Below are positions 1 through 64,000 of a stretch of 64,000 nt of DNA, one piece after another; positions within the stretch are counted from its first letter, which is position 1; each line of letters opens with the position of its first letter. The stretch is from an uncultured Clostridia bacterium (GTDB taxonomy: Bacteria > Bacillota > Clostridia > TANB77 > CAG-508). Both the position numbers and the translations under genes were made by a program. The stretch covers positions 1,475,279 through 1,539,278 of the forward strand of contig OZ007016.1 in NCBI GenBank assembly GCA_963931445.1, written 5' to 3'. A model generated the notes under the pieces. The model worked only from the letters and a program-made list of their open reading frames with translations. It did not search any database and was not told the DNA's origin.

Positions 1-298
1 TCTTCTGGAATATTTAATATATGTGCTAAATGCCAAGCAATTGCTTCTCCTTCACGATCAGGGTCAGTTGCAAGATATACTTTTTTTGCCTTTTTAGCAT
101 CTGCTTTTAAAGATTTTATTAAATCTCCTTTTCCTCTAATATTTATATATTCTGGTTCAAAATCATTTGCTATATCTATTCCTATTTTTGATTTTGGTAA
201 ATCTCTAATATGTCCCATAGAAGCAACAACTTTAGTATTGCTTCCTAAAAACTTTTTTATGGTATTTGCCTTTGCAGGTGATTCAACAATTATTAATT
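1..298 (-). CDS. topA: DNA topoisomerase I, N-terminal Toprim part; gene runs off the window start
   Basis: Reverse-strand translation from ATG at 296-298 reads [22 protein letters not shown]...GHIRDLP...[13 protein letters not shown], the TopA Toprim motifs. Confidence 0.8.
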
Positions 299-628
299 TA
301 TCTGCCATTATCTATTTACTAATAATTTAAAATTATTAGTTTCTCCTTTCTCATATAAATATTTTTATATACCCTATAGTATAATACAGTATATTTACTT
401 TTTTTTCAAGTATTAGTTTTTTTTGAGTAACACGAAGCATTTTTGTTTATTATTTGAATTTCTATCTATAAGGGGGAAAATCTCGAAGTTAATGTGAATT
501 GTCATACTTTTATCTAATAGAATTTACTATTAGATGAAAAAACTAAGTAACTGTATATTTTTTATTATTTTATATTTGAAAATATACATATACTTAGTTT
601 TCAATAATTTTATGTATTAGTAACTTTA

Positions 629-939
629 TTATTCTGTAACAAATATATCAGATATTACATCATCTACAGATATTGGTGTTACCTTATTTGCCATTAATAT
701 ATTTAAAAGTCTGTTTATTTCTTGTTCTTTACTAGATATATTATTTACTATTTTAGATTCTATATTAAATTTTTCACTTTCTTCTTTCTTTTTAATTATT
801 TCTATTCCATATTTTCTTTCGTTTATTTCGGTTAAATTTCTTGTTTCATAGTATTCTAACTCTATTTTTTCATTTAGTTCTTCAGAATCATTTTTATCAA
901 TTGTTACTCTGCCGAAAAATTGTTTTTTGTATTCCATTA
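629..939 (-). CDS. hypothetical small protein (start moved to the internal ATG with a GGAGG RBS)
   Basis: AAAGGAGG lies 9 nt before ATG at 937-939. The product MEYKKQFFGRVTIDK... has no recognisable domain. Confidence 0.45.
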
Positions 940-1039
940 TTTGTTTTCCTCCTTTCGTAAACACATGTATTTTAATATAATACAAATACTTAAAAATATC
1001 AAGATATTTCGTAAGCCCAACTTCGACATTTTTCGACAT

Positions 1040-2155
1040 TTACTTTATTACTTTTTTTATTTCTTTATAAATTTCATCTTCTACATTTGGTTTTGCTATT
1101 TTAGAAGCATTTTTTCCCATTTCTCCTAATTTTGTTTTATCTTTTATTATTTCATTTATTGAATTTCCTAAAATTTCTGAATTTATATCTTTATCTAAAA
1201 TAATTCTAGCTGCATTTACTTTTTCTAATACTCTAGCATTATATTCTTGATGATTTTCAGTTGCATATGGGAATGGTATAAATATTGCAGGTTTTCCTAC
1301 TACTGATATTTCTGTAATTGTCATAGCACCACTCCTACAAACAATTAAATCTGAAATATTCATAACTTCTTCCATATTATATATATATGGAACAATTTTT
1401 GCATTATCTATTTTTTCTATATTAACATTAACTTTATTTAATTCAACTTTTATTTTATTATATTGTTCAGGTCCAACTGCCCACATTATTTGATAATCTT
1501 TATTTTTCTTATTTACAATAATCTCAATAAAACTTCTATTAATACTTTGCGCTCCTTGGCTTCCTCCAAAAACTAATACTACAGGTATATTAGGTTTTAA
1601 ACCTAATTCTATTTTTATTTTTTCTTTTTTGTTTTCACCATAATCTAATTTTTTTAGTTTTATTGGATTTCCTGTTACTATTACATTTTCTCTGTTGTCT
1701 AATCTTTCTTTTGCTTCTTTAAATCCTACTAATATTTTATCTGCTTTCTTTTTAAATAATTTTACTGCAATTCCTGGAAATGCATTGCTCTCATGTAAAA
1801 TTACTGGTATATTCATTTTTTTAGCTGCTATTACTGTAGGAACACAAATATATCCTCCTGTTCCTATTAATATATCTGGTTTAAATTCTTTTATAATTTT
1901 TTTTGCTTCATCTATAGACTTATATGTTGCATATAAGTTTTTAAAATTTTCTATAGTTATTTTTCTTTCAAGTCCATGAGCATTTATAGTTTCTAATTTA
2001 TAGCCTGCTCTTGGTACTAAATCATTTTCTAATCCTCTATTAGTTCCAATAAATAAAATTTCCGAATTTTTTTCTTTCTCTTTGATTTTATTGGCTATTG
2101 CTAAACCTGGATTTATATGTCCTCCTGTTCCTGCTGCTGCAATTATAGCTCTCAT
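1040..2155 (-). CDS. murG: UDP-GlcNAc:undecaprenyl-PP-MurNAc-pentapeptide GlcNAc transferase
   Basis: N-terminus MRAIIAAAGTGGHINPGLAIA and the GT28 family architecture; sits in the dcw cluster. Confidence 0.9.
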   Translation of the reverse strand: MRAIIAAAGTGGHINPGLAIANKIKEKEKNSEILFIGTNRGLENDLVPRAGYKLETINAHGLERKITIENFKNLYATYKSIDEAKKIIKEFKPDILIGTGGYICVPTVIAAKKMNIPVILHESNAFPGIAVKLFKKKADKILVGFKEAKERLDNRENVIVTGNPIKLKKLDYGENKKEKIKIELGLKPNIPVVLVFGGSQGAQSINRSFIEIIVNKKNKDYQIMWAVGPEQYNKIKVELNKVNVNIEKIDNAKIVPYIYNMEEVMNISDLIVCRSGAMTITEISVVGKPAIFIPFPYATENHQEYNARVLEKVNAARIILDKDINSEILGNSINEIIKDKTKLGEMGKNASKIAKPNVEDEIYKEIKKVIK

Positions 2156-2190
2156 ACTATCCCTCTTTCTTATTTAGTATAAACTGCATT

Positions 2191-3354
2191 TTATGATTTT
2201 AATTTAGATTTTGATATATTTAGTAATATTCCACACATTCCGAGCAAAATTATAAGTGCTGTTCCTCCTGCACTAAAGAAAGGCAATGAAATTCCTGTGT
2301 TTGGTATTGAATTAGTTACAACTGCTATATTTAAAGCCACTTGAATTAAAACCAAAGTGGTAATACCTGTAGCTAATAAACTTCCAAACATATCTTCTGC
2401 TTTCATAGCTATTAGTATTCCTCTCCATATAAATAGTGCAAATAAAAGAATAACTACTACACATCCAATAAATCCTAGTTCTTCTGCCAAAATTGCAAAT
2501 ATAAAGTCATTTTGTGGTTCTGATACATATAAATATTTTTGTTTGCTTTCTCCTAATCCAACACCAAATACACCACCTGATCCTATTGCATATAATCCTT
2601 GAATAGTTTGCCATCCTAATCCTGTTGCATCTTGCCATGGATCCATAAAGTTTAATATTCTTCCAAATCTAAAACTTAAATCTGCTGCTTTATCTCCAGC
2701 TGTTGATAAATATACTGCAAGTGCTGTACCACCTAGTCCTCCAACTGTAACTCCAGATACTATAAAATAAAATAGTCTACATCCTGCTACTATCATCATT
2801 ACAAATGTTATTACTGTCATAACTATACCAACACTCAAGTGATTTTGTATAAATAAAGCAATAGCTACTGGTATCATTAAATAAATCAATGGCTTAATAA
2901 AACCTTCTTTTAAATCTCTTAATTTATCTTTATAATCTGATAAATATCCAGCAAAAAATATTATTAATCCAACTTTAGTTATTTCTGATGGTTGAAATCT
3001 AATAAATCCTAAATCTATCCATCTTGTTGCTCCTGATGCAGAAGATCCTATTTTGGGTATTAAAACAAGTAGTAATATTCCTACTGAAAACCAATAAATT
3101 AACCAATAAAATCTTTTGTATATATGATAATCAACTCTTGATGCAATCCACATTACTACTAATCCTAAAACTGCAAATTGTAACTGACTAATTAAATATG
3201 TATAACTATTTCCAGTTTCAGCTAATGCAGAAGGTGCACTAGCTGATAAAACCATAACTATTCCAAATGCTAATAAAATTACTATTATTATTATCAAAAC
3301 AAAATCTACTTGCTTCCTTTTTTCTCGGTTTTGGCTCTTGACTTTATTTTGCAT
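2191..3354 (-). CDS. ftsW: FtsW/SpoVE-family peptidoglycan glycosyltransferase (SEDS)
   Basis: Polytopic membrane protein; its position between mraY and murG matches FtsW/RodA. Confidence 0.8.
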   Translation of the reverse strand: MQNKVKSQNREKRKQVDFVLIIIIVILLAFGIVMVLSASAPSALAETGNSYTYLISQLQFAVLGLVVMWIASRVDYHIYKRFYWLIYWFSVGILLLVLIPKIGSSASGATRWIDLGFIRFQPSEITKVGLIIFFAGYLSDYKDKLRDLKEGFIKPLIYLMIPVAIALFIQNHLSVGIVMTVITFVMMIVAGCRLFYFIVSGVTVGGLGGTALAVYLSTAGDKAADLSFRFGRILNFMDPWQDATGLGWQTIQGLYAIGSGGVFGVGLGESKQKYLYVSEPQNDFIFAILAEELGFIGCVVVILLFALFIWRGILIAMKAEDMFGSLLATGITTLVLIQVALNIAVVTNSIPNTGISLPFFSAGGTALIILLGMCGILLNISKSKLKS

Positions 3355-3397
3355 TATTTATATCAATCCTTTCTTAAGTGTAATATTAATATTGGTA

Positions 3398-4375
3398 TTA
3401 TATTATACATAAACCAATTATACAAAATAGTAAGGTAATTATGCTAAATACTGATACTATTTTATTCTCCTTCCAACCTGATAATTCAAAGTGATGATGT
3501 ATTGGTGTCATTTTAAACACTCTATTTCCAGTTTTCTTAAAATAAGCAACCTGTATCATTACAGATACTGTTTCTATTATTGGTATTATAGCTATAATCA
3601 ATAATAATAATGGCATTTTTAAATATAATGCAATACCTGCTATTGCTCCACCTAACATAAGTGATCCTGTATCTCCCATCATAACTTTAGCTGGATTTAA
3701 GTTAAATAATAAAAATCCTAAACATGCTCCTATTAATATAGTTCCTACTGCTGTTACTTCTTTTATTCCTAATAAAATAGATATTACAGTTAAACATGTA
3801 ATTATTATTGTTGTAACACTAGTAGATAATCCATCTATTCCATCTGTTAAATTAATTGCATTTGTTGTTGCAAGCATTACTAATACTGCAAATGGTATGT
3901 ATAACCATATTGGAAGAATCAAATATTCTTTTATAAATGGTATATATATTTGTGTACCCATATTAAGTACTTTTACAAGTACTATTGTATAGGCTACTGA
4001 CACAACTAATAATCCTAACATTTTTGCCCTTGGGCTTAATCCTTTTGTATTTTTTAATATTAATTTTTTAAAATCATCTATAAAACCAATTAATCCAAAT
4101 CCTACTGAAACACCTATTAATGGTAAAATAGCATTAGCTATTTTAGGTTGATCTTTTGCAAAATCCATGTATAAAAATCCACCTACTGCTATTAGTACCA
4201 AAATCATTATTATTCCACCCATAGTTGGTGTTCCCTGCTTTTTCAAGTGTGATTGTGGACCTTCTTCTCTTTCAATTTGACCGACTTTTAGCTTTCTTAA
4301 AATTGGTACTATAATTAAAGATAATATTACACTTGCTAAAAAGGATAATAGTAATATTTTGTTTTGATATTGCAT
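3398..4375 (-). CDS. mraY: phospho-N-acetylmuramoyl-pentapeptide transferase
   Basis: Multi-TM protein with MraY motifs (DDxxK..LxPxxxK-like, HHHFE) in dcw context. Confidence 0.9.
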   Translation of the reverse strand: MQYQNKILLLSFLASVILSLIIVPILRKLKVGQIEREEGPQSHLKKQGTPTMGGIIMILVLIAVGGFLYMDFAKDQPKIANAILPLIGVSVGFGLIGFIDDFKKLILKNTKGLSPRAKMLGLLVVSVAYTIVLVKVLNMGTQIYIPFIKEYLILPIWLYIPFAVLVMLATTNAINLTDGIDGLSTSVTTIIITCLTVISILLGIKEVTAVGTILIGACLGFLLFNLNPAKVMMGDTGSLMLGGAIAGIALYLKMPLLLLIIAIIPIIETVSVMIQVAYFKKTGNRVFKMTPIHHHFELSGWKENKIVSVFSIITLLFCIIGLCII

Positions 4376-4403
4376 ATATTTTCCTCCTTTGTCTTTATTT
4401 ATT

Positions 4404-5897
4404 TTATTTCTTTTTATTTTCTACCATTTCATCTATTATTTTATTTACTATTAGGTTTTCATCAAATGGATATCTTTTTTTATTTATCTCTTGATATTGT
4501 TCATGACCTTTTCCTGCAAGAACAATTATATCTTTTTTGTTTGCCATGCTTATTGCTTTTTTTATTGCCTCTACTCTATCTACAATACATTCATATTTTC
4601 CATTTGTCTTTTTTGTTCCTTTTTCTATGTCCATTATTATATCTTCTGGTTTTTCAGTTCTAGGATTATCTGATGTAATAATTGTATAATCTGCTACTCT
4701 TCCTGAAGCCTCTCCCATCATTGGTCTTTTATTTTTATCTCTATCTCCACCACATCCAAATACTGAAATTACTCTACCTTTTGTATATATTTTTACAGAT
4801 GATAATATTTTTTCTAAACTTTCTGGTGTATGTGCATAATCAATCATTATTGTTAAACCTAATTTATTTTCTACAAGTTCACTTCTTCCTGGTACTCTTA
4901 TATTTTCTAATGCTTCTTTTATATTTTCACTTTTGCATCCAAATTGCATAGATACAAATATTGCAGCTAATGAATTATATACACTAAATCTTCCTGGTAT
5001 AGATACTTTTACCCTTTCGTTCTTATCTCCTAATTTTACTTTAAAATCCACATACTGATTTGTTACAGTAATATCTTTTGCTAATAAATCACAATGATTA
5101 TCTATTCCATATGTTGAAAATTGACATTCTGGTACAAGTTTTGGAATTGTTATAGAATATACATCATCTGCATTTATAAATCCTTTTTTGCACATTTTAA
5201 ACAATTTTACTTTTGAACTAAAATACTCTTCCATATCTTGATGCTCTTTGCTACTAATATGATCTTCTGCTAAATTTGTAAATACTCCTATATCAAAATC
5301 ACATCCTGCCACTCTTTCTAATTTTAAGCTTTGTGATGATACTTCCATTACAACTGCTTCGCATTTTTCTTCTAGCATTTTACTAAATATTTCTTGTAAT
5401 TTCAAACTTTCTGGTGTTGTATTTTCGTTATCTGCAATCTTCTTATCTCCTACATATGAAGCTACAGTTCCTATTAAGCCTACTTTTATTCCCTGTTTTT
5501 GCAATATGTCTCTTATCATGTATGTAGTAGTTGTTTTTCCCTTAGTTCCTGTAACCCCTATTAATTTCATTTTCTTTGAAGGATTTTTATAAAAATTGCA
5601 TGCTGCTATTGCTAAAGCATATCTTGTATCCTTTGTTAAAACTAAAACTATATCTTCTGGAAATTCTTTTATTTTATTTTTATCAAATTCATTTTCTTGA
5701 GCTAATATTACTTTTGCACCATTTTTTATTGCATCCATAATATGTTCATGTCCATTTGTTTCAAAGCCTTTTATTGCTACAAACATATCATTTTCTTCTA
5801 CATCTTTAGAATTATTTTTAATATTTTTAACATTTATATCTATATTGCCTTTTACCTTTAAATCTTCTAATCCTAATAGAATACTTTTTAAATCCAT
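4404..5897 (-). CDS. murE: UDP-MurNAc-L-Ala-D-Glu:meso-DAP ligase
   Basis: Mur ligase domains with P-loop GVTGTKGKTTTT and the DNPR motif specific for DAP-adding MurE. Confidence 0.9.
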   Translation of the reverse strand: MDLKSILLGLEDLKVKGNIDINVKNIKNNSKDVEENDMFVAIKGFETNGHEHIMDAIKNGAKVILAQENEFDKNKIKEFPEDIVLVLTKDTRYALAIAACNFYKNPSKKMKLIGVTGTKGKTTTTYMIRDILQKQGIKVGLIGTVASYVGDKKIADNENTTPESLKLQEIFSKMLEEKCEAVVMEVSSQSLKLERVAGCDFDIGVFTNLAEDHISSKEHQDMEEYFSSKVKLFKMCKKGFINADDVYSITIPKLVPECQFSTYGIDNHCDLLAKDITVTNQYVDFKVKLGDKNERVKVSIPGRFSVYNSLAAIFVSMQFGCKSENIKEALENIRVPGRSELVENKLGLTIMIDYAHTPESLEKILSSVKIYTKGRVISVFGCGGDRDKNKRPMMGEASGRVADYTIITSDNPRTEKPEDIIMDIEKGTKKTNGKYECIVDRVEAIKKAISMANKKDIIVLAGKGHEQYQEINKKRYPFDENLIVNKIIDEMVENKKK

Positions 5898-5996
5898 TCT
5901 ATAAATTCCCCTTTCTCAATTTTATAATATGCCGTTTACATTATATAACTAATTTTTTTTTTTGTATATAGTTTAACATTTTTTTCTTACTTATTT

Positions 5997-8144
5997 TTAA
6001 TATTCTACAATTATATTTGTATTTTCATATACTTTTATACCATCTTTTGGTATTTGATTTGTTATTATTTTTTCTGAAACATCATCTTCATTAATATTTT
6101 CATACTTTATTCCTAATTTCATTTCTTTTAATTTCTCTTTTGCTTCTGAAATAGTCATACCTATTAAATTTGGAGTTTCTACTTCTGTTCTTATATCTTC
6201 TTGTTTAATATTATCTTCTTGTATTTCTAAATATGGAAGTACCTCTCCTAAAACTTGTGAACCTATTGGCGCCGCTACACCTCCTCCTTGGTGTCCCCCC
6301 TCACCTGTAGGATTATATAAAGTTATTAAAACAACTACTTGTGGATCTGATATTGGAGCTACTCCAATAAATGATGTTACATATTTTCCTGTATTAACAC
6401 CATCTTCTGATGTTCCAGTTTTTCCCCCTACTAAATACCCTTGAACTTGTGCATTTTTTCCTGTTCCTTCTGCCACAACTGTTCCCATCATACTCAAAAC
6501 ATCACTAGCAGTTTCTTTTGAAATTACATTTTTTATTTCTTCTATTGGTATTTCTCTAACCTCTCCAGTTTGACTATCTATAATTTCTTTTACAATACGA
6601 GGTTTAACATATGTACCATTATTTGCTATTGTGCTTACTGCAGTTATCATTTGCAAAGGTGTTATTTCAAATCTCTGACCGAAAGAAATAGTTGCAAGTT
6701 CAATAGGTCCTACTTTTTCTTCTTTTAAAAATATGCTACTTGCTTCTCCTGGAAGATCTATTCCTGTTTTTCTTAATAGACCAAATTTTTCAAGATAATC
6801 ATAATATTTACTAACACCTATTTGCTGTCCTAATCCTATAAATACAGGATTGCATGAATTCATAAGTGCTTGCCTTAAACTTTCTGGTCCATGAGGATTA
6901 TAGTATCTCCAACAACTAATTCTAACACCAGCAATTGTTATTCCCCCAGTACAACAAAACTCACCTTCTTTATCTGTTGTAGTTATTCCTTCTTCTAATG
7001 CAGCTGATGCTGTAATTAGCTTAAATGTTGAACCTGGTTCATAAGTATCTGCTACTGCTTTGTTTCTCCATACTTTTTGCATTTCTTTTATCTGTTCAGT
7101 TTCAGATAAATTATTCCAATTTGGTTTTAATTCATCAATTATTGTTTCATAAGGAGTATTTAAATTGTAATCTGGATAACCAGCCATTGCTAAAATATCT
7201 CCAGTTTTCGGATTCATTACTATTATATTTCCACCATCTGTACATTTATTGTCTATACATGCTTCTTTTAAATATTTTTCTGCTATTCCTTGTATTGTCG
7301 CGTCTATACTTAATACTAAACTATTTCCATCTATTGCTGAAATATATTCTTCTCCTTCACCTTCTATTTCTCCTCCATTTGCATCTGTCACTTTTGTTAT
7401 TTTTCCTTTTTCTCCTTGAAGTTCTTCTTCATAAATTGCTTCAATTCCATCTAATCCTTGATTATCATAGCCACAGAATCCAATTACTTGTGATGCTAAA
7501 CTGTTATATGGATAATATCTTTTAGTATCTTCATCAATATTTATTCCAATTTCTATATTATTATCGCTCATCCAAATTCTCAATTCATCAGATTTATTTT
7601 TTTCTACTCTTTTAGCTATTGTTTCAATTGAACTATTTTTACTTACTTTTTTTAAAACCTTTTCATATTCCAAATTAAAAATATTTGCTAGAGCTCTTGC
7701 AACTTTTTCTTTATTTTCTTTTGCTATATTATTTGGATTTACAGTTATTGTATTTACAGTACTACTTACTGCTAATATATTTTTACCAGTTGCATCATAT
7801 ATTGTTCCTCTTTTAGGGCTTATGGCTCTATCCATACTCTGCTGTATTAATGCCATTTGGCTTAATTTATCTCCATCAATAAATTGAATCCATGCTATTC
7901 TTATTACAAATAATAATGAACCTATAATTGAAAAAGTTAATAAAATTAATAATCTTTTTCTTCTACTTTTATCACTATTCTTTTTTTCTATTTTATTTTT
8001 TTCCTGCTTAATTTCTTTTTCATATTTTTTATTTTTTCTATTTTTTATTTTCTTTTTTATTTTTTCTAAAGTTTCTCCTTTTGCTTTTTTTTCATTTAAT
8101 AATATTTTTTGTCTTGGTGTCATCTTTTTCATATATTTTCTCAT
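5997..8144 (-). CDS. class B penicillin-binding protein (PBP2B/SpoVD family) with C-terminal PASTA domain
   Basis: N-terminal TM anchor, PBP dimerisation domain, transpeptidase motifs (STFK, SxN, KTGT) and a PASTA domain; sits between ftsL and murE. Confidence 0.85.
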   Translation of the reverse strand: MRKYMKKMTPRQKILLNEKKAKGETLEKIKKKIKNRKNKKYEKEIKQEKNKIEKKNSDKSRRKRLLILLTFSIIGSLLFVIRIAWIQFIDGDKLSQMALIQQSMDRAISPKRGTIYDATGKNILAVSSTVNTITVNPNNIAKENKEKVARALANIFNLEYEKVLKKVSKNSSIETIAKRVEKNKSDELRIWMSDNNIEIGINIDEDTKRYYPYNSLASQVIGFCGYDNQGLDGIEAIYEEELQGEKGKITKVTDANGGEIEGEGEEYISAIDGNSLVLSIDATIQGIAEKYLKEACIDNKCTDGGNIIVMNPKTGDILAMAGYPDYNLNTPYETIIDELKPNWNNLSETEQIKEMQKVWRNKAVADTYEPGSTFKLITASAALEEGITTTDKEGEFCCTGGITIAGVRISCWRYYNPHGPESLRQALMNSCNPVFIGLGQQIGVSKYYDYLEKFGLLRKTGIDLPGEASSIFLKEEKVGPIELATISFGQRFEITPLQMITAVSTIANNGTYVKPRIVKEIIDSQTGEVREIPIEEIKNVISKETASDVLSMMGTVVAEGTGKNAQVQGYLVGGKTGTSEDGVNTGKYVTSFIGVAPISDPQVVVLITLYNPTGEGGHQGGGVAAPIGSQVLGEVLPYLEIQEDNIKQEDIRTEVETPNLIGMTISEAKEKLKEMKLGIKYENINEDDVSEKIITNQIPKDGIKVYENTNIIVEY

Positions 8145-8234
8145 GATTTTGTCCTTTCATAAAATAATTATATTAATTAATTTTATGAAAGAAAATAAAA
8201 AAAAGACTAAAATATATATATAATATTTCAGTCT

Positions 8235-8741
8235 TTATTTTCCAAAAATAAAATCTACTAATTCTTCAAACCAATTTTTTTCTTCTTCTAAAACCACTTC
8301 TTCACTTGCAGTTTCTATATAATCTTCTTTATCTAAACTAACATATATTTTTTGGCTATTATCTAATTTTTGCATTCCTAATTTTTGTTCTGCCATTTTT
8401 TCAATATTAGATAAATTCAAACTATTCTCTAAATTAACTTTTAATTGTTCATTTTCTTTTTCTATAGCTGCTAAATTAGATTTTAATTTTTCATTTGCAT
8501 TAAAATTTTCATTTATTAAAGAGTTTCTATAACCTATAACAAGTAAACTAGCAAATATTAAACATATATATGTTATTATTTTTATTTGGCTTTTAATTTG
8601 TTTTTTAGTATTAATACTTTTTTGTTTTTTACTAATTGATGAAGACTTTTTTTGATATTGTCTTTTTATTGGTTTATATTCTGTTTCTACTTTACGGGGG
8701 CTAGTTTCATATTGGTATTTACTATACCTATAATATGCCAT
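8235..8741 (-). CDS. ftsL: FtsL-like cell-division protein (single TM, coiled coil)
   Basis: Small basic protein with one TM and a coiled coil, placed between rsmH and the PBP gene. Confidence 0.55.
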   Translation of the reverse strand: MAYYRYSKYQYETSPRKVETEYKPIKRQYQKKSSSISKKQKSINTKKQIKSQIKIITYICLIFASLLVIGYRNSLINENFNANEKLKSNLAAIEKENEQLKVNLENSLNLSNIEKMAEQKLGMQKLDNSQKIYVSLDKEDYIETASEEVVLEEEKNWFEELVDFIFGK

Positions 8742-8773
8742 AAGTTATTTTCACCTCTTTTACTTAATATTTT

Positions 8774-9713
8774 TTACTCTTTTGTTAATTTTTCAAATAT
8801 TCTTAATTTAGCACTTTTACTTCTACTATTTTCTGTTTGTTCTTCTAAATTTGGCAATATTGGTTTTTTAGTTAAAATTTTTCCATATGATTTATAATTA
8901 CATACACAATAAGGTAAATCTTTTGGGCATGTACATCTTCCTTCTGCTTCTATAAAAGCTTCTTTTACAATTCTATCTTCTAAAGAATGAAATGTAATTA
9001 CAGCTAATCTTCCTTTTTCTTTTAATAATTTTATTGAATTTAATACAGTATTATATAATGGTTCTAATTCGTTATTAACTTCAATTCTAATAGCTTGAAA
9101 TGTTCTTTTAGCCGGATGTCCATCATTTTGCTTTGATTTTGGAATTGAATTTTTAATAATTTCTACTAATTGTTCTGTAGTTTCTATTTTTTTATTTATT
9201 CTTTGTTTACAAATATTTTTAGCAATTAACTTAGAAAATTTTTCTTCACCATATTTATATATAATATCTGCTAATCTTTCTTCTGAATATTCGTTTACTA
9301 CATCTTCTGCAGTTAATTTTTGAGTTTTGTCCATTCTCATATCTAGTTTAGAATTTCCAATATAGCTAAATCCTCTATTTACTTCATCTAATTGATATGA
9401 TGACACTCCTAAATCTAATAAAATTCCATCTACTTTTTCTATATTTATAGAAGATAATATTGTATATATCTCATCATGATTTCCATGAATATATTTAACA
9501 TTTTTGTATTTTTCTAATCTTTTCTTTGCCGCTCTTAATGCTTCTTCATCTCTATCTATTCCTATAAGTAAACCATTTTCAGATAGTCTTTTTATAATTT
9601 CTTCACTATGTCCTGCTCCTCCGAAGCGTTCCATCTACATATATTCCATCTGGATTTATGTTTAGTCCTTCTATTGTTTCATTTAATAATACTGGTTTAT
9701 GTTTAAACTCCAA
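8774..9713 (-). CDS. rsmH: 16S rRNA m4C1402 methyltransferase RsmH/MraW; apparent +1 frameshift near 9637
   Basis: The ORF from 9634 starts inside the conserved GGAGHSE motif. Upstream, a different frame encodes [30 protein letters not shown], the RsmH N-terminus, from TTG at 9711-9713 behind a GAGGTG RBS. One extra base splits the gene. Confidence 0.75.
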
Positions 9714-9807
9714 ATTGCACACCTCATAGTTAAAAAATTATTATAACACAAGCAGTTGGCATAACAAATATATACCAACTTGCTTGTTATTTGCTTACTA
9801 TATAATT

Positions 9808-10102
9808 TTATCTTTTGTTTAATTTTTCTTTTGTTCATTAATTACTTTTCTTTGGTAAATATTTATGTATAAACAATCAACATTTTATCTTTTGAGAATT
9901 AAAATATCTTTTGTTTAATTAAACTTTTTATTTTGATCTTTTGTTTAATTTTTCTTTAGTAAATAACATTTTTTATCTTTTGTTAAATTTTTTTCTTCTA
10001 TCTTTTGCATATTTAAATTTCTTCTTTAGTTTAATTTATTATCTTATCTTTTTGTAAACAAATGGGTTATCTTTTGTGTTTTCTAATTTTATCATTTGTA
10101 AT
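9808..10102. repeat. About 10 dispersed copies of TATCTTTTGT(TTAA) in the 400-bp mraZ-rsmH spacer
   Basis: Copies start near 9808, 9827, 9885, 9904, 9944, 9973, 9998, 10039, 10067 and 10089. Confidence 0.7.
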
Positions 10103-10120
10103 ATATAAACTTTTTTAAAG

Positions 10121-10552
10121 TTATATACCTAACATTGTCATATTTTCAGCAATTTCATCAGCTGAAATATTTTCATCACTATTGTATTTTTTCCATTTTT
10201 CTTTGTTCCAAATTTCAATTCTAGTACCTACACCGATTATTGCAACTTCTTTTTCCATTTCTGCATAATCTCTTAAGTTACTAGCAATTAAAAATCTACC
10301 TTGCTTATCTATTTCGCATTCTGTAGCTCCTGATAAGAAAAATCTTACAAAATCTCTTGCATTTTTGTTTGTAAGTGGAAGTGTTTTTAATTTTTCTTCA
10401 AAGTTTGTCCATTCATTTTGTGAAAATCCAAATAAGCACCCATCAAGTCCTTTAGTTATTATAAATTTTTCTCCTAAGCATTCTCTTAATTTAGCTGGCA
10501 TTATTAATCTGCCTTTAGCATCTAGAGAATGTTCATATTCACCGATAAGCAC
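10121..10552 (-). CDS. mraZ: transcriptional regulator MraZ
   Basis: 143 aa with a duplicated MraZ/SpoVT-AbrB domain; first gene of the dcw cluster. Confidence 0.9.
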
Positions 10553-10577
10553 TTAGTTTCACCTCTTTCTATTTTTA

Positions 10578-10610
10578 AACCACTTTTTACCACTTCTCTC
10601 CACTTCACTT
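10578..10610 (-). promoter_or_regulatory. Putative MraZ operator: three GTGG direct repeats at 10-bp spacing upstream of mraZ
   Basis: The minus strand reads GTGGAGAGAAGTGGTAAAAAGTGGTTT, matching the known MraZ box layout. Confidence 0.55.
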
Positions 10611-10677
10611 AAATTTTAATACAAGTATTAATAAAATGCAAGTATTTTTTTAAATTTTTTTAATTTTTTTATAAAAA

Positions 10678-10745
10678 GTTAATTAAAAAATTAAATTCTA
10701 TTCAAATAAAAGTAAATAGAATTTAATTGTATTTAATATTTTGTC
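10678..10745. repeat. AT-rich hairpin repeat B; second copy at 61067-61135
   Basis: TTAATTAAAAAATTAAATTCTATTNAAATAAAAGTAAATAGAATTTAATTGTATTT is nearly identical at both loci and carries a 16-bp inverted repeat. Confidence 0.7.
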
Positions 10746-10807
10746 ATAAAAATAAACCCTCCTTATTAAACTTTTTTTGTCTAATAATTGGGGTTCACTT
10801 CATTTTT

Positions 10808-10975
10808 TGTGTTCTATTTTTCAAATTAACTTTTCTTATTGTATAGAAAAAATCGACTTTTTACTTAATATTTCAGTATCTTTAACGATTTTTTCTATAC
10901 AACAAGGTTAAGTTTCCTTAGGCTGTGCATATTCGCGAAGCGAAATGCACATGTGGCGAAGCCACTTTTCTTATT
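10808..10975 (+). repeat. Dispersed structured repeat element A, copy 1
   Basis: Shares GTGTTCTATTTTT..CTTATTGTATAGAAAAAATCGAC..CGATTTTTTCTATACAACAAGGTTA..GGCGAAGCC..CTTTTCTTATT with the copies at 22545, 30800 (tandem) and 61426. Confidence 0.8.
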
Positions 10976-11008
10976 CTTTTTGCTCTACCTTTCTATCAGC
11001 ATACAGTT

Positions 11009-12262
11009 CTACAAATACAAGCTGAGACGGAAGCCGATGCCGAAGTAACTGTCAGTCGCATTGTCGTAGTTACGGCTAGCTGTGTAAATGTTGCTGTCGT
11101 AGTAAAGGCCTCCTCTAAAAGTACAGGGGTTAGCAAAATTGCTGTAAGTGTAACTTGAATATTCTGTAGTCCATTCTGCTAAATTAGAAGCCATATCATT
11201 TATTTTACATACTTCATCTGCATTTGCTCCTGTATTTGCTAAACTACTATTTTTACTTTTTTGATTTGCATAATTTATATTTCCTGCTTCTTGTATATAC
11301 ACTATTGCTGTATCCCATGCATAACTATTTATTAAATCACTTTTTACACTTGTACTTTCTGCATAAGTATTTATTGCAACCTTTGATGCATCAAGCTGAG
11401 TTATATAGTTCCATAATGTTTTTGGATTATATGACATACTATCTTCTGAATAACCATTAGATTTTTTTGATGCTGCTTTATAATTTGCCGTACTGCTTCC
11501 ACTTGCATAACTTGCTTCATATCTTCCTATATAATATCCACCATTTGAATTCACACTATCTATAAATCCTTTTAAATCTTTGGCTGTTGCATTTTCTCCA
11601 TCTTTTCCACTACTTGCAACTCCTTGTCTATATTCTATAATTTCTTTATATCTTGAATTTATTACTACACTGTCTGATTGATCTGTATAATGTTCTGCAT
11701 ATTGTACTGGTTCTGGATTTCCAGATTCATCAAATGTATATCTTCCTAATTTTATTTCTGCACTTGGACTTCCATCATCTTTTGTAAATGTTCCTACTGG
11801 TATCCACACATATTGGCTTCCTTGCACATTTGCATCATTAGATGCATTCACATCTTCTATTACTATTCCTTGATGTACTGTATCTCCTGAATCTTCCGCT
11901 ATTTTAAATCCTGCTGGAACCATTACAGTATTATTCTTTTCATCTTTTATTGGAGTTTTTGATGTAAACACATAACTATTATTCTTTGCATCTGTTACTG
12001 TACTTGGTGGTGGTTCTGGCTCTTTTGTTTGCTCTGTTATATATGCATCTAAATTTGCCATTGTTTGGTCTTCTTTTACTTCTCCCTGCTCTGTTCTATC
12101 TTTTGCTTCTTTTGCCCATCCTACTAATCCATTATCTCCAAATGCTCCTCTTATTGCTATTGTTGCTAATATGATTAATATCACTATTGTTATTACTAAC
12201 GCAATTAAGGTTATTCCTCTTTCTTGTTTTAAGGCTTTTTGAAACTTTTTATTTTTACTCAT
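11009..12262 (-). CDS. type IV pilin-like protein (class III leader KQERG|ITLIALVITIVIL) fused to a C-terminal FGE-sulfatase (SUMF1-like) domain
   Basis: The N-terminal 22 aa are nearly identical to PilA at 42494. The C-terminus carries FGE-sulfatase motifs (NLAEWT, RGG, GIGFRL). The 3' part is noticeably GC-richer than the genome. Confidence 0.7.
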   Translation of the reverse strand: MSKNKKFQKALKQERGITLIALVITIVILIILATIAIRGAFGDNGLVGWAKEAKDRTEQGEVKEDQTMANLDAYITEQTKEPEPPPSTVTDAKNNSYVFTSKTPIKDEKNNTVMVPAGFKIAEDSGDTVHQGIVIEDVNASNDANVQGSQYVWIPVGTFTKDDGSPSAEIKLGRYTFDESGNPEPVQYAEHYTDQSDSVVINSRYKEIIEYRQGVASSGKDGENATAKDLKGFIDSVNSNGGYYIGRYEASYASGSSTANYKAASKKSNGYSEDSMSYNPKTLWNYITQLDASKVAINTYAESTSVKSDLINSYAWDTAIVYIQEAGNINYANQKSKNSSLANTGANADEVCKINDMASNLAEWTTEYSSYTYSNFANPCTFRGGLYYDSNIYTASRNYDNATDSYFGIGFRLSLYL

Positions 12263-12699
12263 TTCTTTTCTCCTTTCTTTTGTTTATTTTACAATTTTAA
12301 TATTGCCTTCTTTTTTACTTTTCATTCATTTTGCTTTATTTTGTTATTTTTTTATTTATTTTATTGACCTGTTTTTAAAACTTAAAAAGTACCTTTTGGC
12401 ACATTTTTGTACTTCTAAGTTTCAAATTACCTTAAATTTTTTTATACCTTTTTGGTACTTTTTAGTTTCCTTTTTTGGGTCATTTTTATTTTACCTCAAG
12501 CTTTTATTTTTTGTCAATAGGAATAAGAAATGAAGCTTTTGAATTTTTTCTATGGTAAAGAATCATTAGATAAATTACACATCCAAAATTAAAGAAAAAG
12601 CAATACTTCTTACTTAATTAAATCCTTTTAAATAGCATTTAATCGGTAATTAGAAGTTACTTTTTCTAATTATATTTTACTTTTTCAATTCACCAATAT

Positions 12700-12780
12700 T
12701 ATGTGAAATATCGTTACTGTTCAGTGTATTAAAAGTTTGGAATATCTATTGAAGAAGTTATTTATTTTTATTACATTTTT
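12700..12780. repeat. Left inverted repeat flanking the endolysin-Fic cassette
   Basis: Its reverse complement aligns with 14311-14392 at about 75-80% identity (AAAAATAAATAACTTCTTCAATA...TTTTAATACACT...TAATATTG). Confidence 0.7.
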
Positions 12781-12888
12781 GCAGTACGCGTAGCGACCAA
12801 ACGAACTTTTCTAATGTGAGTGCAATTAAAGAAAATAAGCACAAAAAATTAATAGCAAGATATTTCAAGCTATTAACTTTTTTTCTTT

Positions 12889-13569
12889 TTAATCTATAGT
12901 TGTACTTGTTTTTCCTGTTCCTACTACATCCTCTTGTAGTGAACTCCATGTATTACACCCTACTATTCCATCTGCTGTAAGTCCTACCTTTCTTTGATAG
13001 TTTTTTACTGCTTCTTGTGTTGCTGAGCCAAATATTCCATCTAATCCTCCAGTTCTAAATCCTAATGTATTTAAATCATCTTGTGCTATTAAAACATAAT
13101 TACTCAAACTTCCTCTTTTTATTAATGGATATCCCCCTGTACTACATGCTGGCTTACCAAATCTTTTATCAAAATGGACCCATGTTGGTGTAAGTGATAT
13201 TGGTTCTACAAAACTCCATACTCCAGAATTTTTTGCAGAATTATATAATTTAACCCTTTGAGTTTGCGAAAGTATTTGACCTACATCAAATGCAGTACCT
13301 GCATAATGCTGACTTTGGTTTCCATGACCTCCTTCATAAGGTCTTTTAAATGCAAATCCTACAGGTATTGGCTGTCCATATATATATCTTTGGCTATTCC
13401 AACTTTGCATTGTTCTTTTTGTTGTCCATAATATATTACTTTTGCTAGATCCTCTAAATTCTTTCACTTTTAAAGTTCCGTTTGAATTATATGGCATAGG
13501 CTCATTTTCACCTCTATAATATGTTTCCATTCTATCAGTATCATTATTAAAAACTATTATTTTTGCCAC
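12889..13569 (-). CDS. cell-wall hydrolase: peptidase M15 (VanY/L-Ala-D-Glu endopeptidase-like) with C-terminal PG_binding_1 domain; GTG start
   Basis: M15 motifs SQHYAGTAFD and WVHFD. C-terminal LGF..G.DGIFG..T..AV..YQ is a peptidoglycan-binding domain. GGAGGAG RBS lies before GTG. Confidence 0.7.
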   Translation of the reverse strand: MAKIIVFNNDTDRMETYYRGENEPMPYNSNGTLKVKEFRGSSKSNILWTTKRTMQSWNSQRYIYGQPIPVGFAFKRPYEGGHGNQSQHYAGTAFDVGQILSQTQRVKLYNSAKNSGVWSFVEPISLTPTWVHFDKRFGKPACSTGGYPLIKRGSLSNYVLIAQDDLNTLGFRTGGLDGIFGSATQEAVKNYQRKVGLTADGIVGCNTWSSLQEDVVGTGKTSTTID

Positions 13570-13671
13570 AATACTCCTCCTTAAAATATATATTGTATTA
13601 TATTTATATTCTAAATTTAAATATTCGTTACTACATTTTTATTTTTATGTTATAATGTTTTTGGTGATATT

Positions 13672-14271
13672 ATGGAAAATAATTTCTATTCAGAAATAAA
13701 TTCAAAATATTGCTATGAAAATAGCAATGTTCTAGTTAATAAACTTAATATACATGATGAAAAGATTTTACAAAAATATGAAGCTAAAATAACTGCTGCT
13801 AAACTTTTATCTTTAAGACATAAAGGAATTATTGGTAATTTTGATGTTAAACATCTTAATTCAATACATTCTTATTTATTTGAAGATATATATTCATTTG
13901 CTGGAAAATTTAGAAATGAAAATATTGCTAAAGATAATTTTAGATTTGCAGAATATGAATATATAGAACAAGAACTTATTAAATTACTAAATAAGCTAAA
14001 AGAAGAAAATTATCTTTCTAATCTTTCTAAGGAAGATTTAGCACAAAAACTTGCTTACTATATGTCTGAATTAAATGTACTTCATCCATATAGAGAAGGT
14101 AATGGAAGAACTATTAGAGAATTTATTAGAGAATTAGCTTTAAAAAATAACTTTACATTAAATTTAAGTAATGTTTCACCTAAATTATTTTTAGAAGCAA
14201 GTAAAAAATCTATTGTAGACCCAGCTCCTTTAGCTAAATTAATATACACTTGCTTAGAAGAAAAAAGTTAA
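13672..14271 (+). CDS. fic: Fic-family AMPylator (HPYREGNGRTIRE motif) with no intrinsic inhibitory helix
   Basis: Canonical Fic motif HPxx(D/E)GNGR. No (S/T)xxxE(G/N) motif at either end, so it is class-I-like. Extended -10 TGTTATAAT lies upstream. Confidence 0.8.
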   Translation: MENNFYSEINSKYCYENSNVLVNKLNIHDEKILQKYEAKITAAKLLSLRHKGIIGNFDVKHLNSIHSYLFEDIYSFAGKFRNENIAKDNFRFAEYEYIEQELIKLLNKLKEENYLSNLSKEDLAQKLAYYMSELNVLHPYREGNGRTIREFIRELALKNNFTLNLSNVSPKLFLEASKKSIVDPAPLAKLIYTCLEEKS

Positions 14272-14310
14272 AATATATATTTGTCTTACTTTATAATATG
14301 TTTATTTTTT

Positions 14311-14392
14311 TCTAAATATAATAAAAATAAATAACTTCTTCAATAAATATCACAGATTTTTAATACACTAAATAGTAGCAAAAAATCTCACT
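14311..14392. repeat. Right inverted repeat flanking the endolysin-Fic cassette
   Basis: See 12700-12780. Confidence 0.7.
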
Positions 14393-14494
14393 AATATTGC
14401 AAATATATACTAATTTTACTGGACTTTTAGCCTTATTTATGGTATAATATATATGTGGTTGTTTTATAACCAATTATATCTTGGAGGTTGTAAA

Positions 14495-14662
14495 ATGTTT
14501 AATGAAGAAATTTTTAATTTTGATATAAATAATATAAAAAGTGATTTAGCAATAGAGGGTTTATCTATATCTGATACTGATATAAATTTATTTAAACAAT
14601 TTGCTAATGATGAAATTGATATAACAAATTTAATACAAACAATAAAAGATGAAATTAATTAA
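14495..14662 (+). CDS. VbhA-like Fic antitoxin domain protein (55 aa)
   Basis: GGAGG RBS and its own TGgTATAAT promoter. AIEGLSIS...NDEIDITNLIQTIKDEI follows the VbhA pattern (xxEGL...GE(L/I)xxSDVIKDL). ATG at 14495 is preferred over the upstream ORF start. Confidence 0.55.
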   Translation: MFNEEIFNFDINNIKSDLAIEGLSISDTDINLFKQFANDEIDITNLIQTIKDEIN

Positions 14663-14719
14663 ATTTTCCTTTACAAAGTTAAAATAATTTTAATTACATC
14701 TTTTCTTATTAAAATGAAA

Positions 14720-14778
14720 AATCTATCTTTTATGTATGCTTTCTTTTGAGAGTGAGCAAACATAAAAGATAGTTTTTT
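14720..14778. terminator. Bidirectional rho-independent terminator with a 13-bp stem
   Basis: CTATCTTTTATGT...ACATAAAAGATAG followed by a T-run. Confidence 0.6.
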
Positions 14779-14816
14779 TATTTTAACAATAATATTTTAA
14801 TTTATGTATTTTCATT

Positions 14817-15575
14817 TTATACTTCTCTACATTTAACTACCAACCTTTGTGTTCCATAATTTGTGCAAGTTATTAATGTTACTTCTTTCCTTCCGTTTGT
14901 AAGTTGACTTGTACATCTTGTATCTGTTGGATTTACTATGTATTTATTGTAAACTTCATATTCTAATGTTCTTCCTGTCATATCTTGTAATTGTATTTTA
15001 TCTCCATTTTCTAATTCACTTAATCTTCCAAACATTTTTCCATTTCTATAATTATGTCCTACAATACAATAATTTCCTACTTCATTTGGTTTTACATTTG
15101 GTTTTAATTTATCTGCTTCTGGCCAATACCTGTTAACTGAAATTTCAAGTAACTCATCAGAAGTTTCAGATAATACTGGATATGTTATTCCTATCTTTGG
15201 TATAGTAATAATTGCTTCTGTTGTATATGTAACTCCACCTATTGTTGTATTACTAGATATTTCATTATTTGTAGAACTTATCTCTTGAGTTTCTTGTATT
15301 TGAGTTTGCTGTACTTCTCTTTCACTTAATACAACTATTATTACATCATCTTCTTCTGCTTGCTTAATTGTATCATCATTTTCTATTTTTACTTCTGATA
15401 ATAATTGTTTTGAAACTTCCTCGCTTTTATTTCTATCATACTCTGCATATATATAATATGAGGATAATAAACATACTAAAAGAACTGATATAAAAAATTG
15501 GATTTTATACAGTTTCTTTTTTCTTTTTAGTTCTGGAGTAACATATAGCTTTTCAGTAACTAAAATTTGATTCAA
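14817..15575 (-). CDS. sortase-family transpeptidase
   Basis: N-terminal TM, catalytic His (VGHNYRNG), the TLITC signature and a downstream Arg. Confidence 0.8.
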   Translation of the reverse strand: MNQILVTEKLYVTPELKRKKKLYKIQFFISVLLVCLLSSYYIYAEYDRNKSEEVSKQLLSEVKIENDDTIKQAEEDDVIIVVLSEREVQQTQIQETQEISSTNNEISSNTTIGGVTYTTEAIITIPKIGITYPVLSETSDELLEISVNRYWPEADKLKPNVKPNEVGNYCIVGHNYRNGKMFGRLSELENGDKIQLQDMTGRTLEYEVYNKYIVNPTDTRCTSQLTNGRKEVTLITCTNYGTQRLVVKCREV

Positions 15576-15634
15576 ATTTATATCCTCCTTTAAACAATAT
15601 TTACATAATTATTATATCATATATTTTTGAAATT

Positions 15635-16504
15635 TCAAATAGACTTTGAAATTAAATTTGATAATTTGGCAAATTGTTCAATTGTTAGTCTTTCGCCTCT
15701 CATAGTTTCATCTATTTCTGCTTTTGTCAATACTTCTTTTAGTTTCTCTTTATCTCTTGTTATACCAAAATTAGTTAAACTATTTAGTAAAGTTTTTCTT
15801 CTTTGCATAAAACTTGCTTTTATAATATTAAAAAACATTTTTTCATCTATAACATTTACTGCTGGTATATTTCTTATATAAAGTTTAATTACTTCTGAAT
15901 CAACTTCTGGAGCTGGTATAAATGAATCACTTTCTACTACAATAATCTCCTCTGGTATCGCATAATAATTTACACTATATGTTATTGCTCCTGATAATTT
16001 ATCTCCTGGGTCTGCAGTAATCCTTTGAGCTACTTCCTTTTGTATCATAACAGTAATACTTTCTATATCTAATTTTTCTTCTAAAAGTTTCATTATAATA
16101 GGAGTTGTTATATAATATGGTAAGTTTGCTACAATTTTTACTTTTTCAAAGGATTTTTTATATTGGCTAATTAATTTATTTAAATCAGTTTTTAATACAT
16201 CTTGATTTATTAAAACAAAATTATCACATTGTTTGAATCTATCATTTAATATATTAATCATTTTATTATCTATTTCTATTGCTATAACTTTGCCAGCTTT
16301 TTCAATCAATTTTTTTGTAAGTGTTCCAAGCCCTGGACCAATTTCTATTATGATATCATTTTGTTCTATATTAGCTGATAATATTATCTTTTCTATAACA
16401 TCATCATTTATTAAAAAATTTTGTCCCAATTTTTTATTTGCAGTTATATTGTATTTATTTAAAATTATTTTTGTTTCTTGCAAACTAGTCATAATTTCCT
16501 CCAT
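15635..16504 (-). CDS. rsmA: 16S rRNA (adenine1518/1519-N6)-dimethyltransferase
   Basis: KsgA motifs including LGQNFL and the SAM-binding EIGPGLGTLT. Confidence 0.9.
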   Translation of the reverse strand: MEEIMTSLQETKIILNKYNITANKKLGQNFLINDDVIEKIILSANIEQNDIIIEIGPGLGTLTKKLIEKAGKVIAIEIDNKMINILNDRFKQCDNFVLINQDVLKTDLNKLISQYKKSFEKVKIVANLPYYITTPIIMKLLEEKLDIESITVMIQKEVAQRITADPGDKLSGAITYSVNYYAIPEEIIVVESDSFIPAPEVDSEVIKLYIRNIPAVNVIDEKMFFNIIKASFMQRRKTLLNSLTNFGITRDKEKLKEVLTKAEIDETMRGERLTIEQFAKLSNLISKSI

Positions 16505-16517
16505 TTTAGCAATTTAA

Positions 16518-18816
16518 TTATTCTTCTATCTCTTGTTTTAATACAACATTTATTACTGTTCCTTCTTCTACCTTTGTTCCTGCAGTTATATCTTGGCTTG
16601 TTATTTTTCCGCTTCCAGAATATTTTATATTTAAATTCTTATTTTTTAATTCTGCTTTTGCCTCTGATAAGTACATTCCTTTTAAATTAGGTACTGTTTG
16701 TGATATTCTTGTATCATCCTCTTCTGTATATAATTTTATAATAGAACCTTCTATTAGTTCTGTTCCTGCTACTGGCATTTGTTTACTTACAATACTATCT
16801 GACTTGCCTGAAGTACTACATTCAAATCCTAAATTTTCTAACATTTTTTGAGCTTCAGCTACAGTTTTATTTTCAACATTAGGTAATGAAATAGTTTCAG
16901 GGACTTCATCTTCTTCTGTAGTATCTGATGTAATTCCTAAATATGGTAAAACCTCTTTTAATATTTGAGCTACTACCGGTGCTGCAACTGTACTTCCGCT
17001 ATTATAATCTCCTTGTGGACCATATAATGTTACTAATACTACAATTTCTGGACTTTCTACAGGTGATATTCCTACAAATGAAGCTACATAACCTGCATCT
17101 TCATCTGATGGATCTGGCTCTGATGTTCCAGTTTTTCCTGCTATACTATAACCTTTAACTTGAGCATATCTTCCTGTACCACTGTCAACTACTGTTTCTA
17201 ACATGTCTAATAATGACTCTGATGTTTGTTTAGATATTACTTGTCTTACTTTTTCTGGTTCTATTGTTGTAATTGCTCCTGTATCTGTATTTTTTATTTC
17301 TTTTGCTATTCTAGGTTTCATTAATATTCCATCATTTGCAACAGCTGATACAGCTGAAATCATCTGTAATGGTGTTATTTTAAATCTTTGGCCAAATGAC
17401 ATTGTTGCAAGTTCAATGCTTCCACATCTTCTTCATTCCAAAATATACTTTGTGCTTCTTCTGAATTTCCACATCCCCATATATCTCCAAATCCTGTATT
17501 ATCAAAAAAATTAAATGCATCATAATATCTATATAATGTTTCTGCTCCTATTTTTTTGCCAAGTTGTATAAATGCTGGATTACAAGAATACTTTAGTGCA
17601 TCTCTTAAACTTAATGATCCATGTCCAGATTTATCTGAACACCAAATTGTAACTCCAGATACTTTTTCATAGCCTTTACAGGTATATACATTTGTTGTAT
17701 CAGCATCAGTGATTCCTTCTTCTAATCCTGCTGCTGCAGTTATTATTTTAAAAACTGAACCTGGCTCATATGTAGATGTAACTGCTCTATTATTCCATGT
17801 TTCTTGTTGCTTTTGATACTGTTCTTCTGCAGACATCTTTTTCCATTCTTTTTCATCTATAAAATCTAAAGTATATGGATCATTTAAATTATAATCTGGA
17901 TATGTAGCCATTGCCAAAATATCTCCAGTATTTGGCTTCATTATTATTACATTTCCACCATCTTTACATTTATTTTCTTCACAGGCTTGTTTTAAATATT
18001 TTTCTGCTATTTGTTGTATATTTGCATCTATTGTTAAGGTTATATCATTTCCATTTTGTGGTGCAATATATGTTTCATTTTCATATGGAATTAGATCTTG
18101 TACTGCGTCTTGAGCTGATGTAACTTTTCCAGGTGTTCCTGTTAAAATATCATTCCATTTTAATTCTAATCCCCATAATCCATAATTATCTGTACCACAA
18201 AATCCAATTAAATTTGAAGCTAAATTATTGTATGGATAATACCTTTTTGTATCTTCATCTATATTTATTCCACTATATATTTTATTTTCTTTCATCCATT
18301 CTTCTAACTTTTCTACTTTTTCATTTTCTACCTTTTTAGCTATTGTTACATTAGTACTATCACTTGATACTTTTTCTAATGTTTCATCATATTTTAATTC
18401 AAATATTTCTGAAAAAGCTTTTGCTACTTTTTCTTTTAATTCTTTTGTTTTTGTTTCATCAATATCTCCATCATCATTTTCTACTACTATTCTACTAGGA
18501 TCTACACTTATAGTATCTACTTGTGCACTTATAGCTAATGCTTTTCCTGTTGAATCATATATTGTTCCTCTTTTAGGACTAATTGTTTTACTTGCTGTTA
18601 ATTGTCTATGCATTTCTTCTTTTAGTTCAGCCCCTTGTACAATTTGTAACCAAGCTAATCTAAATATTAATATTAATAATACTACAAAAAAAGCAATTAA
18701 TATTCTAGCTATTCTTTCATTAATACTGCATATTTTTTTACTTTGCTAGATTTATTATTTTTTTCAAATTTATATACATTTGTTTTTTTATTATTTTTCA
18801 ACTTTTGTATCATCCT
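16518..18816 (-). CDS. second class B PBP (PBP2B/SpoVD paralog with PASTA domain); at least two single-base frameshifts
   Basis: It is split into 17375-18613 (N-terminal part) and 16518-17402 (C-terminal part). The junction EEDV|GSIELATMSFGQRF needs a 1-nt correction near 17415. The N-terminal TM region (MIQKL...RIARILIAFFVVLL) needs another near 18700. Confidence 0.7.
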
Positions 18817-18996
18817 TTCATTGGATAATTTTATTACAACTTATTATCAGTATTTTGCACTTAATATTTTATATTAAAATATAAAAAAAATCAAGAAAAT
18901 TCGCAATAAATATAGCTTAGATAAAATAAAGTAACTTGATATAATCTTATAAGTTAATGGTAATTTTATACAAATAAATTTTTTGCTTCCTTTTGT

Positions 18997-19248
18997 TTAT
19001 TTTTTAGTCATATCATCTATTTCTTTTGCTCTTTTTTTCTGTTTTTCAGGTGTTAGCCAAGCAAAATAAGATGACACAAATTCTCCGTATTTAGTAAAGT
19101 CCTCAATTTCCTCATAGTTCTCATAGTTTTTACTATTATTCAACTTCTTATTTTCTATTTTTTCATTATAATCATTATTTTGGTTCAAAAAAATACACCT
19201 CCTATTATTATAATAGTTTGTGCATTTTTTTCTTATATATTCTAACAC
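18997..19248 (-). CDS. hypothetical protein
   Basis: ORF only; no recognisable domain. Confidence 0.3.
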   Translation of the reverse strand: MLEYIRKKCTNYYNNRRCIFLNQNNDYNEKIENKKLNNSKNYENYEEIEDFTKYGEFVSSYFAWLTPEKQKKRAKEIDDMTKK

Positions 19249-19256
19249 ATTATAGC

Positions 19257-20122
19257 TTAATTATTTTCAATTGCTTGTGCAACTCCATCATTATTGTTAT
19301 CTTCTACTACTTTATCTGCAATTTCTTTTATATATGGTGCACTATTTCCCATTGCTACTCCTAATCCGGCATTCTCAATCATCATTTTATCATTTATATT
19401 ATCTCCTATTGCCATTATTTCTTTGTTTTCTATTTTAATTTTTCTGCAAGCCATTTAATTGCATTCCACTTATCTACATTTTTACTAGTAATTTCTGTAT
19501 AATAATATTCTAGTGATATTTCTTCTGTCCCCGATTTTATAATTTTTCTAGACATATGTGCTACATCTAGTACATCTATATTTTTTATTTCTCTTAGTTT
19601 TTTTATTATACCATTAAATATTATATTGTTACTATCACTTATTGTGAATTTTAAAATATTATTATTTTTTAAATTATTGACATATTCATATATATCTTCT
19701 ACTAAATTTATTTTTGTTTTCTTTGTATCTGGTTTATTTGCATTTTCTTGATGATAAAATAGCACATTATTATTTAATGATTTGGCTATAACCATATCTT
19801 CTGTATATATATTATAATAGATACTGTTTTGTTCACAAATATTTATAATCTGTAAAGCTTTATCTTTATTTATAAATTTATCGTATATTATTTCTTCTTT
19901 TTTCAAATCATATATTAATGAACCATTTCCACAAATTATATATTCATTTTCACCTAAATCTTCTGCAAAAGTTTTTACTGAATTTGTAGATCTTCCTGAT
20001 GATAATACTATTTTTTTTCCTTCACTTTGTGCTTTTTTTATTACTTGTTTATTTTTTTGAGATATTTGCCCATATGAATTTAAAAGTGTTCCATCTAAAT
20101 CTATTGCTATTAATTTGTACAT
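19257..20122 (-). CDS. Cof-type HAD-IIB phosphatase; frameshift in an A-run near 19440
   Basis: N-terminal IAIDLDGTLL and the C-terminal piece AIGDNINDKMMIENAGLGVAMGN sit in adjacent frames. Removing one A from ttaaaatag restores WLAEKLKIENKEIMAIGD. Confidence 0.75.
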
Positions 20123-20363
20123 ATTATTAATAATATATTCTCCTTTAATATTTATTAGGTTTTTATGGTTTTACCTATAAACCTATTATAAATTATTTGT
20201 ATGATTAAAATAAATTATACCATTTAATTTTTTCTATTCAATATTTTTTCAAAAATTTCCAGTTTATTTTAAAAATATTTGTACATCATATTTAATGAAA
20301 AAGTTATTAAACTTTTTTCAAATTTTCAAAAATAAATTGTCACATTCTAGGAGGTGAATTATA

Positions 20364-20564
20364 ATGGCATATTCAAACAGCAATTCAAAAGTTGTTCCAG
20401 AAGCTAGAGAAGCTTTAGAAAAATTTAAATATGAAGTAGCTTCAGAAGTAGGTGTTAACTTAAAACAAGGTTATAATGGAGATATATCAGCTAGAGACGC
20501 TGGTAAAGTAGGTGGACAAATGGTTAGAAAATTAATACAACAAGCTGAAAGCCAAATGAGATAG
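20364..20564 (+). CDS. alpha/beta-type small acid-soluble spore protein
   Basis: KFKYEVASEVGVNL and GKVGGQMVRKLIQQAE match the SASP family signature. Confidence 0.85.
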   Translation: MAYSNSNSKVVPEAREALEKFKYEVASEVGVNLKQGYNGDISARDAGKVGGQMVRKLIQQAESQMR

Positions 20565-20785
20565 TTTTTAGCTCTTGTAAGTAAAAAATATTAGTTTATT
20601 AATTTTAATATACTTATATATTTTACTTATAATTGAAATAGTGTAATTTATAGTTATTAAATTGTAATAGCATTACACTATTCATAAAATTTAATTTTAT
20701 CTAATCAAAAAGCAACCTTTTTAGATTTTCTTTTTAAAAAGGTTGCTTTTATTTTAATTTTATATTTTCTTTTATAATAAATATT

Positions 20786-21315
20786 TTAGCCTTCTGGTTC
20801 TACTAATCCAAAATTTTTATTATCTTTTAATCTATAAATTACATTTGTTTTTCCTGTATCTATATCTATAAATACTAAAAATTTATTTTGTGGTTGCTCT
20901 TGAAGTTTTAATTTTGCATCTTCTGGTGTCATAGGTTTAATATCATAATATAATACTTTAAGTATTTCATTTGATACTTCAGTATATTCTAAGTTTGCTC
21001 CTTCTTTTATTCTTATTGATTCTGTCATATTTTGTTTATCTTTTTTTGTTTTAATTTTTCTTATTTGTCCTTCTAATATATCTACATCTTTATCTATTGC
21101 TGCATATAAATCCTTATGTGCTGTAACTGCTCTACATTCATCTGAATCTGCTTTAATGCTCATTTCTGCTACTTTTCTATTACCTTCTGTTTTTATTGTT
21201 GCATAAACATTAAAATCTTCTCCAAAATATTTTACTAATCTTTCTGCTTTTTTTCAATATAATCTTTTATTGCCTCTGTTGTTTCTAATTCTTTGCTTGT
21301 TATTTTTATATTCAT
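20786..21315 (-). CDS. hpf: ribosome hibernation promoting factor (long HPF); homopolymer frameshift near 21230
   Basis: The C-terminal ORF matches the HPF dimerisation domain. The N-terminus MNIKITSKELETTEAIKDYIEKK is in another frame. An A7 run where A8 is needed separates the two. Confidence 0.8.
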
Positions 21316-21489
21316 AACTATTCTCTCCTTCCAAATATTATTCATTGAGTAATATGCTTATATTATATATTGTATTTATTATTTTTGCAAGTTCTTTACA
21401 ATATTTTTTTTAAATGCCTTGCAAAATTAGTATTTTCATGATATACTATTATTTGTTATATTTTATTTACTTAAAGGGAGGTGCAAAAT

Positions 21490-21756
21490 ATGCCAAATAT
21501 AAAATCAGCTATAAAAAGAGTTAGTGTTATTGAGAAAAAAACTCTAAGAAATAATATGATTAAATCAGAATATAAAACTGCTATTAAAAAATTTGAAGAA
21601 GCTTTAAAAAATAATAATGTTGAAGAAGCTACAAAATTATTTTCAGTAGCTACAAAGAAAATTGATCAAGCTTGCACTAAAGGTATAATAGTAAAAAACA
21701 CAGCTGCTAGAAAAAAATCTAATTTAGCAAAAAAATTAAATTCTGCAAATGCATAA
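21490..21756 (+). CDS. rpsT: 30S ribosomal protein S20
   Basis: [11 protein letters not shown]...[19 protein letters not shown]; GGGAGGTG RBS. Confidence 0.9.
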
Positions 21757-22032
21757 TAACTATCTAATAAATTTATATATTAGTGTATATCAAAAATCTT
21801 TGATTTTTTTATACAATAAAAAATTGTGCACAGTTTTTTATTTGTTAAAGACTATAAAATTATTTTATAGTCTTTTTTGTTATTGTATATGAAAAATCAC
21901 TGTATTTTATAGTAAAACAATCTTGATTTTCATTACTGTATAATATTTCCTTTGATATTTTATCTTTTATATGTTAACATAAATTTAATGATTTTATTAT
22001 TAAATATTTAACTCTTATATGGAGGTTATATT

Positions 22033-22287
22033 ATGAAATTCTTTTTATTAAATTTTAAAAATATTAATACTTCAATTCTTAAAGTATTGGTAGTTGGATT
22101 AAAAATATGTTTTATTTTATTACTTTTTTCTACTTTTATATTAAGTTTATATCATTCTGTACATAATATAAATTTATTTTATATAGGAATATCTTTATTT
22201 AAAACAAGTTTATTTTATATTGTTTTTTTAATTATTTGTAGTATTGGTATTGATACAATAAAAAAAGACAATATAAATAGCAACTAA
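22033..22287 (+). CDS. hypothetical small membrane protein
   Basis: GGAGG RBS; two or three predicted TM segments. Confidence 0.4.
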   Translation: MKFFLLNFKNINTSILKVLVVGLKICFILLLFSTFILSLYHSVHNINLFYIGISLFKTSLFYIVFLIICSIGIDTIKKDNINSN

Positions 22288-22544
22288 TATATTTTAATAT
22301 TAGTTGCTAGTCTTATGTTCATGAATTGATAATTGCATCTATGTAAAAACATAACTCCTTTCTTGTTTTTTATATGCTTTAGAGAAATATACTAATATTA
22401 TATATAGGGGTAAATATAGATTATATAAGTATATGATTAAAAATAAAATAGATTAAAATTTGTTAAAATTAAATTATAAAAAATACATATGATGCAATTA
22501 CTATATATATTAAAACATATTATATCCCATAATGCAAGAAAAAT

Positions 22545-22727
22545 CGTATGACAAATTTCGACTTTATTTTAAATAAGAAAGGTATTTCGCCAAGTATGCC
22601 TCTGAAGTAAGTGCGAAATACATGTCACTCGCTTCGCTCGGACATGCTAAGGAAACCTAACCTTGTTGTATAGCAAAATCGGTAGAAATACTGAAATATC
22701 AAAAAAAGTCGATTTTTCCTATACAAT
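22545..22727 (-). repeat. Repeat element A, copy 2 (inverted), with an adjacent partial 5' fragment
   Basis: Its reverse complement matches the tandem-copy variant at 30800 (…GTCCGAGCGAAGCGAGTGACATGTATTTCGCACTT…). Confidence 0.8.
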
Positions 22728-22767
22728 AAAAAGCCTGAACAATATAATTTTGTTCAAGCTTTTTTAT

Positions 22768-23053
22768 TTATTCTGCAGTATATGGTAATACTGCTATTTG
22801 TCTTGCTCTTTTTACAGCTAGTGTAATATCTCTTTGATGTTTTGCACAAGCTCCTGTTGCTCTTCTTGGAAGTATTTTTCCTTTATCATTAACAAATTTT
22901 TCTTATTTGTTCAGCATTTTTATAATCTAATACTAAATTTTTATCTGCACATAAAGGGCATACTTTTTTTCTTATTTTTCTAAATTTTGGATTATAATCA
23001 CTATCAGAATTATTATTTCTGTTATTTCTTTTATTCTTTTTATTGTCTGCCAT
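22768..23053 (-). CDS. rpsR: 30S ribosomal protein S18; homopolymer frameshift near 22895
   Basis: MADNKKNKR...[23 protein letters not shown] then stops. Deleting one A from aaaaa restores [42 protein letters not shown]. Confidence 0.85.
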
Positions 23054-23118
23054 TTTTCTTCCCCCTTCCAAATAATTTTATATTTCTCAATTATAGTTAA
23101 ATTTATTAATCTAAAATA

Positions 23119-23547
23119 TTAAAATGGTAAATCATCACCTGAAGATATTTCAAAATCCGAACCTTCATTTGAACTTGGCATTGCTCCAAATGTTGCATCA
23201 AAATTAGCTGTTCCCATATCTCCATCTCTTTTGCTATCTGCAAAATATGTTTCTTCAGCTATAACCTCTGTAACATAGTGTTTTTGGCCTTGTTCGTCAT
23301 CCCATGTTCTTGTTTGAATTCTACCTATCACACCTACTTGTTGTCCTTTCTTAAAATATTTGCTACAAAATTCTCCTGTTTTTCCCCAAGCTACTATGTT
23401 TATAAAGTCTGCTTGCCTTTCTTCACCTTGTCTTACAAATCTTCTATTAACAGCTAAACTAAAAGAAGCTACAAGTGTATTACTGGTTTGAGTATATCTT
23501 ACTTCTGGATCCCTTGTTAATCTTCCCATTAAAATTACTTTGTTCAT
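23119..23547 (-). CDS. ssb: single-stranded DNA-binding protein
   Basis: OB-fold SSB with the acidic C-terminal tail DDLPF. Confidence 0.9.
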   Translation of the reverse strand: MNKVILMGRLTRDPEVRYTQTSNTLVASFSLAVNRRFVRQGEERQADFINIVAWGKTGEFCSKYFKKGQQVGVIGRIQTRTWDDEQGQKHYVTEVIAEETYFADSKRDGDMGTANFDATFGAMPSSNEGSDFEISSGDDLPF

Positions 23548-23603
23548 ATTTTACACCTTTTACCTTTCTATACTAAAGGCCCCCGAATGGGTTATTAAAA
23601 ATT

Positions 23604-23882
23604 TTATTTTTTTACTACTATGAATTTAATTACTTCATCAGTAATTCTGTAGTTTCTTTCAAGTTCTGCAATTAGTTTTGGATTAGCTTTAAAATCATAT
23701 ACAACATAGTAACCTTCTTTATTTTTGTTTATTTCATAAGCTAATTTCTTTTTTCCTAATTCATTAACTTGTTCTACTTCTCCGTCAGTATTAATCAATG
23801 TTTGAAATTTTTCAATTAATGCTTTTAAAGCATTTTCTTCAACATTAGGATTAATAATGACAACACTTTCGTATTTGTTCAT
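23604..23882 (-). CDS. rpsF: 30S ribosomal protein S6
   Basis: S6 family; conserved rpsF-ssb-rpsR operon. Confidence 0.9.
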   Translation of the reverse strand: MNKYESVVIINPNVEENALKALIEKFQTLINTDGEVEQVNELGKKKLAYEINKNKEGYYVVYDFKANPKLIAELERNYRITDEVIKFIVVKK

Positions 23883-24003
23883 TACAATTCACCTCCTCTT
23901 GGATATGTAACCTATGGACTTATGCCATAAGTAAGGAAAAAATAGCATCGCTATTTCTAACATTATTATTTTAGCATTAATTTATAAAAAAATCAAGAGA
24001 TTT

Positions 24004-24146
24004 TTAAATTCGTTTTAGGGACAGGTCTCCCAGCGAACTTTTTTTCGTTTTAGGGACAGGTCTCTTGACACAATAAATTGTCAAGAGACCTGTCCCTAAA
24101 ACGAAAAAAAGTTCGCTGGGAGACCTGTCCCTAAAACGAATTTGAC
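24004..24146. repeat. Perfect palindrome of about 143 bp, about 45% GC, with CGTTTTAGGGACAGGTCTC twice in each arm
   Basis: The arms are exact reverse complements around the centre CAATAAATT. It contains four GGTCTC/GAGACC sites. Confidence 0.85.
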
Positions 24147-24229
24147 ACATTTTTATTTTTATAGTAATATACTATCATAGTTTAAGAATGCATTACAAAT
24201 TATTAGTAGTAAAAGAAAGGAGTTTTTTA

Positions 24230-24400
24230 TTCTTAAGCGCCTGGACATATTATTATGTATGTTGACGAGGTAGAGATTTATCGAATTTTTCGGCGGATGA
24301 TCTCTTGGCATTTAATTACTGCCATAAATATTAGTTAAAGGCTTGTAGTAATGCAAGTATACAAAGCTAATAGGGTAATGTTTTATTTGTATTGTTTTCT
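24230..24400 (+). ncRNA. glmS ribozyme (GlcN6P-dependent) in the glmS 5' UTR
   Basis: AGCGCCTGGAC...GTTGACGAGGTAGAG.TTATCGAATTTTTCGGCGGATG matches the glmS ribozyme core. Confidence 0.8.
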
Positions 24401-24431
24401 TAAATAATATTTTATGTTAAGGAGGTATTTT

Positions 24432-26285
24432 ATGTGTGGTATTGTAGGGTACATTGGTACAAAAAAAGCTACACCAATATTAGTAGATGGTCTTTTATGT
24501 TTAGAATATAGAGGGTATGATTCCGCTGGAATTGCAACTTTAGAAAAAAATGAAATTAAGGTTATGAAAGATAAAGGAAGAGTAAGTAATTTATATAATT
24601 TAGATGGAATAAATACTTTAGAAGGAACTGTGGGAATAGCTCATACAAGATGGGCAACACATGGTAAACCATCTAAAGAAAATTCTCACCCCCATACTGA
24701 TAATAGTAATACTTTTGCAGTTGTGCATAATGGAATTATTGAAAATTATTCGGATTTACGAACTTTTTTAAGTTCAAAAGGTTATACTTTCTTTTCTCAA
24801 ACAGATACTGAAGTTATTCCTAATTTAATTCATTATTATTTTTACAATGGTTCTGTTTCTGTATTAAATGATAATAAAGAAAAATTATTAGGTGCTGTAA
24901 AATTGGCTATACAAGATTTAAAAGGTAGTTATGCTATAGAAGTTATTTCTCCTTTATGCCCTAATGAAATAATTGTTGTTAGAAAAGATAGTCCTCTTGT
25001 TATAGGAAAAGGAGAAAATGAAAATTATATAGCTTCTGATATTCCAGCTATATTAAAATATACTAAAAATTTCTATTTACTTGATGATAATGAATTTGCT
25101 GTAGTATCTACTAATACTATTAACTTTTTTGATAATACTTTAGAAGAACATAATAAGACTATTAAAAATATTGATTGGGATGCAAATGCTGCTGGAAAAG
25201 AAGGTTTTGATGATTACATGCTTAAAGAAATCTTTGAACAACCAACCGCAATAAGAGAAACTATTGGTTCTAGATTTAGTTTAGGAGAAAAATGTTCTTT
25301 TGATGACATCGAAATTTCTAAAGAATATTTAAATAATGTTAATAAAATTTATATAGTTGCATGTGGTACAGCTATGCATGCAGGTTTAACTGGAAAAACT
25401 ATACTTGAAAATCTTTGCCAAATTCCTACTGTGGTAGATATTGCATCTGAATTTAGATATAGAAATCCACTTATAGATGAGCAAACTTTATGCATATATA
25501 TTAGTCAATCTGGAGAAACAGCTGATACTATTGCAGCATTGAAACTTGCTAAACAAAAAGGTGCTAAAACTTTGGCTATTTCAAATGTTATAGGAAGTTC
25601 TATTACAAGAGAAGCTGATTATTCTATATACACTCATGCTGGACCTGAAATTGCTGTTGCTTCTACTAAAGCTTATTCTTCTCAAGTAGTTTTAATTGCA
25701 ATTTTGGCAGTATATTTTGCTGAAATATTAGAACGCTGTGATAAAAAAATTATTGAAAGATTAAAGGAAGATATTATAGATCTTCCATCTAAAGTAGAAA
25801 AAATATTGGATGATACTGAAATAATTAAAGAATTTGCAAAAAAAGTATATACAGAAAAAGATATGTTCTTTTTAGGAAGAGGAACAGATTATAATGTTGC
25901 TTTAGAAGGTTCTTTAAAATTAAAAGAAATATCTTACATTCATTCAGAAGCATATGCTGCTGGAGAATTGAAACATGGTCCTATAGCACTTATTGAAAAT
26001 GATGTAACAGTAATTGGAATTATTACTGATTCAAACCTAGTGGAAAAATCTATTAGTAATATTCAAGAAGTTGTTACAAGAGGTGCTAAAACATTAATTA
26101 TTACTAATCAAATACTTCCTAATAGTAATTTTGATTTTATAATCAATATACCAAAAACTAATTTTTTAATTTCACCTATTCTTTCTGTAATACCTATGCA
26201 ACTTATTGCATATTATATTGCTAAATTTAAAGGTTTAGATGTAGATAAACCTAGAAACCTAGCAAAATCTGTAACAGTAGAATAA
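24432..26285 (+). CDS. glmS: glutamine--fructose-6-phosphate aminotransferase
   Basis: N-terminal MCGIVGY with catalytic Cys2 and two SIS domains; AGGAGG RBS. Confidence 0.95.
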   Translation: MCGIVGYIGTKKATPILVDGLLCLEYRGYDSAGIATLEKNEIKVMKDKGRVSNLYNLDGINTLEGTVGIAHTRWATHGKPSKENSHPHTDNSNTFAVVHNGIIENYSDLRTFLSSKGYTFFSQTDTEVIPNLIHYYFYNGSVSVLNDNKEKLLGAVKLAIQDLKGSYAIEVISPLCPNEIIVVRKDSPLVIGKGENENYIASDIPAILKYTKNFYLLDDNEFAVVSTNTINFFDNTLEEHNKTIKNIDWDANAAGKEGFDDYMLKEIFEQPTAIRETIGSRFSLGEKCSFDDIEISKEYLNNVNKIYIVACGTAMHAGLTGKTILENLCQIPTVVDIASEFRYRNPLIDEQTLCIYISQSGETADTIAALKLAKQKGAKTLAISNVIGSSITREADYSIYTHAGPEIAVASTKAYSSQVVLIAILAVYFAEILERCDKKIIERLKEDIIDLPSKVEKILDDTEIIKEFAKKVYTEKDMFFLGRGTDYNVALEGSLKLKEISYIHSEAYAAGELKHGPIALIENDVTVIGIITDSNLVEKSISNIQEVVTRGAKTLIITNQILPNSNFDFIINIPKTNFLISPILSVIPMQLIAYYIAKFKGLDVDKPRNLAKSVTVE

Positions 26286-26309
26286 TTAACTCCCCCTTCT
26301 TGATTTGAA

Positions 26310-26597
26310 TTAAGAAGGGGGTTTTATCCGTAAAATTATTTTTAATATTATTAATAATATTGCTCCTGGTATTCCTAAAAAGCCTACTATTAATGAAGTT
26401 AAAAAATTTAACCCTATATGAAAATTAAAATTAGCACCAATTAGATTTATTATATATATTAAAATTCCTCCAAATATAGAATTAAACATTAATTTTAGAA
26501 CACTTTTTATTGGCCAAATAAATATTTTACCAAATATGAATATAAGTATTATACAAGTTAAAAATGTTATAATAGAATTTATTTCCAAAATAATCAC
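26310..26597 (-). CDS. bofA: pro-sigma-K processing inhibitor BofA
   Basis: FGGILIYIINLIGANFNFHIGLNFLTSLIVGFLGIPGAILL matches the BofA family. Confidence 0.75.
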   Translation of the reverse strand: MIILEINSIITFLTCIILIFIFGKIFIWPIKSVLKLMFNSIFGGILIYIINLIGANFNFHIGLNFLTSLIVGFLGIPGAILLIILKIILRIKPPS

Positions 26598-26709
26598 CTC
26601 AAAATAATAATTTTGATATACATCAAGGTCTTATTAATTCTTATGATTAAATTTGGACAAATATTCTTAAATTAATAATATTATTAATTAATTTTTATAC
26701 TCATACTAA

Positions 26710-26982
26710 TTAAGCTTTATTTTTTCTTATATAAATCTCATTTATCATATCAAGTACTATTCCTTTTTTTTGTGCTTTTTTCATAAGATAATCTAGTTTT
26801 GTTTGATTTGCTTTAATTTGATATGAATAATAATCTATTAACCCTTCTTCTGCGAATTCAAAGTTTTTTTGTGCAGAATTTAATTCATTTTTAGTTTTAA
26901 TTATACTTACGATTAATTCTAAATTTTTTTCATCTTCAGACTTGTCCGCAATTTTATTTTCTCTAATATATTCCTCATACAT
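26710..26982 (-). CDS. YaaL/DUF2508 family protein
   Basis: Size and neighbourhood next to bofA. Confidence 0.5.
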   Translation of the reverse strand: MYEEYIRENKIADKSEDEKNLELIVSIIKTKNELNSAQKNFEFAEEGLIDYYSYQIKANQTKLDYLMKKAQKKGIVLDMINEIYIRKNKA

Positions 26983-27045
26983 ATAATACCACTTCCCTAT
27001 AAAATAATAAATTTCCTTCTATATTATATGTTCTTATTTTCCTTT

Positions 27046-27861
27046 TTATGCAAATATATAAAAAATTATTATACCTAGTGATTGTATTATAAATAAATTT
27101 ATAAAGTTTGAAAATAATAAATTGCTTGTTGCTTCAATAATTCCTTCATGATTTTCTTTTTGCTTATGATGTTTTTGTGATTCAAAAAATGTTATCAGTT
27201 CTGGGATACTTGTTATAATTCCTAGTAATATACCTATTACAAATTCTGGAACATCTAAATTTATACACAAAATCTTTAATGTATCACTAAGTAAATTTCC
27301 TATATAGTATAAAGCTACTCCAGACAAAATAATTCCTAAAATATTTAAAAATACAGATTTTTTTTGTTTATTTATCACTTCACTTTTTTCTTTTTCATGT
27401 TTTAAATATATTTTATGTGCATTAGCACTTATTTTATAGAAAAATAGAAGTAATATAATAAATATTGGAACTAAAATAAAACTACTTTCTATATTAAATA
27501 TAATTATAAAAATAGGTATTATTATTGTTATAATAACCAAAAATAAATCTATTTTTATAGCATTATTTTTCAACTTGGATTGATTTTTATTTATAAATAC
27601 TGATATTAAATATTGAAATAAATTGATTATATTAGAACTTAAAATATTAAAAATAGTTGTTTCAATAAAACCTGTAAAGGCAGAAAAAGAAACTGTAAGT
27701 AGTTCAGGAATTGAAGTTGCTATTCCAGCGATATTTCCCACTGTTTTCGGCTTTAAATTTAATATTTGTGCTAAATTTCTTAAAACTTTAACTAATACAT
27801 ATTTTGCAATTAGTACAATTAATAATGATAATATAAAAAATTTTATTAATTCTATAAACAT
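27046..27861 (-). CDS. Ca2+/cation antiporter (CaCA) family membrane protein
   Basis: Two alpha-repeats carrying G(I/L)..TS.PE motifs. Confidence 0.65.
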   Translation of the reverse strand: MFIELIKFFILSLLIVLIAKYVLVKVLRNLAQILNLKPKTVGNIAGIATSIPELLTVSFSAFTGFIETTIFNILSSNIINLFQYLISVFINKNQSKLKNNAIKIDLFLVIITIIIPIFIIIFNIESSFILVPIFIILLLFFYKISANAHKIYLKHEKEKSEVINKQKKSVFLNILGIILSGVALYYIGNLLSDTLKILCINLDVPEFVIGILLGIITSIPELITFFESQKHHKQKENHEGIIEATSNLLFSNFINLFIIQSLGIIIFYIFA

Positions 27862-28139
27862 TCTTGATTCTCCTATAATTATTTTTCTTTTGTAATATTT
27901 TAAATAAATTTATATTTTTTATACATTTTTTACCTTTCATTATCTTCTTTTCTTATACAATTATTTATAAATTTCAAGTTGCAATGACATATCTGTACAT
28001 TTTGCTTTATAAATACGATTATTGCAAGAAAACTTAGTATTGTTGTATAGTAAAAATTATAACATCATAAATAATTTATGTCAATTTAGTCAAATATGTT
28101 GATATTTTTCTTATTTAGTGATAAAATATTATTGTTTTT

Positions 28140-28375
28140 AATAAAGCATTGATAAAAGATTAGTAATAAAACCAATTTTATTTAGAGAGGCTATGGTTGG
28201 TGAAAATAGCATAAAAAGTTTTATGAATCTACTTTTAGAGCTTCTTATGAAAATAAGACCGAGTAATGCTAGGTTACAAGCATTTTAAAGTTGTCAATTA
28301 ATTTTGAATAATTAAGGTGGTACCGCGACTATTTCGCCCTTATGCTTTTTTGCATATGGGATTTTTATTTTATTA
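28140..28375 (+). promoter_or_regulatory. T-box riboswitch leader of serS
   Basis: AATTAAGGTGGTACCGCG T-box sequence at 28310-28327, followed by a terminator/antiterminator and a T-run. Confidence 0.75.
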
Positions 28376-28388
28376 GGAGGTATTTTAT

Positions 28389-29669
28389 ATGATAGACATT
28401 AAGTTTTTAAGAGAAAATCCAGATTTAGTAAGAGAAAATATTAAGAAAAAATTCCAAAATCACAAACTTATTTTAGTAGATGAAATTTTAGAATTAGATA
28501 AAAAAAATAGAGAAACTAAATTAAATGGTGATGAACTTAGAATGAAAAGAAATTCTTTAAGTTCTGAAATTGGAAATTTAATAAGAAATGGAAAAAAAGA
28601 TGAAGCAGAATCTATAAAGTCACAAGTTCAAAAAATAAACATTGAATTAGAAAAAAATGAAAAACTCGAATTAGAATATTCAAATGCAATCACTGAGAAA
28701 ATGATGAAAATTCCTAATATGATACATGAATCTGTACCAATTGGTGAAGATGATAGTAAAAATGTAGAAATAGAAAAATTTGGTGAACCTATAGTTCCTG
28801 ATTATGAAATACCATATCATGCAGATATTATGGAAAATTTAAATGGATTAGACTTAGATTCTGCGCGTAGAGTTGCTGGAAATGGTTTTTACTATTTAAT
28901 GGGAAATATTGCAAGACTTCATTCAGCAATACTTTCTTACGCTAGAGATTTTATGATTAATAAAGGTTTTACTTATTGTATTCCACCATATATGATTCGT
29001 AGTGATGTTGTTACAGGTGTTATGAGTTTTGAAGAAATGGATGCAATGATGTATAAAATTGAAGGTGAAGATTTATACTTAATTGGAACCAGTGAACATT
29101 CAATGATTGGAAAATTTAAAGGTCAAATTCTTCAAAAATCTAATATGCCATATACTATGACATCTTATTCACCATGTTTTAGAAAAGAAAAAGGTGCTCA
29201 TGGAATAGAAGAGCGTGGTATTTATAGAATACACCAATTTGAAAAACAAGAAATGATAGTTGTATGCGAACCTGAAGATAGTTGGAAATGGTATGATAAA
29301 TTATGGTCATATACAGTAGAATTATTTAGGAGTATGGACATTCCTGTTAGAACTCTTGAATGTTGCAGTGGAGATTTAGCTGATTTAAAAGCTAAAAGTT
29401 GTGATGTTGAAGCTTGGAGTCCTAGACAAAAAAAATATTTTGAAGTTGGAAGTTGTTCTAATTTAACTGATGCACAAGCGAGAAGATTAGGAATTAGAAT
29501 TAAAGGTGAGAAAGGAAATTATTTTGCACATACTTTAAATAATACTGTTGTGGCTCCACCTAGAATGCTAATTGCTTTTTTAGAAAATAATTACAATAAA
29601 GATGGAAGTATCAATATTCCAGAAGTACTTCGCCCATATATGGGTGGAATTTGTAAATTAACACCTTAG
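28389..29669 (+). CDS. serS: serine--tRNA ligase
   Basis: N-terminal coiled coil and class II aaRS core. Confidence 0.95.
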   Translation: MIDIKFLRENPDLVRENIKKKFQNHKLILVDEILELDKKNRETKLNGDELRMKRNSLSSEIGNLIRNGKKDEAESIKSQVQKINIELEKNEKLELEYSNAITEKMMKIPNMIHESVPIGEDDSKNVEIEKFGEPIVPDYEIPYHADIMENLNGLDLDSARRVAGNGFYYLMGNIARLHSAILSYARDFMINKGFTYCIPPYMIRSDVVTGVMSFEEMDAMMYKIEGEDLYLIGTSEHSMIGKFKGQILQKSNMPYTMTSYSPCFRKEKGAHGIEERGIYRIHQFEKQEMIVVCEPEDSWKWYDKLWSYTVELFRSMDIPVRTLECCSGDLADLKAKSCDVEAWSPRQKKYFEVGSCSNLTDAQARRLGIRIKGEKGNYFAHTLNNTVVAPPRMLIAFLENNYNKDGSINIPEVLRPYMGGICKLTP

Positions 29670-29719
29670 ATTTAAATGTCATTTTAAAGTTCAAAGTATT
29701 AAAAGAAATGGAGTTATTT

Positions 29720-30307
29720 ATGATAATTAAAAATCCTAAATTTACAATATCAGCTGTAAGTCCTAAACAGTATCCTAATGATACACTTCCTCAAGTAGTA
29801 TTAGTAGGAAAGTCAAATGTTGGTAAATCATCTTTTATTAATACTATGGTTAATAGAAAAAAACTAGCACGAACTAGCAGTGAACCAGGAAAAACTAGGC
29901 AAATAAATTTTTATAATATAGATGATAAATTTTATTTTGTAGATTTACCTGGTTATGGCTATTCTAAAATGTCTAAAAAAGAACAAATTAAAGTTGGTAC
30001 TTTTATAGAAGAATACTTAAATAAAAGCCAAAATATATCTTTAATTATATTTTTATTGGATATAAGACATTTACCAACCGAAAATGATAAATTAATGTAT
30101 CACTATATTATAAACAGTGGTAGACCATGTGTAATACTTGCTAATAAAGCAGATAAAATAGCTATTACAAAAGTAAAACAATCTGTTGAAGATTTGCAAA
30201 TGGAACTAAATCCATTAAAAGATTTAAACTTTCTAGCATTTTCTTCTGAAAGAAAAATATATTCTGAAAATGTTTGGGAAATACTAAAACAATACATAAT
30301 AACATAA
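29720..30307 (+). CDS. engB: ribosome biogenesis GTPase EngB/YsxC
   Basis: P-loop GKSNVGKSS and the DLPGYG motif; start set at the ATG with a GGAG RBS. Confidence 0.85.
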   Translation: MIIKNPKFTISAVSPKQYPNDTLPQVVLVGKSNVGKSSFINTMVNRKKLARTSSEPGKTRQINFYNIDDKFYFVDLPGYGYSKMSKKEQIKVGTFIEEYLNKSQNISLIIFLLDIRHLPTENDKLMYHYIINSGRPCVILANKADKIAITKVKQSVEDLQMELNPLKDLNFLAFSSERKIYSENVWEILKQYIIT

Positions 30308-30513
30308 CGATAAACTATTATTATTTACTAATTAAATTATTTAAGTATATTCTTTTAGCTATTTAGGTTATTAAGCTAATAAACACTGACATAATATATT
30401 ATATAACATTGACTTTATGTAACTTTTGTATTATACTAATATTATGTTCAATAAGAACTCTGCAATATCTTATTTGTTCTATTGAATAAATAAAAAATTT
30501 GGAGTGAAATCAT

Positions 30514-30753
30514 ATGGCAAAAAAGAAGAACTCTGCTAAAAAAGGAGACTTGAAAATTGAGTTTAAATCTCCGGAATTCATGCAAAGTTTTATCTTAAGC
30601 CTAAGGGAGTTTTTCCCTGAGGCTAAGTTCAAAGAAAATAACAGTTCTACTTTAACTATTTGGGCGGATAACAATTTGATTTCTGAAATTCGGATTCTTT
30701 CTGAAAGAGCTTGCTTCCAGCGTACGAAGCTTTCCGTGTTCACTCCTTGCTGA
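30514..30753 (+). CDS. hypothetical lysine-rich small protein (79 aa); GC-richer than its neighbours
   Basis: Strong GGAGTG RBS and a perfect terminator straight after it. Function unknown; a structured RNA is not excluded. Confidence 0.4.
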   Translation: MAKKKNSAKKGDLKIEFKSPEFMQSFILSLREFFPEAKFKENNSSTLTIWADNNLISEIRILSERACFQRTKLSVFTPC

Positions 30754-30770
30754 TTTTTTCAGTTTTTAAA

Positions 30771-30808
30771 AAATGGTGTCCTTATGTCAAGGACACCATT
30801 TTTTTATT
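30771..30808 (+). terminator. Rho-independent terminator
   Basis: AAAAATGGTGTCCTTATGTCAAGGACACCATTTTTTT. Confidence 0.85.
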
Positions 30809-31150
30809 GTATAGGAAAAATCGACTTTTTATTTAAAATTTCAGTATTTTTAATGATTTTTGCTATACAACAAGGTTAGGCATCCTTAGACTGTCCGAGC
30901 GAAGCGAGTGACATGTATTTCGCACTTGCTTCAGAGGAATACTTGGCGAAATGCCTTTCTTATTGTATAGCAAAAATCGACTTTTTATTTAAAATTTCAG
31001 TATTTTTAATGATTTTTGCTATACAACAAGGTTAGGCATCCTTAGACTGTCCGAGCGAAGCGAGTGACATGTATTTCGCACTTGCTTCAGAGGAATACTT
31101 GGCGAAATGCCTTTCTTATTGTATAGCAAAAATCGACTTTTTTCGTGATA
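30800..31150 (+). repeat. Repeat element A, tandem array of two full 156-bp units plus a partial third
   Basis: The units abut head to tail (…CTTTCTTATTGTATAGCAAAAATCGAC…) with no spacer. Confidence 0.85.
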
Positions 31151-31230
31151 TTTTAGTACGCTTATCTATTCTTGCTATATAAAAATGTTTAATTTTCTTA
31201 AATAATCTTTACTGTATTTTAGTATTTTAA

Positions 31231-31413
31231 TTAACTATTTTCTACTTTTTTTACTATCATTTTCAATGCTTTTGGTCTTTCTATCATTATAGTATGTCCA
31301 CACCCCAAGCATTTTAATTTAAAATCTACTCCAACTCTAGTTACTTCCCATAATTTACTTCCACAAGGATGCTGTTTTTTTGTTCTTACAATATCTCCTA
31401 TATTGTATTCCAT
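31231..31413 (-). CDS. DUF951 family small protein
   Basis: GDIV..KK.HPCGS..W.....G.D...KC.GCGH match the DUF951 signature. Confidence 0.6.
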   Translation of the reverse strand: MEYNIGDIVRTKKQHPCGSKLWEVTRVGVDFKLKCLGCGHTIMIERPKALKMIVKKVENS

Positions 31414-31464
31414 ATAAATTACACATCCCCTTTCTTTGATAATATAGACTTTTCTATTTTGATA

Positions 31465-33120
31465 CTAATTTTTAGCTATTGCTTTTTCTAATCTTTTTAT
31501 TACACTATCTTTTCCTAATACTTGCATTATTTCATACATGTCTGGGGTATTTTGTCTTCCTGTTAAAGCTATTCTTAAAACAGTACTTATATCTCCTACA
31601 TGCCCTGGCCATTTTTCTGGATTTTCTTTAAATTCTTTTACTTCTCTTGCATAGCCACATTTTTCTGCAAGGTCTTTTATTTTATTAAACCATGTATCTT
31701 TTTCATCATTAATATCAAAAAATTCATTAATGTATGCTTGTAATATTTTATTTATTTCTTCTTTATTATTTATTTTTACATATTCATATACAACATTTTC
31801 ATTTAAAAATTTATTATCAAACATATATACTATAGAATTTTTAACATCAGACCATTTCGAAATATCTTTTCTAGGTTTTTTATTTCCTCTTTCAATTCCA
31901 AATACTTTTAAAGAATATTCTTTATCTTGTAGTAATTCTTCTAATTCCTTGTCATACTTTTTTGCCCAATTTAAAGAATTTTCATACACTTCTTCAGCTG
32001 TCATTTTTGATATAACTGTTTTTCCTATATCTAATAATTTTATCATATCAAATAATGCACCACTTACACTCATTTTGTTTAATTGGAAATCAAATTCTTC
32101 CATATCTTTATCCGGATTTGCTCTTCTCCAATTTTCAAAAGTAGAGTTTGCAATGTTTAGTAAATATTCCTTAACAGCATTTACTGGTATACCTTCCTCT
32201 TTATAGTACGAAACTGCTGCTTCTGGGTCTTTTCTTTTACTTAATTTACGCTTATTCCCATTATCATTTTTCATGATTGGAGATATATGAGCATATTTTG
32301 GAGCTTTAAATCCTAATTCATGGAATAATTGTAAATGTAATGGTACTGAAGATAACCATTCATCACTACGAATTACATGAGTAGTTCTCATTAAATGATC
32401 ATCTACTGCATGTGCGAAATGATATGTTGGTAGTCCATCTGCTTTAATTATTACTATATCTTGATCATTTTCTGGAAAGTCTACATTTCCTTTAATAATA
32501 TCATGGTGTTTTATTTTTCTATCTTCTCTTCCTGGTGATTTAAAACGAATTATATACTTTTCTCCATTTTTTATCTTTTCTATAGATTCTTCTACAGTAA
32601 GATTTCTACATTTTGCCCATACTCCATAATATCCAGGTCTTATTTTAGCAGCTTCTTGTTTTTTTCTAATTTCTTCTACTTGTTCTGATGTGCAAAAACA
32701 TGGATAAGCTTTTCCTTGCTCTAATAAATATTTTGCATAAGCTTCATATATGTCTTTTCTTAAAGATTGCTTATATGGTCCATATTTTCCTATTTCTTCT
32801 GTTTCTGTTATCATTCCTTCATCTGGTACCATATTAAAATCTTTTAAAGAGTTTACAATACCTGTTACACCATTTTCTACTTCTCTTTTTTGATCTGTAT
32901 CTTCAACTCTTAAGAAAAATACACCTTTTGTCTTTTTTGTCATTTCAAGTGCAACTAAAGCTTGATATAATCCACCAATATGAACAAATCCTGTTGGACT
33001 TGGTGCAAATCTAGAAACTATTGCTCCTTCAGGTAAATTTCTTTCTGGATACTTTTCTTCATAATATGATATTTCCTTTGCATTTGGAAATATTAAATCT
33101 GCTAAATCTTTATAATTCAT
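31465..33120 (-). CDS. gltX: glutamate--tRNA ligase
   Basis: HIGG motif (PSPTGFVHIGG) and a KMSKS-like KLSKR. Confidence 0.85.
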   Translation of the reverse strand: MNYKDLADLIFPNAKEISYYEEKYPERNLPEGAIVSRFAPSPTGFVHIGGLYQALVALEMTKKTKGVFFLRVEDTDQKREVENGVTGIVNSLKDFNMVPDEGMITETEEIGKYGPYKQSLRKDIYEAYAKYLLEQGKAYPCFCTSEQVEEIRKKQEAAKIRPGYYGVWAKCRNLTVEESIEKIKNGEKYIIRFKSPGREDRKIKHHDIIKGNVDFPENDQDIVIIKADGLPTYHFAHAVDDHLMRTTHVIRSDEWLSSVPLHLQLFHELGFKAPKYAHISPIMKNDNGNKRKLSKRKDPEAAVSYYKEEGIPVNAVKEYLLNIANSTFENWRRANPDKDMEEFDFQLNKMSVSGALFDMIKLLDIGKTVISKMTAEEVYENSLNWAKKYDKELEELLQDKEYSLKVFGIERGNKKPRKDISKWSDVKNSIVYMFDNKFLNENVVYEYVKINNKEEINKILQAYINEFFDINDEKDTWFNKIKDLAEKCGYAREVKEFKENPEKWPGHVGDISTVLRIALTGRQNTPDMYEIMQVLGKDSVIKRLEKAIAKN

Positions 33121-33141
33121 AACTTTCTCTCTCCTTATTTC

Positions 33142-35028
33142 TTACACTTCCATTATAATTGGTAATATCATTGGATTACGCTTTGTTCTTTGAAAAATAT
33201 AATCTCTTAAATCATCTTTTAATGTTGATTTTATTGTAGACCAATCTCTTATTCCTTCTTCTTCAAAGGTTCTAACTTCTTGTTTTATTACTCTTTTCAC
33301 ATCATCCATTAAAGTTTCTGATTCTCTTACATATACAAATCCTCTTGAAACCACATCTGGCCCTGATATTATTTCTCCTGTAGATTTGTCCATTGTCATT
33401 ACTATTACTATTAATCCATCTTGTGACAAATGTTGTCTATCTCTTAATACTATATTTCCTACATCTCCTATTCCTAAACCATCAACTAATATTTTTCCTG
33501 ATGGAACTGATGTAGTTATTTTAGCTTCTTTTTTATTTAATTCTAATGTTTTTCCATTTTCTAATATAAATATATTTTCTGTTGGAATTCCCATTTTTTT
33601 TGCTGTTTCCGCATGTGCTCTTAATTGTTTATATTCGCCATGTACAGGAATAAAATATTTTGGTTTTGCAAGAGATATTATTAATTTTTGTTCTTCTTGA
33701 CATGCATGTCCAGATACATGAATATCTTCTAATGCACTATATATAACTTCAGCACCAATTTGCATTAAATCATTTATTACATTTGAAACCAATTTTTCAT
33801 TTCCTGGTATTGGTGTTGCTGAAATTATAACCATATCATTTGGTGTAATAACTACTTTTTTATGTTCTCCTGCTGCCATTCTTGTTAATGCTGACATAGT
33901 TTCACCTTGACTTCCTGTAGTTATAATTACTAATTGTTCATCTGTATAATTTTTAATTAAATCTATATCAATAAACATATTTTCCGGTGCATCAATATAG
34001 CCTATTTCTCTTGCAGTATTTATCATATTTATCATACTTCTACCACATACTGCAATTTTTCTATTATGCTCTTTTGCTGAATTTACAATTTGTTGAACCC
34101 TGTGCACATTTGAAGCAAATGTCGCTACAACTATTCTTTTTTTATTATTTTGAAATAATCTATCAAAAACATCTCCAACAGTACTTTCAGACATTGTATA
34201 ACCTTTTCTTTCAGAATTTGTACTATCTGACATTAATGCTAAAATTCCTTTATTTCCTAATTCTGCAATTCTCCCTAAATCCATAATTTGATCATCTATT
34301 GGTGTAAAATCTACTTTAAAGTCTCCAGTATGCAATACCACTCCTACTGGTGTATGAATTGCAAGCATAACTGAATCTGGTATACTATGACTGCTTCTGA
34401 TAAATTCTATTTTAATGTTTCCAAAATTAATTGTTTGTCCTTGTTCTACTATATTTAATTTAGTAGATGAAAGTAAGTTATGTTCTTCTAATTTGTTCTT
34501 TATTAAACCAGCTGTTAATCTAGTTGCATAAATTGGTATATTGATTTTTTTAAATATATATGGTATAGCACCAATGTGATCTTCATGTCCATGTGTTATA
34601 ACTAATCCTTTAATTTTATCTTTGTTTTTTTCTAAATATGTTATATCTGGTATTACTAAATCTATTCCTAGCATATCATCTTCAGGAAATTCTAATCCAC
34701 AATCTACTAATATTATTTCATTTTCGTATTCAAATACAGTTATATTTTTTCCTATTTCATCTAATCCGCCTAAAGGTATAATCTTTAAGTTATTTTTCTT
34801 AAATTCAAATTTATTAGTATTAGACTTTTTCTTTTTATCTAAAGATTTTATTAACATATCTTCTTTTTTTATATCTTGTAAGTTATTTTTTCTAATTCTG
34901 TTCTCTTTTCCATCTTCACTTTTATTGGCCTTGTTTATTCTTCTAGTCATGTTTTTCTTTTCTTCTAATTTTGCATATTCCTTCTTTTCCATTATCTCAT
35001 TTTTTTTCATATAATTATTTTCTCCCAT
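33142..35028 (-). CDS. rnj: ribonuclease J with a Lys/Glu-rich N-terminal extension
   Basis: Metallo-beta-lactamase HxHxDH (ITHGHEDH), a beta-CASP domain and the RNase J C-terminal domain. Which ATG is the start is uncertain. Confidence 0.85.
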   Translation of the reverse strand: MGENNYMKKNEIMEKKEYAKLEEKKNMTRRINKANKSEDGKENRIRKNNLQDIKKEDMLIKSLDKKKKSNTNKFEFKKNNLKIIPLGGLDEIGKNITVFEYENEIILVDCGLEFPEDDMLGIDLVIPDITYLEKNKDKIKGLVITHGHEDHIGAIPYIFKKINIPIYATRLTAGLIKNKLEEHNLLSSTKLNIVEQGQTINFGNIKIEFIRSSHSIPDSVMLAIHTPVGVVLHTGDFKVDFTPIDDQIMDLGRIAELGNKGILALMSDSTNSERKGYTMSESTVGDVFDRLFQNNKKRIVVATFASNVHRVQQIVNSAKEHNRKIAVCGRSMINMINTAREIGYIDAPENMFIDIDLIKNYTDEQLVIITTGSQGETMSALTRMAAGEHKKVVITPNDMVIISATPIPGNEKLVSNVINDLMQIGAEVIYSALEDIHVSGHACQEEQKLIISLAKPKYFIPVHGEYKQLRAHAETAKKMGIPTENIFILENGKTLELNKKEAKITTSVPSGKILVDGLGIGDVGNIVLRDRQHLSQDGLIVIVMTMDKSTGEIISGPDVVSRGFVYVRESETLMDDVKRVIKQEVRTFEEEGIRDWSTIKSTLKDDLRDYIFQRTKRNPMILPIIMEV

Positions 35029-35499
35029 CTTTTATAATTTATTGTATATATTTAATAATATAATACTAAAAGTTAATTTATATACAAATTCTAAAATAAT
35101 AATTATTTCTATTAACAATAAAACTAGCTAATTATAAATATAAAATATCTTACTATTTATTTCATACTATTACTATACATAGATTTTACTTTACAAACAT
35201 AAGCAAATAACAATGTAAGTAAGATTTGTTATATACTTTTATTTCTTCTTATGATATAAAATAAAAGTAGCTTATAAATATTATAAACTACTTTGCTAAA
35301 ACATCAGTACAATATTTTATTTATACTTTAGCATAATATACATAACATACTAAATATATTTTCCGCACCATAAGTATGTTTCTATTTTATATTATCTAAA
35401 TTTTATAATCCGCTTCATAATTTACAATATCATAATATATTTTAATTATATATAAATCTCTTCTTTACCTTATTTTGGTAACAACTGTAAATTATTATA

Positions 35500-36405
35500 C
35501 TATTTTTTTTTATTTTTGTCAACTATAACTGCACCTATTAGACCTGCATCATTTTTAAATTCAGATAATAATATATCTGGCATACTATCTTTATTAAATT
35601 TATATTTTCTTAAATTCATTTCTTCAACTAATTTTTCATAAAATATTTCTTTAAAAAATACAAAACTTCCTCCAAAGCAAATTGCTTCTGGTTCAAATAT
35701 ATCTATAATATTTGAAAGTCCTATAATTAAATTATTTATAAATTCTTCTATTAAACTATTAATTTTATTATCTTTAATATTTTCCTTTATTTTTTCTAAT
35801 ATTTCTTCTGAAGAAACATCTTCTAAATTTAATATATCTTTTGTTTTGTCCTTAAATCTTTTTATAGAACAATAAGTTTCAAAGCATCCTCTTTTTCCAC
35901 AATTACATATATTTCCATCTTTTTGTATTATCATATGTCCTAATTCAAACCCATTATTTTTTTTATTTTTTAATTCTTTTCCATTTAAAAATACTGCTGA
36001 ACCTATTCCTGTTCCCAAACATAAAAATACAGCATCTTTATATGGTTTTAATGCACCATATTTAAATTCTGCAATTCCTGCAGATTTTGCATCATTTTTT
36101 ATATCAATTTTTATTTTATATTTTTCAAATATTTCTTTAAAATTCAATTCTTTTATTCCTAAATTCACAATATTAGTTATATTTAATTGTTCTATATTTG
36201 GATTTCCAGGACCTGCTATGCCAATTAATTTAATTGAGTTTTCTTCTTTAAATTTATTTATATAAAAATCAATTATATTTAAGATATCAATCTCTATATT
36301 TTTATTTTTTTCTATTGGTATTTCTATTTTTTCTATAATTTTGTTTTTATTGTTAATCAAAGCAATTCCTATATGACTTCCACCTAAATCTACTCCTATT
36401 TTCAT
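35500..36405 (-). CDS. ROK-family sugar kinase (glucokinase-like)
   Basis: DLGGSHIGIAL N-terminus and the zinc motif CNCGKRGCFE. Confidence 0.8.
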   Translation of the reverse strand: MKIGVDLGGSHIGIALINNKNKIIEKIEIPIEKNKNIEIDILNIIDFYINKFKEENSIKLIGIAGPGNPNIEQLNITNIVNLGIKELNFKEIFEKYKIKIDIKNDAKSAGIAEFKYGALKPYKDAVFLCLGTGIGSAVFLNGKELKNKKNNGFELGHMIIQKDGNICNCGKRGCFETYCSIKRFKDKTKDILNLEDVSSEEILEKIKENIKDNKINSLIEEFINNLIIGLSNIIDIFEPEAICFGGSFVFFKEIFYEKLVEEMNLRKYKFNKDSMPDILLSEFKNDAGLIGAVIVDKNKKK

Positions 36406-36493
36406 ATTTACCCCTTAATTCAAAAAATAATACTATTCAAAGAATGAAATACTAATAAATTTCTATGAATAGTATTATTTTATTATATTTTTA

Positions 36494-37861
36494 TTACATG
36501 GTTATATCTATACCTAAATCTACTGATTCAAATATCCATCCACCCATGTATAATTGTATACATGGTACAATTATTACTATTACTAAGAATATTAAAAATA
36601 CACCTACTATAGAATATACAACTTGTGGTAATACTGCCATAACTTTTTGTATTAAATTATTAATATCCATTTCCATATATTCAACTAATTTTTTCATCAT
36701 TTCAATTAAATCTGTTTGCATTCCTATTTTTAACATTTCAGTCTGCATTGATGAAGATAAGCCAGAATTTTCAAATGGTTCAATCCAAGATGCACCAATT
36801 AATATATTATTAATTGCAGTTTCAATAATTGATAACATAACATAATTCTTTACTACTGCTTTGCTTACATCTAAGGCTTCTTGAATTCTCATTCCATTTT
36901 CCAAATTTAGTAACATTGCTCTCATGAATCTTGAAAAATCCATAGAATATATCAATTTACCAAATATAGGCATTTTATATTTAAAATAATCAAAATCATA
37001 TCTTCCTTTTGGTGTTTTAATATATACTATTACACCTCCTATAACTGATGAGAATATAATCACAGGTATATACCATACATTTATTAATCCATTACAAAAA
37101 TCTACAAACCATAATGTTATTTCTGGAAGTGTTTGAGTGGTTCCTGATTGTGCGAATGCTTCTTGAATTAATGGTATAATATATGCTACACCGAATATTA
37201 GTAATCCTATGATTGCTAATAATTGCAATACATTAGGAATAATTATTTTCTTTAGTCTTGAACTAGTGTTATCTACATCTTCTAAATATTTTACAGCTTG
37301 TTCTAAAGATTTTTCAAGAGAACCAGACATTTCTCCAACTCTTATCATATTAATATATATATATGGAAATATATTAGAATAATATTCCATTGTTGTATAC
37401 ATATATTCTCCAGATTCAACACCTGCCAATATATCTTGTAATACACCTCTTAATGATAAATTATCTGTACTTTCTATAATTGTACTTAATGCATGTATAT
37501 TGTTAAAGTTTGCTTTCTTAAGTAAATAAAAATTTTGAGTAAATATAATAATATCTCTTGCTGTTATTTTTTCTTCTCTTGCCAAAGCAATATTTATTCT
37601 CTCTTTTAAAGTTGGTTTAGCTTTTAATCTTCCTTGCATTATATTGGCTGAATTTGCTTGTTTCATTATATCATCTATGTCTAGTATATTTCTTCTATTA
37701 GCTTTTGCTTTTTTGCTTTTATAACCAACCTGTGTAATACTTATTGGCATTAATCCGTTATTTTTTAATTTCTTTATAAGGTTATTTCTATTTACATCTT
37801 CGACTTTATTTCTTACTACTTGTCCTTTTGATGTTATTGCTCTATAAATATATTCAGGCAT
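36494..37861 (-). CDS. pilC: type IV pilus platform protein PilC (two GspF domains)
   Basis: Two T2SSF repeats with three TM segments. Confidence 0.85.
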   Translation of the reverse strand: MPEYIYRAITSKGQVVRNKVEDVNRNNLIKKLKNNGLMPISITQVGYKSKKAKANRRNILDIDDIMKQANSANIMQGRLKAKPTLKERINIALAREEKITARDIIIFTQNFYLLKKANFNNIHALSTIIESTDNLSLRGVLQDILAGVESGEYMYTTMEYYSNIFPYIYINMIRVGEMSGSLEKSLEQAVKYLEDVDNTSSRLKKIIIPNVLQLLAIIGLLIFGVAYIIPLIQEAFAQSGTTQTLPEITLWFVDFCNGLINVWYIPVIIFSSVIGGVIVYIKTPKGRYDFDYFKYKMPIFGKLIYSMDFSRFMRAMLLNLENGMRIQEALDVSKAVVKNYVMLSIIETAINNILIGASWIEPFENSGLSSSMQTEMLKIGMQTDLIEMMKKLVEYMEMDINNLIQKVMAVLPQVVYSIVGVFLIFLVIVIIVPCIQLYMGGWIFESVDLGIDITM

Positions 37862-37893
37862 TTTTCCTCCTTTCCAATAAAATTTTAATAATT

Positions 37894-39012
37894 TTATTGC
37901 TGTATTCTATTTGTTTTTTCTTTATTTATTTTTAATTGCATTATAGTTCTATTTAAAATTTCTATATTTTTTTCCTCTATTTGTGCCTTTGCTTGTTCTA
38001 ATGTTATTACATCATTCACAAAAAGCTCTGCTATTGAATTAATTAATCCTATACTTCCTTTTTCTGAATTACTTTGTATAGCATCTTCTATTTCAGATAC
38101 ACTAATTTTTTCTTTTCTAATTATTCCAGATACTATGTTATCTACTACCATTACTTCAGGAACTAAAACAAGTTGGTCATTTTTTCCAAGTAATAATCTT
38201 TGAGAAATTACTAATTTTAAAAGTGAAGAAATTAAATACTTAACTGTTTGTTGATCTCTTATTTCATAAAAATTTACCATTCTGTCTATTGTTTCTGCAC
38301 ATGATTTTGTATGAAGTGTACCTATTACTAAATGTCCTGCCTCTGCTGTTTCAATTGCCGCTTCCATTGTTTCTCTATCTCTAATTTCACCAATTACTAA
38401 TATATCGCAGTCTTCTCTTAAACAATTTTTTACGCCATCACTATAATTTAAACAATCTCTACCGGCGCCAATTTCTTTTTGCACTACAATTGACTTTTTA
38501 CTTTTATGTTTATATTCAACAGGACTTTCTAATGTAAGTATTTTTTTATTTTGATTTTCATTTATTTCATTTATAAGAGCATTTAAAGTAGTAGTTTTAC
38601 CTGAATTTGTCTTACCTGTGACTAATATTAAACCTTGTGGTTGATATGTCATTCTCCTTACTATATCTGGTACACCTAAGTCTTGATATTTTGGTAATTC
38701 GCTTTTTATTAATCTTAATGTAAATATTGGTACATCATCTGCTAGTGAAATATTTACCCTTAATCGTATATCTTCATACTCAAAAGAAGTATCTAATCTT
38801 TTAGTTTCTTTAAATACTTTATCTTTATCTAAATTTCCTCTTACAAAATAATCATATATGTCATACATATCATCTACTGTAAGAACTGAAGGAGTTTCAA
38901 ATTCAATTAATTGTCTTCTTATTCTAAGCATTGGCTTTAAGTTACATATTAAATGAATATCAGATGCATCCTTTTTTTTTGCAACTTTTAAAATTTCATC
39001 AATGTCTATCAT
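37894..39012 (-). CDS. pilT: PilT-like retraction ATPase
   Basis: About 370 aa GspE-family ATPase lacking the N1 domain; Walker A GKTNSGKTTT. Confidence 0.8.
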   Translation of the reverse strand: MIDIDEILKVAKKKDASDIHLICNLKPMLRIRRQLIEFETPSVLTVDDMYDIYDYFVRGNLDKDKVFKETKRLDTSFEYEDIRLRVNISLADDVPIFTLRLIKSELPKYQDLGVPDIVRRMTYQPQGLILVTGKTNSGKTTTLNALINEINENQNKKILTLESPVEYKHKSKKSIVVQKEIGAGRDCLNYSDGVKNCLREDCDILVIGEIRDRETMEAAIETAEAGHLVIGTLHTKSCAETIDRMVNFYEIRDQQTVKYLISSLLKLVISQRLLLGKNDQLVLVPEVMVVDNIVSGIIRKEKISVSEIEDAIQSNSEKGSIGLINSIAELFVNDVITLEQAKAQIEEKNIEILNRTIMQLKINKEKTNRIQQ

Positions 39013-39029
39013 TGGTTACCTCCTAAATA

Positions 39030-40655
39030 TTAATATATAGCTAATTTATTATTTAGTTCTTGCATATTTGTTATTCCATCTAACATTTTATATATTCCAT
39101 CTACAATTAATGGAACATATCCTGATTCTAATGCACTATTTCTTATTTCTATTGCAGATTTATTATCTACAATTAATGTTCTTAATTCATCATTTAAAAT
39201 AAGTATTTCAAATATACCTATTCTTCCAAGATAACCAGTATTATTACACTTTTTACAGCCAACTGCATCAAATGTTTTTTTGCCATTTAAATCAAACTTT
39301 ATTCCATATTTATCACCAATTTTATTTATAATTTCTATTTCCTCTTTAGTATATTCTCTTTCTTTTAAACAATATGGGCAAAGTTTTCTTACAAGTCTTT
39401 GTGATACAGATGTTGCTAAAGTACTAGATATATCATAATTTGAAATTCCCATTTTTCTAAGTCTAGTTATAACTTCTATTGCATCTATAGTGTGTATTGT
39501 AGATAATACATAATGTCCTGTTTGTCCTGCTTGCATAGCAATTTCTGCTGTTTCTTTATCTCTTATTTCTCCCACTAGTATTATGTCTGGATCTTGTCTT
39601 AAGACTGTTCTTAAAGAACTTGCAAATGTTATTTTTGGATCAACTTCAATTTGATTTAATCCATTAATTCTTATTTCAACAGGATCCTCTATTGTTGTAA
39701 TATTTATTTCTGGTCTATTTAAATAATCTATAATACTATATAATGTTGTAGTTTTTCCTTCTCCTGTTGGTGCTGCAATAACTGTTATACTATTCTTTTT
39801 GTTAAATGCTTTTTTTACTAATTCTTCGTCCTTTGGAAACCCTAAATCAAATATTGATTTTACATCTTCATTTTTCTTTAATAATCTTAAAACAAATTTT
39901 TCTCCATATATATTTTTTTGTGAAGAAACACGAATATTATATTCTGGATACATAACAATTCTTCCATCTTGTGCTTCTTGCTTTTCTTGATGCATATTTG
40001 ATATAGCTTTTAGTCTACCTATAATTTGAGTTTGTTTTTCTTTTCCTATATTTGCTACATCTATTAAAACACCATCAATTCTATATCTTATTCTCATACC
40101 TTCTTGCATAGGTTCAATATGAATATCACTTGCTCTTTTTTCCATAGCTGATTTTATTACACTATCTATAAAACCAGATACATCTGCATTTACATCTATA
40201 TTTTCTGGATTAGGTGAAAAAGAGTTTAATATTGCATCAATATTTGTTTCAAATGTAATGTATTTTTCCATTATTAAACCTTTATTTAAAAGTAACAATC
40301 TAACGGTTTCAATAGCTCTTCTATTAGATGTATCTGCAAAGCATACTTTTATTTTACCAGCATTTTCTTCAAAAGGTATTGCTTTATATTGTTTAGCAAT
40401 ATCTATAGATATATAATCTAACATATTAATCCTTAAATCTGCTTCTCTTAAGTAAATAGCTTTTTCGTCTAAGATTTCTCCAATTGCATTTATTAATATA
40501 TATGGATCACATAATCTTAAAATATTTAATATATCTCCTATTTTTTTCTTTGGTTCAGCTTTTTGATATTCTAACGCTTTTTCTATATCTGCTTCAGATA
40601 CAATTCCTTTTTTTACCAATTCTATTCCTAATGGTTGTCTTTTTTTAGAATCCAT
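39030..40655 (-). CDS. pilB: type IV pilus assembly ATPase PilB
   Basis: GSPII_E N-domain, Walker A APTGEGKTTT and a C-terminal tetracysteine zinc site. Confidence 0.85.
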   Translation of the reverse strand: MDSKKRQPLGIELVKKGIVSEADIEKALEYQKAEPKKKIGDILNILRLCDPYILINAIGEILDEKAIYLREADLRINMLDYISIDIAKQYKAIPFEENAGKIKVCFADTSNRRAIETVRLLLLNKGLIMEKYITFETNIDAILNSFSPNPENIDVNADVSGFIDSVIKSAMEKRASDIHIEPMQEGMRIRYRIDGVLIDVANIGKEKQTQIIGRLKAISNMHQEKQEAQDGRIVMYPEYNIRVSSQKNIYGEKFVLRLLKKNEDVKSIFDLGFPKDEELVKKAFNKKNSITVIAAPTGEGKTTTLYSIIDYLNRPEINITTIEDPVEIRINGLNQIEVDPKITFASSLRTVLRQDPDIILVGEIRDKETAEIAMQAGQTGHYVLSTIHTIDAIEVITRLRKMGISNYDISSTLATSVSQRLVRKLCPYCLKEREYTKEEIEIINKIGDKYGIKFDLNGKKTFDAVGCKKCNNTGYLGRIGIFEILILNDELRTLIVDNKSAIEIRNSALESGYVPLIVDGIYKMLDGITNMQELNNKLAIY

Positions 40656-40686
40656 AGACTTCTCCTTTCATTTGTTAATAATATTA

Positions 40687-41133
40687 TTACCAATATCTTA
40701 ATGTAAATTCAATTTCTTTTTCCATATAATTATTAGAATCTTTTCCAATCTTCATATAAACACTAATAATATTTTTTGTTATAGAATTTACATTATATGT
40801 TTTTGATTGAAATTTACATTCCAATATATTTCCTGCTATTTTAACATCATTCCTATAAATTGAAACACCCTGAAATTTATATGTTGGTCCTTCCTCAAAT
40901 ATAATAGTATTATCAGTAACTGTAGCTGAATTATAATTTTTGACATCTGTAGCAAAAAACATAGTAAATTTATTAAATTCTGCAAGATATCTAGGAGTAT
41001 TATTTAATTCATTTATGTTATCATAAAATGTTGTAGCAACTGTAGTCATAACACTCATTACAATAGTTAAAATTACCATGTATATAGTAAGTGATACTAA
41101 TGTAATGCCTTTTTGACTATTTACATCATACAT
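40687..41133 (-). CDS. minor pilin/pseudopilin-like protein
   Basis: Class III leader QKG|ITLVSLTIYMVIL. Confidence 0.6.
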   Translation of the reverse strand: MYDVNSQKGITLVSLTIYMVILTIVMSVMTTVATTFYDNINELNNTPRYLAEFNKFTMFFATDVKNYNSATVTDNTIIFEEGPTYKFQGVSIYRNDVKIAGNILECKFQSKTYNVNSITKNIISVYMKIGKDSNNYMEKEIEFTLRYW

Positions 41134-41153
41134 TTTTAATACTCCTTTCTTGA

Positions 41154-41564
41154 TTATATTTCTTTAATTTTTAATCTTTGTACATTAAATTCTTCTGTAT
41201 CGCCTTTAAAAGTATAAGATATTTTTAAATTTACAATTTTAATTATATCTTTTAAATTTTCTCCGTAATTTTCAAATTCCAATGAAACTTTAAAACCATT
41301 TGGTATTGAATACTTATTAATATAATATTGACCAGTTTTAGTTTGAGCATCCTCATAAGAAATTTTGTCTATATCTTCTAATATTTGTACTGCATACACT
41401 GTCATTTGTGAATTCAATTTAGTTTTAATATTATTTTTATATATTGCTGTCATTAGCATTATAACTGAACCTACAAATACAAAAATAATAACACTTGCAA
41501 CTATTATATCTTGCATTGTAAATCCTTTTTCTTCTTTTAACTTTAATTTAATATTTTTCATCAT
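41154..41564 (-). CDS. minor pilin/pseudopilin-like protein
   Basis: Leader EKG|FTMQD followed by a hydrophobic helix. Confidence 0.55.
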   Translation of the reverse strand: MMKNIKLKLKEEKGFTMQDIIVASVIIFVFVGSVIMLMTAIYKNNIKTKLNSQMTVYAVQILEDIDKISYEDAQTKTGQYYINKYSIPNGFKVSLEFENYGENLKDIIKIVNLKISYTFKGDTEEFNVQRLKIKEI

Positions 41565-41573
41565 ACCACCTAT

Positions 41574-42389
41574 TTACTTATAGAATATTGCAAAATTAGT
41601 TATTATTAAAATAATTATATTAGAAACGCACATATAAAATCCTATAGGAATTTTTGCTGAATCTATTTTTATCTTTTTTACTATTTTGCTTTTTTTAATA
41701 TGTAATTTATAAATTAATAATTGAATTGAAATTGCAAGTAATGTAACTATAATTGTATAAATACATACTAACTCATAAGTATATAAAACTATTAACATGC
41801 ATAATATTAAAATGTCGATTGTATAACTATCCTTTCCTTTTTTTCTTAAATACGTTACAGAAAATAATAATAAAATACATGATAATATTAAATAAATAAC
41901 ATATCTATAAATACTAGTGTCATTTTCTACTATGTATAGATATATCATATATATTGCAACACAAATAAAGCCAAATAGTAAAACTGGCTTTTCTATTTTA
42001 ATTTTTTCTTTATCAATTCCTCCTATAATAAATAAAGTTGATATATATAATAATCCTATAATTAAATATGTTAATAACTGCCCATTTATAGTAAGTAAAC
42101 TTGTTTTAATTGAAAGAGCAAATAATACAAAAACGACTCCTGATAATATTTCAAGTAAAATATATCTTGGTCTTATTTTTTCTTTACAATATCTACATTT
42201 TCCTCCTAAAAAAGTATAACTTAATATTGGTATCATATCTAAAAATGATAACCTATGATTACACTTTGGGCAATAAGAACGAGTATGAAGTATATCTTGT
42301 TTTATTGGAATTCTATATACTGCAAGTGAAAAAAAACTTCCAAAAAGTGTTCCTATAAAGAATATTAACATATATAGTATGTAATCCAT
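41574..42389 (-). CDS. pilD: prepilin peptidase (A24 family)
   Basis: N-terminal CPKC..C..C zinc-binding domain and the polytopic A24 core. Confidence 0.85.
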   Translation of the reverse strand: MDYILYMLIFFIGTLFGSFFSLAVYRIPIKQDILHTRSYCPKCNHRLSFLDMIPILSYTFLGGKCRYCKEKIRPRYILLEILSGVVFVLFALSIKTSLLTINGQLLTYLIIGLLYISTLFIIGGIDKEKIKIEKPVLLFGFICVAIYMIYLYIVENDTSIYRYVIYLILSCILLLFSVTYLRKKGKDSYTIDILILCMLIVLYTYELVCIYTIIVTLLAISIQLLIYKLHIKKSKIVKKIKIDSAKIPIGFYMCVSNIIILIITNFAIFYK

Positions 42390-42493
42390 ATTTTCTCCTT
42401 AATTTTAAAATAGAGATTATACTTAAAATATAATTATATATTTTAAATTATATTAAGTGTATAATCTCATATTTAATAAAATAATTTTAAATC

Positions 42494-42733
42494 TTATTCT
42501 GTTACACTTGGAATTGTACCATTTGCTACAAGATCTTCCATGTATTTTATAGCATCATTTACCATTATTGCTGAATTTTCTGAATCTTGTTGTCCAACTT
42601 CTTTTGCTTTTTCAGCATATGGCATTAATCCACCATTAAAAGCAAATGAAATTGCTACTGTTGCTAATATTATTAGTATAACTATTGTTATTACTAATGC
42701 AACTAAAGTAATACCTTTTTGATTTCTTAACAT
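42494..42733 (-). CDS. pilA: major type IV pilin (short, 79 aa)
   Basis: Leader MLRNQKG|ITLVALVITIVILIILATVAI. Confidence 0.75.
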   Translation of the reverse strand: MLRNQKGITLVALVITIVILIILATVAISFAFNGGLMPYAEKAKEVGQQDSENSAIMVNDAIKYMEDLVANGTIPSVTE

Positions 42734-42808
42734 TTAAAATTCCTCCTTTATTTTTTTGTATATATCTATATAAAATAAATATAACCTAAGTTTATTATGA
42801 ATTAAGTT

Positions 42809-43216
42809 TTACTTAATTCCTTCATCATTAAAAAATGTTTCTGTTGAATTTTTATCTACTGTTTCCGAATTGTTATTTGCATTTGTATTATTTTCATTTT
42901 CTATATTACTATTATTTTCACTAGATAATGCAAATGGATTTGCTTTACCTTCTGAATAACTTCCACTTTGTTTGTATATATTTAAATCAGAATCTGTAAC
43001 TTCATAAGTTACTTCAATTTTTTCTGATTCAGTTATTTCTTCTTCTATTTCATTTTTTACTTCATCAGGTGTAATATATGCTTCTTTCTCTGGTATAACT
43101 TTATTTATAGGAATATAGTCATAAAATAATATTCCTAATATTAATATTATTGCTATACTCAAGAGTAATATTATGACAATTTCCTTTATTACAGATTTTA
43201 TCATATTTTCCTCCAT
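42809..43216 (-). CDS. hypothetical membrane-anchored protein in the pilus operon
   Basis: Single N-terminal TM and an acidic, Asn-rich C-terminus. Confidence 0.4.
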   Translation of the reverse strand: MEENMIKSVIKEIVIILLLSIAIILILGILFYDYIPINKVIPEKEAYITPDEVKNEIEEEITESEKIEVTYEVTDSDLNIYKQSGSYSEGKANPFALSSENNSNIENENNTNANNNSETVDKNSTETFFNDEGIK

Positions 43217-43222
43217 TTCTAT

Positions 43223-43885
43223 TTATTGAGTAACTTCATTTGTTGTATTTTCTGATACATTATTTTCAGTTTCTTCATTTGTCTGCTTAACTTCTTCTGT
43301 GGTATTTTCTAATTTTATTTTTATATCTGTAACATTAAATGTTGCTTTTAAATTTTCTCCATCAGGTGTTAATATAAAATCATTTACTCTAAAATTAAGT
43401 TCACTATCTTCTTCTATTGCTGATATAAATTCAATAATTCCTACATATTTTCCAACCACTGTAAAATTTAAATCTTTTGTTATTTTATCACCTGCTGTTC
43501 CTTCTTTAATGTCTAGTTTTAGATTAACTCCTTCTTTTCTTGCATGTCTACCTATTTTTACCCATAAATATTCTATATTGTACATTTCTTCTGTATTTGC
43601 TTTATTTATTTCATTTTCTGTACTTATATTTGCTAATTTATAATAACTTTCTTTATTTGTCAATAATAATTCAACATTTTGATTTAATTCTGACTTTTTT
43701 GATTGTAAGTCACTTTTTATTTTTTTGTTAGTTTCATTTATTTTATTTGTTAAATCATTATTTAATTCTATAATTTGAGATACGCCTAATACTTGAAATG
43801 TACTTATTGATAATCCTTGAAACATAGCAAAATATGCCAAAACAATTAATAATATTAGTAATATTAAAATCAAAAATTTTCTCAT
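43223..43885 (-). CDS. pilO: PilO-like pilus assembly protein
   Basis: N-terminal TM, coiled coil, and position after pilMN. Confidence 0.55.
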   Translation of the reverse strand: MRKFLILILLILLIVLAYFAMFQGLSISTFQVLGVSQIIELNNDLTNKINETNKKIKSDLQSKKSELNQNVELLLTNKESYYKLANISTENEINKANTEEMYNIEYLWVKIGRHARKEGVNLKLDIKEGTAGDKITKDLNFTVVGKYVGIIEFISAIEEDSELNFRVNDFILTPDGENLKATFNVTDIKIKLENTTEEVKQTNEETENNVSENTTNEVTQ

Positions 43886-45498
43886 GGCATATCCCCCTCT
43901 ATTACAATCTTAACAAACTCTTCTTGTTTTTCTCCTTGTGTTGAAACTACATTTTTTAAAATTCCATCTTCTTTAAGTTTTGCTTTAAAATATCCAAGTT
44001 CATCATAATATTTTGATTGTGCATTTATTACTATATGTTTATTATTATTAGCTGATGTATTCTCAATTTCTGTTATTTGAACTTGTTGAGGTATTACAGC
44101 CATTATTCTTATTAATAAGTTAGGAATAGAGCCCTTCATATTTAAATTATCTTCTACTTTATCATTAATATCTCTAAGATTGTTTTCCATGTCTTTATAT
44201 TTACTTGCCTTTTGTTTCGTAGCATTTATATCATTGTCAACTAATTGTATTTGATTATCTGTATATTGTGCTACATCTTCTGCATCTGATATTTTATAAT
44301 TTATTTGTTTATTTATATAAATAGAAAATAATGAATACAGAATTGTAAGTATTAATACTCCTGATGTCATTCTTAATAACCATTTTTCCGTATTATCAAG
44401 TTTTCCTTTTAAGCTAAAATCAATATTATGACTCTTTTTTTCTTTTTTAGTAAGACTCATATCTAATTTAAGCCATTCTGGTAATTGATCTGCAAAGCTT
44501 GTTTTTTTAAAATTCATATTTTTTATTCCATACCCTAAGCCTTGCATTGCAATAGCTATAGCAGAATTTACTTCGATATAATCTTTAATGTTTATTTTTA
44601 AATTTTCTGTTACAAAATATGGTTTTAATATTTCACATTTTTCATTGGTAAAAAATTCTTGAAAATATAAGTCTATATTGTTAACCACTGACATAGTTCC
44701 AGTTATATAAATTTTTTCATATTTAATAGTTGAATTTGCAATATATTCTTGTATATTTGTAACTATTTTGTATAAGGTTGGCATTATATAATTTAAGTTT
44801 TCATTTTCTTCTTCTTGAAGTTCTTTTCCTTCCATTGTATATATTGTGGATTCTTTACAAATTTCATATGCTTTTAAATATGAATTCTCTTTACTTGCTA
44901 TTTGACTTAATATTTCTTCAGATCCAAATTCCAATTTTTGAATATCATACACCTTTTGATTTATAATACTAGTAATCGTTGTTTGGCCTTCAATATTAAC
45001 TATTAATATATTTTCTTTTGGTTTTATAGAAGCAACATTTGATATGCTTGTACCAATTGGAGTAATTGTTGATAGTTTATAATTTACCATTGATTGTGTT
45101 GTTTTTGAAATTGAAGATTTATCTGATGAAATATGAATTATTTTTACTTTATCTTTATCATTAATTTCATTAGATATAGCATATCTTGTTTCAAAAGCAT
45201 TTTTGTTAATTTTTTTATCATAACAATATGATTCAAATTCTGTGTCAATTGCTTTTTTTAAATCGTTTTTATTTAGTAGACTAAACATATAAAAATAATT
45301 ATATGCTTCTTCTGCTAAATTAACACTAATTGGTATATTGTAACTAAAAGTTTCAGATACTATTTGTTCAAGTGCCTCTCCTATTTTTTCATAAAATTTA
45401 ACTCCAAAAGCTTCTACTTTTAAAATTTCTCTTTCCTTAGTTACTTTTGCATATTTAATTACATTTTTTTCTATATACAATCCTAAACAACTTGACAT
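43882..45498 (-). CDS. pilM: PilM (actin-like ATPase) fused to a PilN-like TM/coiled-coil region
   Basis: N-terminal PilM/FtsA-like fold followed by TM and coiled coil. The fusion is as seen in Gram-positive T4P loci. Confidence 0.65.
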   Translation of the reverse strand: MSSCLGLYIEKNVIKYAKVTKEREILKVEAFGVKFYEKIGEALEQIVSETFSYNIPISVNLAEEAYNYFYMFSLLNKNDLKKAIDTEFESYCYDKKINKNAFETRYAISNEINDKDKVKIIHISSDKSSISKTTQSMVNYKLSTITPIGTSISNVASIKPKENILIVNIEGQTTITSIINQKVYDIQKLEFGSEEILSQIASKENSYLKAYEICKESTIYTMEGKELQEEENENLNYIMPTLYKIVTNIQEYIANSTIKYEKIYITGTMSVVNNIDLYFQEFFTNEKCEILKPYFVTENLKINIKDYIEVNSAIAIAMQGLGYGIKNMNFKKTSFADQLPEWLKLDMSLTKKEKKSHNIDFSLKGKLDNTEKWLLRMTSGVLILTILYSLFSIYINKQINYKISDAEDVAQYTDNQIQLVDNDINATKQKASKYKDMENNLRDINDKVEDNLNMKGSIPNLLIRIMAVIPQQVQITEIENTSANNNKHIVINAQSKYYDELGYFKAKLKEDGILKNVVSTQGEKQEEFVKIVIEGDMP

Positions 45499-45713
45499 TT
45501 TATTCTCCTTTGTTTTTATTTACACCACTATTATATTTTGCAAAATGTAACAAATAATACTTGTATTTTTTACCTTTTCTAAATTTTCTACAACATAATC
45601 ATAGTTCTGTTAATATTTTACCTTTTTTTTTTCAAAAGTCAATAATTATTGTTTTTTTTAACATAAATGTAATATTTTTGTAATATTTTTGTAATATTAC
45701 AAAAAATATAATT

Positions 45714-46526
45714 TTAAATTCGTACAAATGCAAGAATTAATATTATTATTCCAAATATCATTCTATATATTGCAAAAATTTTAAAACTGCCCTTCTTTAG
45801 ATAATTTAAAAGCCATTTTATAACAATTATTCCTACTATAAAACTTGTAAATACTCCTATAAAAAATGGTATACTAAAAATAAATTCTCCTTCTATAAGC
45901 TTAAGCATACTAGCTGCAAAGACAATTGGTGTTGATAACATAAAAGAATACTTTGCAACAGATTCTCTATCTACGCCCATTGCTCTTCCAACAGTCATAG
46001 TTATGCCAGATCTAGAAACTCCTGGTACAAATGCTAAGCATTGTGAAAGTCCTATTAAAAAACTTTGTTTAAAATTCATATTTTCATAGTTTGTATTAGA
46101 TTTTGCTTTTTTATCAACCAAATATAAAATAATTCCCATTACTATTAATGAAATGGCAATTATTATTGGTTGTTTTAATGCATCACCTGCAAATTTATCT
46201 AATATTAAACCAATTATACCACTTGGTATTGTTGCAATAACTAAATACCAAAACATTCTTCCTTCAGTTGTTTTTTCTTTTTTTATTACTTGATTATATC
46301 CGCCAATAAATAAATTAATCCAATCTTTAAAAAAGAAAATTCCTATTGCTAAAAGTGTTCCAAAATGTAATGCTACATCAAATCCTTCAAATGCTATTTC
46401 AAATTCTGGATTAGATGTCCAATTAAATATCCATGGTATAATATTCAAATGTCCTGAACTAGATATTGGTAATAATTCTGTTAATCCTTGTATAATACCT
46501 AATATTAAAGCTTGTAAAATAGTCAT
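45714..46526 (-). CDS. uppP: undecaprenyl-diphosphatase
   Basis: BacA motifs LPISSSGH and PGVSRSG. Confidence 0.9.
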   Translation of the reverse strand: MTILQALILGIIQGLTELLPISSSGHLNIIPWIFNWTSNPEFEIAFEGFDVALHFGTLLAIGIFFFKDWINLFIGGYNQVIKKEKTTEGRMFWYLVIATIPSGIIGLILDKFAGDALKQPIIIAISLIVMGIILYLVDKKAKSNTNYENMNFKQSFLIGLSQCLAFVPGVSRSGITMTVGRAMGVDRESVAKYSFMLSTPIVFAASMLKLIEGEFIFSIPFFIGVFTSFIVGIIVIKWLLNYLKKGSFKIFAIYRMIFGIIILILAFVRI

Positions 46527-46552
46527 ATTTTTCCTCCTAATTTCAATATAAT

Positions 46553-47401
46553 TTATACTATATTTTTACTAATAATTTTTTTAATGTATTTTGCTGCTGT
46601 TTTTGGTGTTTCTCTTCCTGGAATTCCTAAAGCAACTATTAAATTCATTTTTTCTTTTTGTGCATATTCTTTATCTACTCCACCTGGGCTTGATGCTAAA
46701 TCTATTATTAAGGTATTTTTATCTATTAATTTTAATTCTTTTTTGCCTAAAATTATATATGGAACTGTATTAATTATAATATCAAATTTATTTAAAAAAT
46801 TTTGCAATTCATCATATTTTAGTGGAAAATATCTTTTCTCTCTTATCCAAGCTAAATCACTATCTTTTCTAGCTGTACAATATATATTTGCCCCGAGTGC
46901 ACTGAATCTATCACATAATATTTTTCCAATTTTTCCAAATCCACATATCAATACATTACTTTCGTGAATTGTTTCTTCTCTTTCATTAATTGCAATTTTT
47001 ATTGTTCCTTCAACTGTTGGAATAGCATTTAAAATTGTTAGTTCTTCATCTTCTAATAAATCAATATTATTTATTGTTTTATCATCATAATAATCCTTAG
47101 GAATTTTTCCTGCTATAAAATATTTATTTTTTATTAATTCTTTTAATTTTTGTACTTTTATTTCTTTATCTGAAAATGGTGTATTTACATTTATTCCATC
47201 TTTTGTAAATGGTATACTACTTATTATATATTTTGATGAACTAATGGCTGTTTCTAAATTTGCACAATTTATTATATTTTTTTCTTCTTTGTTATTAAAA
47301 TATTTTTCAATTCCAAATGTATACACTTTATTATTTTCATTTGCATATAGCTGTACTAATCTAATATTTCTTAAATCTCCACCTATTATACATATCTCCA
47401 T
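46553..47401 (-). CDS. dpaA: dipicolinate synthase subunit A (SpoVFA family); no adjacent dpaB
   Basis: Strong similarity to SpoVFA (NAIPTVEGTI, ICGFGKIGK, LIIDLASSPGG..KEYA). Confidence 0.75.
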   Translation of the reverse strand: MEICIIGGDLRNIRLVQLYANENNKVYTFGIEKYFNNKEEKNIINCANLETAISSSKYIISSIPFTKDGINVNTPFSDKEIKVQKLKELIKNKYFIAGKIPKDYYDDKTINNIDLLEDEELTILNAIPTVEGTIKIAINEREETIHESNVLICGFGKIGKILCDRFSALGANIYCTARKDSDLAWIREKRYFPLKYDELQNFLNKFDIIINTVPYIILGKKELKLIDKNTLIIDLASSPGGVDKEYAQKEKMNLIVALGIPGRETPKTAAKYIKKIISKNIV

Positions 47402-47468
47402 AATTTAAAATCACATCCTCATATAATATTTATTCAATTATATGAGGATGGCATGTACTTTATATTTG

Positions 47469-48677
47469 TTAATTTTCTCTTTGTTTTTCCTCTTTTGCTA
47501 TATAATTTTTTCCTAAATTTTTCATCATTGTTAGGTCATCATTATTTAGTTCACTTGTTAATGAACATGTTCTTGATAAATGATTTAATGCCCTTTTCTC
47601 TTTTAATAATAATTTTGTTTTTTTGATTTCTTCTCTTTTCTCTTTTTCTGGCTTTTTCACTTCATTTTTTATAGGAGTAAATACAGTTTCCTTTTGCATT
47701 TTATCATATAGTTTTGGATCAAGTTCTATTGCAATATTCATATAATTAGCTGATTTTTCTTTATCTCCTTTTAAAATAGCTACTTGTGATAAATAATAAT
47801 ATGAACCTGATTCAACATCTTCTCCTTTTAAACTTTCTTTAAAAAACTTTTCTGCTTCTTCCAAATCTCCTGCAATTAATGCTATTTGTCCTAAACTTAA
47901 TTTAGCATTATATAATAATGAATTGATTTCTGCTGCTTTTTCGTAAAATTCCTTTGCTCTTTGAAAATCATTAGTCATTGTATATACCATTCCTAAATTA
48001 TAATATAAATCATAATTTCCTGGATTGTACCTTAATGCATTCATGTAAACATTAATAGCTTCTTTATATCTTTCATTTATATATAATATTTCTCCTAATA
48101 AGTTAGTTGCTTCATAATATTCTGGGTTCTTCTTTAAAATGTCTTGTAACATTATTATTGCTTCTTCAGTTTTTTTATCTTTTTCTAACAATTTAGCTAT
48201 TTTATAATTTAATTTTATATCTTTATTATTTATTTGTGTAGCTCTAATGTATTCATCAACTGCAACAGAATAATTTTCTTCTTTTTCATATATTTCTGCT
48301 AAAGTTTTATGTCCAATATAACTTTCAGGATATTTTTTTATAACTTTAAATAAATATTCTTTTGCCTTTTCTGCATTTCCTGAAGACATTGCAATTTTAG
48401 CTAATGTAATATATAGAATTTCAGGAAAATCTACTTTTTTACTATATTCTAATATTAAAATAATTGCTGGTAATATTATTGACAATATATACATTATTAT
48501 TTTAAATATTATATTTAAATTTATATTAAAAAATAATTCTATAAAATTTATTACTATTCCAACAAATTCTAATCCAAGTATATATACATAAGTTGTGTCA
48601 TTCTTTTTTATAAATCTTCCAAAAACAATAATAAATATAGCAAAAGCCAAAATATTAAAAATTATTTTTTCAATCAA
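47469..48677 (-). CDS. membrane-anchored TPR-repeat protein
   Basis: N-terminal TM helices and multiple TPR repeats. Confidence 0.6.
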   Translation of the reverse strand: MIEKIIFNILAFAIFIIVFGRFIKKNDTTYVYILGLEFVGIVINFIELFFNINLNIIFKIIMYILSIILPAIILILEYSKKVDFPEILYITLAKIAMSSGNAEKAKEYLFKVIKKYPESYIGHKTLAEIYEKEENYSVAVDEYIRATQINNKDIKLNYKIAKLLEKDKKTEEAIIMLQDILKKNPEYYEATNLLGEILYINERYKEAINVYMNALRYNPGNYDLYYNLGMVYTMTNDFQRAKEFYEKAAEINSLLYNAKLSLGQIALIAGDLEEAEKFFKESLKGEDVESGSYYYLSQVAILKGDKEKSANYMNIAIELDPKLYDKMQKETVFTPIKNEVKKPEKEKREEIKKTKLLLKEKRALNHLSRTCSLTSELNNDDLTMMKNLGKNYIAKEEKQREN

Positions 48678-48747
48678 TTATTTTCTCTCCTTTTTGAACC
48701 TAACATATTTAATTTGTATTTTTATCTTTGAGCTTTAAAAAACATTT

Positions 48748-49278
48748 TTAAAATTCAAAATTTTTTTCGTACCTTTTCATACATTTTTCTATTATTTTTT
48801 CTGCTTCTTCTCTTCCTAACATTCTATCTACAGTTGTTGTTTTTCCTTCTAATTGTTTATATACTTCAAAAAAATGTTTTATTTCATCAGATATATGGTT
48901 TGGCAATGCTGAAATATCATTATAGCCATTTAAATATGGATCTTTTTTAGATATTGCAATTATCTTTTCATCTTCTTCTCCACAATCATTCATAATAAGA
49001 ACTCCTATTGGATAACATTCAACTAAAGTAAGAGGTTGAATTTCTTCATTGCATAAAATTAATACATCTAGTGGATCATTATCTTCTGCATAAGTTCTTG
49101 GAATAAATCCATAATTTGTTGGATAATGTGTAGCAGTATAAAGTACCCTATCTAATTTCAACATACCTGTTTCTTTATCTAATTCATATTTGTTTTTTCC
49201 ACCTTTTGAGATTTCTACTACACTTACAAAATCACTTTTGGTAATTCTTTCTTTTTTTATATCATGCCATATATTCAT
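48748..49278 (-). CDS. ppa: inorganic pyrophosphatase (family I)
   Basis: DNDPLDVLIL motif. Confidence 0.85.
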   Translation of the reverse strand: MNIWHDIKKERITKSDFVSVVEISKGGKNKYELDKETGMLKLDRVLYTATHYPTNYGFIPRTYAEDNDPLDVLILCNEEIQPLTLVECYPIGVLIMNDCGEEDEKIIAISKKDPYLNGYNDISALPNHISDEIKHFFEVYKQLEGKTTTVDRMLGREEAEKIIEKCMKRYEKNFEF

Positions 49279-49423
49279 TTTTTCTTAATTTCCTTTCTTT
49301 TATAACTTATATTATTTTAATTTAAATTGCAAAATTTGTCTAGTAGTTTAATAAATATTAGTAATATTTCAAATTAGATAAAATATAAATGAACTTTAAG
49401 GAATCTCCCTAAAGTTCACGATT

Positions 49424-51754
49424 TTAATTATATAATTTTTCTTCAGCCTTTTTTACTGCTTCTCTTTCATCCCAATAATATTGAACGCCTTTTATTTCTT
49501 GATATTGTTCATGTCCTTTTCCTATTAAAAGAATAATGTCTCCTTCTAAAGCATTTTTCATAGCGTATTCTATTGCTTCTTGTCTATCTTTTATTATAAT
49601 ATATTTTCCACTACTTTTATTTAATCCAATTATTATATCATTATTAATAGATTCAATTTCTTCAAAACGAGGATTATCTTCAGTAAGAATAGTTAAACCC
49701 GCATATTTTCCTGATATTTCTCCCATATCATATCTTCTGTCTTTTGCTCTATTGCCTCCACCACCAAAAATGCACACAATTCTTTTTGGTTTGTATTCCA
49801 TTATTGTTTCCATTAAATTTGTCATTTCATCTTCATTGTGAGCATAATCTATTATTAGCTTGTATTTTTCATTAGATACTGCAAGTTCCATTCTTCCTTT
49901 AACATAAGCTGATTCTAATGCCTTTTTCATTGATAATACTTTTATTCCTAATTCATTTGCTATTGTTATAGCGCATAATGAATTATATACTGAAAATCTA
50001 CCTGGAATTGCCACTTCAAATTTATCATTTATTTTTCCTGTTGTATCAAATCCCATTCCCAAAAATTTTTCATTCATAATAAACTTAATGTCTTTAGCTC
50101 TCATATCTACATTTTCAGAATTTATTCCGAATTTTATTATTTCACATGTGTAATTTTCAATAATATTTTGCCAATTTTTATCATCTACATTTATTATTCC
50201 TTTTTTGCATTTTTGAAATAATAAACTCTTACATTTCATATATTCTTCAAAACTTTCATGTTCGTTTGGCCCTATATGTTCGTTAGATATATTTGTAAAT
50301 ACTCCATAATCGAATATAAATCCATCTACTCTATGCATTTTTAATCCTTGAGAAGATACCTCCATAATTGCATATTTACAACCTTCTTCAACCATTTCTC
50401 TAAATAATCTCTGTACATCATAATTTTCAGGTGTTGTATTATGTAGTGATATTTTTCTTTTTCCTATGTATGCACCTATAGTTCCAATTAATCCAGCTTT
50501 TTCTCCATTTTCTTCAATCATCTTTTTTAGAATTGTTGAAGTAGATGTTTTACCTGCTGTTCCTGTTATTCCAACAGTAATTAGATCTTTTGATGGATAT
50601 TTAAAATATGCTGCAGATATTTCTGCCATAGCTTGTCTTGATGATTTTACTTTTAATACTGTTACATCCTCATTTATTTCTACATCTCTTTCTATAATAA
50701 TAACTTTTGCACCTTTTTTTATTGCATCTGGTATATATTTATGCGAATCTGCAGTAAAACCAACCTTTGCTATATATAAATCATCTTTTTCTACTTTATT
50801 TGAATTATCCTTTATATCTGATATATCTACATCTAGACTTCCTTTTATAAGTTCATAATCCACATTTTCCACAAGTTTTCTTAAATTTGTTATTCTATAT
50901 TTTTTTATAATATCATCCACATCAATTTCAGATTCAAATACAGTATGTGATGGTCCTTTCATAAACATTTTACCTGTTTTCTCATCCCAATTTGTTTCCA
51001 AAATTCCACCTATTTGGTGTACACTTACCTTTCTATCACATCTTCCTGTTAAAACTGCTGCAACTGTTGCCGTACAGCATCCTGTTCCACAACCTATTGT
51101 TTCTCCAGTTCCTCTTTCCCATTCTCTCATTTTTATATTGTTTCTGTCTATAACTTGTGCAAATGTAACATTGGTTTTATTCGGAAATATATCTGTTTTA
51201 TACTCTATAGCTTTTCCATATTTCTCTACATCAAAATTATCTACATCATCTATAAACATTACACAATGAGGATTTCCCCATGAAACTGCAGTTATTTTAA
51301 ATGTCTTGTCAAGTATTTTTACCTCTTGTTCTACAAATTCTGGTAATTTTGTATTTACAGGGATTAGACTAGTGTCTAATACAGGTTTGCCAATATTAGC
51401 TTCAATATTAACTGCTTTTCCATTTTCTACAGTTAATTTAACATGTTGAATTCCACCTAAAGTTTCTATTGTTAATTCTTCTTTATCAGTCAATTTATGA
51501 TCATATACATATTTACTTAAAGATCTTAAAGCGTTCCCACACATTTCTCCTTCTGTTCCATCCGGATTAAACATTCTCATTCTGAAATCTGCAACATCTG
51601 ATTTGCAAATTAAAACTAATCCATCAGAACCTACTCCAAAATGTCTATCACTTATATATTTCGCAAGTTCATGTACATTATTTATTTTTTGATTAATTGC
51701 ATCTATATATACATAGTCATTACCATAAGCTTGCATTTTTGTAAATTTTGTCAT
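49424..51754 (-). CDS. fusion protein: diaminopimelate epimerase (DapF) N-terminal plus MurE-type meso-DAP-adding Mur ligase C-terminal
   Basis: The DapF signature (YGNDYVYID, GNPHCVMF, CGTGCC) runs directly, with no stop or new start, into a MurE N-domain and P-loop GITGTAGKTST ending in DNPR. AAGGAGAG RBS lies at the MTKFTKMQ start. Confidence 0.7.
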   Translation of the reverse strand: MTKFTKMQAYGNDYVYIDAINQKINNVHELAKYISDRHFGVGSDGLVLICKSDVADFRMRMFNPDGTEGEMCGNALRSLSKYVYDHKLTDKEELTIETLGGIQHVKLTVENGKAVNIEANIGKPVLDTSLIPVNTKLPEFVEQEVKILDKTFKITAVSWGNPHCVMFIDDVDNFDVEKYGKAIEYKTDIFPNKTNVTFAQVIDRNNIKMREWERGTGETIGCGTGCCTATVAAVLTGRCDRKVSVHQIGGILETNWDEKTGKMFMKGPSHTVFESEIDVDDIIKKYRITNLRKLVENVDYELIKGSLDVDISDIKDNSNKVEKDDLYIAKVGFTADSHKYIPDAIKKGAKVIIIERDVEINEDVTVLKVKSSRQAMAEISAAYFKYPSKDLITVGITGTAGKTSTSTILKKMIEENGEKAGLIGTIGAYIGKRKISLHNTTPENYDVQRLFREMVEEGCKYAIMEVSSQGLKMHRVDGFIFDYGVFTNISNEHIGPNEHESFEEYMKCKSLLFQKCKKGIINVDDKNWQNIIENYTCEIIKFGINSENVDMRAKDIKFIMNEKFLGMGFDTTGKINDKFEVAIPGRFSVYNSLCAITIANELGIKVLSMKKALESAYVKGRMELAVSNEKYKLIIDYAHNEDEMTNLMETIMEYKPKRIVCIFGGGGNRAKDRRYDMGEISGKYAGLTILTEDNPRFEEIESINNDIIIGLNKSSGKYIIIKDRQEAIEYAMKNALEGDIILLIGKGHEQYQEIKGVQYYWDEREAVKKAEEKLYN

Positions 51755-51881
51755 AACTTTTACTCTCCTTATATAAAGTTTTTTGTGCATTTTTAAAATT
51801 CATTAGTGCAAAGTATATATAAAATATTTTAATTCAAAATATTTTATATATACTTTGCACCTAATATTTAAATGCTTTGAC

Positions 51882-53060
51882 TTATTTCATAGCTTGTTCT
51901 AAATCTGCAATAATGTCATCTGCATCTTCTATTCCAACTGATAATCTAAGTAATGTATCTGTAATTCCTAAAGCATTTCTTTTTTCTTCATCAATTTCAG
52001 TATGTGTTCTACTTATTGGATGAGTTATTAAGCTCTCTACTCCTCCTAAACTTTCTGCAAATATAACTAATTTTAAATTTTCTAAAATTTTATTTACAGT
52101 TTCCATACTATCTACTCTAAAAGATATCATTCCTCCAAAACCTGTTGTTTGTTTTTTTGTTACTGCATAATCTTTATGATCTTCAAATCCTACATAATAT
52201 ACTTGTTCAACCTTAGGTTGTTTACGAAGCCAATTTGCTACTTTAATTGCATTTTCTTGATGTTTTTCCATTCTTAATGCTAATGTTTTTATTCCTCTTA
52301 ACATTACCCAAGAATCTAGTGGGCCTAAACCTGCACCGTAAATATACATTTTTATTTCTAAAATTTCACCAATTTTACTATCTTTAACTACAACAATACC
52401 TGCTAATACATCATTATGTCCACCTAAATATTTTGTTCCACTATGTATTACAATGTCTGCTCCAAGTGTAAGTGGTCTTTGGAAATATGGCGTTAAAAAT
52501 GTATTATCTACTACAACTAAAGCACCTATATCATGTCCAATTTTAGCTATTTTTTCAATATCTGCCACTTTCATCATAGGGTTTGTTGGAGTTTCTACAA
52601 ATATCATTTTTGTATTTTTCCTAATTGTTTTCTTCAATAGTTCCAAATCAGATAAGTCTATACTATCATACTCTATTCCATTAACTACTAACACTTCACT
52701 TACTTCTCTAAATGTACCACCATAAATATCATCTGACATAATTATATGGTCACCTGGTTTTAATAAGGAAAATACAAGTGTTGTTGCTGCCATTCCTGAA
52801 TTTACAGCAAAGGCTCTTGTTCCTTCTTCTAATATTGCCATAGTTTTTTCCAATTCTTCTCTTGTTGGATTAATACATCTAGAATAATTGTATGGGTCTC
52901 TTATTTCAATTGCACTGTGTTTAAAAGTAGCTGTTTGATAAATAGGGAAACTAAGTGAACCTGTTGCTGGATCAACGCCATCTCCACCATGTACTACTTT
53001 TGATGATAATTTTAAATTTTCCTTTCTGTTAAAATTTTTGTAATCTTTTGAATCTTTCAT
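51882..53060 (-). CDS. Cys/Met-metabolism PLP-dependent enzyme (cystathionine gamma-synthase/beta-lyase family)
   Basis: PLP-lysine context HSGTKYLGGH and overall family architecture. Confidence 0.75.
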   Translation of the reverse strand: MKDSKDYKNFNRKENLKLSSKVVHGGDGVDPATGSLSFPIYQTATFKHSAIEIRDPYNYSRCINPTREELEKTMAILEEGTRAFAVNSGMAATTLVFSLLKPGDHIIMSDDIYGGTFREVSEVLVVNGIEYDSIDLSDLELLKKTIRKNTKMIFVETPTNPMMKVADIEKIAKIGHDIGALVVVDNTFLTPYFQRPLTLGADIVIHSGTKYLGGHNDVLAGIVVVKDSKIGEILEIKMYIYGAGLGPLDSWVMLRGIKTLALRMEKHQENAIKVANWLRKQPKVEQVYYVGFEDHKDYAVTKKQTTGFGGMISFRVDSMETVNKILENLKLVIFAESLGGVESLITHPISRTHTEIDEEKRNALGITDTLLRLSVGIEDADDIIADLEQAMK

Positions 53061-53235
53061 GTTTATTACCTCAGTTTCTAAATATTATAAACAGTATATT
53101 CTTAATTAAGAATATAAGCCTGTTGGTTTAAACATATCGTTATTATACACTAATTTTTGAAAATAGTACAGCTTTTTTATATTTTTTCACCAAAAAAGGA
53201 ACCCTAATGGATTCCTTTCTTGGTGAATAGATTCT

Positions 53236-53738
53236 CTACTCACTTCGTAACGCTTCTACTGGATCTTTTTTACTTGCCATCTTTGCTGGAATTAAACCTG
53301 CAATTACTGTAAGTAGCATACTAATTATAACAAGAGCTATTCCTCTCACATCTATTATCGTAGATACCGAACTCATCATTGTTCCTACTAAATCTGTATA
53401 TGTTATAACATTTTCTTCTTTATTTTTATTTCTCTGTTCCTCATTATATTCTTCTATATATGAAGCAATTTGCTCTTTTGCATCAAAATCTTTTGGATAT
53501 ATATTTATAGAACTTGGATTATCTATATCTACTACTCCTAATTTTTCTAAGTTTCCTTCATATGTAGCATTTGCATTTTCTGTATATTGATTCATTAATT
53601 TTGCATTCCATTTAATAAAGACATAATTAATGCTATACCAATTATTCCTATACTACCTGCAAATGATGTAAGAAAAGTTCTTCCTTTTTTAGTCATTAAA
53701 TTGTTTAGACTAAGTACTTTCCTTTCCTTTAACAAGAA
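53236..53738 (-). pseudogene. FtsX-like ABC permease remnant (only TM1 and the C-terminal TM); A-run frameshift near 53600
   Basis: N-terminus ..KKGRTFLTSFAGSIGIIGIALIM and C-terminus ..IAGLIPAKMASKKDPVEALRSE are typical MacB/FtsX ends, but only about 170 aa lie between them. Confidence 0.4.
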
Positions 53739-54171
53739 GACAGAGTAGTTGCTCAAGATTTGTAATCAAGGTACACAACTCTTGTTTATTTTACTGGTAA
53801 ATAATAACATTTTATTATTTTTTATTCAATATTATTCTTAAACTTTTTTAATTTTTTGTTGCTGGTTAACAATTTATTAAATTTAAAGAAATTCAACAAA
53901 TATACATATTTCTAGTTTTCTAGTGTATCAAGTAATTAAATAGTAACAATTTTATTCTTTGAAAAAGAAGTATATATTTCTTATCGATATTCATATAACT
54001 GTAAACAGTAACTTTTAGTACATTGGTTTGACAACAACATAAATATATATTATAGTATTAGTGCCGACTTCTCTTAAGTTGGAGAAAGGAGGTCTTCATG
54101 AAAAGTTTATTTTGCAATTGCTAGCTCTTTATGTTATTTACTTAATTGTAAAACATTTTGATGATTAGCAT

Positions 54172-54210
54172 ACAAAAAGACTAGGTCTGGACACCTAGTC
54201 TTTTTTTACT
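54172..54210. terminator. Bidirectional terminator flanked by 28-bp direct repeats
   Basis: AAAAAGACTAGGTCTGGACACCTAGTCTTTTTTT; the repeat CATGAAAAGTTTATTTTGCAATTGCTA lies at 54098 and 54210. Confidence 0.7.
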
Positions 54211-54329
54211 TCATGAAAAGTTTATTTTGCAATTGCTATAATTATTATAGCTCATTTTTAATTATATGTCAAATTTTTAAAATTTATACTTTTTGAAATC
54301 CATTTCAAATTAAATATTAAAAAGTTATC

Positions 54330-55005
54330 TCACATTACATACAGCAATATACAAAAGAAATGTAATAAACTTCCTAATAATATAAATAAATGAAATATAG
54401 AATGCATCCATTTATGTTTTTTACCTAAGCCATAAAGAATTGCACCTAAGGTATATGCTATTCCTCCTGCTACTAATAATACTAGACCTGGTAATGGTAA
54501 AAGTATAGGTAACAAATTAGCTTTAAAAATAATTGCCCAACCCATTCCTAAATAACATATCATTGAAAATACTTTATATTTTTTTAAATCAATAGCATTA
54601 AGTATAATTCCTAGAATTGCCATTGCCCATATAACTCCAAATATTATCCATCCTGTTTGTACATTATATTCTCTAAATGTACAAAGTGCAAAAGGTGTAT
54701 ATGAACCTGCTATAAGTAAAAATATTGTACAATGATCTAATACTTGAAGTACTTTTTTACCGCTTACATCTAGGGCTTAATCCATGATATATACTAGACA
54801 TTGTATATAAAATGAACATTGTGGTTCCATATATTGCACCACTCACAATTCCATATACATTTCCATGTATAGCTGCAATTATTATACAAAGTACTATAGC
54901 CACAATTCCTAATACTGCTCCTACAATATGTGAAGTCATATTAAAAATTTCTTCTCCCTTTGTATAAGTTGGTAAAATCCTATCTTTTAATTTTGTTCTA
55001 GTCAT
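54330..55005 (-). CDS. hemolysin III / PAQR-family membrane protein; one frameshift near 54745
   Basis: The N-terminal piece (..SSIYHGLSPR) and the C-terminal piece (..HSIFHLFILLGSLLHF) lie in different frames that join with a 1-nt correction. Confidence 0.7.
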
Positions 55006-55122
55006 AAAACCTCTCCTTTATTTTTTTATTACCAAAGGCCAAAATTATTAAAGTTTTTTATTATTATTAATTTAGACTTATACTTATAAAAATATAATTT
55101 TAAAATTAAATTATAATTATAT

Positions 55123-56082
55123 TTAATTTTCATTTATGATTCTATCTATAGAATCTTTCCTCATCTGTTTTATTATATTACAACTATTATTAAGTTTTTC
55201 TTGTTCTTCCTTATTCAAATCTAATTTCAACACTTCTCTTACACCTTGTGAATTAATAATAACTGGTACTCCTATATATATATCATTTTGTCCATAATCT
55301 CCATTTTCTAGATAAGTTGATACAGTAAGAATAGAATTTTCATTATCTAATATAGCTCTTACTATCCTATTTAAAGCCATTCCTATGCCATAATATGTGG
55401 CTTTCTTCTTATTTATAATTTCATATGCAGCATTTACAACATCTTTATGAATTTTATTTAAGTCTGATATTGGATGGTTATTATCTTTCATTATATTTAT
55501 TATACTCTTACAACCAATATATGCATGATTCCATGGTACAAATGATGAATCTCCATGTTCTCCCATTATATATGCATGAACATTTTTACTAGATACTTTA
55601 AAATAATCTGCTAATAAATATCTAAGTCTTGCTGTATCTAAAACAGTACCTGATCCGATCACTTGATTTTTTGGAAGTCCTGATACCTTTGCAACAACAT
55701 ATGCCATTAAATCTACTGGATTGCTTGCAACAATTATTATTCCATTAAATCCACTTTCCATAATTTTTTTAGTTATATCTTTCATTATTTTTGTATTAAT
55801 TTCTGCAAGTTCTAACCTAGTTTGTCCTGGTTTTTGTGCTGCTCCTGCTGTAATTACTACTATCTGTGCATCTTTGCAATCGCTATAATCTCCTGCTTTA
55901 ATAACCATTTTTTGAGGTGCATAAGGAAGTCCATGAGATAAATCCATTTCTTCTCCAATAGTTTTATCTTTATCTATATCAACTAATACAAGTTCATTTA
56001 TTCCTCCACGATTCAACATAGAATAAGCCATACTCATTCCAACAAATCCTGTACCTACTAACACTATTTTACCTTTTTTCAT
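55123..56082 (-). CDS. ldh: L-lactate dehydrogenase
   Basis: NAD-binding GTGFVG and the LDH active-site region. Confidence 0.9.
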   Translation of the reverse strand: MKKGKIVLVGTGFVGMSMAYSMLNRGGINELVLVDIDKDKTIGEEMDLSHGLPYAPQKMVIKAGDYSDCKDAQIVVITAGAAQKPGQTRLELAEINTKIMKDITKKIMESGFNGIIIVASNPVDLMAYVVAKVSGLPKNQVIGSGTVLDTARLRYLLADYFKVSSKNVHAYIMGEHGDSSFVPWNHAYIGCKSIINIMKDNNHPISDLNKIHKDVVNAAYEIINKKKATYYGIGMALNRIVRAILDNENSILTVSTYLENGDYGQNDIYIGVPVIINSQGVREVLKLDLNKEEQEKLNNSCNIIKQMRKDSIDRIINEN

Positions 56083-56403
56083 ATATACTTAATCCTCTTA
56101 TAATATGTTTATACAGTTTATATTTAATATTTTATAAACATATTCTTTCCTTTATATTTTTACTTTATTACTTTACCATATTATGTCATATTTTTCAATT
56201 GTTTAAACAAATAATTCTTAAAACAATACATATTATTTTATATTTGTAGCATTTTACTTTGTAGATATGCATACTTCATAATTTAACCTTATTGTATAGG
56301 CAAAAAATTTAGAACACTAGATAAATTTATATTTTAATACATTTACCTAGTGTTCTATCATTTTATAATAGTGTAAAATATTACTAGTAGTCATTTTTTA
56401 TTC

Positions 56404-58858
56404 TTACTCAATTTCTATTTCATTATTTTTTACAATTATTTTTGAACTTTTATTTGGAATAATTTTTCCATCTAAAATTGCCTGTGCTATTTTATCTTCT
56501 ACATTACTTTGTATTGCTCTCTTTAATGGTCTAGCACCATAGTTTGTATCTATTCCTTTTTTTGCAACTAACTCTTTTACAGAATCATCTATTTCAATTA
56601 CATAATTTTGTTCTTTTAGTCTTGTTTGAACTTGTTTTAACATTATTTCTATAATTTGTTTAATATCTTCATCTGTAAGTTTATGAAATACTATAATATC
56701 ATCTATACGGTTTATAAATTCAGGTCTAAATTGTTTTTTTAATTCAGCCATAACATCTTTTTTTATGCTATCATACTCTTTTTCTTGAGATTCTTTATTA
56801 TTATCTCCTGATTTGCTAAAACCTAATACATTTTTATCTGTAATCGTTCTAGCCCCAACATTTGATGTCATAATGATTACTGTATTTTTAAAGTTTACTG
56901 TTCTACCTTGTGCGTCTGTTAATCTACCATCATCTAGTATTTGTAGTAACATATTCATAACATCTGGATGTGCTTTTTCAATTTCATCAAATAATATAAC
57001 AGAATATGGTTTTCTTCTTATTTTTTCTGTTAATTGACCTCCATCATCATATCCTACATATCCTGGAGGTGAACCAATAAGTTTTGCAACTGAATGTGGT
57101 TCCATAAATTCAGACATATCTACTCTTATCATTGAATTTTCATTTCCAAATAAACTTTCAGCTAAAGCTTTAGAAAGTTCAGTTTTTCCAACACCTGTTG
57201 GTCCTAAAAATAAGAATGAACCTATTGGTCTATTAGGATCTTTTAATCCTACTCTTCCTCTTCTTATTGCCTTACTTACTGCTTCTACTGCTTCATTTTG
57301 CCCAATTACTCTTTTATGTAATGTTTCTTCTAAATGTTTTAGTTTATCATTTTCATCTTGAGTTATTTTATTTACTGGAATTCCGGTTTGTGTAGATATA
57401 ACTTCTGCTATGTCTTCCTCTTTTAAATTTAAAACATTTTTATTATTTTTATTTTGCCATTTTTTCTTTTCTTTTTCTAATTTATCTTTCTGTTCATTTT
57501 TCTTATCTCTTAATGTAGCAGCTTTTTCAAAATCTTGCATACGAATTGCTTCTTCTTTTTCCCTATCTAATAAAGCTATCTTTTCTTCTATTTCTTTTAA
57601 ACTATCTGGCATTGTATATGTTCTCATTTTTACTCTTGAAGCTGCTTCATCTATCAAATCTATTGCTTTATCTGGCAAAAATCTATCATTAATATACCTT
57701 ATAGATAATTGAACTGCTGCTTTTATTGCTTCCTCTGTAATTTTCACATTATGATGTGCTTCATATTTATCTCTTAGTCCTTCTAGAATTTTTATAGTTT
57801 CCTCTTCTGTTGGTTCTCCTACTGTTACTGGACTAAATCTTCTTTCTAATGCACTATCTTTCTCAATATATTTTCTATATTCATTTAAAGTAGTAGCACC
57901 TACAACTTGAACTTCTCCTCTTGCTAAAAGTGGTTTTAAAATATTTGCTGCATCAACTGCACCTTCTGCTGAACCAGCTCCTACTATTGTATGAATTTCA
58001 TCAATAAATAAAATTACATCTCCCGCTTTTTTTACTTCTGACAAACATTTTTTTATTCTTTCTTCAAAATCTCCTCTATATTTAGCACCTGCTACCATTC
58101 CAGAAATATCTACACTTACTATCCTTTTATTTTTAAGCATTTCCGGAACATCTTCAGATACAATTTTCTCTGCCAAGCCTTCAACTACTGCTGTTTTACC
58201 AACACCTGGTTCTCCTATTAAACAAGGATTATTTTTTGTTCTTCTTGATAATATTTGAATTACTCTATCTATTTCATTTTTTCTACCAATTACTGGATCT
58301 AATTTTCCTTCTCGTGCTTGTTTTGTTAAATCAGATCCAAATTGATTTAATGTTGGCGTAGAATTAAAGCTTCCTAAATTTTTATCTGTTTGATTTCTAG
58401 GAGAATTTGAATCTATTCCATCTTCATTTAAAACTTTTACTATTTCATTATAAAGCTTTCTTGGATCTATGTTTAAATCCATCATAATTCTAACTGCTAC
58501 ACTATCTCCTTCACGCATAATACCTATTAAGATATGTTCTGTTCCTATAAATTCACTTCCTAATTTTCTAGCTTCTATAAATGCATTTTCAATTATCCTT
58601 TTACTTCTTGGAGTAAATCCTAATGATTCATTTGAATTTAATGGTTCATTTGTACCAATAAGCATTTCAATTTCTTGTAATATGTCATCAGCAGTTACCC
58701 CTTGATTTTCTATTACTCTACTTGCAACACCAGTTCCTTCCTTGCATAATCCATATAAAATATGCTCAGTACCTATATAATTATGTCCAAGTTCTAATGC
58801 AATATCATTTGCAATTTCTATAGCCTTTTCAGCTCTATTGGTAAATCTATACATCATA
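56404..58858 (-). CDS. clpC: ATP-dependent Clp protease ATP-binding subunit ClpC
   Basis: Clp N-repeats, two AAA+ modules and a UVR motif. Start set at MMYRFT behind an AGGAAGGTGA RBS. Confidence 0.9.
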
Positions 58859-58918
58859 ATTATCACCTTCCTTTTGGCACATTGGTAATAGACCTTTTGT
58901 GCCATTTCAAAATATTAT

Positions 58919-59935
58919 TTACTCATTTATAATTTGTTTTATTACTTCTGCTCTTTTAATTTCTCTTTCATAACCCTCTAATGTTTTTCCAAAATATTTT
59001 TGCAAATTTCCTGATTTAGTATATAATTCTAATTTTTTTATTTTACCATCGTTTAATTCTTTTATAATTCCTAAATCCACACCAAGTTTTACATCTGATA
59101 ATAATTTTTTGCATTCATCTGATGAAATTTTAGTTGCATATGTTAAAATTCCAAATGCTCTATAAACTCTATCTTCTAATTCTTGCTCATTTTTTCCCAG
59201 GAACTTTCTAGCTAATCTTTCTTGTTCAATAATTTTTTCTGTAATATTTTTCACATTATTAATAATTTCTTTTTCTGTTATACCTATTGTTTGATTATTT
59301 GAAATTATATACATATCTCCTTGATTTTGTGTTCCTTCTCCATATAATCCTTTTACACTCATACCAAAGTTGTTTACAATCCTTAAAACTTTAGATAAAT
59401 TTCCTGTATAAGTTAAGGCTGGAAGATGAACAATAACTGATGCTTTCATACCAGTTCCTATATTTATTGGAGAAGTTGCTATATAACCAAATTTTTCACT
59501 ATATGAATAATTTAATATTTCTCCTATTTTTTCATCTATTTCTATTATTAAATTCATCAAATTATCTAGTTCTTGTCCTGAGCTAAAAACTTGTAATTTA
59601 ATATGATCATCTTCATTTAGCATTATACATATATTTTCTTCATTATTTATTACAATTGCTTTTCTTGCATTGTTATTAATTACAAATTCAGGACTTATTA
59701 AATGCTTTTCTACTAAACTTAATTTAGTAATATCATCTAAATCTTCTAAATTAATATATTTTAATTCATGGCCTATACTAGGTACAATTTCTTTTATCTT
59801 TTCTAAAACTTTTTCTTGCTCTTCTTTTGAGCATTTTTTTAGAAATTTAAATCCATTTAAATTTCTAACTAGTCTTACTCTTGAGCTTATAACAACATCT
59901 GAATCTCTACCATTTTGCAAATACCAATTTGACAT
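58919..59935 (-). CDS. mcsB: protein arginine kinase McsB
   Basis: ATP:guanido phosphotransferase domain; operon context. Confidence 0.85.
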   Translation of the reverse strand: MSNWYLQNGRDSDVVISSRVRLVRNLNGFKFLKKCSKEEQEKVLEKIKEIVPSIGHELKYINLEDLDDITKLSLVEKHLISPEFVINNNARKAIVINNEENICIMLNEDDHIKLQVFSSGQELDNLMNLIIEIDEKIGEILNYSYSEKFGYIATSPINIGTGMKASVIVHLPALTYTGNLSKVLRIVNNFGMSVKGLYGEGTQNQGDMYIISNNQTIGITEKEIINNVKNITEKIIEQERLARKFLGKNEQELEDRVYRAFGILTYATKISSDECKKLLSDVKLGVDLGIIKELNDGKIKKLELYTKSGNLQKYFGKTLEGYEREIKRAEVIKQIINE

Positions 59936-59937
59936 AT

Positions 59938-60468
59938 TTATTCCTCCAATCCTTTAATTTCATCACGAATTTTAGCTGCATCCTCATATCTTTCTTCTTT
60001 TATTGCTTTTTGTAAATCTTTTTTTAATTTTTCTAGTTTTGTTTCTTCTTTTTTTATTGGTTTATTTTTTTCTAAATCCTTGCTATGATCTACTTTTCTG
60101 TATCCTCTTCCTATATGTCTATTTGCTCCTTGTAAATTTTTAAGAATTGAAGAAATTCTATCTTCAAATATGTTATAGCAACTATCACATCCAAATTCAC
60201 CACTATCTATAAAATTATCAAATGTTGTTCCACAATTATTACATTGTAAATTTTGAGTTCCTACAAAACTTGGTAACAAATTATCACTATAATCATTAAA
60301 GAAATCACTTAAAAAACTTGAAAAATTAATAGGCATACTAAAATTAATATCTTTTAACCCCATTTCTTTTGCACATTTATCGCAAAGATTCATCTCCTTT
60401 TTTACACCATTTATAACTTGTGTATATTTAAATGTAACTTCATTTTTTCCACAATTTTGACACATCAT
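59938..60468 (-). CDS. mcsA: McsA (activator of McsB; zinc fingers plus UVR domain)
   Basis: N-terminal CxxC repeats and a C-terminal UVR motif (YEDAAKIRDEIKGLE). Confidence 0.8.
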   Translation of the reverse strand: MMCQNCGKNEVTFKYTQVINGVKKEMNLCDKCAKEMGLKDINFSMPINFSSFLSDFFNDYSDNLLPSFVGTQNLQCNNCGTTFDNFIDSGEFGCDSCYNIFEDRISSILKNLQGANRHIGRGYRKVDHSKDLEKNKPIKKEETKLEKLKKDLQKAIKEERYEDAAKIRDEIKGLEE

Positions 60469-60498
60469 AATAAAAACCTCCTTAATTTTTAAATAAAT

Positions 60499-60948
60499 TT
60501 AATCATCAACTAAGTTTATTAACATATTCTTAAAAATTTTTGCTCTTAGTTCATCCTTTATCTCTTGTGGTACTGTAAGAATATTATCACTTGTTGCTAC
60601 TTTTAATAATTTTGCTTCTTTTTTTGTTACAACATTATATGATAGAAAATTACTTAAAAAAATATTCACTTCTTGTGCAGTTAATTCATCTCCTATACTT
60701 GATATTGTGTGCATTAAATAATTACTTTTAGTAATATTTATTTTTCGTATACTAATATGCCCTCCACCACCTCTTTTACTTTCTACATAGTAACCTTGTG
60801 AAGGTTTAAATCTTGTTGATATAACATAATTTATTTGTGATGGTACACAATTAAAGTGTTCTGCTAAATCATTTCTTTGTATTTCTATATAATCTTCATC
60901 ATCAAATAATTCTTTTATAAATTCTTCTATCATATCTGACATTCTCAT
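60499..60948 (-). CDS. ctsR: class III stress gene repressor CtsR
   Basis: N-terminal HTH and the glycine-rich sensor loop KRGGGGHI. Confidence 0.85.
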   Translation of the reverse strand: MRMSDMIEEFIKELFDDEDYIEIQRNDLAEHFNCVPSQINYVISTRFKPSQGYYVESKRGGGGHISIRKINITKSNYLMHTISSIGDELTAQEVNIFLSNFLSYNVVTKKEAKLLKVATSDNILTVPQEIKDELRAKIFKNMLINLVDD

Positions 60949-60972
60949 TTTCATCACTTCCATTTTTCCATA

Positions 60973-60994
60973 TTGACTTTGACTTTCTTTGACC
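60973..60994 (-). promoter_or_regulatory. CtsR operator overlapping the ctsR promoter
   Basis: The minus strand reads GGTCAAAGAAAGTCAAAGTCAA (heptad direct repeats) just downstream of a TATAAT -10. Confidence 0.75.
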
Positions 60995-61066
60995 TATATA
61001 AATATTATACTCTCTTTTTTTTAGAAGTCAATAGTTTTTTTATTTTTTTCTAAAATATTATATAGA

Positions 61067-61135
61067 TGTTAATTAAAAAATTAAATTCTATTTAAATAAA
61101 AGTAAATAGAATTTAATTGTATTTTAATATATATT
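61067..61135. repeat. AT-rich hairpin repeat B, copy 2
   Basis: Matches 10678-10745. Confidence 0.7.
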
Positions 61136-61153
61136 GTAAGATTAAAAGAAAGT

Positions 61154-61390
61154 TTATATAATATAAGTGCTTCTTACTTCTATTTTCATTTCACTATCTA
61201 ATTTTCCTTCCAGTGCAATAATTTGATTTTCTTTAAAATTCCTATGCATATAATCTGCAATTTCATCATAGCCATAAATTTCTACTATACTGTTATTTAG
61301 CAATTTTACTTTACATTTTGCTATTGGAGTGTATTTATATTTTATTTCTTCTTGAGTAAAAATAAAAATGTAGTTTCCTACAATTTTCAA
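61154..61390 (-). CDS. hypothetical small protein; its 5' end overlaps a solo IS-end copy
   Basis: ORF only; the start lies inside the IS terminal-repeat copy. Confidence 0.25.
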   Translation of the reverse strand: MKIVGNYIFIFTQEEIKYKYTPIAKCKVKLLNNSIVEIYGYDEIADYMHRNFKENQIIALEGKLDSEMKIEVRSTYII

Positions 61391-61425
61391 ACTGGAAGAA
61401 AACTACATTTTTATTCTATCATAAA
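61352..61425. mobile_element. Solo copy of the istA-proximal terminal repeat of the IS21-family element
   Basis: AAAATGTAGTTTCCTACAATTTTCAAACTGGAAGAAAACTACATTT is about 85% identical to 63945-64000 and ends ..CATAAACA, directly abutting element A. Confidence 0.6.
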
Positions 61426-61582
61426 CAGGTGTTCTATTTTTTAAATTAACTTTTCTTATTGTATAGAAAAAATCGACTTTTTACTTAATATTTCAGTATC
61501 TTTAACGATTTTTGCTATACAACAAGGTTAAGTTTCCTTGGGCCGAGCGTATTTGCGAAGCAAAACGCTCATGTGGCGAAGC
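61426..61582 (+). repeat. Repeat element A, copy 5, truncated at its 3' end by the IS insertion
   Basis: Identical to copy 1 through ..CATGTGGCGAAGC, then IS sequence (TGTAAATGTCAAG) instead of CACTTTTCTTATT. Confidence 0.75.
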
Positions 61583-61684
61583 TGTAAATGTCAAGTGAAA
61601 AATGTACTTTTTTTCCAGTTTCAAAAATGTACGAAAATTCCAGTTTTAAATATATACTTAGAGGGGAAAATCCCCTCTAAAATT

Positions 61685-61867
61685 TTAGAAAAAATTTTCT
61701 TCTCTATAATCCTTTTCTAGCATAACATCTTTTTTATTACAATGATATGCTAAATAATGTAATTCATTTATAATTTCTTCTTTTGTAAGTTTTCGTCCTA
61801 ATTCTGTTATTCTATCTATTGCTACATCTACATATATTATCATTTCTCTCACTGTCATCTTATACAC
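61685..61867 (-). CDS. small ORF downstream of istB inside the IS
   Basis: ORF only. Confidence 0.2.
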   Translation of the reverse strand: MYKMTVREMIIYVDVAIDRITELGRKLTKEEIINELHYLAYHCNKKDVMLEKDYREENFF

Positions 61868-62630
61868 CTTCCTTTTCTATATTTCTTTGCATCTCCACAT
61901 TTCTATCTTTTATTCTATATGATTGTCCTTTAATTTTTATTATGTGACTGTGGTGCACTAATCTATCTATTATTGCTGCTGTCACTACGGAATCTCCAAA
62001 TATATCTGACCACTTGCTAAATACCTGATTTGTTGTTAATATTGTTGACTTCTTTTCATATCTTTTATTTATTAATTGAAAAAACAAATATGCTCCTTCT
62101 TTCGTTATCGGTAAATACCCTATTTCATCAATTATCAGCAATTTATATTTACAAAAATATTTTATTTTTATATCTGCTCTATTTTCAGAATTAGCTTGTA
62201 CTAATTGATTTATTAAATCATTAAAAGTTATGTAATATGTGCTAATCCTTCGTTTCGCTGCTGCCATTCCAATTCCAACCGCTAAATGTGTTTTTCCAAC
62301 TCCACTTGTTCCTACAAATATTATATTTTCACTCTTCTCCATAAATCTTAATGTTTCTAAATCATAAAGTTCAGTTTTATCTACACTAGGCTGATAACTA
62401 AAATCAAAATCATCTAATGTCTTTTCAAATGGAAATGCAGACACTTTTATATTTACTTTTGCAGCTCTTTCAGTTTGATATTTAATTTCTTCTTTTGTTA
62501 AATCATACAACATTTCTGTAAATGAAATATTTTTGTCTTTCATCTCATCTAAATATCCAGGTAACATATTTTTTATATTATCTAATTTTAAAATTTCTAA
62601 ATTATCTATTAAATCTGTATACATACTCAT
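61860..62630 (-). CDS. istB: IS21-family helper ATPase IstB
   Basis: Walker A GTSGVGKTHLA and the DnaC-like AAA+ fold. Confidence 0.9.
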   Translation of the reverse strand: MSMYTDLIDNLEILKLDNIKNMLPGYLDEMKDKNISFTEMLYDLTKEEIKYQTERAAKVNIKVSAFPFEKTLDDFDFSYQPSVDKTELYDLETLRFMEKSENIIFVGTSGVGKTHLAVGIGMAAAKRRISTYYITFNDLINQLVQANSENRADIKIKYFCKYKLLIIDEIGYLPITKEGAYLFFQLINKRYEKKSTILTTNQVFSKWSDIFGDSVVTAAIIDRLVHHSHIIKIKGQSYRIKDRNVEMQRNIEKEGV

Positions 62631-62642
62631 ATTTCTTTCCTC

Positions 62643-63854
62643 CTACAATTCGTCATAATCACTCAAATGATTATTTACAAACTCTTCAATTTCATTATCT
62701 TTGTAGCCTTTTAAGGCATCAGACTTTAATATATCCACTATATGTTCTTTATGATAATTTAAAAATTTTTTACTCTTTTTATGTTTTGTTATTAAATTTG
62801 TTATATAATATATATGGATATATTCATCAGTTTCTTTTACAGAGACTGATTTGCCTATTAGGTATGTCGGAACGGAGTATTTTTGCCCTTTATATGTAAT
62901 CATAGATTCTTTGGATACTTTATATTCCTTTGGCGAGGTTGTGTAAGCATTCAATACTTCTTGATTCGGTAAAGGCAATAAATACTTTGTTTCTTTTTCT
63001 AATCTTTCTATTGGTTTCATATTTGTTCCTTGAGATATTTCATTATTGATTTCTTTCATGAACATTTTTACTATTTTTTCTAATTCTTCATATGTCTCGA
63101 ATTCATGATTATATACTTGAAGTCTATCAACTAGTTTTGCTAAGGACTCTACTTTCCCTTTTGTTTGTGGTCTATATATTCTACAAGTTATTGGGTTAAA
63201 TCCAATGTCTTTAGAATACTGTACAAATTTCGTATTTAATTTAACATTTCCAATTCTACTATTTGCTCTATCTACTACTGTTGCCATATTATCAAAGACA
63301 ATTTCTTTTGGTACTCCTCCAAAATATTTAAAGGCCTCATTCATACATTTAAATAGAGTTTTTTGGGTTTTATCTGATGTTAACTTTACAAATTTTGTTC
63401 GAGAATATCCTAATACCATTAGAAAAATATTTACTTCAAAAAGTTCTCCATGTTTTGAAATCATCTTTAGATTTTCCTTCCAATCCACTTGTGCTTGAAG
63501 TCCTGGGGCTGTTTCAAATCTTATTGTCGCCTTTTTTATTTGTTCCTCTTTATGTTTTTGAACAAAATCTGCAACTAACGAATATGAACCTGTATATCCA
63601 TCTTTTTGGATAAATTTAAATATTGCCATACTTGTACATCCTATTTCTAATTTAGATATTATTGTTTCTTTAAATTTATCTAATTTAGATTTTTTCAAAA
63701 TTTTTCTTTTCTTTTTAAGCTCATATCCTTCCAAATATCTCTTTACAGTTCTAGGATCACATCCCATAATTCTTGCCATTGCTGCTTTACTCATAGTTTC
63801 TTTTTCACCTCCTCTTAGAAATATATTAATTTCATTAAGTACATCTTGTCTCAT
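62643..63854 (-). CDS. istA: IS21-family transposase IstA
   Basis: N-terminal HTH and DDE integrase core. Start set at MRQDVLNEINIF behind an AGGAAAGGTGA RBS. Confidence 0.9.
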   Translation of the reverse strand: MRQDVLNEINIFLRGGEKETMSKAAMARIMGCDPRTVKRYLEGYELKKKRKILKKSKLDKFKETIISKLEIGCTSMAIFKFIQKDGYTGSYSLVADFVQKHKEEQIKKATIRFETAPGLQAQVDWKENLKMISKHGELFEVNIFLMVLGYSRTKFVKLTSDKTQKTLFKCMNEAFKYFGGVPKEIVFDNMATVVDRANSRIGNVKLNTKFVQYSKDIGFNPITCRIYRPQTKGKVESLAKLVDRLQVYNHEFETYEELEKIVKMFMKEINNEISQGTNMKPIERLEKETKYLLPLPNQEVLNAYTTSPKEYKVSKESMITYKGQKYSVPTYLIGKSVSVKETDEYIHIYYITNLITKHKKSKKFLNYHKEHIVDILKSDALKGYKDNEIEEFVNNHLSDYDEL

Positions 63855-64000
63855 AATATCACCTTTCCTTTCTATTGAGACAATTAGCATCATTTACATA
63901 TACTAATTGATGTACTTATATTTTACCAATTCTTACCTATTAAGGCAAAAGAAAAAATGTAGGTTTTCCTACATTTTTATGTTGGAAAAAAACTACATTT

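Follow-up and report, generated by a model that had tools for sequence, protein, structure and literature searches.

We found that the dispersed repeat in this DNA, which we call element A, is best explained as a family of small, non-autonomous mobile DNA elements with specificity for both the site and the orientation of insertion, a reading to which we give a probability of about 0.6. The family has exact boundaries and a mosaic build with covarying hairpins, it inserts precisely and with a single polarity at a target with a clear consensus, and it is spread over multiple species. It is an undescribed repeat family of uncultured gut Clostridia, although of a kind that is itself familiar among bacteria; we found no literature record of its arm sequences, and a general literature search on MITEs and Clostridia returned no specific match.

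The window, by which we mean the whole stretch of 64,000 nucleotides that was analysed, is a core chromosomal region of an AT-rich host, and contains the dcw cluster with mraZ, rpsF-ssb-rpsR, glmS with its ribozyme, serS with its T-box, gltX, RNase J, a type IV pilus cluster and ctsR. The host is taken to be a spore-former because a SASP gene lies close by in L001, a near-identical contig that overlaps the window. Reading of the reported places, a repeat scan and a profile search together gave four element A loci in the window, plus two decayed remnants, with the following coordinates and parts (modules M1 to M4 are described below):

10831-10838, + strand: target T-tract TTTTCTTA, directly 5′ of copy 1
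10839-10973, + strand: copy 1, subtype I, full, 135 bp, with an orthologous empty site in L024
10839-10902, + strand: M1 hairpin of copy 1
10904-10919, + strand: M2 of copy 1
10924-10950, + strand: M3 of copy 1, GTGCAT.A.TTCGC-GAA-GCGAA.ATGCAC
10953-10965, + strand: M4a of copy 1, GTGGCGAAGCCAC
10966-10973, + strand: terminal TTTTCTTA of copy 1
22574-22726, − strand: copy 2, subtype III, full, 153 bp
27990-28057, − strand: decayed 5′-truncated remnant, upstream of the serS T-box leader
30768-30806, + strand: native intrinsic terminator, 16-bp stem followed by TTTTTTTA, which provides the array with its T-tract landing site
30807-31200, + strand: whole tandem array, made of units a and b and a short-form third unit
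30807-30962, + strand: tandem unit a, subtype III, 156 bp
30963-31118, + strand: tandem unit b, subtype III, 156 bp
31119-31200, + strand: third array unit, a diverged short form with M1, half of M2 and TTTTCTTA
56245-56307, − strand: decayed 5′-truncated remnant, from the right arm of M1 to M3
61459-61583, + strand: copy 5, subtype I, cut inside M4, its last hairpin, by an IS21
61584-63893: IS21-family element in copy 5, with IstB at 61860-62630 and IstA at 62643-63893

All the copies described in the first-pass annotation, which had proposed a dispersed repeat, exist and are intergenic as stated, but about 30 nt of flank had been wrongly included at copies 1, 2 and 5. The 30 nt before copy 1 (GTGTTCTATTTTTYAAATTAAC, 10809-10838) are flank and not element because they are present at the element-free orthologous site in L024. 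The same 30 nt precede copy 5 (61429-61458), which could be read-through of an element end; a segmental duplication that the IS21 cut afterwards is an equally good explanation. The tandem locus had been counted as 2.5 units of 156 bp; two units of that length are there, and the third is the diverged short form. Unit b differs from unit a only at position 9, where G is changed to C and the C-G pair in M1 is restored. A remnant announced near 56300 is the decayed copy ending at 56307, and the second remnant is additional to it. Overall, the opening motif of the element has 21 matches in the window at up to 3 mismatches, compared to 2.8 expected by chance.

The window also holds features that are separate from the family. 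Between rpsF and the glmS ribozyme (24225-24382) lies a near-perfect palindrome (23982-24167) with 89-nt arms that are 88% complementary, an 8-nt spacer and repeated CGTTTTAGGGACAGGTCTC units, which could be what is left of an IS, or a further small mobile element. A 40-nt palindrome, AATTAAATTCTATTyAAATAAAAGTAAATAGAATTTAATT, is found upstream of mraZ (10689-10728) and of ctsR (61079-61118) within a repeat of about 125 nt that is weakly present also at 18770-18894 and is distinct from element A. Inverted arms of 77 nt (12702-12778 and 14314-14390, 82% complementary) surround divergent PG_binding and Fic genes, and the relative orientation of the Fic gene in related contigs is opposite in L083 to that in L001, suggesting an inversion at this locus. 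Lastly, rpsR (S18, 22771-23071) is split over two frames, with a 60-aa ORF at 22889-23071, and is intact with 94 aa in the near-identical L101; the split is probably a frameshift or an assembly error.

Beyond the window, an exact scan over one genome per species with the 23-base motif TTGTATAGNAAAAATCGACTTTTT found 70 loci in 27 MAGs, nearly all of them labelled uncultured Clostridia or Clostridium and derived from human, rabbit, chicken and mouse gut, and a metagenome scan added 110 stretches. Using nhmmer, we counted 200 copies across 166 fetched loci (the 27 species-level MAGs and gut metagenomes), and the number of loci with exact matches ranged from 1 to at least 12 per MAG. Neither a scan of viral contigs nor blastn against phage and plasmid collections gave a match to element A. 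In a rabbit-gut MAG, REP-like GTAG palindromes (GTAGGGGTCG...CGACCCC) adjoin element A (L042 3030-3440 and the left flank of L008); these form a second repeat family, unrelated to the first.

Full copies are 107-184 bp long, start with TTGTATAGG and end with (T/C)TTTCTTA, and are composed of four modules, namely the M1 hairpin, the M2 mini-hairpin and the variable hairpins M3 and M4. M1 has a 17-bp stem, TTGTATAGGAAAAATCG ... CGATTTTTCC(G)TATACAA, both arms of which are almost invariant in sequence, and a loop of 4 to about 60 nt that in some copies contains a nested hairpin or a foreign insertion. M2 reads CAAGG-N8-CCTTG. M3, of which there are at least three types, has a conserved bulge and nearly always closes on a C-GAA-G loop (GCGAAGC); a conserved ACATGTG follows it on the 3′ side. 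M4 also comes in at least three types, which are M4a (GTGGCGAAGCCAC), a two-step hairpin of about 35 nt, and GTATTTCGC...GCGAAATGC. As the types of M3 and M4 occur in different combinations among copies, the family is a mosaic. In addition, a recurrent short form of about 80 bp consists only of M1, half of M2 and TTTCTTA, as seen in L050 and in the third unit of the array. Terminal inverted repeats are absent: the left end reads TTGTATAGG and the reverse complement of the right end reads TAAGAAAAG(TGG) or GAAAAGTGG, and the sole inverted repeat is internal and consists of the two arms of M1. The opening inverted repeat, the AAGG..CCTT mini-hairpin and the variable distal hairpins, self-complementary in each copy described, had all been noticed in the first-pass annotation and are all present.

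Other small elements are found inserted in the M1 loop of element A (L151/L158 and L126/L214), one with the terminal inverted repeat CTGGTGTTAGAATAGATATATAGACAC and the other with GGGACAGTCCC repeats.

Covariation was measured on 23 distinct copies of subtype II with a hand-drawn structure. We found that 94.3% of the cells hold standard pairs, compared to only 32-51% when the partners are slid by 1-3 columns as a control. Furthermore, 13 pairs are changed on both sides, against 6.9±1.4 in shuffles (none of 500 shuffles reaches 13), and the covariation score is 0.166 against 0.085, in line with the conserved secondary structure with compensatory substitutions that had been suggested for the repeat. 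The covariation is located in M3 and M4, which conserve structure rather than sequence. M1 hardly varies except at its central pair, for which A-T, G-C, C-G and G.T are found, and which does covary as the first-pass annotation had it (A-T in copy 1 and C-G in unit b), with G-C in most relatives; M2 has no compensatory change in the aligned copies. Folding single copies as DNA gave z = -7.6 and -5.0 relative to shuffles, while one RNAalifold run that mixed the subtypes gave no useful result, as their M3 types are different.

Compensatory changes of this kind in M3 and M4 would also be expected if element A were primarily a functional RNA, either a small RNA gene spanning M2-M4 and ending at an M4 terminator or a 3′-UTR or terminator module selected by the host in cis, with spread being secondary. 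We judge this unlikely. It agrees with the enrichment of copies at gene 3′ ends, with M4a followed by TTTTCTTATT, which passes an intrinsic-terminator scan in subtype I (subtype III fails it), with a TTGACC-N18-TATACA inside M1 of the short-loop subtypes, and with a + strand T.G wobble in the GTATTTCGC/GCGAAATGC stem that is kept in 8 of 10 subtype III copies. However, a sigma-70 scan passes no promoter in the element, the TATACA does not have the conserved final T of a -10 hexamer, and copies are sense and antisense to co-directional neighbours equally often (16 vs 16). The pairing has no strand bias either: G.T and A.C mismatches number 21 and 18, and the 3′ halves of 91 copies fold equally well on both strands (z = -3.12 and -3.16); base composition accounts for a raw energy that is somewhat lower on the + strand. 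A search of Rfam, proposed in the first-pass annotation and run at the gathering threshold and at E-value thresholds, matched no family to the element; the window matches were only the T-box and glmS, both outside of it, and the best matches of the element itself were generic hairpins with 13-29 bits, compared to gathering thresholds of 43-140. Finally M1, the most conserved part, is conserved in sequence and not only in structure. The option of an independent small RNA gene, which the first-pass annotation had offered, is thus disfavoured by the lack of a promoter, of an Rfam family, of a preferred gene orientation and of strand asymmetry.

The insertion site was defined from 125 distinct non-tandem left flanks. 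The last three flank bases are T, T and A in 121, 120 and 122 of them, T prevails at -5 to -7 (101-117), and position -4 carries T 92 times and C 23 times, compared to C in 98 of 102 copies at the equivalent position of the element’s own TTTCTTA end. This difference at -4 shows that the right-hand TTTCTTA belongs to the element and is not copied from the target; TTA alone is common to both sides, which would leave room for a 3-bp duplication at most. The right flank opens with T in 80 of 89 cases, and the junction TTTYTTA|T is observed in about 97% of the 125 flanks, always with one fixed polarity.

Two independent orthologous empty sites, both from other species with about 75-85% flank identity, show that insertion is precise. 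The empty site in L024 reads ...AACTTTTTTTA|TTCTTTTTGCTCTACC (also given as ...TTAATTAACTTTTTTTA|TTCTTTTTGCTCTACC), with the T-tract TTTTTTTA|TTC, and the window has the L024 flanks with the 135 bp of copy 1 in between. At the second site, L041 and L067 are empty (CTTTTA|TTTTT) and L193 carries a 130-bp copy. An empty site within the species was sought through identical MraZ and SSB proteins, and the contigs with the same neighbourhood were all filled. Near the empty site in L024 (2651-2740) we observed a GC-rich tandem repeat, two units of GGCGCCATGCACCCTTGTTAGGGCG, in an AT-rich genome. Separately, the segment around 10660-12262, which holds a gene for a 417-aa prepilin-like protein, copy 1 and the palindrome, is strain-variable, because it is absent from L092-L096, where MraZ is identical and a serine recombinase and other genes take its place.

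These junctions bear on whether element A is a classical MITE, moved by a DDE transposase with a 3-bp TTA (TWA-type) target duplication. TTA flanks every full copy on both sides and is single at empty sites, and the size, the AT-richness and the intergenic position are MITE-like. Yet terminal inverted repeats are absent, the conserved TTTCTTA of the right end extends well past TTA and is not derived from the target, polarity is fixed relative to an asymmetric target, and no related IS was found in the fetched loci, the phage and plasmid collections or the viral contigs, which leaves a MITE of this type very unlikely. The wider option of a MITE- or PATE-like mobile hairpin, which was among those listed in the first-pass annotation, is the one favoured by the precise empty sites, the strict target, the mixed-subtype arrays and the identical copies at different loci.

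Very often, the insertion site coincides with an intrinsic terminator's T-tract, or reads as the complement of a TAA stop codon with an A-run behind it. Among intergenic TTTYTTAT sites, a fold of -8 kcal/mol or lower within the 40 nt before the T-tract is present at 43% of the occupied and at 13% of the unoccupied ones (p = 7e-10). In the window, copy 2 (landing at 22726) lies directly 3′ of the rpsR terminator hairpin and T-tract, GGCTTTTTA|TTGTATAGG, and the array starts at 30807, behind the terminator with the 16-bp stem. The rpsR loci of related species have unoccupied terminators of the form hairpin plus TTTTTTTA, in flanks that are not alignable. As for gene context, 24 copies are between convergent genes, 16 and 16 are in the two orientations between co-directional genes and 5 are between divergent genes. 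The terminal TTA of the element serves as the convergent gene's stop codon (distance -2) in over a dozen instances.

Several observations suggest that the element moves. Within one MAG, three unrelated loci carry 159-bp copies with 100% identity to each other, and three other copies differ by 2 nt. Head-to-tail arrays (L017, L063, L047, L049, L028 and L022) are exactly contiguous and often combine different subtypes, which means that slippage cannot be the origin of the mixed ones; these are explained by the 3′ end of every resident copy, a hairpin followed by TTTCTTA, which recreates the landing site. For the array in the window, whose two units are 99% identical, local duplication may be an alternative origin. 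Individual copies are not protected by selection, since truncated, decayed and interrupted copies occur.

For these reasons we regard it as extremely improbable that element A is a host-functional DNA site of the REP/BIME kind, bound by a nucleoid protein, gyrase or a recombination protein, kept by selection and spread by gene conversion. The invariance of the M1 sequence across 27 species would suit such a site, as would the mosaic of modules, which is as in BIMEs; against it are the precise presence or absence at orthologous positions, the strict junction sequence, the identical copies at unrelated loci and the wide variation of copy number between MAGs, together with decayed and truncated copies and one copy destroyed by IS21, which speak against site-specific purifying selection.

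How would a mobile element A move? Its copies are inserted in one orientation only, directly between a chromosomal TTTYTTA on the 5′ side and a T on the 3′ side, and each of them brings its own 3′ hairpin and TTTCTTA and so offers the next landing site. In the mechanism that we propose, element A would be mobilised in trans by a sequence-specific enzyme that would recognise M1 and the TTTCTTA|T junction. M1 is the best candidate for the recognition site because its sequence is invariant and the short form retains it; for M3 and M4, folding is all that is needed. Recombination or protein binding had also been listed as a role of the repeat; M1 may have such a role, and it fits best as the recognition site of the mobilising enzyme.

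The most likely candidate for this enzyme would be a single-strand-DNA transposase of the HUH type, similar to those of IS200/IS605, IS91 or Helitrons. A DDE cut-and-paste enzyme is disfavoured because of insertion 3′ of a motif with one polarity and with neither terminal inverted repeats nor a real target site duplication, and also because of the 3′ hairpin about 8 nt from the end, the target-like donor end and the GNA-type loops. The same combination of features is typical of HUH single-strand transposition as known from IS200/IS605, IS91 and Helitron-like elements. Against the HUH reading, the M1 and M4 hairpins are unlike each other, although IS200/IS605-like end hairpins would be expected to be similar, and no HUH gene was seen in the MAG pieces. 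A replication-strand bias would be another expectation; relative to the local majority gene direction, a weak proxy for the replication strand, 20 copies have the same and 15 the opposite orientation (p = 0.5). Target-primed retroposition was rejected, as it predicts a target-derived T-tract at the right end and the opposite asymmetry is observed.

The main alternative to an HUH enzyme is a site-specific recombinase (tyrosine, serine or IS110-type DEDD, perhaps with a bridge RNA) that would integrate a double-stranded circle, with the circle junction TTTCTTA|TTGTATAG recombining with the chromosomal TTTYTTA|T. Such a route would account for the TTTYTTA core common to donor end and target, for the absence of terminal inverted repeats and of a long duplication and for the fixed polarity; the predicted circle junction is present in tandem arrays, and a palindromic M1 of invariant sequence would suit the binding of a recombinase. 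But crossover should place the C/T difference on both sides, and C is found in 96% at the right end and 18% at the left. Furthermore, no recombinase gene is linked to the copies, and neither a bridge-RNA-like Rfam match nor a promoter was found. We therefore consider integration of a circle improbable.

The mobilising gene itself was sought in several ways. No transposase or recombinase is found inside, beside or recurrently near the copies in MAG pieces of 8-15 kb, and in these pieces no HUH gene (Y1 transposase or RAYT) is next to a copy. Clustering of 619 neighbouring ORFs gave only clusters of orthologous sites (M23 peptidase, histidine kinase, GGDEF protein, racemase and one Replic_Relax protein) and no recurrent transposase. 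Window genes are housekeeping genes plus one unrelated IS21, with no candidate mobiliser among them; the 417-aa neighbour of copy 1 was considered as a transposase and rejected, being prepilin-like. Fragments with only the left arm (L042, L047, L043 and L022) are followed by other repeats or by ordinary genes. In the fetched loci, a gene never separates a left arm from a right arm at a distance of more than 130 nt, and a metagenome scan for a left arm followed by an RBS and ATG had 0 matches. Likewise, we found no parent IS sharing both ends, whether among the 1.5 Mb of fetched loci, the phage and plasmid collections or the viral contigs.

A bolder version, which we offer tentatively and on the doubtful side, is that element A is the non-autonomous partner of an unrecognised transposition system that uses terminators, as hairpin plus T-tract, for landing sites. 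If so, the terminator-mimicking 3′ end would be a donor signal, and every insertion would build the next landing pad. The enzyme might then represent a new lineage of HUH proteins or recombinases, or come from a single-copy host gene domesticated in the manner of RAYT, in uncultured gut Clostridia that are abundant. In any case, the signature of no terminal inverted repeats, no target duplication, fixed polarity and a self-renewing target is a handle for finding the mobilising enzyme.

Returning to element A as a small mobile element, we compared it with known families, and found that the closest in kind is SPRITE and the closest in insertion signature are the hairpin elements derived from IS200/IS605; it has no sequence in common with these, with SPRITE or with the BOX and BIME elements. 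IS200/IS605 PATEs and REP/RAYT systems (HUH Y1) insert 3′ of a short specific sequence with fixed polarity and with neither terminal inverted repeats nor target duplications, and their non-autonomous elements, which depend on hairpins and not on duplex repeats, are moved in trans, with a hairpin placed subterminally, some 8-10 nt away from the point of 3′ cleavage. Element A is like them in its insertion 3′ of a motif, in its single polarity and in the absence of a target duplication, as seen at TTTYTTA|T and at the empty sites. It also resembles them in its lack of terminal inverted repeats and in its subterminal 3′ hairpin, and would likewise be hairpin-dependent, non-autonomous and moved in trans. 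It differs in that its end hairpins are unrelated instead of similar, M1 being a 17-bp AT-rich stem at nt 1 and M4 a GC-rich stem of 5-14 bp located 8 nt from the end. Furthermore, the PATE and REP/RAYT hairpin is about 19 nt inside whereas M1 begins at the first base, their target is a tetra- or pentanucleotide whereas that of element A is a T-rich motif of 7-8 nt, and no TnpA or RAYT was found beside the copies of element A.

Elements of the IS91/ISCR and Helitron types have no terminal inverted repeats and make no target duplication, insert between A and T, and have a hairpin about 10 nt from the 3′ end and a target-like donor terminus. All of this is shared by element A, but no Rep/HUH Y2 gene was found and the target is not GTTC/CTTG. 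The bcr1 repeat of the Bacillus cereus group is about 155 bp long, has a stable predicted structure with compensatory changes and a specific T-rich site, and is reported to duplicate its TTTAT target. Compared by description only, bcr1 is, like element A, a structured interspersed repeat of Firmicutes at a T-rich site; element A does not duplicate TTTYTTA and is not known to have a sequence relationship to it.

SPRITE is a small, AT-rich interspersed repeat of pneumococci with a terminator-like hairpin and a T-rich tract, which is enriched between convergent genes and near 3′ ends and has no convincing terminal inverted repeats and no known mobilising IS (PMC3049150). Element A is alike in its hairpin and T-tract, its enrichment between convergent genes and at 3′ ends, its lack of terminal inverted repeats and the absence of a known mobiliser, and both repeats cluster with or insert beside others. 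However, the two have no sequence similarity, and element A has four modules, with an invariant 5′ hairpin and covarying, exchangeable 3′ hairpins; moreover its insertion site and empty sites are defined, which could not be done for SPRITE (PMC3049150). BOX of S. pneumoniae has boxA and boxC ends resembling terminal inverted repeats and makes target duplications (PMC3049150), and element A has neither. With BOX and the enterobacterial BIMEs element A shares a modular mosaic with variable internal modules, extensive predicted hairpins, intergenic location and tens of copies per genome, its modules being unrelated in sequence. Like repeats of the SPRITE/BOX type, element A is multi-copy, shorter than 200 bp, intergenic, structured and enriched downstream of genes. 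Since it has no homology in sequence to the pneumococcal families, this likeness is one of kind, not of lineage.

Taken together, these results place one more member in the well-known class of bacterial small interspersed repeats, and provide exact boundaries, a target site and empty sites for a repeat family that is common in one lineage of gut Clostridia, uncultured although widely sampled. Such elements disrupt short-read assemblies, and many copies are here at contig ends; copies of element A are also usable as strain markers. For the host, a likely side effect would be extra or stronger terminators and 3′-end hairpins. Copies add terminator-like hairpins, or stack them, at gene 3′ ends, and provide convergent genes with stop codons.

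Follow-up and report, generated by a model that had tools for sequence, protein, structure and literature searches.

A type IV pilin-like protein with an FGE-type lectin domain as the probable target of a remote diversity-generating retroelement in gut Clostridia

The question raised by this locus is what a protein would do that begins like a type IV pilin, ends in a domain of the FGE-sulfatase type, and is encoded by a gene with a short GC-rich 3' patch in an AT-rich genome. The gene occupies positions 11009-12262(-) of the window, that is, the whole stretch of 64,000 nucleotides that was analysed, and the 417-residue frame described in the initial annotation is indeed present in the ORF list, preceded by a good Shine-Dalgarno ribosome-binding site (AGGAG). 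The product is identical to the database protein P0001, which is found as an exact match on seven contigs, the longest of 1,596,459 bp. The reading favoured here, with a probability of roughly 80%, is that the gene is the target of a diversity-generating retroelement (DGR), and that it encodes a hypervariable, pilus-presented adhesin composed of a pilin-like leader and helix, a Pro/Glu-rich spacer, and an FGE-type lectin domain.

The first 37 residues of the protein consist of a short basic leader, MSKNKKFQKALKQERG (12215-12262(-)), which ends at the Gly -1 of a class III (prepilin-type) signal, and a hydrophobic stretch of approximately 20 residues, ITLIALVITIVILIILATIAI (12152-12214(-)), which resembles the alpha1-N segment of the pilins and has Ala in place of Glu at +5. 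These are followed by a helical stalk and Pro/Glu-rich linker (residues 38-85; 12008-12151(-)), recognised from the sequence and modelled as helices in a low-confidence AlphaFold prediction, and by a globular domain with the FGE-type C-type-lectin fold (residues 86-417; 11012-12007(-)). The initial annotation had proposed this same succession of a type IV pilin-like leader and helix, a linker, and an FGE-type fold, and had compared the leader (KQERG followed by ITLIALVITIVILIILATIAI) with that of the major pilin encoded at 42494, and it was correct on both points.

The major pilin (42494-42733(-)), which has 79 residues, or 72 in its mature form, begins with MLRNQKG followed by ITLVALVITIVILIILATVAI, and shares 59% identity with the target over 49 residues (tblastn), and 83% identity in the DNA over 80 nt (12153-12232 versus 42651-42730; family D14). 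The Glu at +5 is missing from both proteins, being replaced in each by Ala. In an alignment of 38 family sequences, G16 (-1), T18 (+2), and L19 (+3) are invariant, and the leader is retained in 81 of 143 family representatives, with Ala at +5 in 66 of these 81. The N_methyl profile (PF07963) gives the target 15.5 bits, under the gathering cut-off of 21.2, and the major pilin 22.3 bits, above the cut-off. Searches of the PDB sequences with the single sequence and with a shallow profile recovered pilin N-termini only; the profile matches of the target were the N-termini of geopilin, PilA, and MshA (E 0.004-0.14). The PDB sequences closest to the major pilin are likewise the N-terminal domains of "geopilin" of the Geobacter type.

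The immediate neighbours of the gene encode a protein with a PG_binding_1 domain and, more weakly matched, a Peptidase_M15-like region (12889-13569(-); two ORFs in the assembly L001), a Fic-domain protein (13672-14271(+)), and a sortase (14817-15575(-)). The Rfam matches in the window include a glmS ribozyme (24225-24382(+); 90 bits) and a T-box leader (28140-28344(+); 99 bits).

The C-terminal motifs (NLAEWT, RGG, and GFRL) that had prompted the FGE-sulfatase assignment do belong to the FGE-sulfatase/C-type-lectin fold, as indicated by the Pfam matches of relatives, a structural model, and a profile alignment. The Pfam search that had been proposed as a check of this domain (PF03781) found no match on the target protein, even at E <= 1, and only weak matches in its relatives. 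Such matches (E <= 0.1) occur in 21 of 38 close homologs, of which a single one, the relative P0002, exceeds the gathering cut-off of 23.3 bits, with 25.3. Of the six paralogs that share the genome of the target, five also match (E 1e-4 to 0.04; 14-22.5 bits where matching). In homologs and paralogs alike, the matches cover the last ~90 residues only, at profile positions 151-253 of 255.

A first AlphaFold model, based on 38 close homologs, was unusable (pLDDT 48), and was replaced by a second, based on 144 diverse representatives from an exhaustive search, in which residues 86-417 are predicted with a pLDDT of 98.1 and a pTM of 0.95. Foldseek searches with this model placed Mtd, PorK, and TvpA at the top, followed by the FGEs, and the fold matches also include TaqVP. 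The family profile aligns with CarF, PorK, and SUMF2, over the framework DMxxNxxEWT...RGG...GFR only.

The structural likeness of the model extends to FGE, EgtB, OvoA, and PvdO, which, together with the weak PF03781 matches of the relatives, might favour an FGE-like metal-dependent oxidase, or some other enzyme, displayed on the pilin. The initial annotation had allowed for either an adhesin or an enzyme, with the conservation of the catalytic cysteines as a check. The catalytic copper-binding Cys pair of human FGE, C336 and C341, sits between RGG and GFR. In the target, this segment (residues 384-412; GGLYYDSNIYTASRNYDNATDSYFGIGFR) contains no cysteine, and is a hypervariable stretch templated mostly as Asn codons, and the only cysteines conserved in the 38-sequence alignment are C352 and C380. 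The target and FGE (SUMF1/FGE, PF03781) are thus alike in their fold class and in the framework motifs DMxGNxxEWT, RGG, and GFR, whereas the catalytic pair is absent from the target, its Pfam score is below the threshold, and hypervariable residues take the place of the active site. The absence of cysteine from the RGG-GFR segment leaves the fold assignment right and the enzymatic reading unsupported. Given this, the lack of a Pfam match on the target, and the fact that its closest structural matches are DGR variable proteins and not enzymes, the enzymatic reading was rejected as highly improbable. Ligand binding is the better of the two options, and the target is most likely a hypervariable ligand-binding adhesin.

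The 3' third of the gene had been described as having approximately 45% GC, which is true of its last 140 nt (45.7%; 11020-11159(-)) only, the third as a whole having 34%, compared with 31% in the rest of the gene, 25.6% in the window, and 40.7% in the 108 nt downstream. These 140 nt, which encode residues 369-414 of 417, are a DGR variable region (VR), and align with a template repeat (TR) of the same length that lies just downstream of a reverse transcriptase (RT) gene at L005:14831-14970, and which aligns with every VR. The TR has 58 adenines, with AAY in 20 of its 46 codons. Between the window VR and the TR there are 28 nucleotide differences, 21 of them on TR adenines, and all 15 of the amino-acid differences from the peptide encoded by the TR fall at its Asn (AAY) codons. 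When seven VRs are pooled, 164 of 204 substitutions are located at TR adenines, and the variable positions comprise 50 of the 58 adenines, but only 19 of the 82 other positions (Fisher p = 6e-14).

This concentration of the VR/TR differences at adenines is the defining signature of a DGR, and identifies the 3' end of the gene as a DGR variable region. The GC-rich patch exists because the template is A-rich and its adenines were replaced. The initial annotation missed the targeting by a DGR, which accounts for the anomalous GC content as well as for the fold. The VR is C-terminal and is borne on a C-type-lectin scaffold, and the FGE-type C-type-lectin fold is the commonest scaffold of DGR targets, FGE-sulfatase/CLec1 being the largest target category, with TvpA as an example (Wu et al., PMC5758913). 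By calculation, the 20 AAY codons alone permit about 15^20 (3e23) peptide variants. The 64-kb window itself contains no TR, no RT (YxDD motif), and no paralog of the target, and the pattern of a TR with intact adenines has 0 matches in the species-representative genomes.

The retroelement cassette (locus L005) is arranged in the order MutS-like gene (MSL), Avd, RT, and TR, the last of which starts 146 nt past the annotated RT stop. The MSL is a small ORF with a MutS domain I (MutS_I), located upstream of Avd, while Avd itself (PF22296 bAvd, 1.9e-19) overlaps the start of the RT. The RT (RVT_1, 2.8e-16) has the motifs LAIGNYTSQ and YLDD, which correspond to the DGR-type [I/L]GxxxSQ and YxDD. 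Cassettes with MSL accessory genes are known as Architecture D (Wu et al., PMC5758913). One paralog of the target, P0014, adjoins the cassette, 2-3 kb upstream of the MSL, bAvd, and RT genes, and the RT and all seven targets are on the same 1,596,459-bp contig. An IS element splits the cassette; in related strains, the target, MSL, Avd, and RT follow one another in unbroken order. In an independent MAG (L016), the TR is again downstream of the RT, and all 25 of its 25 differences from the adjacent VR are at adenines.

In the RT of the cassette, the frame is broken by one nucleotide after residue ~283, which results in a 297-aa product and the loss of ~50 C-terminal residues. The site of the break (L005:14620-14800) reads GAC AAA CGG AAA AAG, compared with GAT AGA GGA AAA AGA in the intact sequence, and the frame break or tail is also found at L091, L092, and L016. 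The lost tail, KYLCGHYGYIKYA, with the motif KYLCGH[FY]GYIKYA, is open and conserved in the +1 frame, as it is in a divergent, 87%-identical RT from short-read assemblies, and this conservation in divergent lineages means that the tail may still be translated. Among the best 120 RT clusters listed, 40 have a length of 297 aa and 57 a length of 335 aa. The break could possibly represent programmed +1 frameshifting, or slippage at the rare CGG codon, or else an impaired RT.

The TR is shared by at least seven dispersed paralogous targets, all of them on the 1.6-Mb contig, and each, the target included, is a single gene among housekeeping genes. The alignment of three paralog loci shows near-identical coding DNA upstream, and near-identity again for ~60-90 nt past the stop codon, with variation at scattered positions over ~120 nt at the 3' end. 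The downstream flank of one paralog, P0009, lies at the right end of the window (63932-64000(-)). The segment L004:11317-21248 is 100% identical to window positions 64000-54069 over 9.9 kb, which places the P0009 stop codon 69 nt beyond the edge of the window. For remote targets in other DGRs, Wu et al. (PMC5758913) report a maximum of seven, in Treponema. A phage receptor-binding protein was also considered for the target, and was rejected, given that the targets are single genes among housekeeping genes, and that remote targets are typical of non-phage DGRs (PMC5758913).

The homology between the VR and the TR ends at the GC-rich GGCTTCCGYCTCAGCT, a candidate 3' boundary of the IMH type. After the stop codon, a non-coding stretch that is near-identical among the paralogs (10948-11008(-)) ends in the hairpin GTGGC-TTC-GCCAC (10953-10965), which has a 5-bp stem in the DNA fold and borders a dispersed repeat, and which some paralogs have in degenerate form or not at all. 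The stretch at 10948-11008 is a candidate cis element for target recognition. A second hairpin downstream of the gene, with a 21-bp stem, was rejected as a DGR element, since it belongs to the dispersed repeat and is also found away from targets. This intergenic repeat, of ~110-160 nt, contains the perfect 21-bp hairpin TTGTATAGAAAAAATCG…CGATTTTTTCTATACAA and matches no Rfam family. Its copies are located in the window at 10832-10987, 30800-31200 (three in tandem), and 61452-61607, and also at L003, L004, L005, and L007.

Other mobile sequences are found beside the targets. Elements of the IS256 type (Transposase_mut) are present at L005:11337-12569 and L006:11386-12618, and at about position 11265 of L007, or as a solo end, GAGACTGTCAT. 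In three of the seven target genes, an insertion or solo end of this type lies ~10-30 nt from the stop codon, which suggests that these elements have a preference for the conserved element downstream of the VR. An IS21-like element (window 61583-64000), with rve (62643-63893) and IstB (61860-62630) ORFs, is located directly downstream of P0009, and is 100% identical to the copy beside the TR (L005:15073-17490).

The family to which the target belongs is large, with more than 7,500 matches among those listed, and 1,694 clusters at 50% identity for the globular domain. The 80 related loci come from about three dozen MAGs of gut Clostridia (from humans, mice, rabbits, and other animals), several of which have seven to nine copies each. 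The RT is present in the flank of only three of these 80 loci, which fits a single cassette-linked target with many remote ones. In the MAG of Clostridium sp. 28_17, two adjacent genes (L072:4342-5991 and 6031-7119) encode proteins of 549 and 362 aa with pilin-like leaders and FGE/CLec-like C-termini, so that the combination of pilin leader and lectin is found in more than one subfamily. The 6,477-aa protein P0369 has 20 stretches that match the region of residues ~110-365 of the target, which indicates that the domain also forms long tandem arrays in giant proteins.

The window copy may still be live or may be frozen. Its VR has seven non-A differences from the resident TR, all of them T/C transitions, and mostly common to P0006 and P0029, which implies that it was not rewritten from the present TR, unless this lineage makes non-A changes. 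Changes at non-A positions, and indels of 3 bp, are reported to be frequent among those non-phage DGR lineages that have remote targets (PMC5758913). A second RT that would explain the non-A haplotype, 58C/97C/109C/112T/133T, was not found on the 1.6-Mb contig among the best 120 matches, and the TRs of related strains, with 67-76% identity, are too divergent to be its source. All seven contigs that carry the protein have the same VR allele, and thus give no sign of ongoing variation.

These differences and the single allele, together with the frame break of the RT and the IS insertions in the cassette and right after the VRs of two paralogs, would fit a DGR that is inactive on the window copy, or altogether, with the VR persisting as a frozen record in a gene that now evolves as an ordinary paralog. 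Such a fossil target must be taken seriously, while falling somewhat short of being probable, given that P0009 and P0014 each depart from the TR at a single non-A position, which points to recent rewriting within the genome. The conservation of the out-of-frame RT tail in divergent lineages also argues against a fossil, as does the intact state of the IMH-like 3' end and of the downstream element in the window copy. The gene is read as a DGR target in either case.

The processing and assembly machinery for the target is presumably encoded by the type IV pilus locus at 36494-45498(-), which the initial annotation had recognised, and which is real, as the Pfam matches (T2SSE, T2SSF, A24_N_bact, and N_methyl, the last on the pilin) and the ORFs indicate. 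The genes, all on the (-) strand, are a PilC-like gene (36494-37861), a PilT-like gene (37894-39012), a PilB-like gene (39030-40655), two pilin-like ORFs (40687-41133 and 41154-41564), a prepilin peptidase-like gene (41574-42389), the major pilin gene, a 135-aa ORF (42809-43216), and two putative assembly ORFs (43223-43885 and 43882-45498). The matches to the machinery (A24_N_bact at 9e-30, two T2SSE ATPases, and a T2SSF platform protein) span 36.5-42.4 kb, while the PilM/N/O-like ORFs have no Pfam match. The prepilin peptidase that had been proposed at 41574 is upheld by a strong A24_N domain, but not by the A24 catalytic domain, which was undetected by any profile. A GGID motif is present in this peptidase-like protein.

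The target has the leader and first helix of the major pilin of the organism itself, so that the prepilin peptidase would be expected to process it, and a type IV pilus to present it; by analogy with PilB of Streptococcus sanguinis (PMC8179133), it would be a modular minor pilin. The Ala in place of the canonical Glu at +5, the N_methyl score below the threshold, the undetected catalytic domain of the peptidase, and the lack of linkage to pilus genes, none of which are found within 6 kb of the family members at the 80 related loci, all count against pilus display. The first two of these, and the lack of linkage, would suit a DGR target whose pilin-like N-terminus is a signal-anchor or the stem of a short pseudopilus, which holds the lectin at the cell surface and never in an extended pilus. 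This is considered rather unlikely, however, as the leader and helix are nearly identical in their DNA to those of the major pilin of the locus, which itself lacks Glu5. The modular pilins of S. sanguinis also establish the principle of grafting adhesive modules onto pilins (PMC8179133), and the leader is conserved across the family, with its invariant Gly -1, Thr +2, and Leu +3.

Presentation by the pilus remains the preferred reading, and the system as a whole is one of a known kind, a DGR, on an under-described pilin-type carrier module. TvpA of Treponema denticola is a lipoprotein. The target, by contrast, starts with a leader and helix of the type IV pilin kind, and has only ~15% sequence identity with TvpA (PDB 2Y3C), and the Treponema cassette has an HRDC accessory gene, where MSL and Avd are found here (Architecture D, PMC5758913). 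Mtd of the Bordetella phage BPP-1 (PDB 1YU0), a phage-encoded trimeric protein of the tail-fibre tip, and TaqVP of Thermus aquaticus (PDB 5VF4) also differ from the target in having no pilin-type N-terminus.

Modular pilins with adhesive domains are also known from S. sanguinis, in which PilC carries a lectin module. The pilins of this species, such as PilB with its vWA module, are similar to the targets in that the pilin module at the N-terminus is fused to a bulky module of an adhesive or lectin kind (PMC8179133). Their genes, however, form part of the pilus locus and undergo no hypermutation, and their class III signals are canonical, whereas the target genes are dispersed, lack Glu5, and have a module diversified by a DGR, their incorporation into the pilus being putative. 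In Bacteroides, DGRs diversify the adhesins of type V pili (bioRxiv 10.1101/2024.11.15.621889), which is similar in that the DGR of a gut bacterium diversifies an adhesive component of the pilus, but differs in the type V pilus and in the diderm Bacteroidota host. The terms "Type IV", "Firmicutes", and "Clostridia" do not occur in the text of that preprint, "pilus" and "pili" are absent from the text of Roux et al., and the literature collection that was searched contained no paper on DGR targets with type IV pilin leaders.

In the mechanism proposed here, which follows the established one for DGRs, the TR RNA would be copied by the RT into cDNA with misincorporation opposite the adenines, and the mutated cDNA would then replace the VR by mutagenic retrohoming. 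A single cassette would act in trans on the at least seven dispersed targets, and the rewriting of the last 46 codons of the lectin domain would produce a hypervariable binding protein, whose 15 substituted residues are expected to lie together on one solvent-exposed face, as in Mtd and TvpA. Once cleaved by the prepilin peptidase, the protein would serve as a modular minor pilin, displayed by the machinery of the type IV pilus.

Although gut bacteria abound in DGRs, most of the cellular targets have no assigned role. In the present case, the anchor is the organism's own pilin leader and helix, which offers a concrete, testable account of how a large family of targets might be exported and displayed. 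For annotation, a short GC-rich 3' patch on an FGE-like gene in an AT-rich genome may flag a DGR target, even where the RT is remote. Much more tentatively, the gut Clostridia with small genomes may possess at least seven dispersed modular type IV pilins, whose lectin heads would be continually re-randomised in trans by a single MSL-Avd-RT cassette, shifting the binding specificities of the lineages, with the RT perhaps throttled by a conserved +1 recoding site. If true, this shifting pilus-borne repertoire would be to type IV pili what the DGR-diversified adhesins of Bacteroides are to type V pili, and, if confirmed, the display of the targets would connect adhesion by type IV pili with hypermutation in uncultured Clostridia.

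Follow-up and report, generated by a model that had tools for sequence, protein, structure and literature searches.

A class-I Fic gene followed by the gene of a predicted, very divergent FicA/VbhA-type antitoxin in an uncultured Clostridia genome

The kind of system described here is already known; the branch of small proteins that takes part in it is unannotated and lies under the Pfam thresholds. In the FicTA modules described so far the antitoxin is encoded directly upstream of the Fic toxin, in one operon with it (PMC5033356, PMC3667792). FicA antitoxins consist of three antiparallel helices with the inhibition motif at the C-terminal end of helix 1, and the known FicA proteins share just 12-22% identity among themselves; in solved Fic complexes the Ser/Thr and the Glu of this motif both touch the second arginine of the Fic motif, R2 (PMC8401265). 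The locus that we compare with these modules lies in a 64-kb stretch of DNA, called the window hereafter, which has a G+C content of 25.6%. It comprises a fic gene and a gene for a protein of 55 aa (the small gene and the small protein; Table 1).

The best structural and sequence match of the window Fic is VbhT of Bartonella schoenbuchensis, the toxin of the class-I FicTA pair VbhT-VbhA (3SHG, 3ZC7). Its partner VbhA is a small protein of three helices, the first of which has Glu-Gly at its end, and the same is predicted for the small protein of the window. However, the two pairs differ in several respects: VbhT carries a C-terminal BID domain, is plasmid-borne and is secreted, whereas the window Fic is a stand-alone protein of 199 aa encoded on the chromosome; vbhA is the upstream gene of an operon, whereas the small gene lies downstream and has its own promoter; and Ser20 of VbhA is replaced by Asp17 in the small protein, the identity between the two small proteins being about 14-18%. 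The pair EcFicT-EcFicA of E. coli (Fic-YhfG; 5JFF, 5JFZ) likewise consists of a Fic of ~200 aa and a small antitoxin, and it is inherited vertically and is syntenic within its clade (PMC5033356), as is the window pair. In EcFicT, in contrast to the window Fic with its canonical motif, the active site is degenerate and no AMPylation has been demonstrated, and ecficA lies upstream and encodes a canonical [S/T]xxxE[G/N], whereas the small gene lies downstream and encodes an Asp variant.

Fic-1-AntF of Pseudomonas resembles the window pair in joining a class-I Fic of ~205 aa with a small antitoxin. The Glu of AntF prevents GyrB from being AMPylated and allows the Fic-1-AntF complex to deAMPylate (PMC13327609), which makes this pair the best functional analogy for a possible role of E21 in the small protein; the proteobacterial Fic-1-AntF has been characterised experimentally, whereas the Clostridia family is known here from sequence. 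In the BiaA-Bep FIC complexes of Bartonella (5EU0, 5NH2) the antitoxin BiaA is the second-best PDB match of the broad small-protein profile (E 0.052, with AIEG...YA.GE aligned). Unlike the window pair, the Beps are secreted effectors that target the host, and BiaA is encoded upstream of bepA. A downstream position, as in the window, has been described for the 47-aa protective protein AS1 of the anti-phage Fic Sofic, which is a larger Fic described with its own inhibitory alpha-helix, unlike the window Fic (PMC12249575). The window Fic matches the PADLOC SoFic weakly (3.6e-06), and AS1 is likened to the small protein by position only. Class-III Fic proteins (NmFic, EfFic) share the Fic core and have a similar size (1e-18 to 8e-21 against the window Fic), but have a C-terminal inhibitory helix within the same chain, where the window Fic has none.

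Table 1. Features of the fic locus, with positions counted from the first letter of the window
Feature	Positions	Strand	Basis
Putative fic promoter: extended -10 TGtTATAAT, without a good -35	13648..13656	+	sequence; box conserved in the Fic-first clade
fic ribosome-binding site GGTGA, 4 nt 5' of ATG 13672	13663..13667	+	sequence
fic gene: 199-aa class-I Fic (FicT-like AMP transferase)	13672..14271	+	Pfam, NCBIfam and PDB matches
Fic active-site motif HPYREGNGRTIR, H138...R146...R149, residues 138-149	14083..14118	+	read from sequence
Spacer between fic and small gene, 223 nt, no terminator-like structure	14272..14494	+	RNA fold z-score -0.25
Small-gene promoter: TGGACT, 17 nt, TG-extended TATAAT	14420..14448	+	consensus scan, 10/12 matches plus TG
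Small-gene ribosome-binding site GGAGG	14483..14487	+	sequence; conserved in homologous loci
Small gene: 55-aa divergent FicA/VbhA-like antitoxin (predicted)	14495..14662	+	homologues, profiles, model, dN/dS
Codons of D17-L-A-I-E21-G22, predicted inhibitory motif, C-terminal end of helix 1	14543..14560	+	alignments A2/A5, hhalign, AF2
Long hairpin between A-/T-runs: putative bidirectional terminator of the small gene and the convergent sortase gene	14703..14792	.	fold

By its sequence, the window Fic is of the class-I type: its active site is intact, and the protein itself lacks an inhibitory helix. It passes the threshold of the Pfam family Fic PF02661 (6.2e-17; 62.7 bits against a cut-off of 24), and in NCBIfam it comes closest to two class-I proteins, VbhT (1.7e-42) and E. 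coli Fic (PRK10347; 2.1e-39), in either case below the equivalog cut-off. In the PDB the FIC domain of VbhT is matched best (4e-34, residues 6-181); EcFicT is matched at 8e-27, with an end-to-end alignment, and 8WT0 at 5e-25. The latter, a 205-aa chain deposited as 'Cell filamentation protein Fic', is presumably the Pseudomonas Fic-1. The preliminary description of this DNA had reported a canonical Fic motif and the lack of an inhibitory helix in cis, and both readings hold. The motif HPYREGNGRTIR is a complete HxFx(D/E)GNGRxxR, in which the sole departure is Tyr for Phe at position 3, where the relatives keep Phe; in the Fic alignments A4 and A7 the motif residues are invariant save for residue 140 (Y or F) and residues 147-148, the xx of RxxR.

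A regular expression for [ST]xxxE[GN], applied to the whole 199-aa protein, gives no match. The PDB alignments of the window Fic to class-III structures end at least 20 residues short of the inhibitory helix, and beyond its alignments with NmFic and EfFic the window Fic has 2-9 residues remaining. Cryptic segments in some Fic relatives, a class-III-like TxxLEN at about residue 183 and SYCYEN at about residue 11, were rejected as candidates: they are unconserved, are absent from the window Fic, and align to the class-I core, outside the known positions of the class II/III inhibitory helices. The AF2 model of the window Fic (pLDDT 56) is too poor for a helix count. Given that it has no inhibitory motif in cis, the window Fic needs a partner. 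A second copy of Fic or of the small gene was not found within the 64-kb window.

The conservation of the 55-aa ORF marks it as a real protein-coding gene. It starts 223 nt 3' of fic on the same strand, and thus agrees with the separate downstream ORF, provided with an extended -10 and a ribosome-binding site, of the preliminary description. There are 115 close homologues of the small protein, mostly of exactly 55 aa and none of them annotated by Pfam, and a name for the family is given by no source that we looked at. The closest relatives of the window are uncultured gut Clostridia MAGs, e.g. Clostridium sp. CAG:508, CAG:273 and CAG:567. Purifying selection acts on the small gene, with dN/dS of 0.09-0.18 in three separate groups. 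A longer reading of 69 aa from ATG 14453 was rejected: this start lies only 5 nt past the -10 box, and the homologues begin at MFNEE.

That the small protein is a VbhA-like antitoxin had been proposed together with a search against the Pfam VbhA family. The search gave no direct match, so that the refuting outcome named in advance came about in the letter only, the family being linked to VbhA through intermediate proteins and by hhalign. Alone, the small protein has no match in Pfam, NCBIfam or the PDB (phmmer), and a profile of its close relatives has none among PDB sequences; it fails the gathering threshold of Pfam VbhA (PF18495), and a Bartonella VbhA HMM run against the window ORFs reaches it at E 7.4. 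Single-sequence Pfam scans place VbhA matches in 8-10 family members (best E 0.002, under threshold); these are not counted as evidence because a spurious match to MMS21_N is equally frequent. From a library of 1.84 billion representatives, the profile of the small-protein family retrieves 113 proteins at E<=1e-3. Two distant relatives (P0389 and P0395) exceed the gathering score of Pfam VbhA, with 26.6 and 26.9 against 25.9, and two others (P0396 and P0398) fall 0.2-1 bit under it. The HMMER links that lead from the small-protein family to Pfam-VbhA-positive proteins have E values of 1e-4 to 6e-4 in this library of 1.84 billion, and canonical SLAIEG, SFAVEG and TLAMEG are present in distant relatives of the small protein.

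A broad alignment (A5), composed of the small protein and the distant relatives from the widened profile search, was aligned by hhalign to 18 Bartonella-type VbhA (A3) with a probability of 77.7% and an E value of 1.9e-5 over 49 ungapped columns. Window residues 7-55 fall on VbhA 10-58, and D17/E21/G22 on S20/E24/G25; the VbhA reference sequence was checked against 3ZC7_B and 3SHG_B. With the narrow small-protein family alone the probability is only 7.8%, so that the link to VbhA depends on iterative widening. The AF2 model of the small protein (pLDDT 69.7) consists of three helices, 4-20, 27-37 and 43-54, with the xxxEG motif at the C-terminal end of helix 1; a Foldseek search of this model among 350,542 PDB chains returns VbhA as the top two matches, at a non-significant E of 0.6-1.0. 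Considering the low identity among known FicA proteins, the divergence of the small protein is normal for the family. The assignment of the 55-aa protein to the FicA/VbhA superfamily, as a very divergent member, is supported by profile homology, by the motif with its invariant Glu, by the fold, by a genomic association seen from the side of either gene and by a conserved promoter, and the antitoxin identity given in the preliminary description is borne out to this extent.

The window pair departs from the FicA definition in two ways: Asp occupies the Ser/Thr position of the motif, and the small gene lies downstream with its own promoter. The strict (S/T)xxxE(G/N) is not present in the small protein, which has the Glu and the Gly, but Asp for Ser/Thr. 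E21 is the sole invariant column of the broad alignment A5; in the family alignment A2 both D17 and E21 are invariant and G22 is nearly so. It had been suggested that the inhibitory Ser is displaced by one residue, a view that the alignments contradict: the position of Ser16 holds Asn in most homologues and also S/T/K/H/R, whereas Asp17, at E-minus-4 and hence at the canonical Ser/Thr position, is invariant in 52/52 family members. Distant relatives carry D, E, S or T at this position. Since the Ser/Thr position touches R2 in known complexes, Asp17 is a plausible substitute and, by analogy, could contact the active-site arginine in place of Ser/Thr.

Both genes appear to be provided with promoters of their own. 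Upstream of the small gene a -10 box TGgTATAAT (14440-14448) follows a -35-like TGGACT (14420-14425), and the corresponding block CTG(G/T)AC...TTTTGTGGTATAAT is found, with hardly a base changed, in nearly all of the 62 species loci, orphan and antitoxin-first loci included. Across the Fic-first clade, fic is likewise preceded by a conserved TG(g/t)TATAAT box in about the same place; in the window it is missing from the list of the consensus scan because its -35 is poor. No terminator was found by a scan of the spacer between fic and the small gene, which makes run-through from the fic promoter into the small gene probable. We infer that the small gene is read from two promoters and fic from one, an arrangement that would favour an excess of antitoxin despite its downstream position. 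Downstream of the small gene, the hairpin has arms of 38 nt that are 87% complementary and a folding energy of -39 kcal/mol (z -8.0); 0/200 shuffles were as stable. In antitoxin-first relatives the two genes are often separated by a terminator-like hairpin (z -3.0 to -3.7); together with the separate promoters, this suggests that semi-independent transcription is a trait of the family.

The association of the two genes was surveyed from both sides. For the small gene, 62 species representatives were taken with one locus each, and a Fic was looked for within ~5 kb. It lies directly downstream of the small gene, in the canonical order, in 34/62 loci (including L035, where it is frameshifted, and L050, with a gap of 1.1 kb), directly upstream, as in the window, in 14/62, and nearby in inverted orientation in 2/62; 10/62 loci have no Fic within about 5 kb, and in 2/62 the contig is too short for a call. 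The same locus thus contains a Fic in 50/62 species representatives, and in 48/62 the two genes adjoin on the same strand. For the Fic side, 80 metagenome loci were used, of which 10 are uninformative (contig cut) and 70 informative. The small gene lies upstream in 66/80 and downstream in 3/80, and it is absent within the contig in one case (L074, whose short contig shows the inverted arrangement). The small gene therefore adjoins Fic in 69/70 informative loci, a figure that overstates the independent observations because many loci are near-identical strains of the same species.

A Fic that lacks the small gene is very rare, whereas orphan small genes exist: in ten species the small gene has retained its promoter and is under purifying selection with no Fic within 5 kb, and in L035 an intact small gene stands beside the frameshifted Fic pseudogene. 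Such an asymmetry is expected of a toxin and its antitoxin, and it accords with what is required of type II TA systems, in which the toxin is not found without the antitoxin while orphan antitoxins occur. The single bicistronic operon and the frequent horizontal mobility that are likewise required of type II systems are not seen here; the genes have separate promoters and a syntenic core neighbourhood of sortase, ksgA, PBP and mraZ, conserved in ~60 species of one gut Clostridia clade. Nor does the window show the antitoxin immediately upstream of ficT in one operon, as FicA is defined. Since the small gene is kept, with promoter and selection, in ten species that lack Fic, it may have a role beyond guarding an adjacent Fic.

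The order of the genes in the window, with the toxin first, is reversed relative to vbhA-vbhT, as had been noted before; our survey adds that this order is derived. Fic-first loci are confined to close relatives of the window, in which the small protein is at least 72% identical, whereas the most divergent family members (L068, L070, L071 and most others) and the sister lineages are antitoxin-first. A literature search for Fic-first FicTA modules found nothing relevant. Extant arrangements can be placed in a series from L033, with the order sortase, M15-like(-), small(+), Fic(+), through L025 and L024 to the window. It is plausible that the Fic-first order arose from the antitoxin-first order through local intergenic inversions, the direction of this path being deduced from the arrangements, and separate promoters for the two genes probably made the change of order possible. 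The preliminary description had seen fic as a cassette bounded by inverted repeats, a reading that we reject: the best inverted match between the flanks is at chance level (171/500 shuffles reach it). Within 1.7 kb, a repeat finder returned 164 inverted pairs, which are weak and AT-rich.

Most probably the locus encodes a chromosomal FicTA-type pair, composed of a Fic and a divergent FicA/VbhA protein whose E21 would block productive binding of ATP via R149. The small protein is predicted to form a three-helix bundle that would pack on helix alpha-1 of Fic, so that Glu21, at the C-terminus of the first helix, would be set against the second motif arginine, R149, and no ATP could be bound productively; the invariant Asp17 would replace the canonical Ser/Thr in contacting R149. 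Transcription from its own strong, conserved promoter, and probably also by run-through from the fic promoter, would keep the antitoxin in excess. By analogy with VbhT and Fic-1, a free Fic may AMPylate GyrB/ParE (gyrase/topoisomerase IV) and arrest growth, and, as in Fic-1-AntF, the complex of Fic and small protein may also remove AMP. The homology of the proteins, the conservation of the motif and of the promoter, the association of the genes and the purifying selection rest on direct analysis; that the two proteins bind each other, that E21 brings about inhibition, that Fic is toxic and what it acts on are what we infer.

Whether such a pair acts as a toxin and its antitoxin in the strict sense can be seen in different ways. 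On the one hand, it is possible, if rather doubtful, that we are dealing with a domesticated regulatory pair instead of a selfish TA module: a vertically inherited AMPylase/deAMPylase switch on a housekeeping target, in which the separate promoters would set the ratio of Fic to partner and hence the direction of the reaction, and which would share its structural mechanism with the antitoxin reading. The core neighbourhood conserved in ~60 species is consistent with this hypothesis, as are the separate promoters, the terminator-like hairpin between the genes of antitoxin-first relatives and the retention of the small gene without Fic in ten species; moreover, the similarly vertical EcFicTA was taken by its authors to have a physiological role (PMC5033356). 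However, the active site of the window Fic is fully canonical, unlike that of EcFicT, and repeated loss or decay of Fic has left the small gene in place (L010, L035 and the orphan clade), a pattern more in keeping with a dispensable toxin than with an essential regulator.

A further step, which we consider unlikely, would be to regard the small protein itself as an independently expressed switch or immunity subunit with a function beyond guarding the neighbouring Fic. If this were true, the promoter-set level of the small protein would decide between the addition and the removal of AMP by Fic, and the stand-alone copies, kept by purifying selection in at least 10 species, would confer protection from Fic toxins that are encoded at other loci or enter from outside the cell. 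Asp for Ser/Thr would then have adapted the contact with the active-site arginine in a way peculiar to this family.

On the other hand, the pair could serve phage defence by abortive infection, in that infection depletes or titrates the small protein and the released Fic arrests the cell. The window Fic matches the PADLOC family PDC-S04 (3.6e-68), and a small antitoxin gene also follows that of Sofic, a defence protein with a Fic domain (PMC12249575). PDC-S04 is, however, a candidate defence family only, the small protein has no PADLOC match, the neighbours are genes of cell wall and cell division with no defence island among them, and inheritance is vertical and syntenic; we therefore regard a defence function as quite improbable. 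Finally, the small ORF might encode an unrelated helical protein that is merely syntenic with a Fic otherwise regulated or non-toxic, as its own promoter, the selected orphan copies without Fic, the missing direct database match and the non-significant structural matches would allow, but this is very improbable indeed given that the adjacency outlasts several rearrangements and both gene orders, that the sole invariant residue is the Glu of xxxE(G/N) at the FicA antitoxin position, that significant HMMER links lead to proteins above the Pfam VbhA threshold, and that a Fic without an inhibitory motif in cis needs a partner.

For the function of the FicTA-type pair in these bacteria, vertical, syntenic inheritance and retained orphans favour a domesticated regulatory or immunity role, and the match to PDC-S04 keeps a defence role among the possible ones. 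The known mechanism of Fic inhibition is unchanged by the window pair. Its small protein represents an unannotated, Pfam-invisible branch of FicA/VbhA that occurs widely among gut Clostridia with small genomes (relatives of CAG-508, CAG-273 and CAG-567), and without recognition of this protein the Fic in those genomes would seem to be an uninhibited class-I toxin. An inhibition motif that tolerates Asp at the Ser/Thr position widens the pattern used for classifying Fic proteins, and the extant intermediates show a FicTA pair that switches its gene order while the partnership is kept.

The M15-like peptidoglycan-binding protein gene, the fic gene and the small gene vary in their relative order and orientation across species, beside a stable block of sortase, ksgA and PBP genes, and a series of intergenic inversions can connect the differing arrangements with one another. 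Upstream of fic, the M15-like/PG_binding_1 gene is split in several species into two overlapping ORFs of 156 and 68 aa; the window carries it as one ORF of 226 aa. At one locus, RhuM-like and DUF6904 genes stand in place of most of the M15-like gene and also displace the mraZ side of the neighbourhood, which suggests that foreign DNA was inserted at the boundary upstream of fic in this single, otherwise syntenic metagenome contig. The window also carries a 417-aa ORF for which a domain search returned nothing beyond a weak, sub-threshold match to N_methyl, the prepilin-type N-terminal methylation motif (E 0.013); L053 and L062 have ORFs of weak similarity close to the locus.

Coordinates of features in the window and at homologous loci from other genomes or metagenomes (L-numbers)
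Feature	Locus	Position
Terminator-like hairpin between small gene and fic	L061; L039; L043; L064	5160-5260; 5163-5255; 5170-5270; 5160-5265 (respectively)
Promoter-overlapping hairpin	L028, L042, L043, L045, L051, L056, L058-L066, L068, L070	~50 nt upstream of small-gene -10 box
Counterpart compared with the promoter hairpin	window	14395-14448
Codon of Fic residue 188	window	14233-14235
12-nt tandem duplication in fic	window	14112-14135
Orphan small genes	L036, L040, L041, L047, L049, L053, L054	5001-5174
Further orphan small genes	L010, L030, L046	
Fic pseudogene	L035	5463-6031
Differing gene arrangements, compared with window 12889-15575	L015, L024, L025, L033, L034	
M15-like/PG_binding_1 gene, one ORF	window	12889-13569
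Split homologues of that ORF	L001-L004, L006, L012, L018	
RhuM-like and DUF6904 genes	L005	373-2658
417-aa ORF	window	11009-12262 (-)

Small genes with no Fic within about 5 kb (orphans) retain the conserved promoter, and in seven species the orphan is flanked by a SpoU-type methyltransferase gene and gltX. Their dN/dS is 0.18, and the first 26 residues of the orphan proteins, DLAIEG among them, are identical. Decay of the toxin is seen at a locus where a Fic pseudogene lies in three reading-frame segments adjoining an intact small gene. Some predicted proteins carry the small-protein sequence fused to another segment: in P0367 the partner is the C-terminal half of a Fic, and in P0296, P0304, P0359 and P0366 a NIF3-like, RHS-like or HD-like segment. 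These fused sequences may represent deletions, read-throughs or assembly chimeras.

In the alignment of Fic proteins, the column of residue 188 holds Glu in nearly all antitoxin-first relatives, in the context T-x-x-L-E-N/K/E, whereas the Fic-first clade has Ala, Ser or Thr; this residue of the toxin therefore correlates with gene order. The interior of the window's fic contains a perfect tandem duplication of 12 nt, TATTAGAGAATT x2, which encodes IREF-IREL directly past the active-site motif. A recent origin of this duplication is ruled out, because the peptide REFIR(E/Q)L is conserved throughout the family.

Two hairpins accompany the small gene in antitoxin-first relatives. The first, of 10-14 bp with fold energies of -12 to -19 kcal/mol, holds the -35 element of the small-gene promoter in its loop and has A- and T-runs on either side. 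Its arms vary in sequence among species and keep their complementarity: double-change cells numbered 21 versus 11.4 in shuffles (2/500), counted on an ungapped alignment in which register shifts are blurred. This hairpin looks like the terminator of the upstream gene, overlapping the small-gene promoter. The window's clade lacks the 5' arm of this hairpin, an absence that would be consistent with a rearrangement breakpoint at this position. The second hairpin, terminator-like and with A- and U-tracts alongside, lies between the stop of the small gene and the start of fic (z = -3.0 to -3.7), and may attenuate transcription of the toxin.

Follow-up and report, generated by a model that had tools for sequence, protein, structure and literature searches.

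The genes rpsF and glmS diverge from a shared intergenic region in the window (the whole 64-kb stretch of DNA that was analysed). The rpsF gene (ribosomal protein S6; 23604-23882, minus strand) is followed by ssb and rpsR, and the glmS coding sequence, beginning MCGIVG, occupies 24432-26285 on the plus strand. Each has a predicted promoter: TTGATT-17-(TG)TAAAAT for rpsF (23968-23996, minus strand) and TTGACA-17-TAATAT for glmS (24142-24170, plus strand). The leader of glmS contains the glmS ribozyme/riboswitch (24225-24382, plus strand; Rfam RF00234, 90.1 bits). Between the two promoters, just where a sequence-only reading had put it, lies a long perfect palindrome.

Other features of the window were recorded along the way. 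A T-box leader (28140-28344; Rfam, 99 bits) precedes the seryl-tRNA synthetase gene (28389-29669). Downstream of a small ORF, the intergenic stretch 30800-31142 holds a 156-bp unit in 2.2 tandem copies, 98% identical, with a GC-rich palindrome inside. A local change in the sign of the GC skew was considered as a mark of a replication origin and rejected: the whole window has negative skew except for an island of plus-strand genes at 24-31 kb.

The palindrome spans 138 bp (24006-24143). Its arms, at 24006-24070 and 24079-24143, are 65 nt each and pair without a single mismatch, according to both a direct complementarity check and a repeat finder. They enclose an 8-nt centre, CAATAAAT (24071-24078), the middle two bases of which also pair. 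The sequence-only reading had described a 143-bp perfect palindrome at 24004-24146: the palindrome stands, but at the shorter extent; the centre then given, CAATAAATT, is one base over; and the GC content, put at about 45%, is 41%, against 25.6% for the window. Its description of the internal repeats was accurate. The 21-nt sequence TTCGTTTTAGGGACAGGTCTC occurs four times, as two direct copies per arm at 35-nt spacing with the arms head-to-head, and not once in 100 shuffles. Folded as RNA or as a single strand, the palindrome reaches -125 kcal/mol (z = -23.8).

Each arm is a tandem doublet of one repeat unit, built around the core GGGACAGGTCTC, which is near-palindromic by itself (GGGAC-AG-GTCTC). 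The left arm (24006-24070, plus strand) reads core, CCAG, a short CGAA/TTCG hairpin, TTTTA and core again, with TTGACA at its end; the right arm (24079-24143, minus strand) is its exact reverse complement. A covariance model of the unit, R1, identifies exactly four units in the window, all in the palindrome, and the next best match has E = 0.56. The two outer units are full: unit 1 (24006-24041, plus strand; 51.6 bits, E = 2e-16) reads TTCG-TTTTA-GGGACAGGTCTC-CCAG-CGAA, and unit 4 (24108-24143, minus strand; 51.6 bits) adjoins the glmS -35 box. Of the inner two, unit 2 (24042-24076, plus strand; 25.4 bits, E = 2e-6) has TTGACA in place of the 3' half-stem, and unit 3 (24075-24107, minus strand; 27.1 bits, E = 4e-7) is its mirror image. 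(The palindrome centre, 24065-24084, carries in this way two extra TTGACA hexamers, TTGACA-CAATAAAT-TGTCAA, at the point where a CCAG-CGAA half-stem would normally complete the inner units. A similar inner unit terminus, GGTCTC-TTGTCC, is seen in the 2 + 2 cluster of locus L030, described below.)

Several familiar classes of element do not fit. At gathering thresholds Rfam reports the glmS ribozyme and the T-box but nothing at the palindrome, and a terminator scan found no intrinsic terminator there. Nor is this a CRISPR array: such an array has direct repeats set apart by unique spacers of similar length, whereas these units abut with a 35-nt period and conserved linkers, and their orientation inverts. 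A long RNA hairpin, one of the functions first proposed, is unlikely here because the element is upstream of both predicted promoters.

Those promoters are native. The rpsF -35 box (TTGATT, 23996-23991) is 9 bp outside the palindrome and conserved in all strains, as is the promoter as a whole; of the glmS -35 box (TTGACA, 24142-24147), only the first two T residues overlap it. Moreover, the relative L051 (86% identity in GlmS) has no repeat units at all, yet both of its promoters are intact, with 36 bp from -35 box to -35 box (AAGCAA...TTGACACATTTT...TAGTAATAT) and with TATTTGACACA...TAGTAATAT already upstream of glmS. The original proposal that the ends of the palindrome supply the two -35 hexamers is therefore not upheld.

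In closer relatives the site carries two, three, or four units. L043 (GlmS 97% identical) has two, constituting the right arm only, with a -35 gap of 99 bp, and keeps the native CACATATTTACATAATATT... spacer. L044, which has the same GlmS protein as L043, carries four, with one arm mismatch and a gap of 145 bp. In L049 and L001 (GlmS about 100%) there are three units and a gap of 110 bp: the left arm is short by one 35-bp unit, and the central 8-mer is inverted (ATTTATTG). The window, L002, and L003 (GlmS 100%) share four units, perfect arms, and the 145-bp gap. The four-unit form is found, then, in two lineages 3% apart in GlmS. Comparison of the spacer in related genomes, suggested at the outset, fits the recent origin that had been offered as one option, and the palindrome appears to be a derived, recent, and unstable state.

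The same comparison turned up a difference downstream. In L043 (2214-2500) and L044 (2168-2500), both with 97% GlmS identity, the whole glmS ribozyme is missing, about 230 bp being absent from the stretch that separates the glmS promoter from the ribosome-binding site. An Rfam search recognizes the ribozyme in L049, L051, and the window but in neither L043 nor L044. One species group would thus include a natural loss of a GlcN6P-responsive ribozyme.

The repeat unit is found far beyond this locus. An exact scan for the 18-mer GTTTTAGGGACAGGTCTC, with one genome per species, returned 20 loci, 14 of them in four uncultured Clostridium/Clostridia MAGs (CAMMVE01, CAKNQJ01, UMGS1788/USJU01, and CAKPGS01). 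The remaining six are isolated matches in unrelated phyla, roughly the chance level for a collection of this size by our own estimate. With up to two mismatches allowed, the 12-nt core has 46 matches in the MAG loci and the window, versus 1.8 in shuffles; R1 has 26 strong matches (E < 1e-10) in the MAG loci. The possibility that the repeat is a common genomic one, raised at the outset as an argument against local specificity, is thereby largely realized: the 18-mer is dispersed and intergenic in related Clostridium genomes. A metagenome scan with a 21-mer yielded a single extra locus, a doublet upstream of pth (L055). No second copy of the 138-bp element was found in the species-representative genomes, the metagenome scan, or the 64-kb window. 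Plasmid and phage collections contained no match, hence no sign of a plasmid or phage origin. A literature search for the 12-mer core retrieved only unrelated primer sequences.

The unit is a short, imperfect palindrome of 34-36 nt (about 35), within the range of about 20-40 nt expected of a hairpin-capable REP (repetitive extragenic palindrome) sequence, and it has an invariant block, GGGACAG. CAKNQJ shares the form of the window's outer units; in CAMMVE the unit reads TGTCG-N5-GGGACAGGTCTC-N4-CGACA. When 30 units are aligned, 88.6% of cells in the outer stem and the inner GGGA/TCTC stem are paired, versus 37-55% with the partner slid. Moreover, the stem pair at columns 4-32 switches across lineages, from G-C in 21 sequences to U-A in eight. 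Clusters take several forms: single, tandem with a period of 34-35, inverted, or mixed. Every one is intergenic, and the distance to a start or stop codon is often just 0-20 nt. Seven of the 17 clusters not associated with a RAYT gene (see below) have inverted units, nine are direct doublets, and one is single. Inverted clusters include L017 (31-nt arms, 97% complementarity) and the 2 + 2 cluster of L030 (58-nt arms, 79% complementarity).

Two further observations concern individual copies. In two different species, REP doublets stand on both sides of an MBL-fold hydrolase gene located between hisS and relA (L012, 2420-2491 and 3296-3367; L024, 5692-5762 and 6490-6560). Their positions are orthologous and their orientations the same, which suggests long persistence of some copies. 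Separately, a REP doublet abuts the -35 box of pth in L055 (760-800) and that of glmS in the window (24130-24150), with an identical junction, AAAACGAATTTGACA, although the two promoters are unrelated. Sequence-specific insertion next to TTGACA was considered on account of this shared junction, but other copies have unrelated flanks, and the match may be a coincidence. The TTGACA at the glmS side of the junction is native.

In related species, the repeats are associated with a gene for a RAYT, a REP-associated tyrosine transposase of the Y1/HUH type. Two inverted units 885 bp apart in L025 (UMGS1788) enclose an ORF of about 260 aa (3706-4485). Its product matches Pfam Y1_Tnp (2.7e-13; 50.6 bits, above the cutoff of 23), and its only NCBIfam match is REP_Tyr_transpos (56.8 bits, below the equivalog cutoff of 80). 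The flanks are inverted copies of GGGACAGTCCCC-CAAC-CGACAgttTGTCG-GTTTTA-GGGACAGGTCTC, and the right one contains the exact 18-mer of the window. Many homologues occur in Clostridia, under the name 'REP element-mobilizing transposase RayT' in some sources. The HVH motif and a Y-I-H-Q-N-P tyrosine motif are invariant among them. These HUH and Y motifs align weakly with E. coli TnpA-REP (PDB 4ER8; E = 0.02) when a profile is used; a PDB search with the single protein retrieved nothing. All these RAYTs have a conserved C-terminal extension of about 120 aa.

The gene order is also conserved. At every locus with enough flanking DNA to judge (L025, L034, L035, L037-L041, and L056), with RAYT identities of 45-88%, the order is GH15 glucoamylase, RAYT, radA (and disA). 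RAYT at the judged loci thus behaves as a single-copy, vertically inherited gene at a fixed place. At most of these loci, inverted modules whose cores are of the GGGACAG type or GGGTCAGACCC enclose the gene, and the arrangement of a RAYT within inverted REPs was seen in related species only (L025, L034, L037, L039, L041, and L056). Homologues at 45-70% identity at the GH15-radA locus have inverted flanks that keep GGGACAG-type cores; the hairpin between the cores is specific to the lineage (CCGACA/TGTCGG, GCGACA/TGTCGC, CGGTAA/TTACCG, or GGAA/TTCC). (Many of the RAYT-bearing contigs in public assemblies measure no more than about 1 kb; short-read assembly presumably stops at the repeats on either side.)

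The 64-kb window itself contains no RAYT gene. Among about 240 listed homologues, none is assignable to the window species; all recovered RAYTs are from other species. No RAYT match lies on a contig of more than 400 kb, and contigs of the window species are 0.76-1.6 Mb. The closest RAYT clades found have cores or hairpins different from those of the window unit: the closest hairpin type, in the P0013 clade, is GGAAC-TTTTTT-TTCC, with a different core.

Together, these results make it probable (about 0.8) that the palindrome is a four-unit cluster of REP-type repeats with REPIN architecture, a passenger between two native promoters. Comparative sequence analysis shows its family membership, dispersal, extragenic site, hairpin covariation, strain polymorphism, and link to RAYT in relatives, along with the native status of the promoters. 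The REPIN architecture is assigned because the arms are colinear, in alignment, with the modules that flank RAYT in L025, L034, and L037, as well as with dispersed doublets, in the same head-to-head orientation. It comprises inverted REP modules with a short spacer in one hairpin of about 100 bp (here, 65-nt arms and an 8-nt spacer). Each arm consists of a single doublet, 'core (GGGACAGG...) - short hairpin - core', and modules of this kind bound the RAYT gene head-to-head; the window element resembles a pair of RAYT ends that are separated by 20 bp and have lost the gene. Dispersed extragenic copies are many in the related MAGs. The window genome was scanned over 64 kb, and its copy number may be low, since that distance holds one cluster. 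The effect on expression of rpsF and glmS is probably neutral or mildly disturbing.

How might such a cluster arise? By analogy with known systems, the units would be spread, and the element mobilized, by RAYT acting on hairpins in single-stranded DNA. A one-arm state like that of L043 most likely came first, since L043 keeps the native spacer that four-unit alleles lack. The second arm would have come later, replacing about 33 bp of that spacer, through insertion of a second doublet or a template-switch inverted duplication; perhaps the step was purely a local duplication. The arms may be identical through recency or through gene conversion within the palindrome. Recombination between arms, suggested by the flipped centre in one lineage (L049 and L001), would yield such a flip and could also keep the arms identical.

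Some findings count against a RAYT-driven origin. The two large REP super-families of Di Nocera et al. 2013 carry a GTAG or CGTC tag at one end of the palindrome (PMC3733652); by inspection, neither tag nor its complement is present in the unit consensus or the window arms. Folded as single-stranded DNA, one arm of the window variant is weak (-4.7 kcal/mol, z = -0.4); the flank of the L025 RAYT, by contrast, reaches -13.1 kcal/mol (z = -4.9). The NCBIfam score of the L025 RAYT is below the cutoff of 80. Finally, neither the 64-kb window nor the listed homologues yielded a RAYT for this species, and copy density in the 64 kb looks low.

A selfish REP cluster might since have acquired a structural role: extruding as a cruciform under negative supercoiling, or binding RAYT, gyrase, or a nucleoid protein, and so insulating or coupling the two promoters. 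Negative supercoils accumulate between divergent promoters in the twin-domain model, and REP/BIME elements of E. coli bind gyrase and IHF. The perfect 65-bp arms and 8-nt loop sit exactly between two strong-looking divergent promoters, whose -35 boxes have been moved from 36 to 145 bp apart, and the four-unit form occurs in both of the lineages noted above. However, it is not conserved beyond close strains, and variants with no units, two, three, or an IS disruption exist naturally. A structural role is judged unlikely.

The sequence-only reading had offered, as one example of a function, a binding array for a dimeric or tetrameric regulator. On the four GGGACAGGTCTC cores, such a regulator would co-control the rpsF and glmS promoters. 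The near-palindromic core and the symmetric placement of four copies between two -35 boxes are what one might expect of an operator. Such an operator would be locus-specific and conserved along with its promoters, but the repeat is absent from L051, reduced in L043, and dispersed elsewhere. The same unit occurs in many unrelated intergenic regions of related genomes, where the 18-mer even flanks a RAYT gene; a related species and some close strains keep the promoters with no units or two. Besides, glmS is already under ribozyme control. The regulator array is very improbable.

Insertion sequences at the same spot raise another possibility: that the palindrome is a MITE or what remains of a DDE-type IS once an internal deletion has reduced it to its two ends. 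In L008 (1-1130) an rve-type (DDE) IS, and in L004 (821-2375), L007, and L009 an IS30-like element with 19-nt inverted repeats, lie immediately upstream of the rpsF promoter; all four strains share identical RpsF with the window. L004 keeps an outer unit tail, AACGAATTTA, beside its IS, and in L009 the IS adjoins native spacer. (The DNA upstream of rpsF in L004 is no longer glmS.) However, the IS of L008 is not the source of the repeat, because it joins in the middle of a unit (...ATATAC|ACCTGTCCCTAAAACGAA) and so was inserted into it. The IS30-like element of L004 was tried as parent of the palindrome and rejected, its inverted repeats being unrelated to the units. Moreover, the neighbouring IS elements all have ends unrelated to the units, comparison with the empty site of L051 reveals no target-site duplication, and the repeat family flanks a Y1 transposase. 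A DDE-type origin thus has very little chance of being correct. The rpsF-glmS site is an insertion hot spot, possibly owing to its repeats. REP units in E. coli are known targets of IS insertion.

Palindromes are classic assembly artefacts, and three short-read contigs (L006, L032, and L033) do end inside this one, the behaviour expected of a true palindrome; but a fold-back chimera is almost certainly not the explanation, because among the contigs encoding identical RpsF or GlmS two from different samples, with names suggesting different assemblers, carry the same structure (L003, a 764-kb 'tig' contig with a Canu-style name from sample ERZ21563600, which matches the window at 100% identity through 4 kb that take in the palindrome, and L002, a 'ctg...l' contig with a hifiasm-style name from sample ERZ21549435), an independent short-read assembly of the sister lineage (L044; GlmS 97% identical) spans it with one arm mismatch, and related two-unit and three-unit alleles exist. 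The palindrome is not an assembly artefact: these assembled contigs contradict the fold-back mis-join that the sequence-only reading had asked to exclude.

The REP-type cluster, with the RAYT genes of related species, largely qualifies as a REP/REPIN-RAYT system, and in kind it is an ordinary one. RAYTs are characteristically single copy, at a fixed locus, and flanked by REPs (PMC5581495; 10.1101/2021.07.10.451892). As in the REPIN-RAYT systems of Pseudomonas and Enterobacteria (PMC3116915; PMC5581495; 10.1101/2021.07.10.451892), short extragenic palindromic repeats occur as singlets, tandems, and inverted doublets in a hairpin of about 100 bp, and flank, in inverted orientation, a single-copy Y1/HUH gene at one locus across species. 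The differences are several. Here the host is a Firmicute of low GC content; a tandem doublet makes up each arm, giving four cores rather than two; copy number appears modest (one cluster in 64 kb); the GTAG/CGTC tag is lacking; and the RAYT is distant from E. coli TnpA-REP, with its C-terminal extension. The REP/BIME elements of E. coli, served by TnpA-REP (YafM; PDB 4ER8), are likewise intergenic mosaics of alternating or tandem units. However, BIMEs are mostly at gene 3' ends inside transcripts, whereas the window cluster precedes two promoters, and its sequence is not related to theirs.

Similarities extend to other small elements. IS200/IS605-derived non-autonomous elements (PATEs) also have subterminal hairpins at their ends and lack a target-site duplication, and they too are presumed to be mobilized by a Y1 transposase on single-stranded DNA. 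Unlike theirs, the transposase associated here is single-copy and fixed at one locus, as is a RAYT, rather than a multicopy IS. BOX, RUP, and SPRITE in pneumococci and bcr in Bacillus cereus resemble the window family in being intergenic, structured, and strain-variable in low-GC Gram-positive hosts. They have no sequence relationship to it and are not known to flank a RAYT.

REPIN-RAYT systems have mainly been studied in Proteobacteria, in the literature cited here. Clostridia are mentioned as hosts of Group 1 RAYTs, and abundant REPs are reported only for Groups 2 and 3 (PMC5581495). In its most ambitious form, the conclusion would be that gut Clostridium has a new Firmicute REPIN-RAYT system, comprising a RAYT between GH15 and radA and a GGGACAG-core REP family. 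The rpsF-glmS site would then be a REPIN birth series (empty, tandem doublet, perfect 2 + 2 palindrome, then unit loss and loop flip), and the cruciform-prone palindrome would measurably alter supercoiling-dependent expression from both promoters. All of this together is a long shot.

At the strength of the main reading, a presumed regulator site for rpsF and glmS gives way to an element of the REP/REPIN type in a gut Firmicute of low GC content. Short-read assemblies break at palindromes like this one, which also draw IS insertions beside essential genes. One site with zero, two, three, and four units among close strains provides natural material on the origin of inverted doublets. Moreover, a Clostridium REP family would extend the picture drawn from Groups 2 and 3, with a RAYT that stays fixed at its locus and hairpins that change with the RAYT lineage.

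Follow-up and report, generated by a model that had tools for sequence, protein, structure and literature searches.

A natural DapF-MurE chimera in gut Clostridia, derived from a conserved PLP enzyme-DapF-MurE operon

The window analysed here, by which we mean the whole stretch of 64,000 nucleotides, encodes on its minus strand a single polypeptide in which a diaminopimelate epimerase (DapF) runs directly into a MurE-type Mur ligase (Table 1), and Pfam accordingly recognises a DAP_epimerase domain and the Mur_ligase N, M and C domains. The uninterrupted frame covers 49424..51790, or 788 aa when counted from its first ATG. The start of the chimera is, however, the ATG at 51754, as indicated by a Shine-Dalgarno (SD) sequence 8 nt before it and by the lengths of the homologs (776-781 aa). 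The product of 776 aa plus stop agrees with the continuous 777-codon frame reported in a first-pass annotation of this DNA, and the motifs listed there (YGNDYVYID, GNPHCVMF, CGTGCC, GPSHTVFESEI, GITGTAGKTST and DNPR) are all found in the translation. Both folds are confidently predicted in an AF2 model of the chimera (pLDDT 87.4, pTM 0.71).

Table 1. Features of the chimera locus and of the related genes in the window.
Feature	Position	Strand	Basis or remark
DapF-MurE chimera CDS	49424..51754	minus	single ORF, SD, homolog lengths, Pfam and NCBIfam, AF2
DapF (diaminopimelate epimerase) domain, residues 1-278	50921..51754	minus	TIGR00652, structure alignment, dN/dS
Fusion junction linker, K285-Y-R-I-T289, 5 residues	50888..50902	minus	window DNA compared with unfused L033 junction
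MurE (UDP-MurNAc-L-Ala-D-Glu:meso-diamino-acid ligase) domain, residues 290-776	49427..50887	minus	NF001126, alignment, Foldseek
Chimera Shine-Dalgarno, AAGGAGAG	51763..51770	minus	read from sequence
Intrinsic terminator, end of chimera transcription unit	49389..49419	minus	14-bp stem, then T-run
Perfect palindrome/hairpin, 25-nt arms, PLP-chimera spacer	51806..51860	.	repeat search
Cys/Met-metabolism PLP enzyme (CGL/CGS/CBL family), first gene of module	51882..53060	minus	PF01053
Family I inorganic pyrophosphatase, downstream	48748..49278	minus	NCBIfam/Pfam PF00719; linkage to module uncertain
dpaA-like gene	46553..47401		NF006162 270 bits vs 261; TIGR02853 208 bits vs 320
Second, stand-alone MurE	4404..5897	minus	NF001126 564 bits, DNPR
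dcw cluster: MraZ, RsmH, FtsL-like, class B PBP, MurE, MraY, FtsW/SpoVE, MurG	1040..10552	minus	NCBIfam and ORF list; MraZ and FtsL-like genes called by eye from translations

Comparison with a sister lineage (L033), in which dapF and murE are adjacent but separate genes, reveals how the two halves were joined. The unfused junction reads '...VIK* aaacatgaaaagggggaaaca ATG KNLRK', with a 21-nt spacer that contains an SD, and the linker of the chimera stands where this ancestral stop, SD and ATG were; none of the three remains at the junction in the window DNA from which a separate MurE could start. The linker differs in length and sequence among the fused homologs, has a pLDDT of ~70-81 in the AF2 model and shows a dN/dS of 0.10-0.34, as opposed to 0.02-0.13 across both halves.

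The N-terminal half is a diaminopimelate epimerase by family, residue and fold criteria, and epimerase activity is predicted from its sequence. It scores 265.4 bits on the NCBIfam model TIGR00652 (equivalog cut-off 114.65), in a match spanning residues 15-289 of the 788-aa frame, and matches PF01678 with an E-value of 7e-53; NF038284 gives just 100 bits on the chimera against a cut-off of 350. It aligns to the B. anthracis (2otn) and Anabaena (9mro) enzymes with both catalytic cysteines present, and residues N12, G45, N63, C72-G-N74, N161, N195, E213-R214 and C222 show no variation among 58 fused proteins. The H. influenzae equivalents, placed by motif, are C73, C217, N11, N64, N157, N190, E208 and R209. 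In the AF2 model, residues 2-277 adopt the two-lobed, pseudo-symmetric alpha/beta fold, for which Foldseek returned TMt values of 0.81-0.89 to 9mro, 2otn and 4ijz, the Anabaena DapF (9mro) being the best structural match. The position of H. influenzae DapF Gln44 is occupied by an invariant Gly, and dN/dS in this half is 0.02-0.10. It should be noted that relatives of the DapF fold can use other substrates, as exemplified by the histidine racemase of F. nucleatum (PMC11602996).

The C-terminal half exceeds the cut-offs of NF001126 (490 bits against 373; NCBIfam) and TIGR01085 (428 against 257), while it stays below that of the L-Lys ligase model NF010628 (344 against 536). It aligns with the solved MurE enzymes of E. 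coli, T. maritima and M. thermoresistibile, and Foldseek places it at TMt 0.75-0.86 to the MurE structures 8g6p, 2xja, 4bub and 1e8c. The P-loop GITGTAGKTST, K509 (which aligns to the carbamylated-Lys position of E. coli), DNPR at 693-696 and GKGHE at 745-749 are invariant in 58 fused homologs, DNPR and GKGHE being the motifs through which MurE contacts the distal centre of DAP, and the half shows a dN/dS of 0.07-0.13. The catalytic residues of this domain, on whose presence the first-pass annotation had made its claim depend, are thus complete and invariant. The DapF end is attached at the N-terminal, UDP-binding end of MurE.

A second, stand-alone MurE with DNPR, also reported previously, is intact within the dcw cluster, where a class B PBP and MraY flank it, and is 42% identical to the MurE half of the chimera. 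It holds the dcw position, whereas the chimera lies ~44 kb from this cluster, behind the PLP-enzyme gene. Among relatives, more than 120 clusters keep the dcw-type MurE, with identities of 83-99%, and its dcw context is likewise kept, so that the evidence for two MurEs in those genomes is one of parallel conservation and conserved context rather than of a shared megabase contig. Two class B PBPs had also been claimed for the window; both can be recognised, the second (16518..18613) being frameshifted. We found no dapA, dapB, dapL, ddh or lysA in the 64-kb window, which is a part of the genome only, and our literature search returned no paper on MurE paralogs.

The question of whether orthologs in related species are fused can be answered in the affirmative, as the fusion occurs in more than 100 protein clusters of 52-99% identity. 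Its carriers are ~25 species-level genomes of uncultured gut Clostridia (~1.7 Mb, ~25-30% GC), including the closed chromosome OZ006978.1, and among 1.84 billion representative proteins the DapF-MurE architecture forms only one 50%-identity cluster; we found no use of DapF-MurE as a term in the literature searched. The unfused arrangement is present in L033 and also in Roseburia. The chimera arose within one small-genome, low-GC lineage of gut Clostridia, where a short in-frame linker replaced the stop, ribosome-binding site and start between adjacent dapF and murE, and it is a derived form of a conserved operon encoding, in this order, a Cys/Met-family PLP enzyme, DapF and MurE.

This operon is found in all 17 of the operon-type MurE clusters, with GC contents of 27-55%, and its carriers include the cultured Roseburia inulinivorans. 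Within the flanks of up to 10 kb that define the neighbourhoods of relatives, DapF is adjacent to the operon-type MurE at 93 of 93 loci and the PLP gene lies immediately upstream of DapF(-MurE) at 92 of 93 informative loci. Both partners are absent from all six loci of the other MurE paralog. These six had been taken as dcw-type controls, a designation that we rejected because their actual context is recJ-murE-priA-def-fmt; they still serve as loci lacking DapF and PLP. In one operon (L026), the intergenic gaps of 6-7 nt indicate that the genes are translationally coupled. The PLP enzyme belongs to the Cys/Met gamma-family of fold type I; its best NCBIfam matches are MccB-type CGL and CGS, all of them under their cut-offs, and among PDB entries it matches 7d7o and 4l0o best. 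The operon-type PLP subfamily shares an N-terminal extension, and its specificity positions vary, with N, D or A before Y-S-R and a Glu-to-Gly change in AESLGG in some lineages. Operon-type MurEs carry DYAHNED and GGGGNRAKxRRYDMGE in place of the canonical DYAHTPD/E and GCGGDRDKxKRPxMG. A clean paralogy between operon-type and housekeeping MurEs was nevertheless rejected; the split obtained a bootstrap of 3/100 in a neighbour-joining (NJ) tree, in which housekeeping copies of Lachnospiraceae nest near the Roseburia operon copies, and for these two reasons we do not argue for an ancient MurE paralog with a dedicated role. In public annotation the three genes carry ordinary housekeeping labels, and it was the fusion that revealed this unrecognised and widely conserved operon.

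The surroundings of the operon differ among lineages. The arms of the hairpin in the spacer between the PLP gene and the chimera are 100% complementary around a 5-nt loop, and relatives have hairpins of other sequence at the same position; the element may serve as an intercistronic attenuator, as an operator or in RNA stability. A PF00719 pyrophosphatase follows the module in low-GC lineages, with a gap of only 17 nt in L033, whereas Roseburia-type operons have a non-homologous CBS-DHH pyrophosphatase upstream instead. The latter operons have an AraC regulator or pyrophosphatase on one side and LepA or unrelated genes on the other, and a divergent AraC regulator of their own accompanies 35 of 40 long loci. 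Neither a riboswitch nor a T-box was detected upstream of the PLP gene, at Rfam gathering thresholds in the window and four loci or in a permissive scan of 51700-54400; the T-box and the glmS ribozyme of the window belong to serS and glmS. A scan for sigma-70 promoters returned 32 sites where 30.6 were expected by chance.

As to function, we propose with moderate confidence that the chimera is most likely a bifunctional enzyme leading from LL-DAP via meso-DAP to the UDP-MurNAc-tripeptide, both catalytic steps being assigned by homology. The PLP-independent, two-cysteine epimerase at the N-terminus would convert an L,L-diamino-dicarboxylic acid, for which LL-2,6-diaminopimelate is the most likely candidate, to its meso (D,L) form, and the C-terminal ATP-dependent Mur ligase would add this meso amino acid to UDP-MurNAc-L-Ala-D-Glu, thereby providing a MurE route parallel to that of the canonical dcw MurE. 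The benefit of fusion would be the co-production of maker and user of the meso amino acid at a 1:1 ratio and in physical proximity, and the PLP partner might participate in co-regulated sulfur/aspartate-family metabolism or act as a C-S lyase that clears thioether look-alikes of DAP. In favour of this reading, both halves pass their equivalog thresholds, the gene has its SD and start, and a terminator follows the ORF. Against it, a canonical role in DAP supply leaves the strictly conserved PLP partner without a reason, and the dcw MurE with the same DNPR makes a second DAP ligase look redundant. Moreover, PMC7478625 reports, on the basis of genome annotation, that Roseburia makes meso-DAP via a dehydrogenase (Ddh) branch for which DapF is not needed, and the unfused operon is present in Roseburia all the same. 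The fusion had initially been taken to imply substrate channelling. We do not share this view, considering that the operon is unfused in sister lineages and Roseburia and that DapF sits at the UDP-binding end of MurE; the data support 1:1 co-translation and proximity, and tunnel channelling is not implied.

A serious, although less probable, rival explanation accounts for the PLP partner by reading PLP-DapF-MurE as a putative three-step pathway in which a thioether, lanthionine or cystathionine, is synthesised, epimerised and ligated. The PLP enzyme would either join two cysteines into L,L-lanthionine or combine activated homoserine and cysteine into L-cystathionine, DapF would epimerise one centre to the meso form, and the operon-type MurE domain would ligate the product, yielding a thioether stem peptide that is perhaps conditional and exists beside the DAP-type route that the second MurE serves. 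This is suggested by the gene order, which is kept in every operon-type cluster and has no counterpart at the loci of the other paralog, as well as by the tight spacing in L026, the AraC regulator of the Roseburia-type loci and the subfamily features of both the PLP enzyme (N-terminal extension) and MurE (DYAHNED, GGGGNR). From published work, enzymes of the cystathionine gamma-lyase family form lanthionine from two cysteines (PMC5308258); purified DapFs with Gly at the Gln44 position, as in the chimera, epimerise LL-DAP and L,L-lanthionine at equal speed, the Anabaena enzyme of that study being the best structural match to our protein (PMC12039745); and in E. coli and Anabaena, MurEs of the DNPR type ligate DAP and D,L-lanthionine with about the same success (PMC12681378). 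Roseburia reportedly obtains meso-DAP by the Ddh branch, for which DapF is dispensable (PMC7478625), and the peptidoglycan chemotype of Roseburia is not yet determined (PMC11382707). On the other hand, F. nucleatum, the only known lanthionine user, employs a CysK-type synthase of another PLP fold, and its DapF-like protein is a histidine racemase (PMC11602996). The variation at two PLP specificity positions (N/D/A; E/G) is odd for one fixed reaction, a Gly-type DapF and a DNPR-type MurE are normal in DAP-using Firmicutes and hence permissive rather than diagnostic, and the operon-type MurEs lack a cleanly separate clade. More tentatively still, the module could constitute a self-contained natural pathway for a thioether analogue of DAP in abundant gut Clostridia, among them the cultured R. 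inulinivorans, with the chimera as its most integrated form. If so, it would provide the first lanthionine- or cystathionine-type wall outside Fusobacteria and the first step of lanthionine epimerisation to be genetically defined, and gut commensals could switch a NOD1-relevant muropeptide residue under an AraC-type regulator. Installation of lanthionine or cystathionine by the operon would change assumptions on what muropeptides reach host NOD1 from dominant butyrate producers. The operon exists beside another MurE and, in Roseburia, also beside a Ddh route reported to be independent of DapF (PMC7478625). Since R. inulinivorans is in culture and carries the unfused operon, the question is directly testable.

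It is unlikely, in our view, that the PLP enzyme is instead a C-S lyase guarding a module that still delivers DAP, by destroying lanthionine and cystathionine, which arise as by-products of gut H2S and cysteine metabolism, and so preventing their misincorporation. The family does include cystathionine beta- and gamma-lyases, the best matches are MccB-type lyases, and the look-alike problem exists, given that DapF and MurE homologs take lanthionine (PMC12039745, PMC12681378). A PLP-first gene order, however, fits a supply role equally well. E. coli is also said to tolerate lanthionine-containing peptidoglycan, which leaves the selective need for a guard in doubt. A metagenomic protein (P0404) in which MurE is joined to a PatB-family C-S lyase lends weak support; as a singleton on one 3.9-kb contig, with a truncated lyase part, it was set aside as independent evidence.

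The first-pass annotation had further raised a dedicated pathway, such as spore cortex or a modified stem peptide. The conserved operon lends real support to the general idea, whereas its spore-cortex version, with a sporulation-specific chimera beside a vegetative dcw MurE, appears very improbable. Lysinibacillus sphaericus offers a precedent in its sporulation-specific DAP-adding activity, the cortex being unlike the Lys-type vegetative wall, and the window contains SpoVD/SpoVE-like genes as well as a dpaA-like gene ~2 kb downstream of the chimera. The dpaA reported earlier is thus present as a dpaA-like gene, but it barely passes one model, lacks an adjoining dpaB and, in several relatives, is truncated or broken into pieces. 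The chimera is cut off from the genes downstream by a terminator, Roseburia-type operons are without sporulation neighbours, and with both MurEs of the DNPR type no Lys/DAP dichotomy is evident.

The notion that an indel in the A-rich junction, which contains an A7 run in a window where other genes are frameshifted, or a decaying half created an apparent fusion is effectively refuted by independent assemblies from many samples, one of them a closed HiFi chromosome, which all encode fused proteins (769-786 aa) with differing linkers without a homopolymer, by the loss of SD and ATG for a separate MurE, and by strong purifying selection and invariant catalytic residues in both halves. The in-frame junction is genuine and conserved, and the concern about indel errors at 50900-51000 can be laid to rest.

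Natural Mur chimeras have been described as MurE-MurF (B. pertussis, PDB 8F5D), MurC-Ddl, MurC-MurB, MurG-MurC, MurD-FtsW and MraY-MurG (Shirakawa et al., 2023; PMC10214165). DapF-MurE resembles them as a single polypeptide, recurrent in independent genomes, in which a ligase is fused to a cell-wall enzyme of a neighbouring step; in both cases the fusion derives from adjacent genes with short or no linkers, and the gain proposed for the known chimeras lies in stoichiometry, proximity and stability, not in proven channelling. It fits none of the six described combinations, however, since its partner at the MurE N-terminus is an amino-acid-supply enzyme from outside the Mur/dcw set. Its gene is also located away from the dcw cluster, which has an unfused MurE of its own. 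The survey, which excluded proteins of unidentified species, makes no mention of DapF or any epimerase (PMC10214165). DapF-MurE represents a new class of natural Mur chimera, the first to tie an amino-acid-supply enzyme to the ligase that uses what it makes; it bears on the debate whether cytoplasmic peptidoglycan enzymes act as complexes and could be used as it stands to test proximity effects kinetically.

Each half also compares closely with its stand-alone counterparts. The DapF half shares the two-lobed fold, both cysteines and the DAP-contacting residues with 2OTN, 9MRO and the H. influenzae enzyme (1GQZ/2GKE), from which it differs in a C-terminus that runs on into MurE, and its Gly-type active site belongs to the class that tolerates lanthionine in vitro (PMC12039745). 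The MurE half shares the three-domain fold, P-loop, Lys, DNPR and GKGHE with the meso-DAP enzymes of E. coli (1E8C), M. tuberculosis (2WTZ/2XJA) and M. thermoresistibile (8G6P), but its gene lies outside dcw, the cluster where the family is typically, though not by strict definition, located, and the protein has DapF at its N-terminus and carries the variant operon-type motifs.

Likeness to the meso-lanthionine route of F. nucleatum, namely PLP-dependent synthesis from cysteine and a DNPR-type MurE, would hold only if the thioether reading is right. That organism uses a CysK-type synthase of fold type II, has a histidine racemase as its DapF homolog and shows no operon or fusion, whereas the PLP enzyme linked here is a PF01053 protein of fold type I; this weakens a claim of membership in a Fusobacterium-type system, not one of similar working. 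Closer in composition are E. coli strains engineered to replace DAP by lanthionine or cystathionine, in which, according to the summaries in PMC12039745 and PMC12681378, a transsulfuration PLP enzyme, DapF and MurE together sufficed for a working wall (Richaud et al., 1993; Mengin-Lecreulx et al., 1994). Those were laboratory constructs relying on housekeeping enzymes, while here the same set forms a natural conserved operon with two genes fused in one clade. The replacement was reportedly achieved by metB overexpression in a metC background. Finally, the DapF of Chlamydia trachomatis, likewise from a reduced genome, performs a double duty in peptidoglycan precursor supply as DAP epimerase and glutamate racemase (PMC5885031), with two activities in one domain where the chimera has two catalytic domains in one polypeptide.

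The chimera, a DapF-MurE fusion, is encoded on the minus strand of the window by one uninterrupted open reading frame (ORF listing). Translation from the ATG at 51754, which lies 8 nt past the Shine-Dalgarno sequence AAGGAGAG, yields 776 amino acids plus a stop codon, in agreement with the 777-codon frame described in the first-pass annotation and with the length of nearly all homologs, and a strong intrinsic terminator is located 3' of the stop codon. Pfam recognizes a DAP_epimerase domain followed by three Mur-ligase domains; the DapF half scores 265 bits against NCBIfam TIGR00652 (curated equivalog cut-off 114.65), while the MurE half scores 490 bits against the meso-DAP MurE model NF001126 (equivalog cut-off 373) and falls below the NCBIfam L-lysine-ligase model (344 versus 536 bits). 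Residue-level alignment to solved structures located both DapF catalytic cysteines (EMCGNAL, IGCGTGCC), the P-loop GITGTAGKTST and GKGHE motif of MurE, and a DNPR motif that lines up with the DDNPR of E. coli; the catalytic and substrate-binding residues of both halves, the C-terminal ligase included, are invariant in all 58 aligned fused proteins. Both halves are confidently folded in the AlphaFold2 model (mean pLDDT 87.4, pTM 0.71), with a linker at pLDDT ~70-81, and Foldseek matched the N-terminal part to DapF structures, the closest being the Anabaena enzyme, and the C-terminal part to MurE structures, with no solved chain covering DapF and MurE together. Nei-Gojobori dN/dS values against seven relatives, approximate at dS of 0.6-1.5, were 0.02-0.10 for the DapF half, 0.07-0.13 for the MurE half and 0.10-0.34 for the linker. 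The chimera unites two intact catalytic modules, both under selection, in a single polypeptide.

The in-frame fusion is securely established as a real and conserved architecture that is more than routine. Among 5.8 billion proteins searched, this architecture recurs in more than 100 distinct 90%-identity clusters (769-786 amino acids; identities between 99% and 52%), and a survey covering a single genome per species detected the fused gene in approximately 25 species-level MAGs labelled uncultured Clostridia or Clostridium sp., including the closed 1.70-Mb chromosome OZ006978.1. The first-pass annotation was concerned that an assembly indel had joined two genes, and the junction in the window does contain an A7 run, but the fused homologs include ones whose linkers differ markedly (KKANRVKK, GRARK and others), and an artefact is hardly conceivable. 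At 50% identity, an exhaustive HMMER scan of 1.84 billion representatives recovered a single full-length representative, P0093, all other long matches being Mur-Mur tandems or unrelated run-ons devoid of a DAP-epimerase domain; the fusion is thus abundant in gut metagenomes but phylogenetically narrow.

The chimera descends from adjacent dapF and murE genes. In the closest unfused relatives, whose MurE is ~70% identical to the fused MurE half, dapF (285 aa) and murE (492 aa) are neighbours in an otherwise identical synteny. The unfused junction reads '...IDVSNVIK-TAG-aaacatgaaaagggggaaaca-ATG-KNLRKILENVEYE' and that of the window '...IDVDDIIK-KYRIT-NLRKLVENVDYE', showing that five in-frame codons took the place of stop codon, Shine-Dalgarno sequence and initiator ATG. 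Relic Met residues persist at the junction of two distant fused proteins, P0104 and P0105, which may represent independent fusion events.

The closest known kind of protein is the natural Mur chimera. A 2023 survey of these listed MurE-MurF, MurC-Ddl, MurC-MurB, MurG-MurC, MurD-FtsW and MraY-MurG, left out proteins from unidentified species and did not mention DapF (PMC10214165), so that the DapF partner sets the present fusion apart from the surveyed types; the term 'DapF-MurE' was not found in the literature searched. At the levels of sequence, residue and fold the chimera is both a DapF and a meso-DAP MurE, and all that it lacks is the usual dcw location and a place among the chimera types described so far.

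The chimera coexists with a second, stand-alone MurE located ~44 kb away within the window. As noted in the first-pass annotation, this copy carries DNPR and belongs to the dcw cluster; it is intact (NF001126, 564 bits), and the gene order around it is RsmH, FtsL-like, class B PBP, MurE, MraY, FtsW/SpoVE, MurG. Its identity to the fused MurE half is just 42%. Throughout the clade its identity profile matches that of the chimera, and its dcw context is retained.

We consider the operon to which the chimera belongs a more interesting lead than the chimera itself. Directly upstream on the same strand lies a gene for a 392-aa PLP enzyme of the Cys/Met-metabolism family (PF01053), whose best matches are the MccB-type cystathionine gamma-lyase/homocysteine desulfhydrase 7d7o and the H. 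pylori cystathionine gamma-synthase 4l0o, and which scores under every NCBIfam equivalog cut-off. By tblastn synteny, this gene is directly 5' of the chimera in all fused loci having upstream sequence, as well as of the unfused dapF-murE pair in the sister lineage; in a 49%-GC 'Roseburia sp.' MAG the three genes are spaced 6-7 nt apart, and the unfused operon is also present in cultured Roseburia inulinivorans. Scanning metagenomes with an alignment of the MurEs of such loci (operon-type MurEs) added 80 loci of 27-55% GC. All MurEs formed 23 clusters at 85% identity. Seventeen of these are operon-type clusters with 2.3 kb or more of upstream sequence; all 93 of their loci have an adjacent DapF gene, and all but one (92 of 93) the PLP gene as well. 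Since the loci were fetched with MurE-derived patterns and many are conspecific, the independent count is 17 clusters rather than 93 loci. Four clusters (6 loci) lacking DapF and the PLP gene represent a different MurE paralog. This Lachnospiraceae paralog, found in a recJ-murE-priA-def-fmt rather than a dcw context, is closer in an NJ tree to the Roseburia operon-type MurEs than is the dcw MurE of the window.

The variant motifs DYAHNED and GGGGNRAKxRRYDMGE are common to operon-type MurEs, and the accompanying PLP enzymes have an N-terminal extension of ~17 residues, MKNFSNYxD[YF]DxKE[ND]L, without counterpart in MccB (7d7o), as compared between the window and orthologs from four further loci (L026, L033, L036, L037). 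The residue preceding Y-[ST]-R in these enzymes is N, D or A, never the Glu of cystathionine gamma-lyases. No riboswitch or T-box was found upstream of the module. Of 40 long Roseburia-type (unfused) loci, 35 have an AraC-family regulator upstream of the PLP gene and transcribed divergently from it; the clade of the window lacks this regulator. Its presence suggests that the operon is conditionally expressed and, in its unfused form, inducible by a small molecule. This conserved PLP-DapF-MurE operon appears not to have been described so far.

From family knowledge, the N-terminal domain would epimerize an L,L-diamino-dicarboxylate to the meso form, which the C-terminal domain would ligate to UDP-MurNAc-L-Ala-D-Glu at the expense of ATP. 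That this substrate is DAP is the default reading and, on balance, a probable one. Fusion would entail equimolar synthesis and proximity of the two activities. The substrate channelling proposed in the first-pass annotation is not demonstrated by it: DapF joins MurE at the N-terminal (UDP-binding) end of the ligase, the unfused form evidently works in sister lineages, and the MurE-MurF literature indicates that chimeras can serve stability or stoichiometry instead of substrate hand-over (PMC10214165).

As the main alternative, though a tentative one, the module could constitute a lanthionine/cystathionine route, in which the PLP enzyme makes, DapF epimerizes and MurE ligates a thioether. To our knowledge, no L,L-diamino-dicarboxylates other than lanthionine and cystathionine can be produced by a transsulfuration-family PLP enzyme, and no other DAP surrogates are taken by DapF and MurE. 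Each step is documented for homologs: cystathionine gamma-lyase forms lanthionine from two cysteines (PMC5308258); DapFs carrying Gly where the H. influenzae enzyme has Gln44 (Anabaena, Arabidopsis) epimerize L,L-lanthionine and LL-DAP equally fast, the Gln44 enzyme having hardly any such activity on lanthionine (PMC12039745); and D,L-lanthionine is ligated about as well as DAP by the MurEs of E. coli and Anabaena (PMC12681378). The equivalent Gly is invariant in the chimera, whose closest structural match is the enzyme from Anabaena. According to an annotation-based comparative-genomics study, the genus Roseburia makes lysine via the dehydrogenase branch, which gives meso-DAP without DapF, additional 'alternative branch' genes occurring only in R. 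inulinivorans (PMC7478625), so that the operon DapF would have no obvious DAP-related task there; the Roseburia peptidoglycan chemotype is listed as undetermined (PMC11382707). Against this, DAP-using Firmicutes normally also have Gly-type DapF and DNPR-type MurE, the two specificity-tuning positions of the PLP enzyme vary across the operon family, and in the F. nucleatum precedent the synthase has a different fold and the DapF-like protein is a histidine racemase (PMC11602996). The dedicated pathway or modified stem peptide envisaged in the first-pass annotation gains circumstantial support from the conserved operon and is testable in a cultured organism. More tentative still is the full form of the proposal, a natural thioether pathway feeding the stem peptides of gut Clostridia, including R. 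inulinivorans.

It is unlikely that the PLP enzyme is a C-S lyase guarding against DAP look-alikes. In a metagenomic protein of 849 aa, P0404, a meso-DAP-type MurE (NF001126, 372 bits) is linked to a PatB-family C-S lyase lacking the first ~60 profile positions; this singleton from one 3.9-kb contig of one sample may reflect chimeric assembly or, alternatively, another, non-homologous MurE link to cystathionine/lanthionine chemistry.

Three observations make a spore-cortex-specific route, also raised in the first-pass annotation, very unlikely: dpaB is missing, the dpaA-like gene is decaying in relatives, and the operon is found in settings that have no sporulation genes. The dpaA reported for the window is present as a dpaA-like gene that barely passes one NCBIfam model (270 versus 261 bits) and is followed by bacA/uppP. 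Its orthologs are frameshift-split or truncated to ~190-220 aa in many relatives (L012, L016, L017, L025, L030-L035), and the gene looks to be eroding, which makes dipicolinate production by these organisms questionable.

The PLP-chimera spacer contains a perfect palindrome, and hairpins with 11-28-nt arms of unrelated sequence occupy the same site in relatives (e.g. L001, L005, L006, L015, L021). What recurs is the structure, not the sequence. The hairpin could be an intercistronic attenuator or RNA-stability element. Two non-homologous kinds of inorganic pyrophosphatase flank the module in different lineages: in the low-GC clade a family I enzyme is encoded downstream (17 nt past murE in L033, the unfused sister lineage), and in 24 of 40 long Roseburia-type loci a CBS-DHH family II enzyme is encoded upstream. 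The association is not accounted for by the Mur ligases, which release Pi and not PPi.

Coordinates of features in the window and, where a locus (L) is named, in relatives
Feature	Coordinates	Strand	Remark
Chimera frame	49424..51790	minus	coding from 51754
Intrinsic terminator	49419-49389
Junction codons	50888-50902
Palindrome	51806-51860		25-nt arms, 5-nt loop; 127-nt spacer
PLP gene	51882..53060	minus
dcw MurE	4404..5897	minus
Family I PPase	48748-49278		shortly downstream of module
CBS-DHH family II PPase	L026 2128-3783; L037 2928-4583
AraC-family regulator	L026 3786-4631; L037 4624-5475	minus	cupin ligand domain + HTH; divergent from operon
recJ-context MurE paralog	L027 5965-7470; L107 4875-6458; L112 4947-6455
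P0404	L122 541-3090
Second class B PBP	16518-18613	minus
dpaA-like gene	46553-47401	minus
Gene fragments	53236-53595; 54330-54623	minus	upstream of PLP gene
glmS ribozyme	24225-24382	plus	upstream of glmS 24414..26285; above Rfam gathering threshold
T-box leader	28140-28344	plus	upstream of seryl-tRNA synthetase 28389..29669; above Rfam gathering threshold
Type IV pilus cluster	36494-45498	minus	PilB/PilT/PilC-like, prepilin peptidase, pilins, PilM-like; by eye from translations
ctsR-mcsA-mcsB-clpC stress operon	56404-60963	minus	Pfam families seen in relatives
IS21-type istA/istB-like ORF pair	61860-63893	minus	resemblance by eye only

Both class B PBPs of the first-pass annotation were located, the second being frameshifted near 17400 into ORFs of 412 and 294 aa that overlap by 28 nt; it is either a pseudogene or the product of an assembly indel. 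The two gene fragments upstream of the PLP gene, one a 119-aa C-terminal piece resembling an FtsX-type ABC permease (judged by eye) and the other a 97-aa piece of an HlyIII-family protein that is 224 aa in relatives, are further signs of pseudogenization or indel errors.
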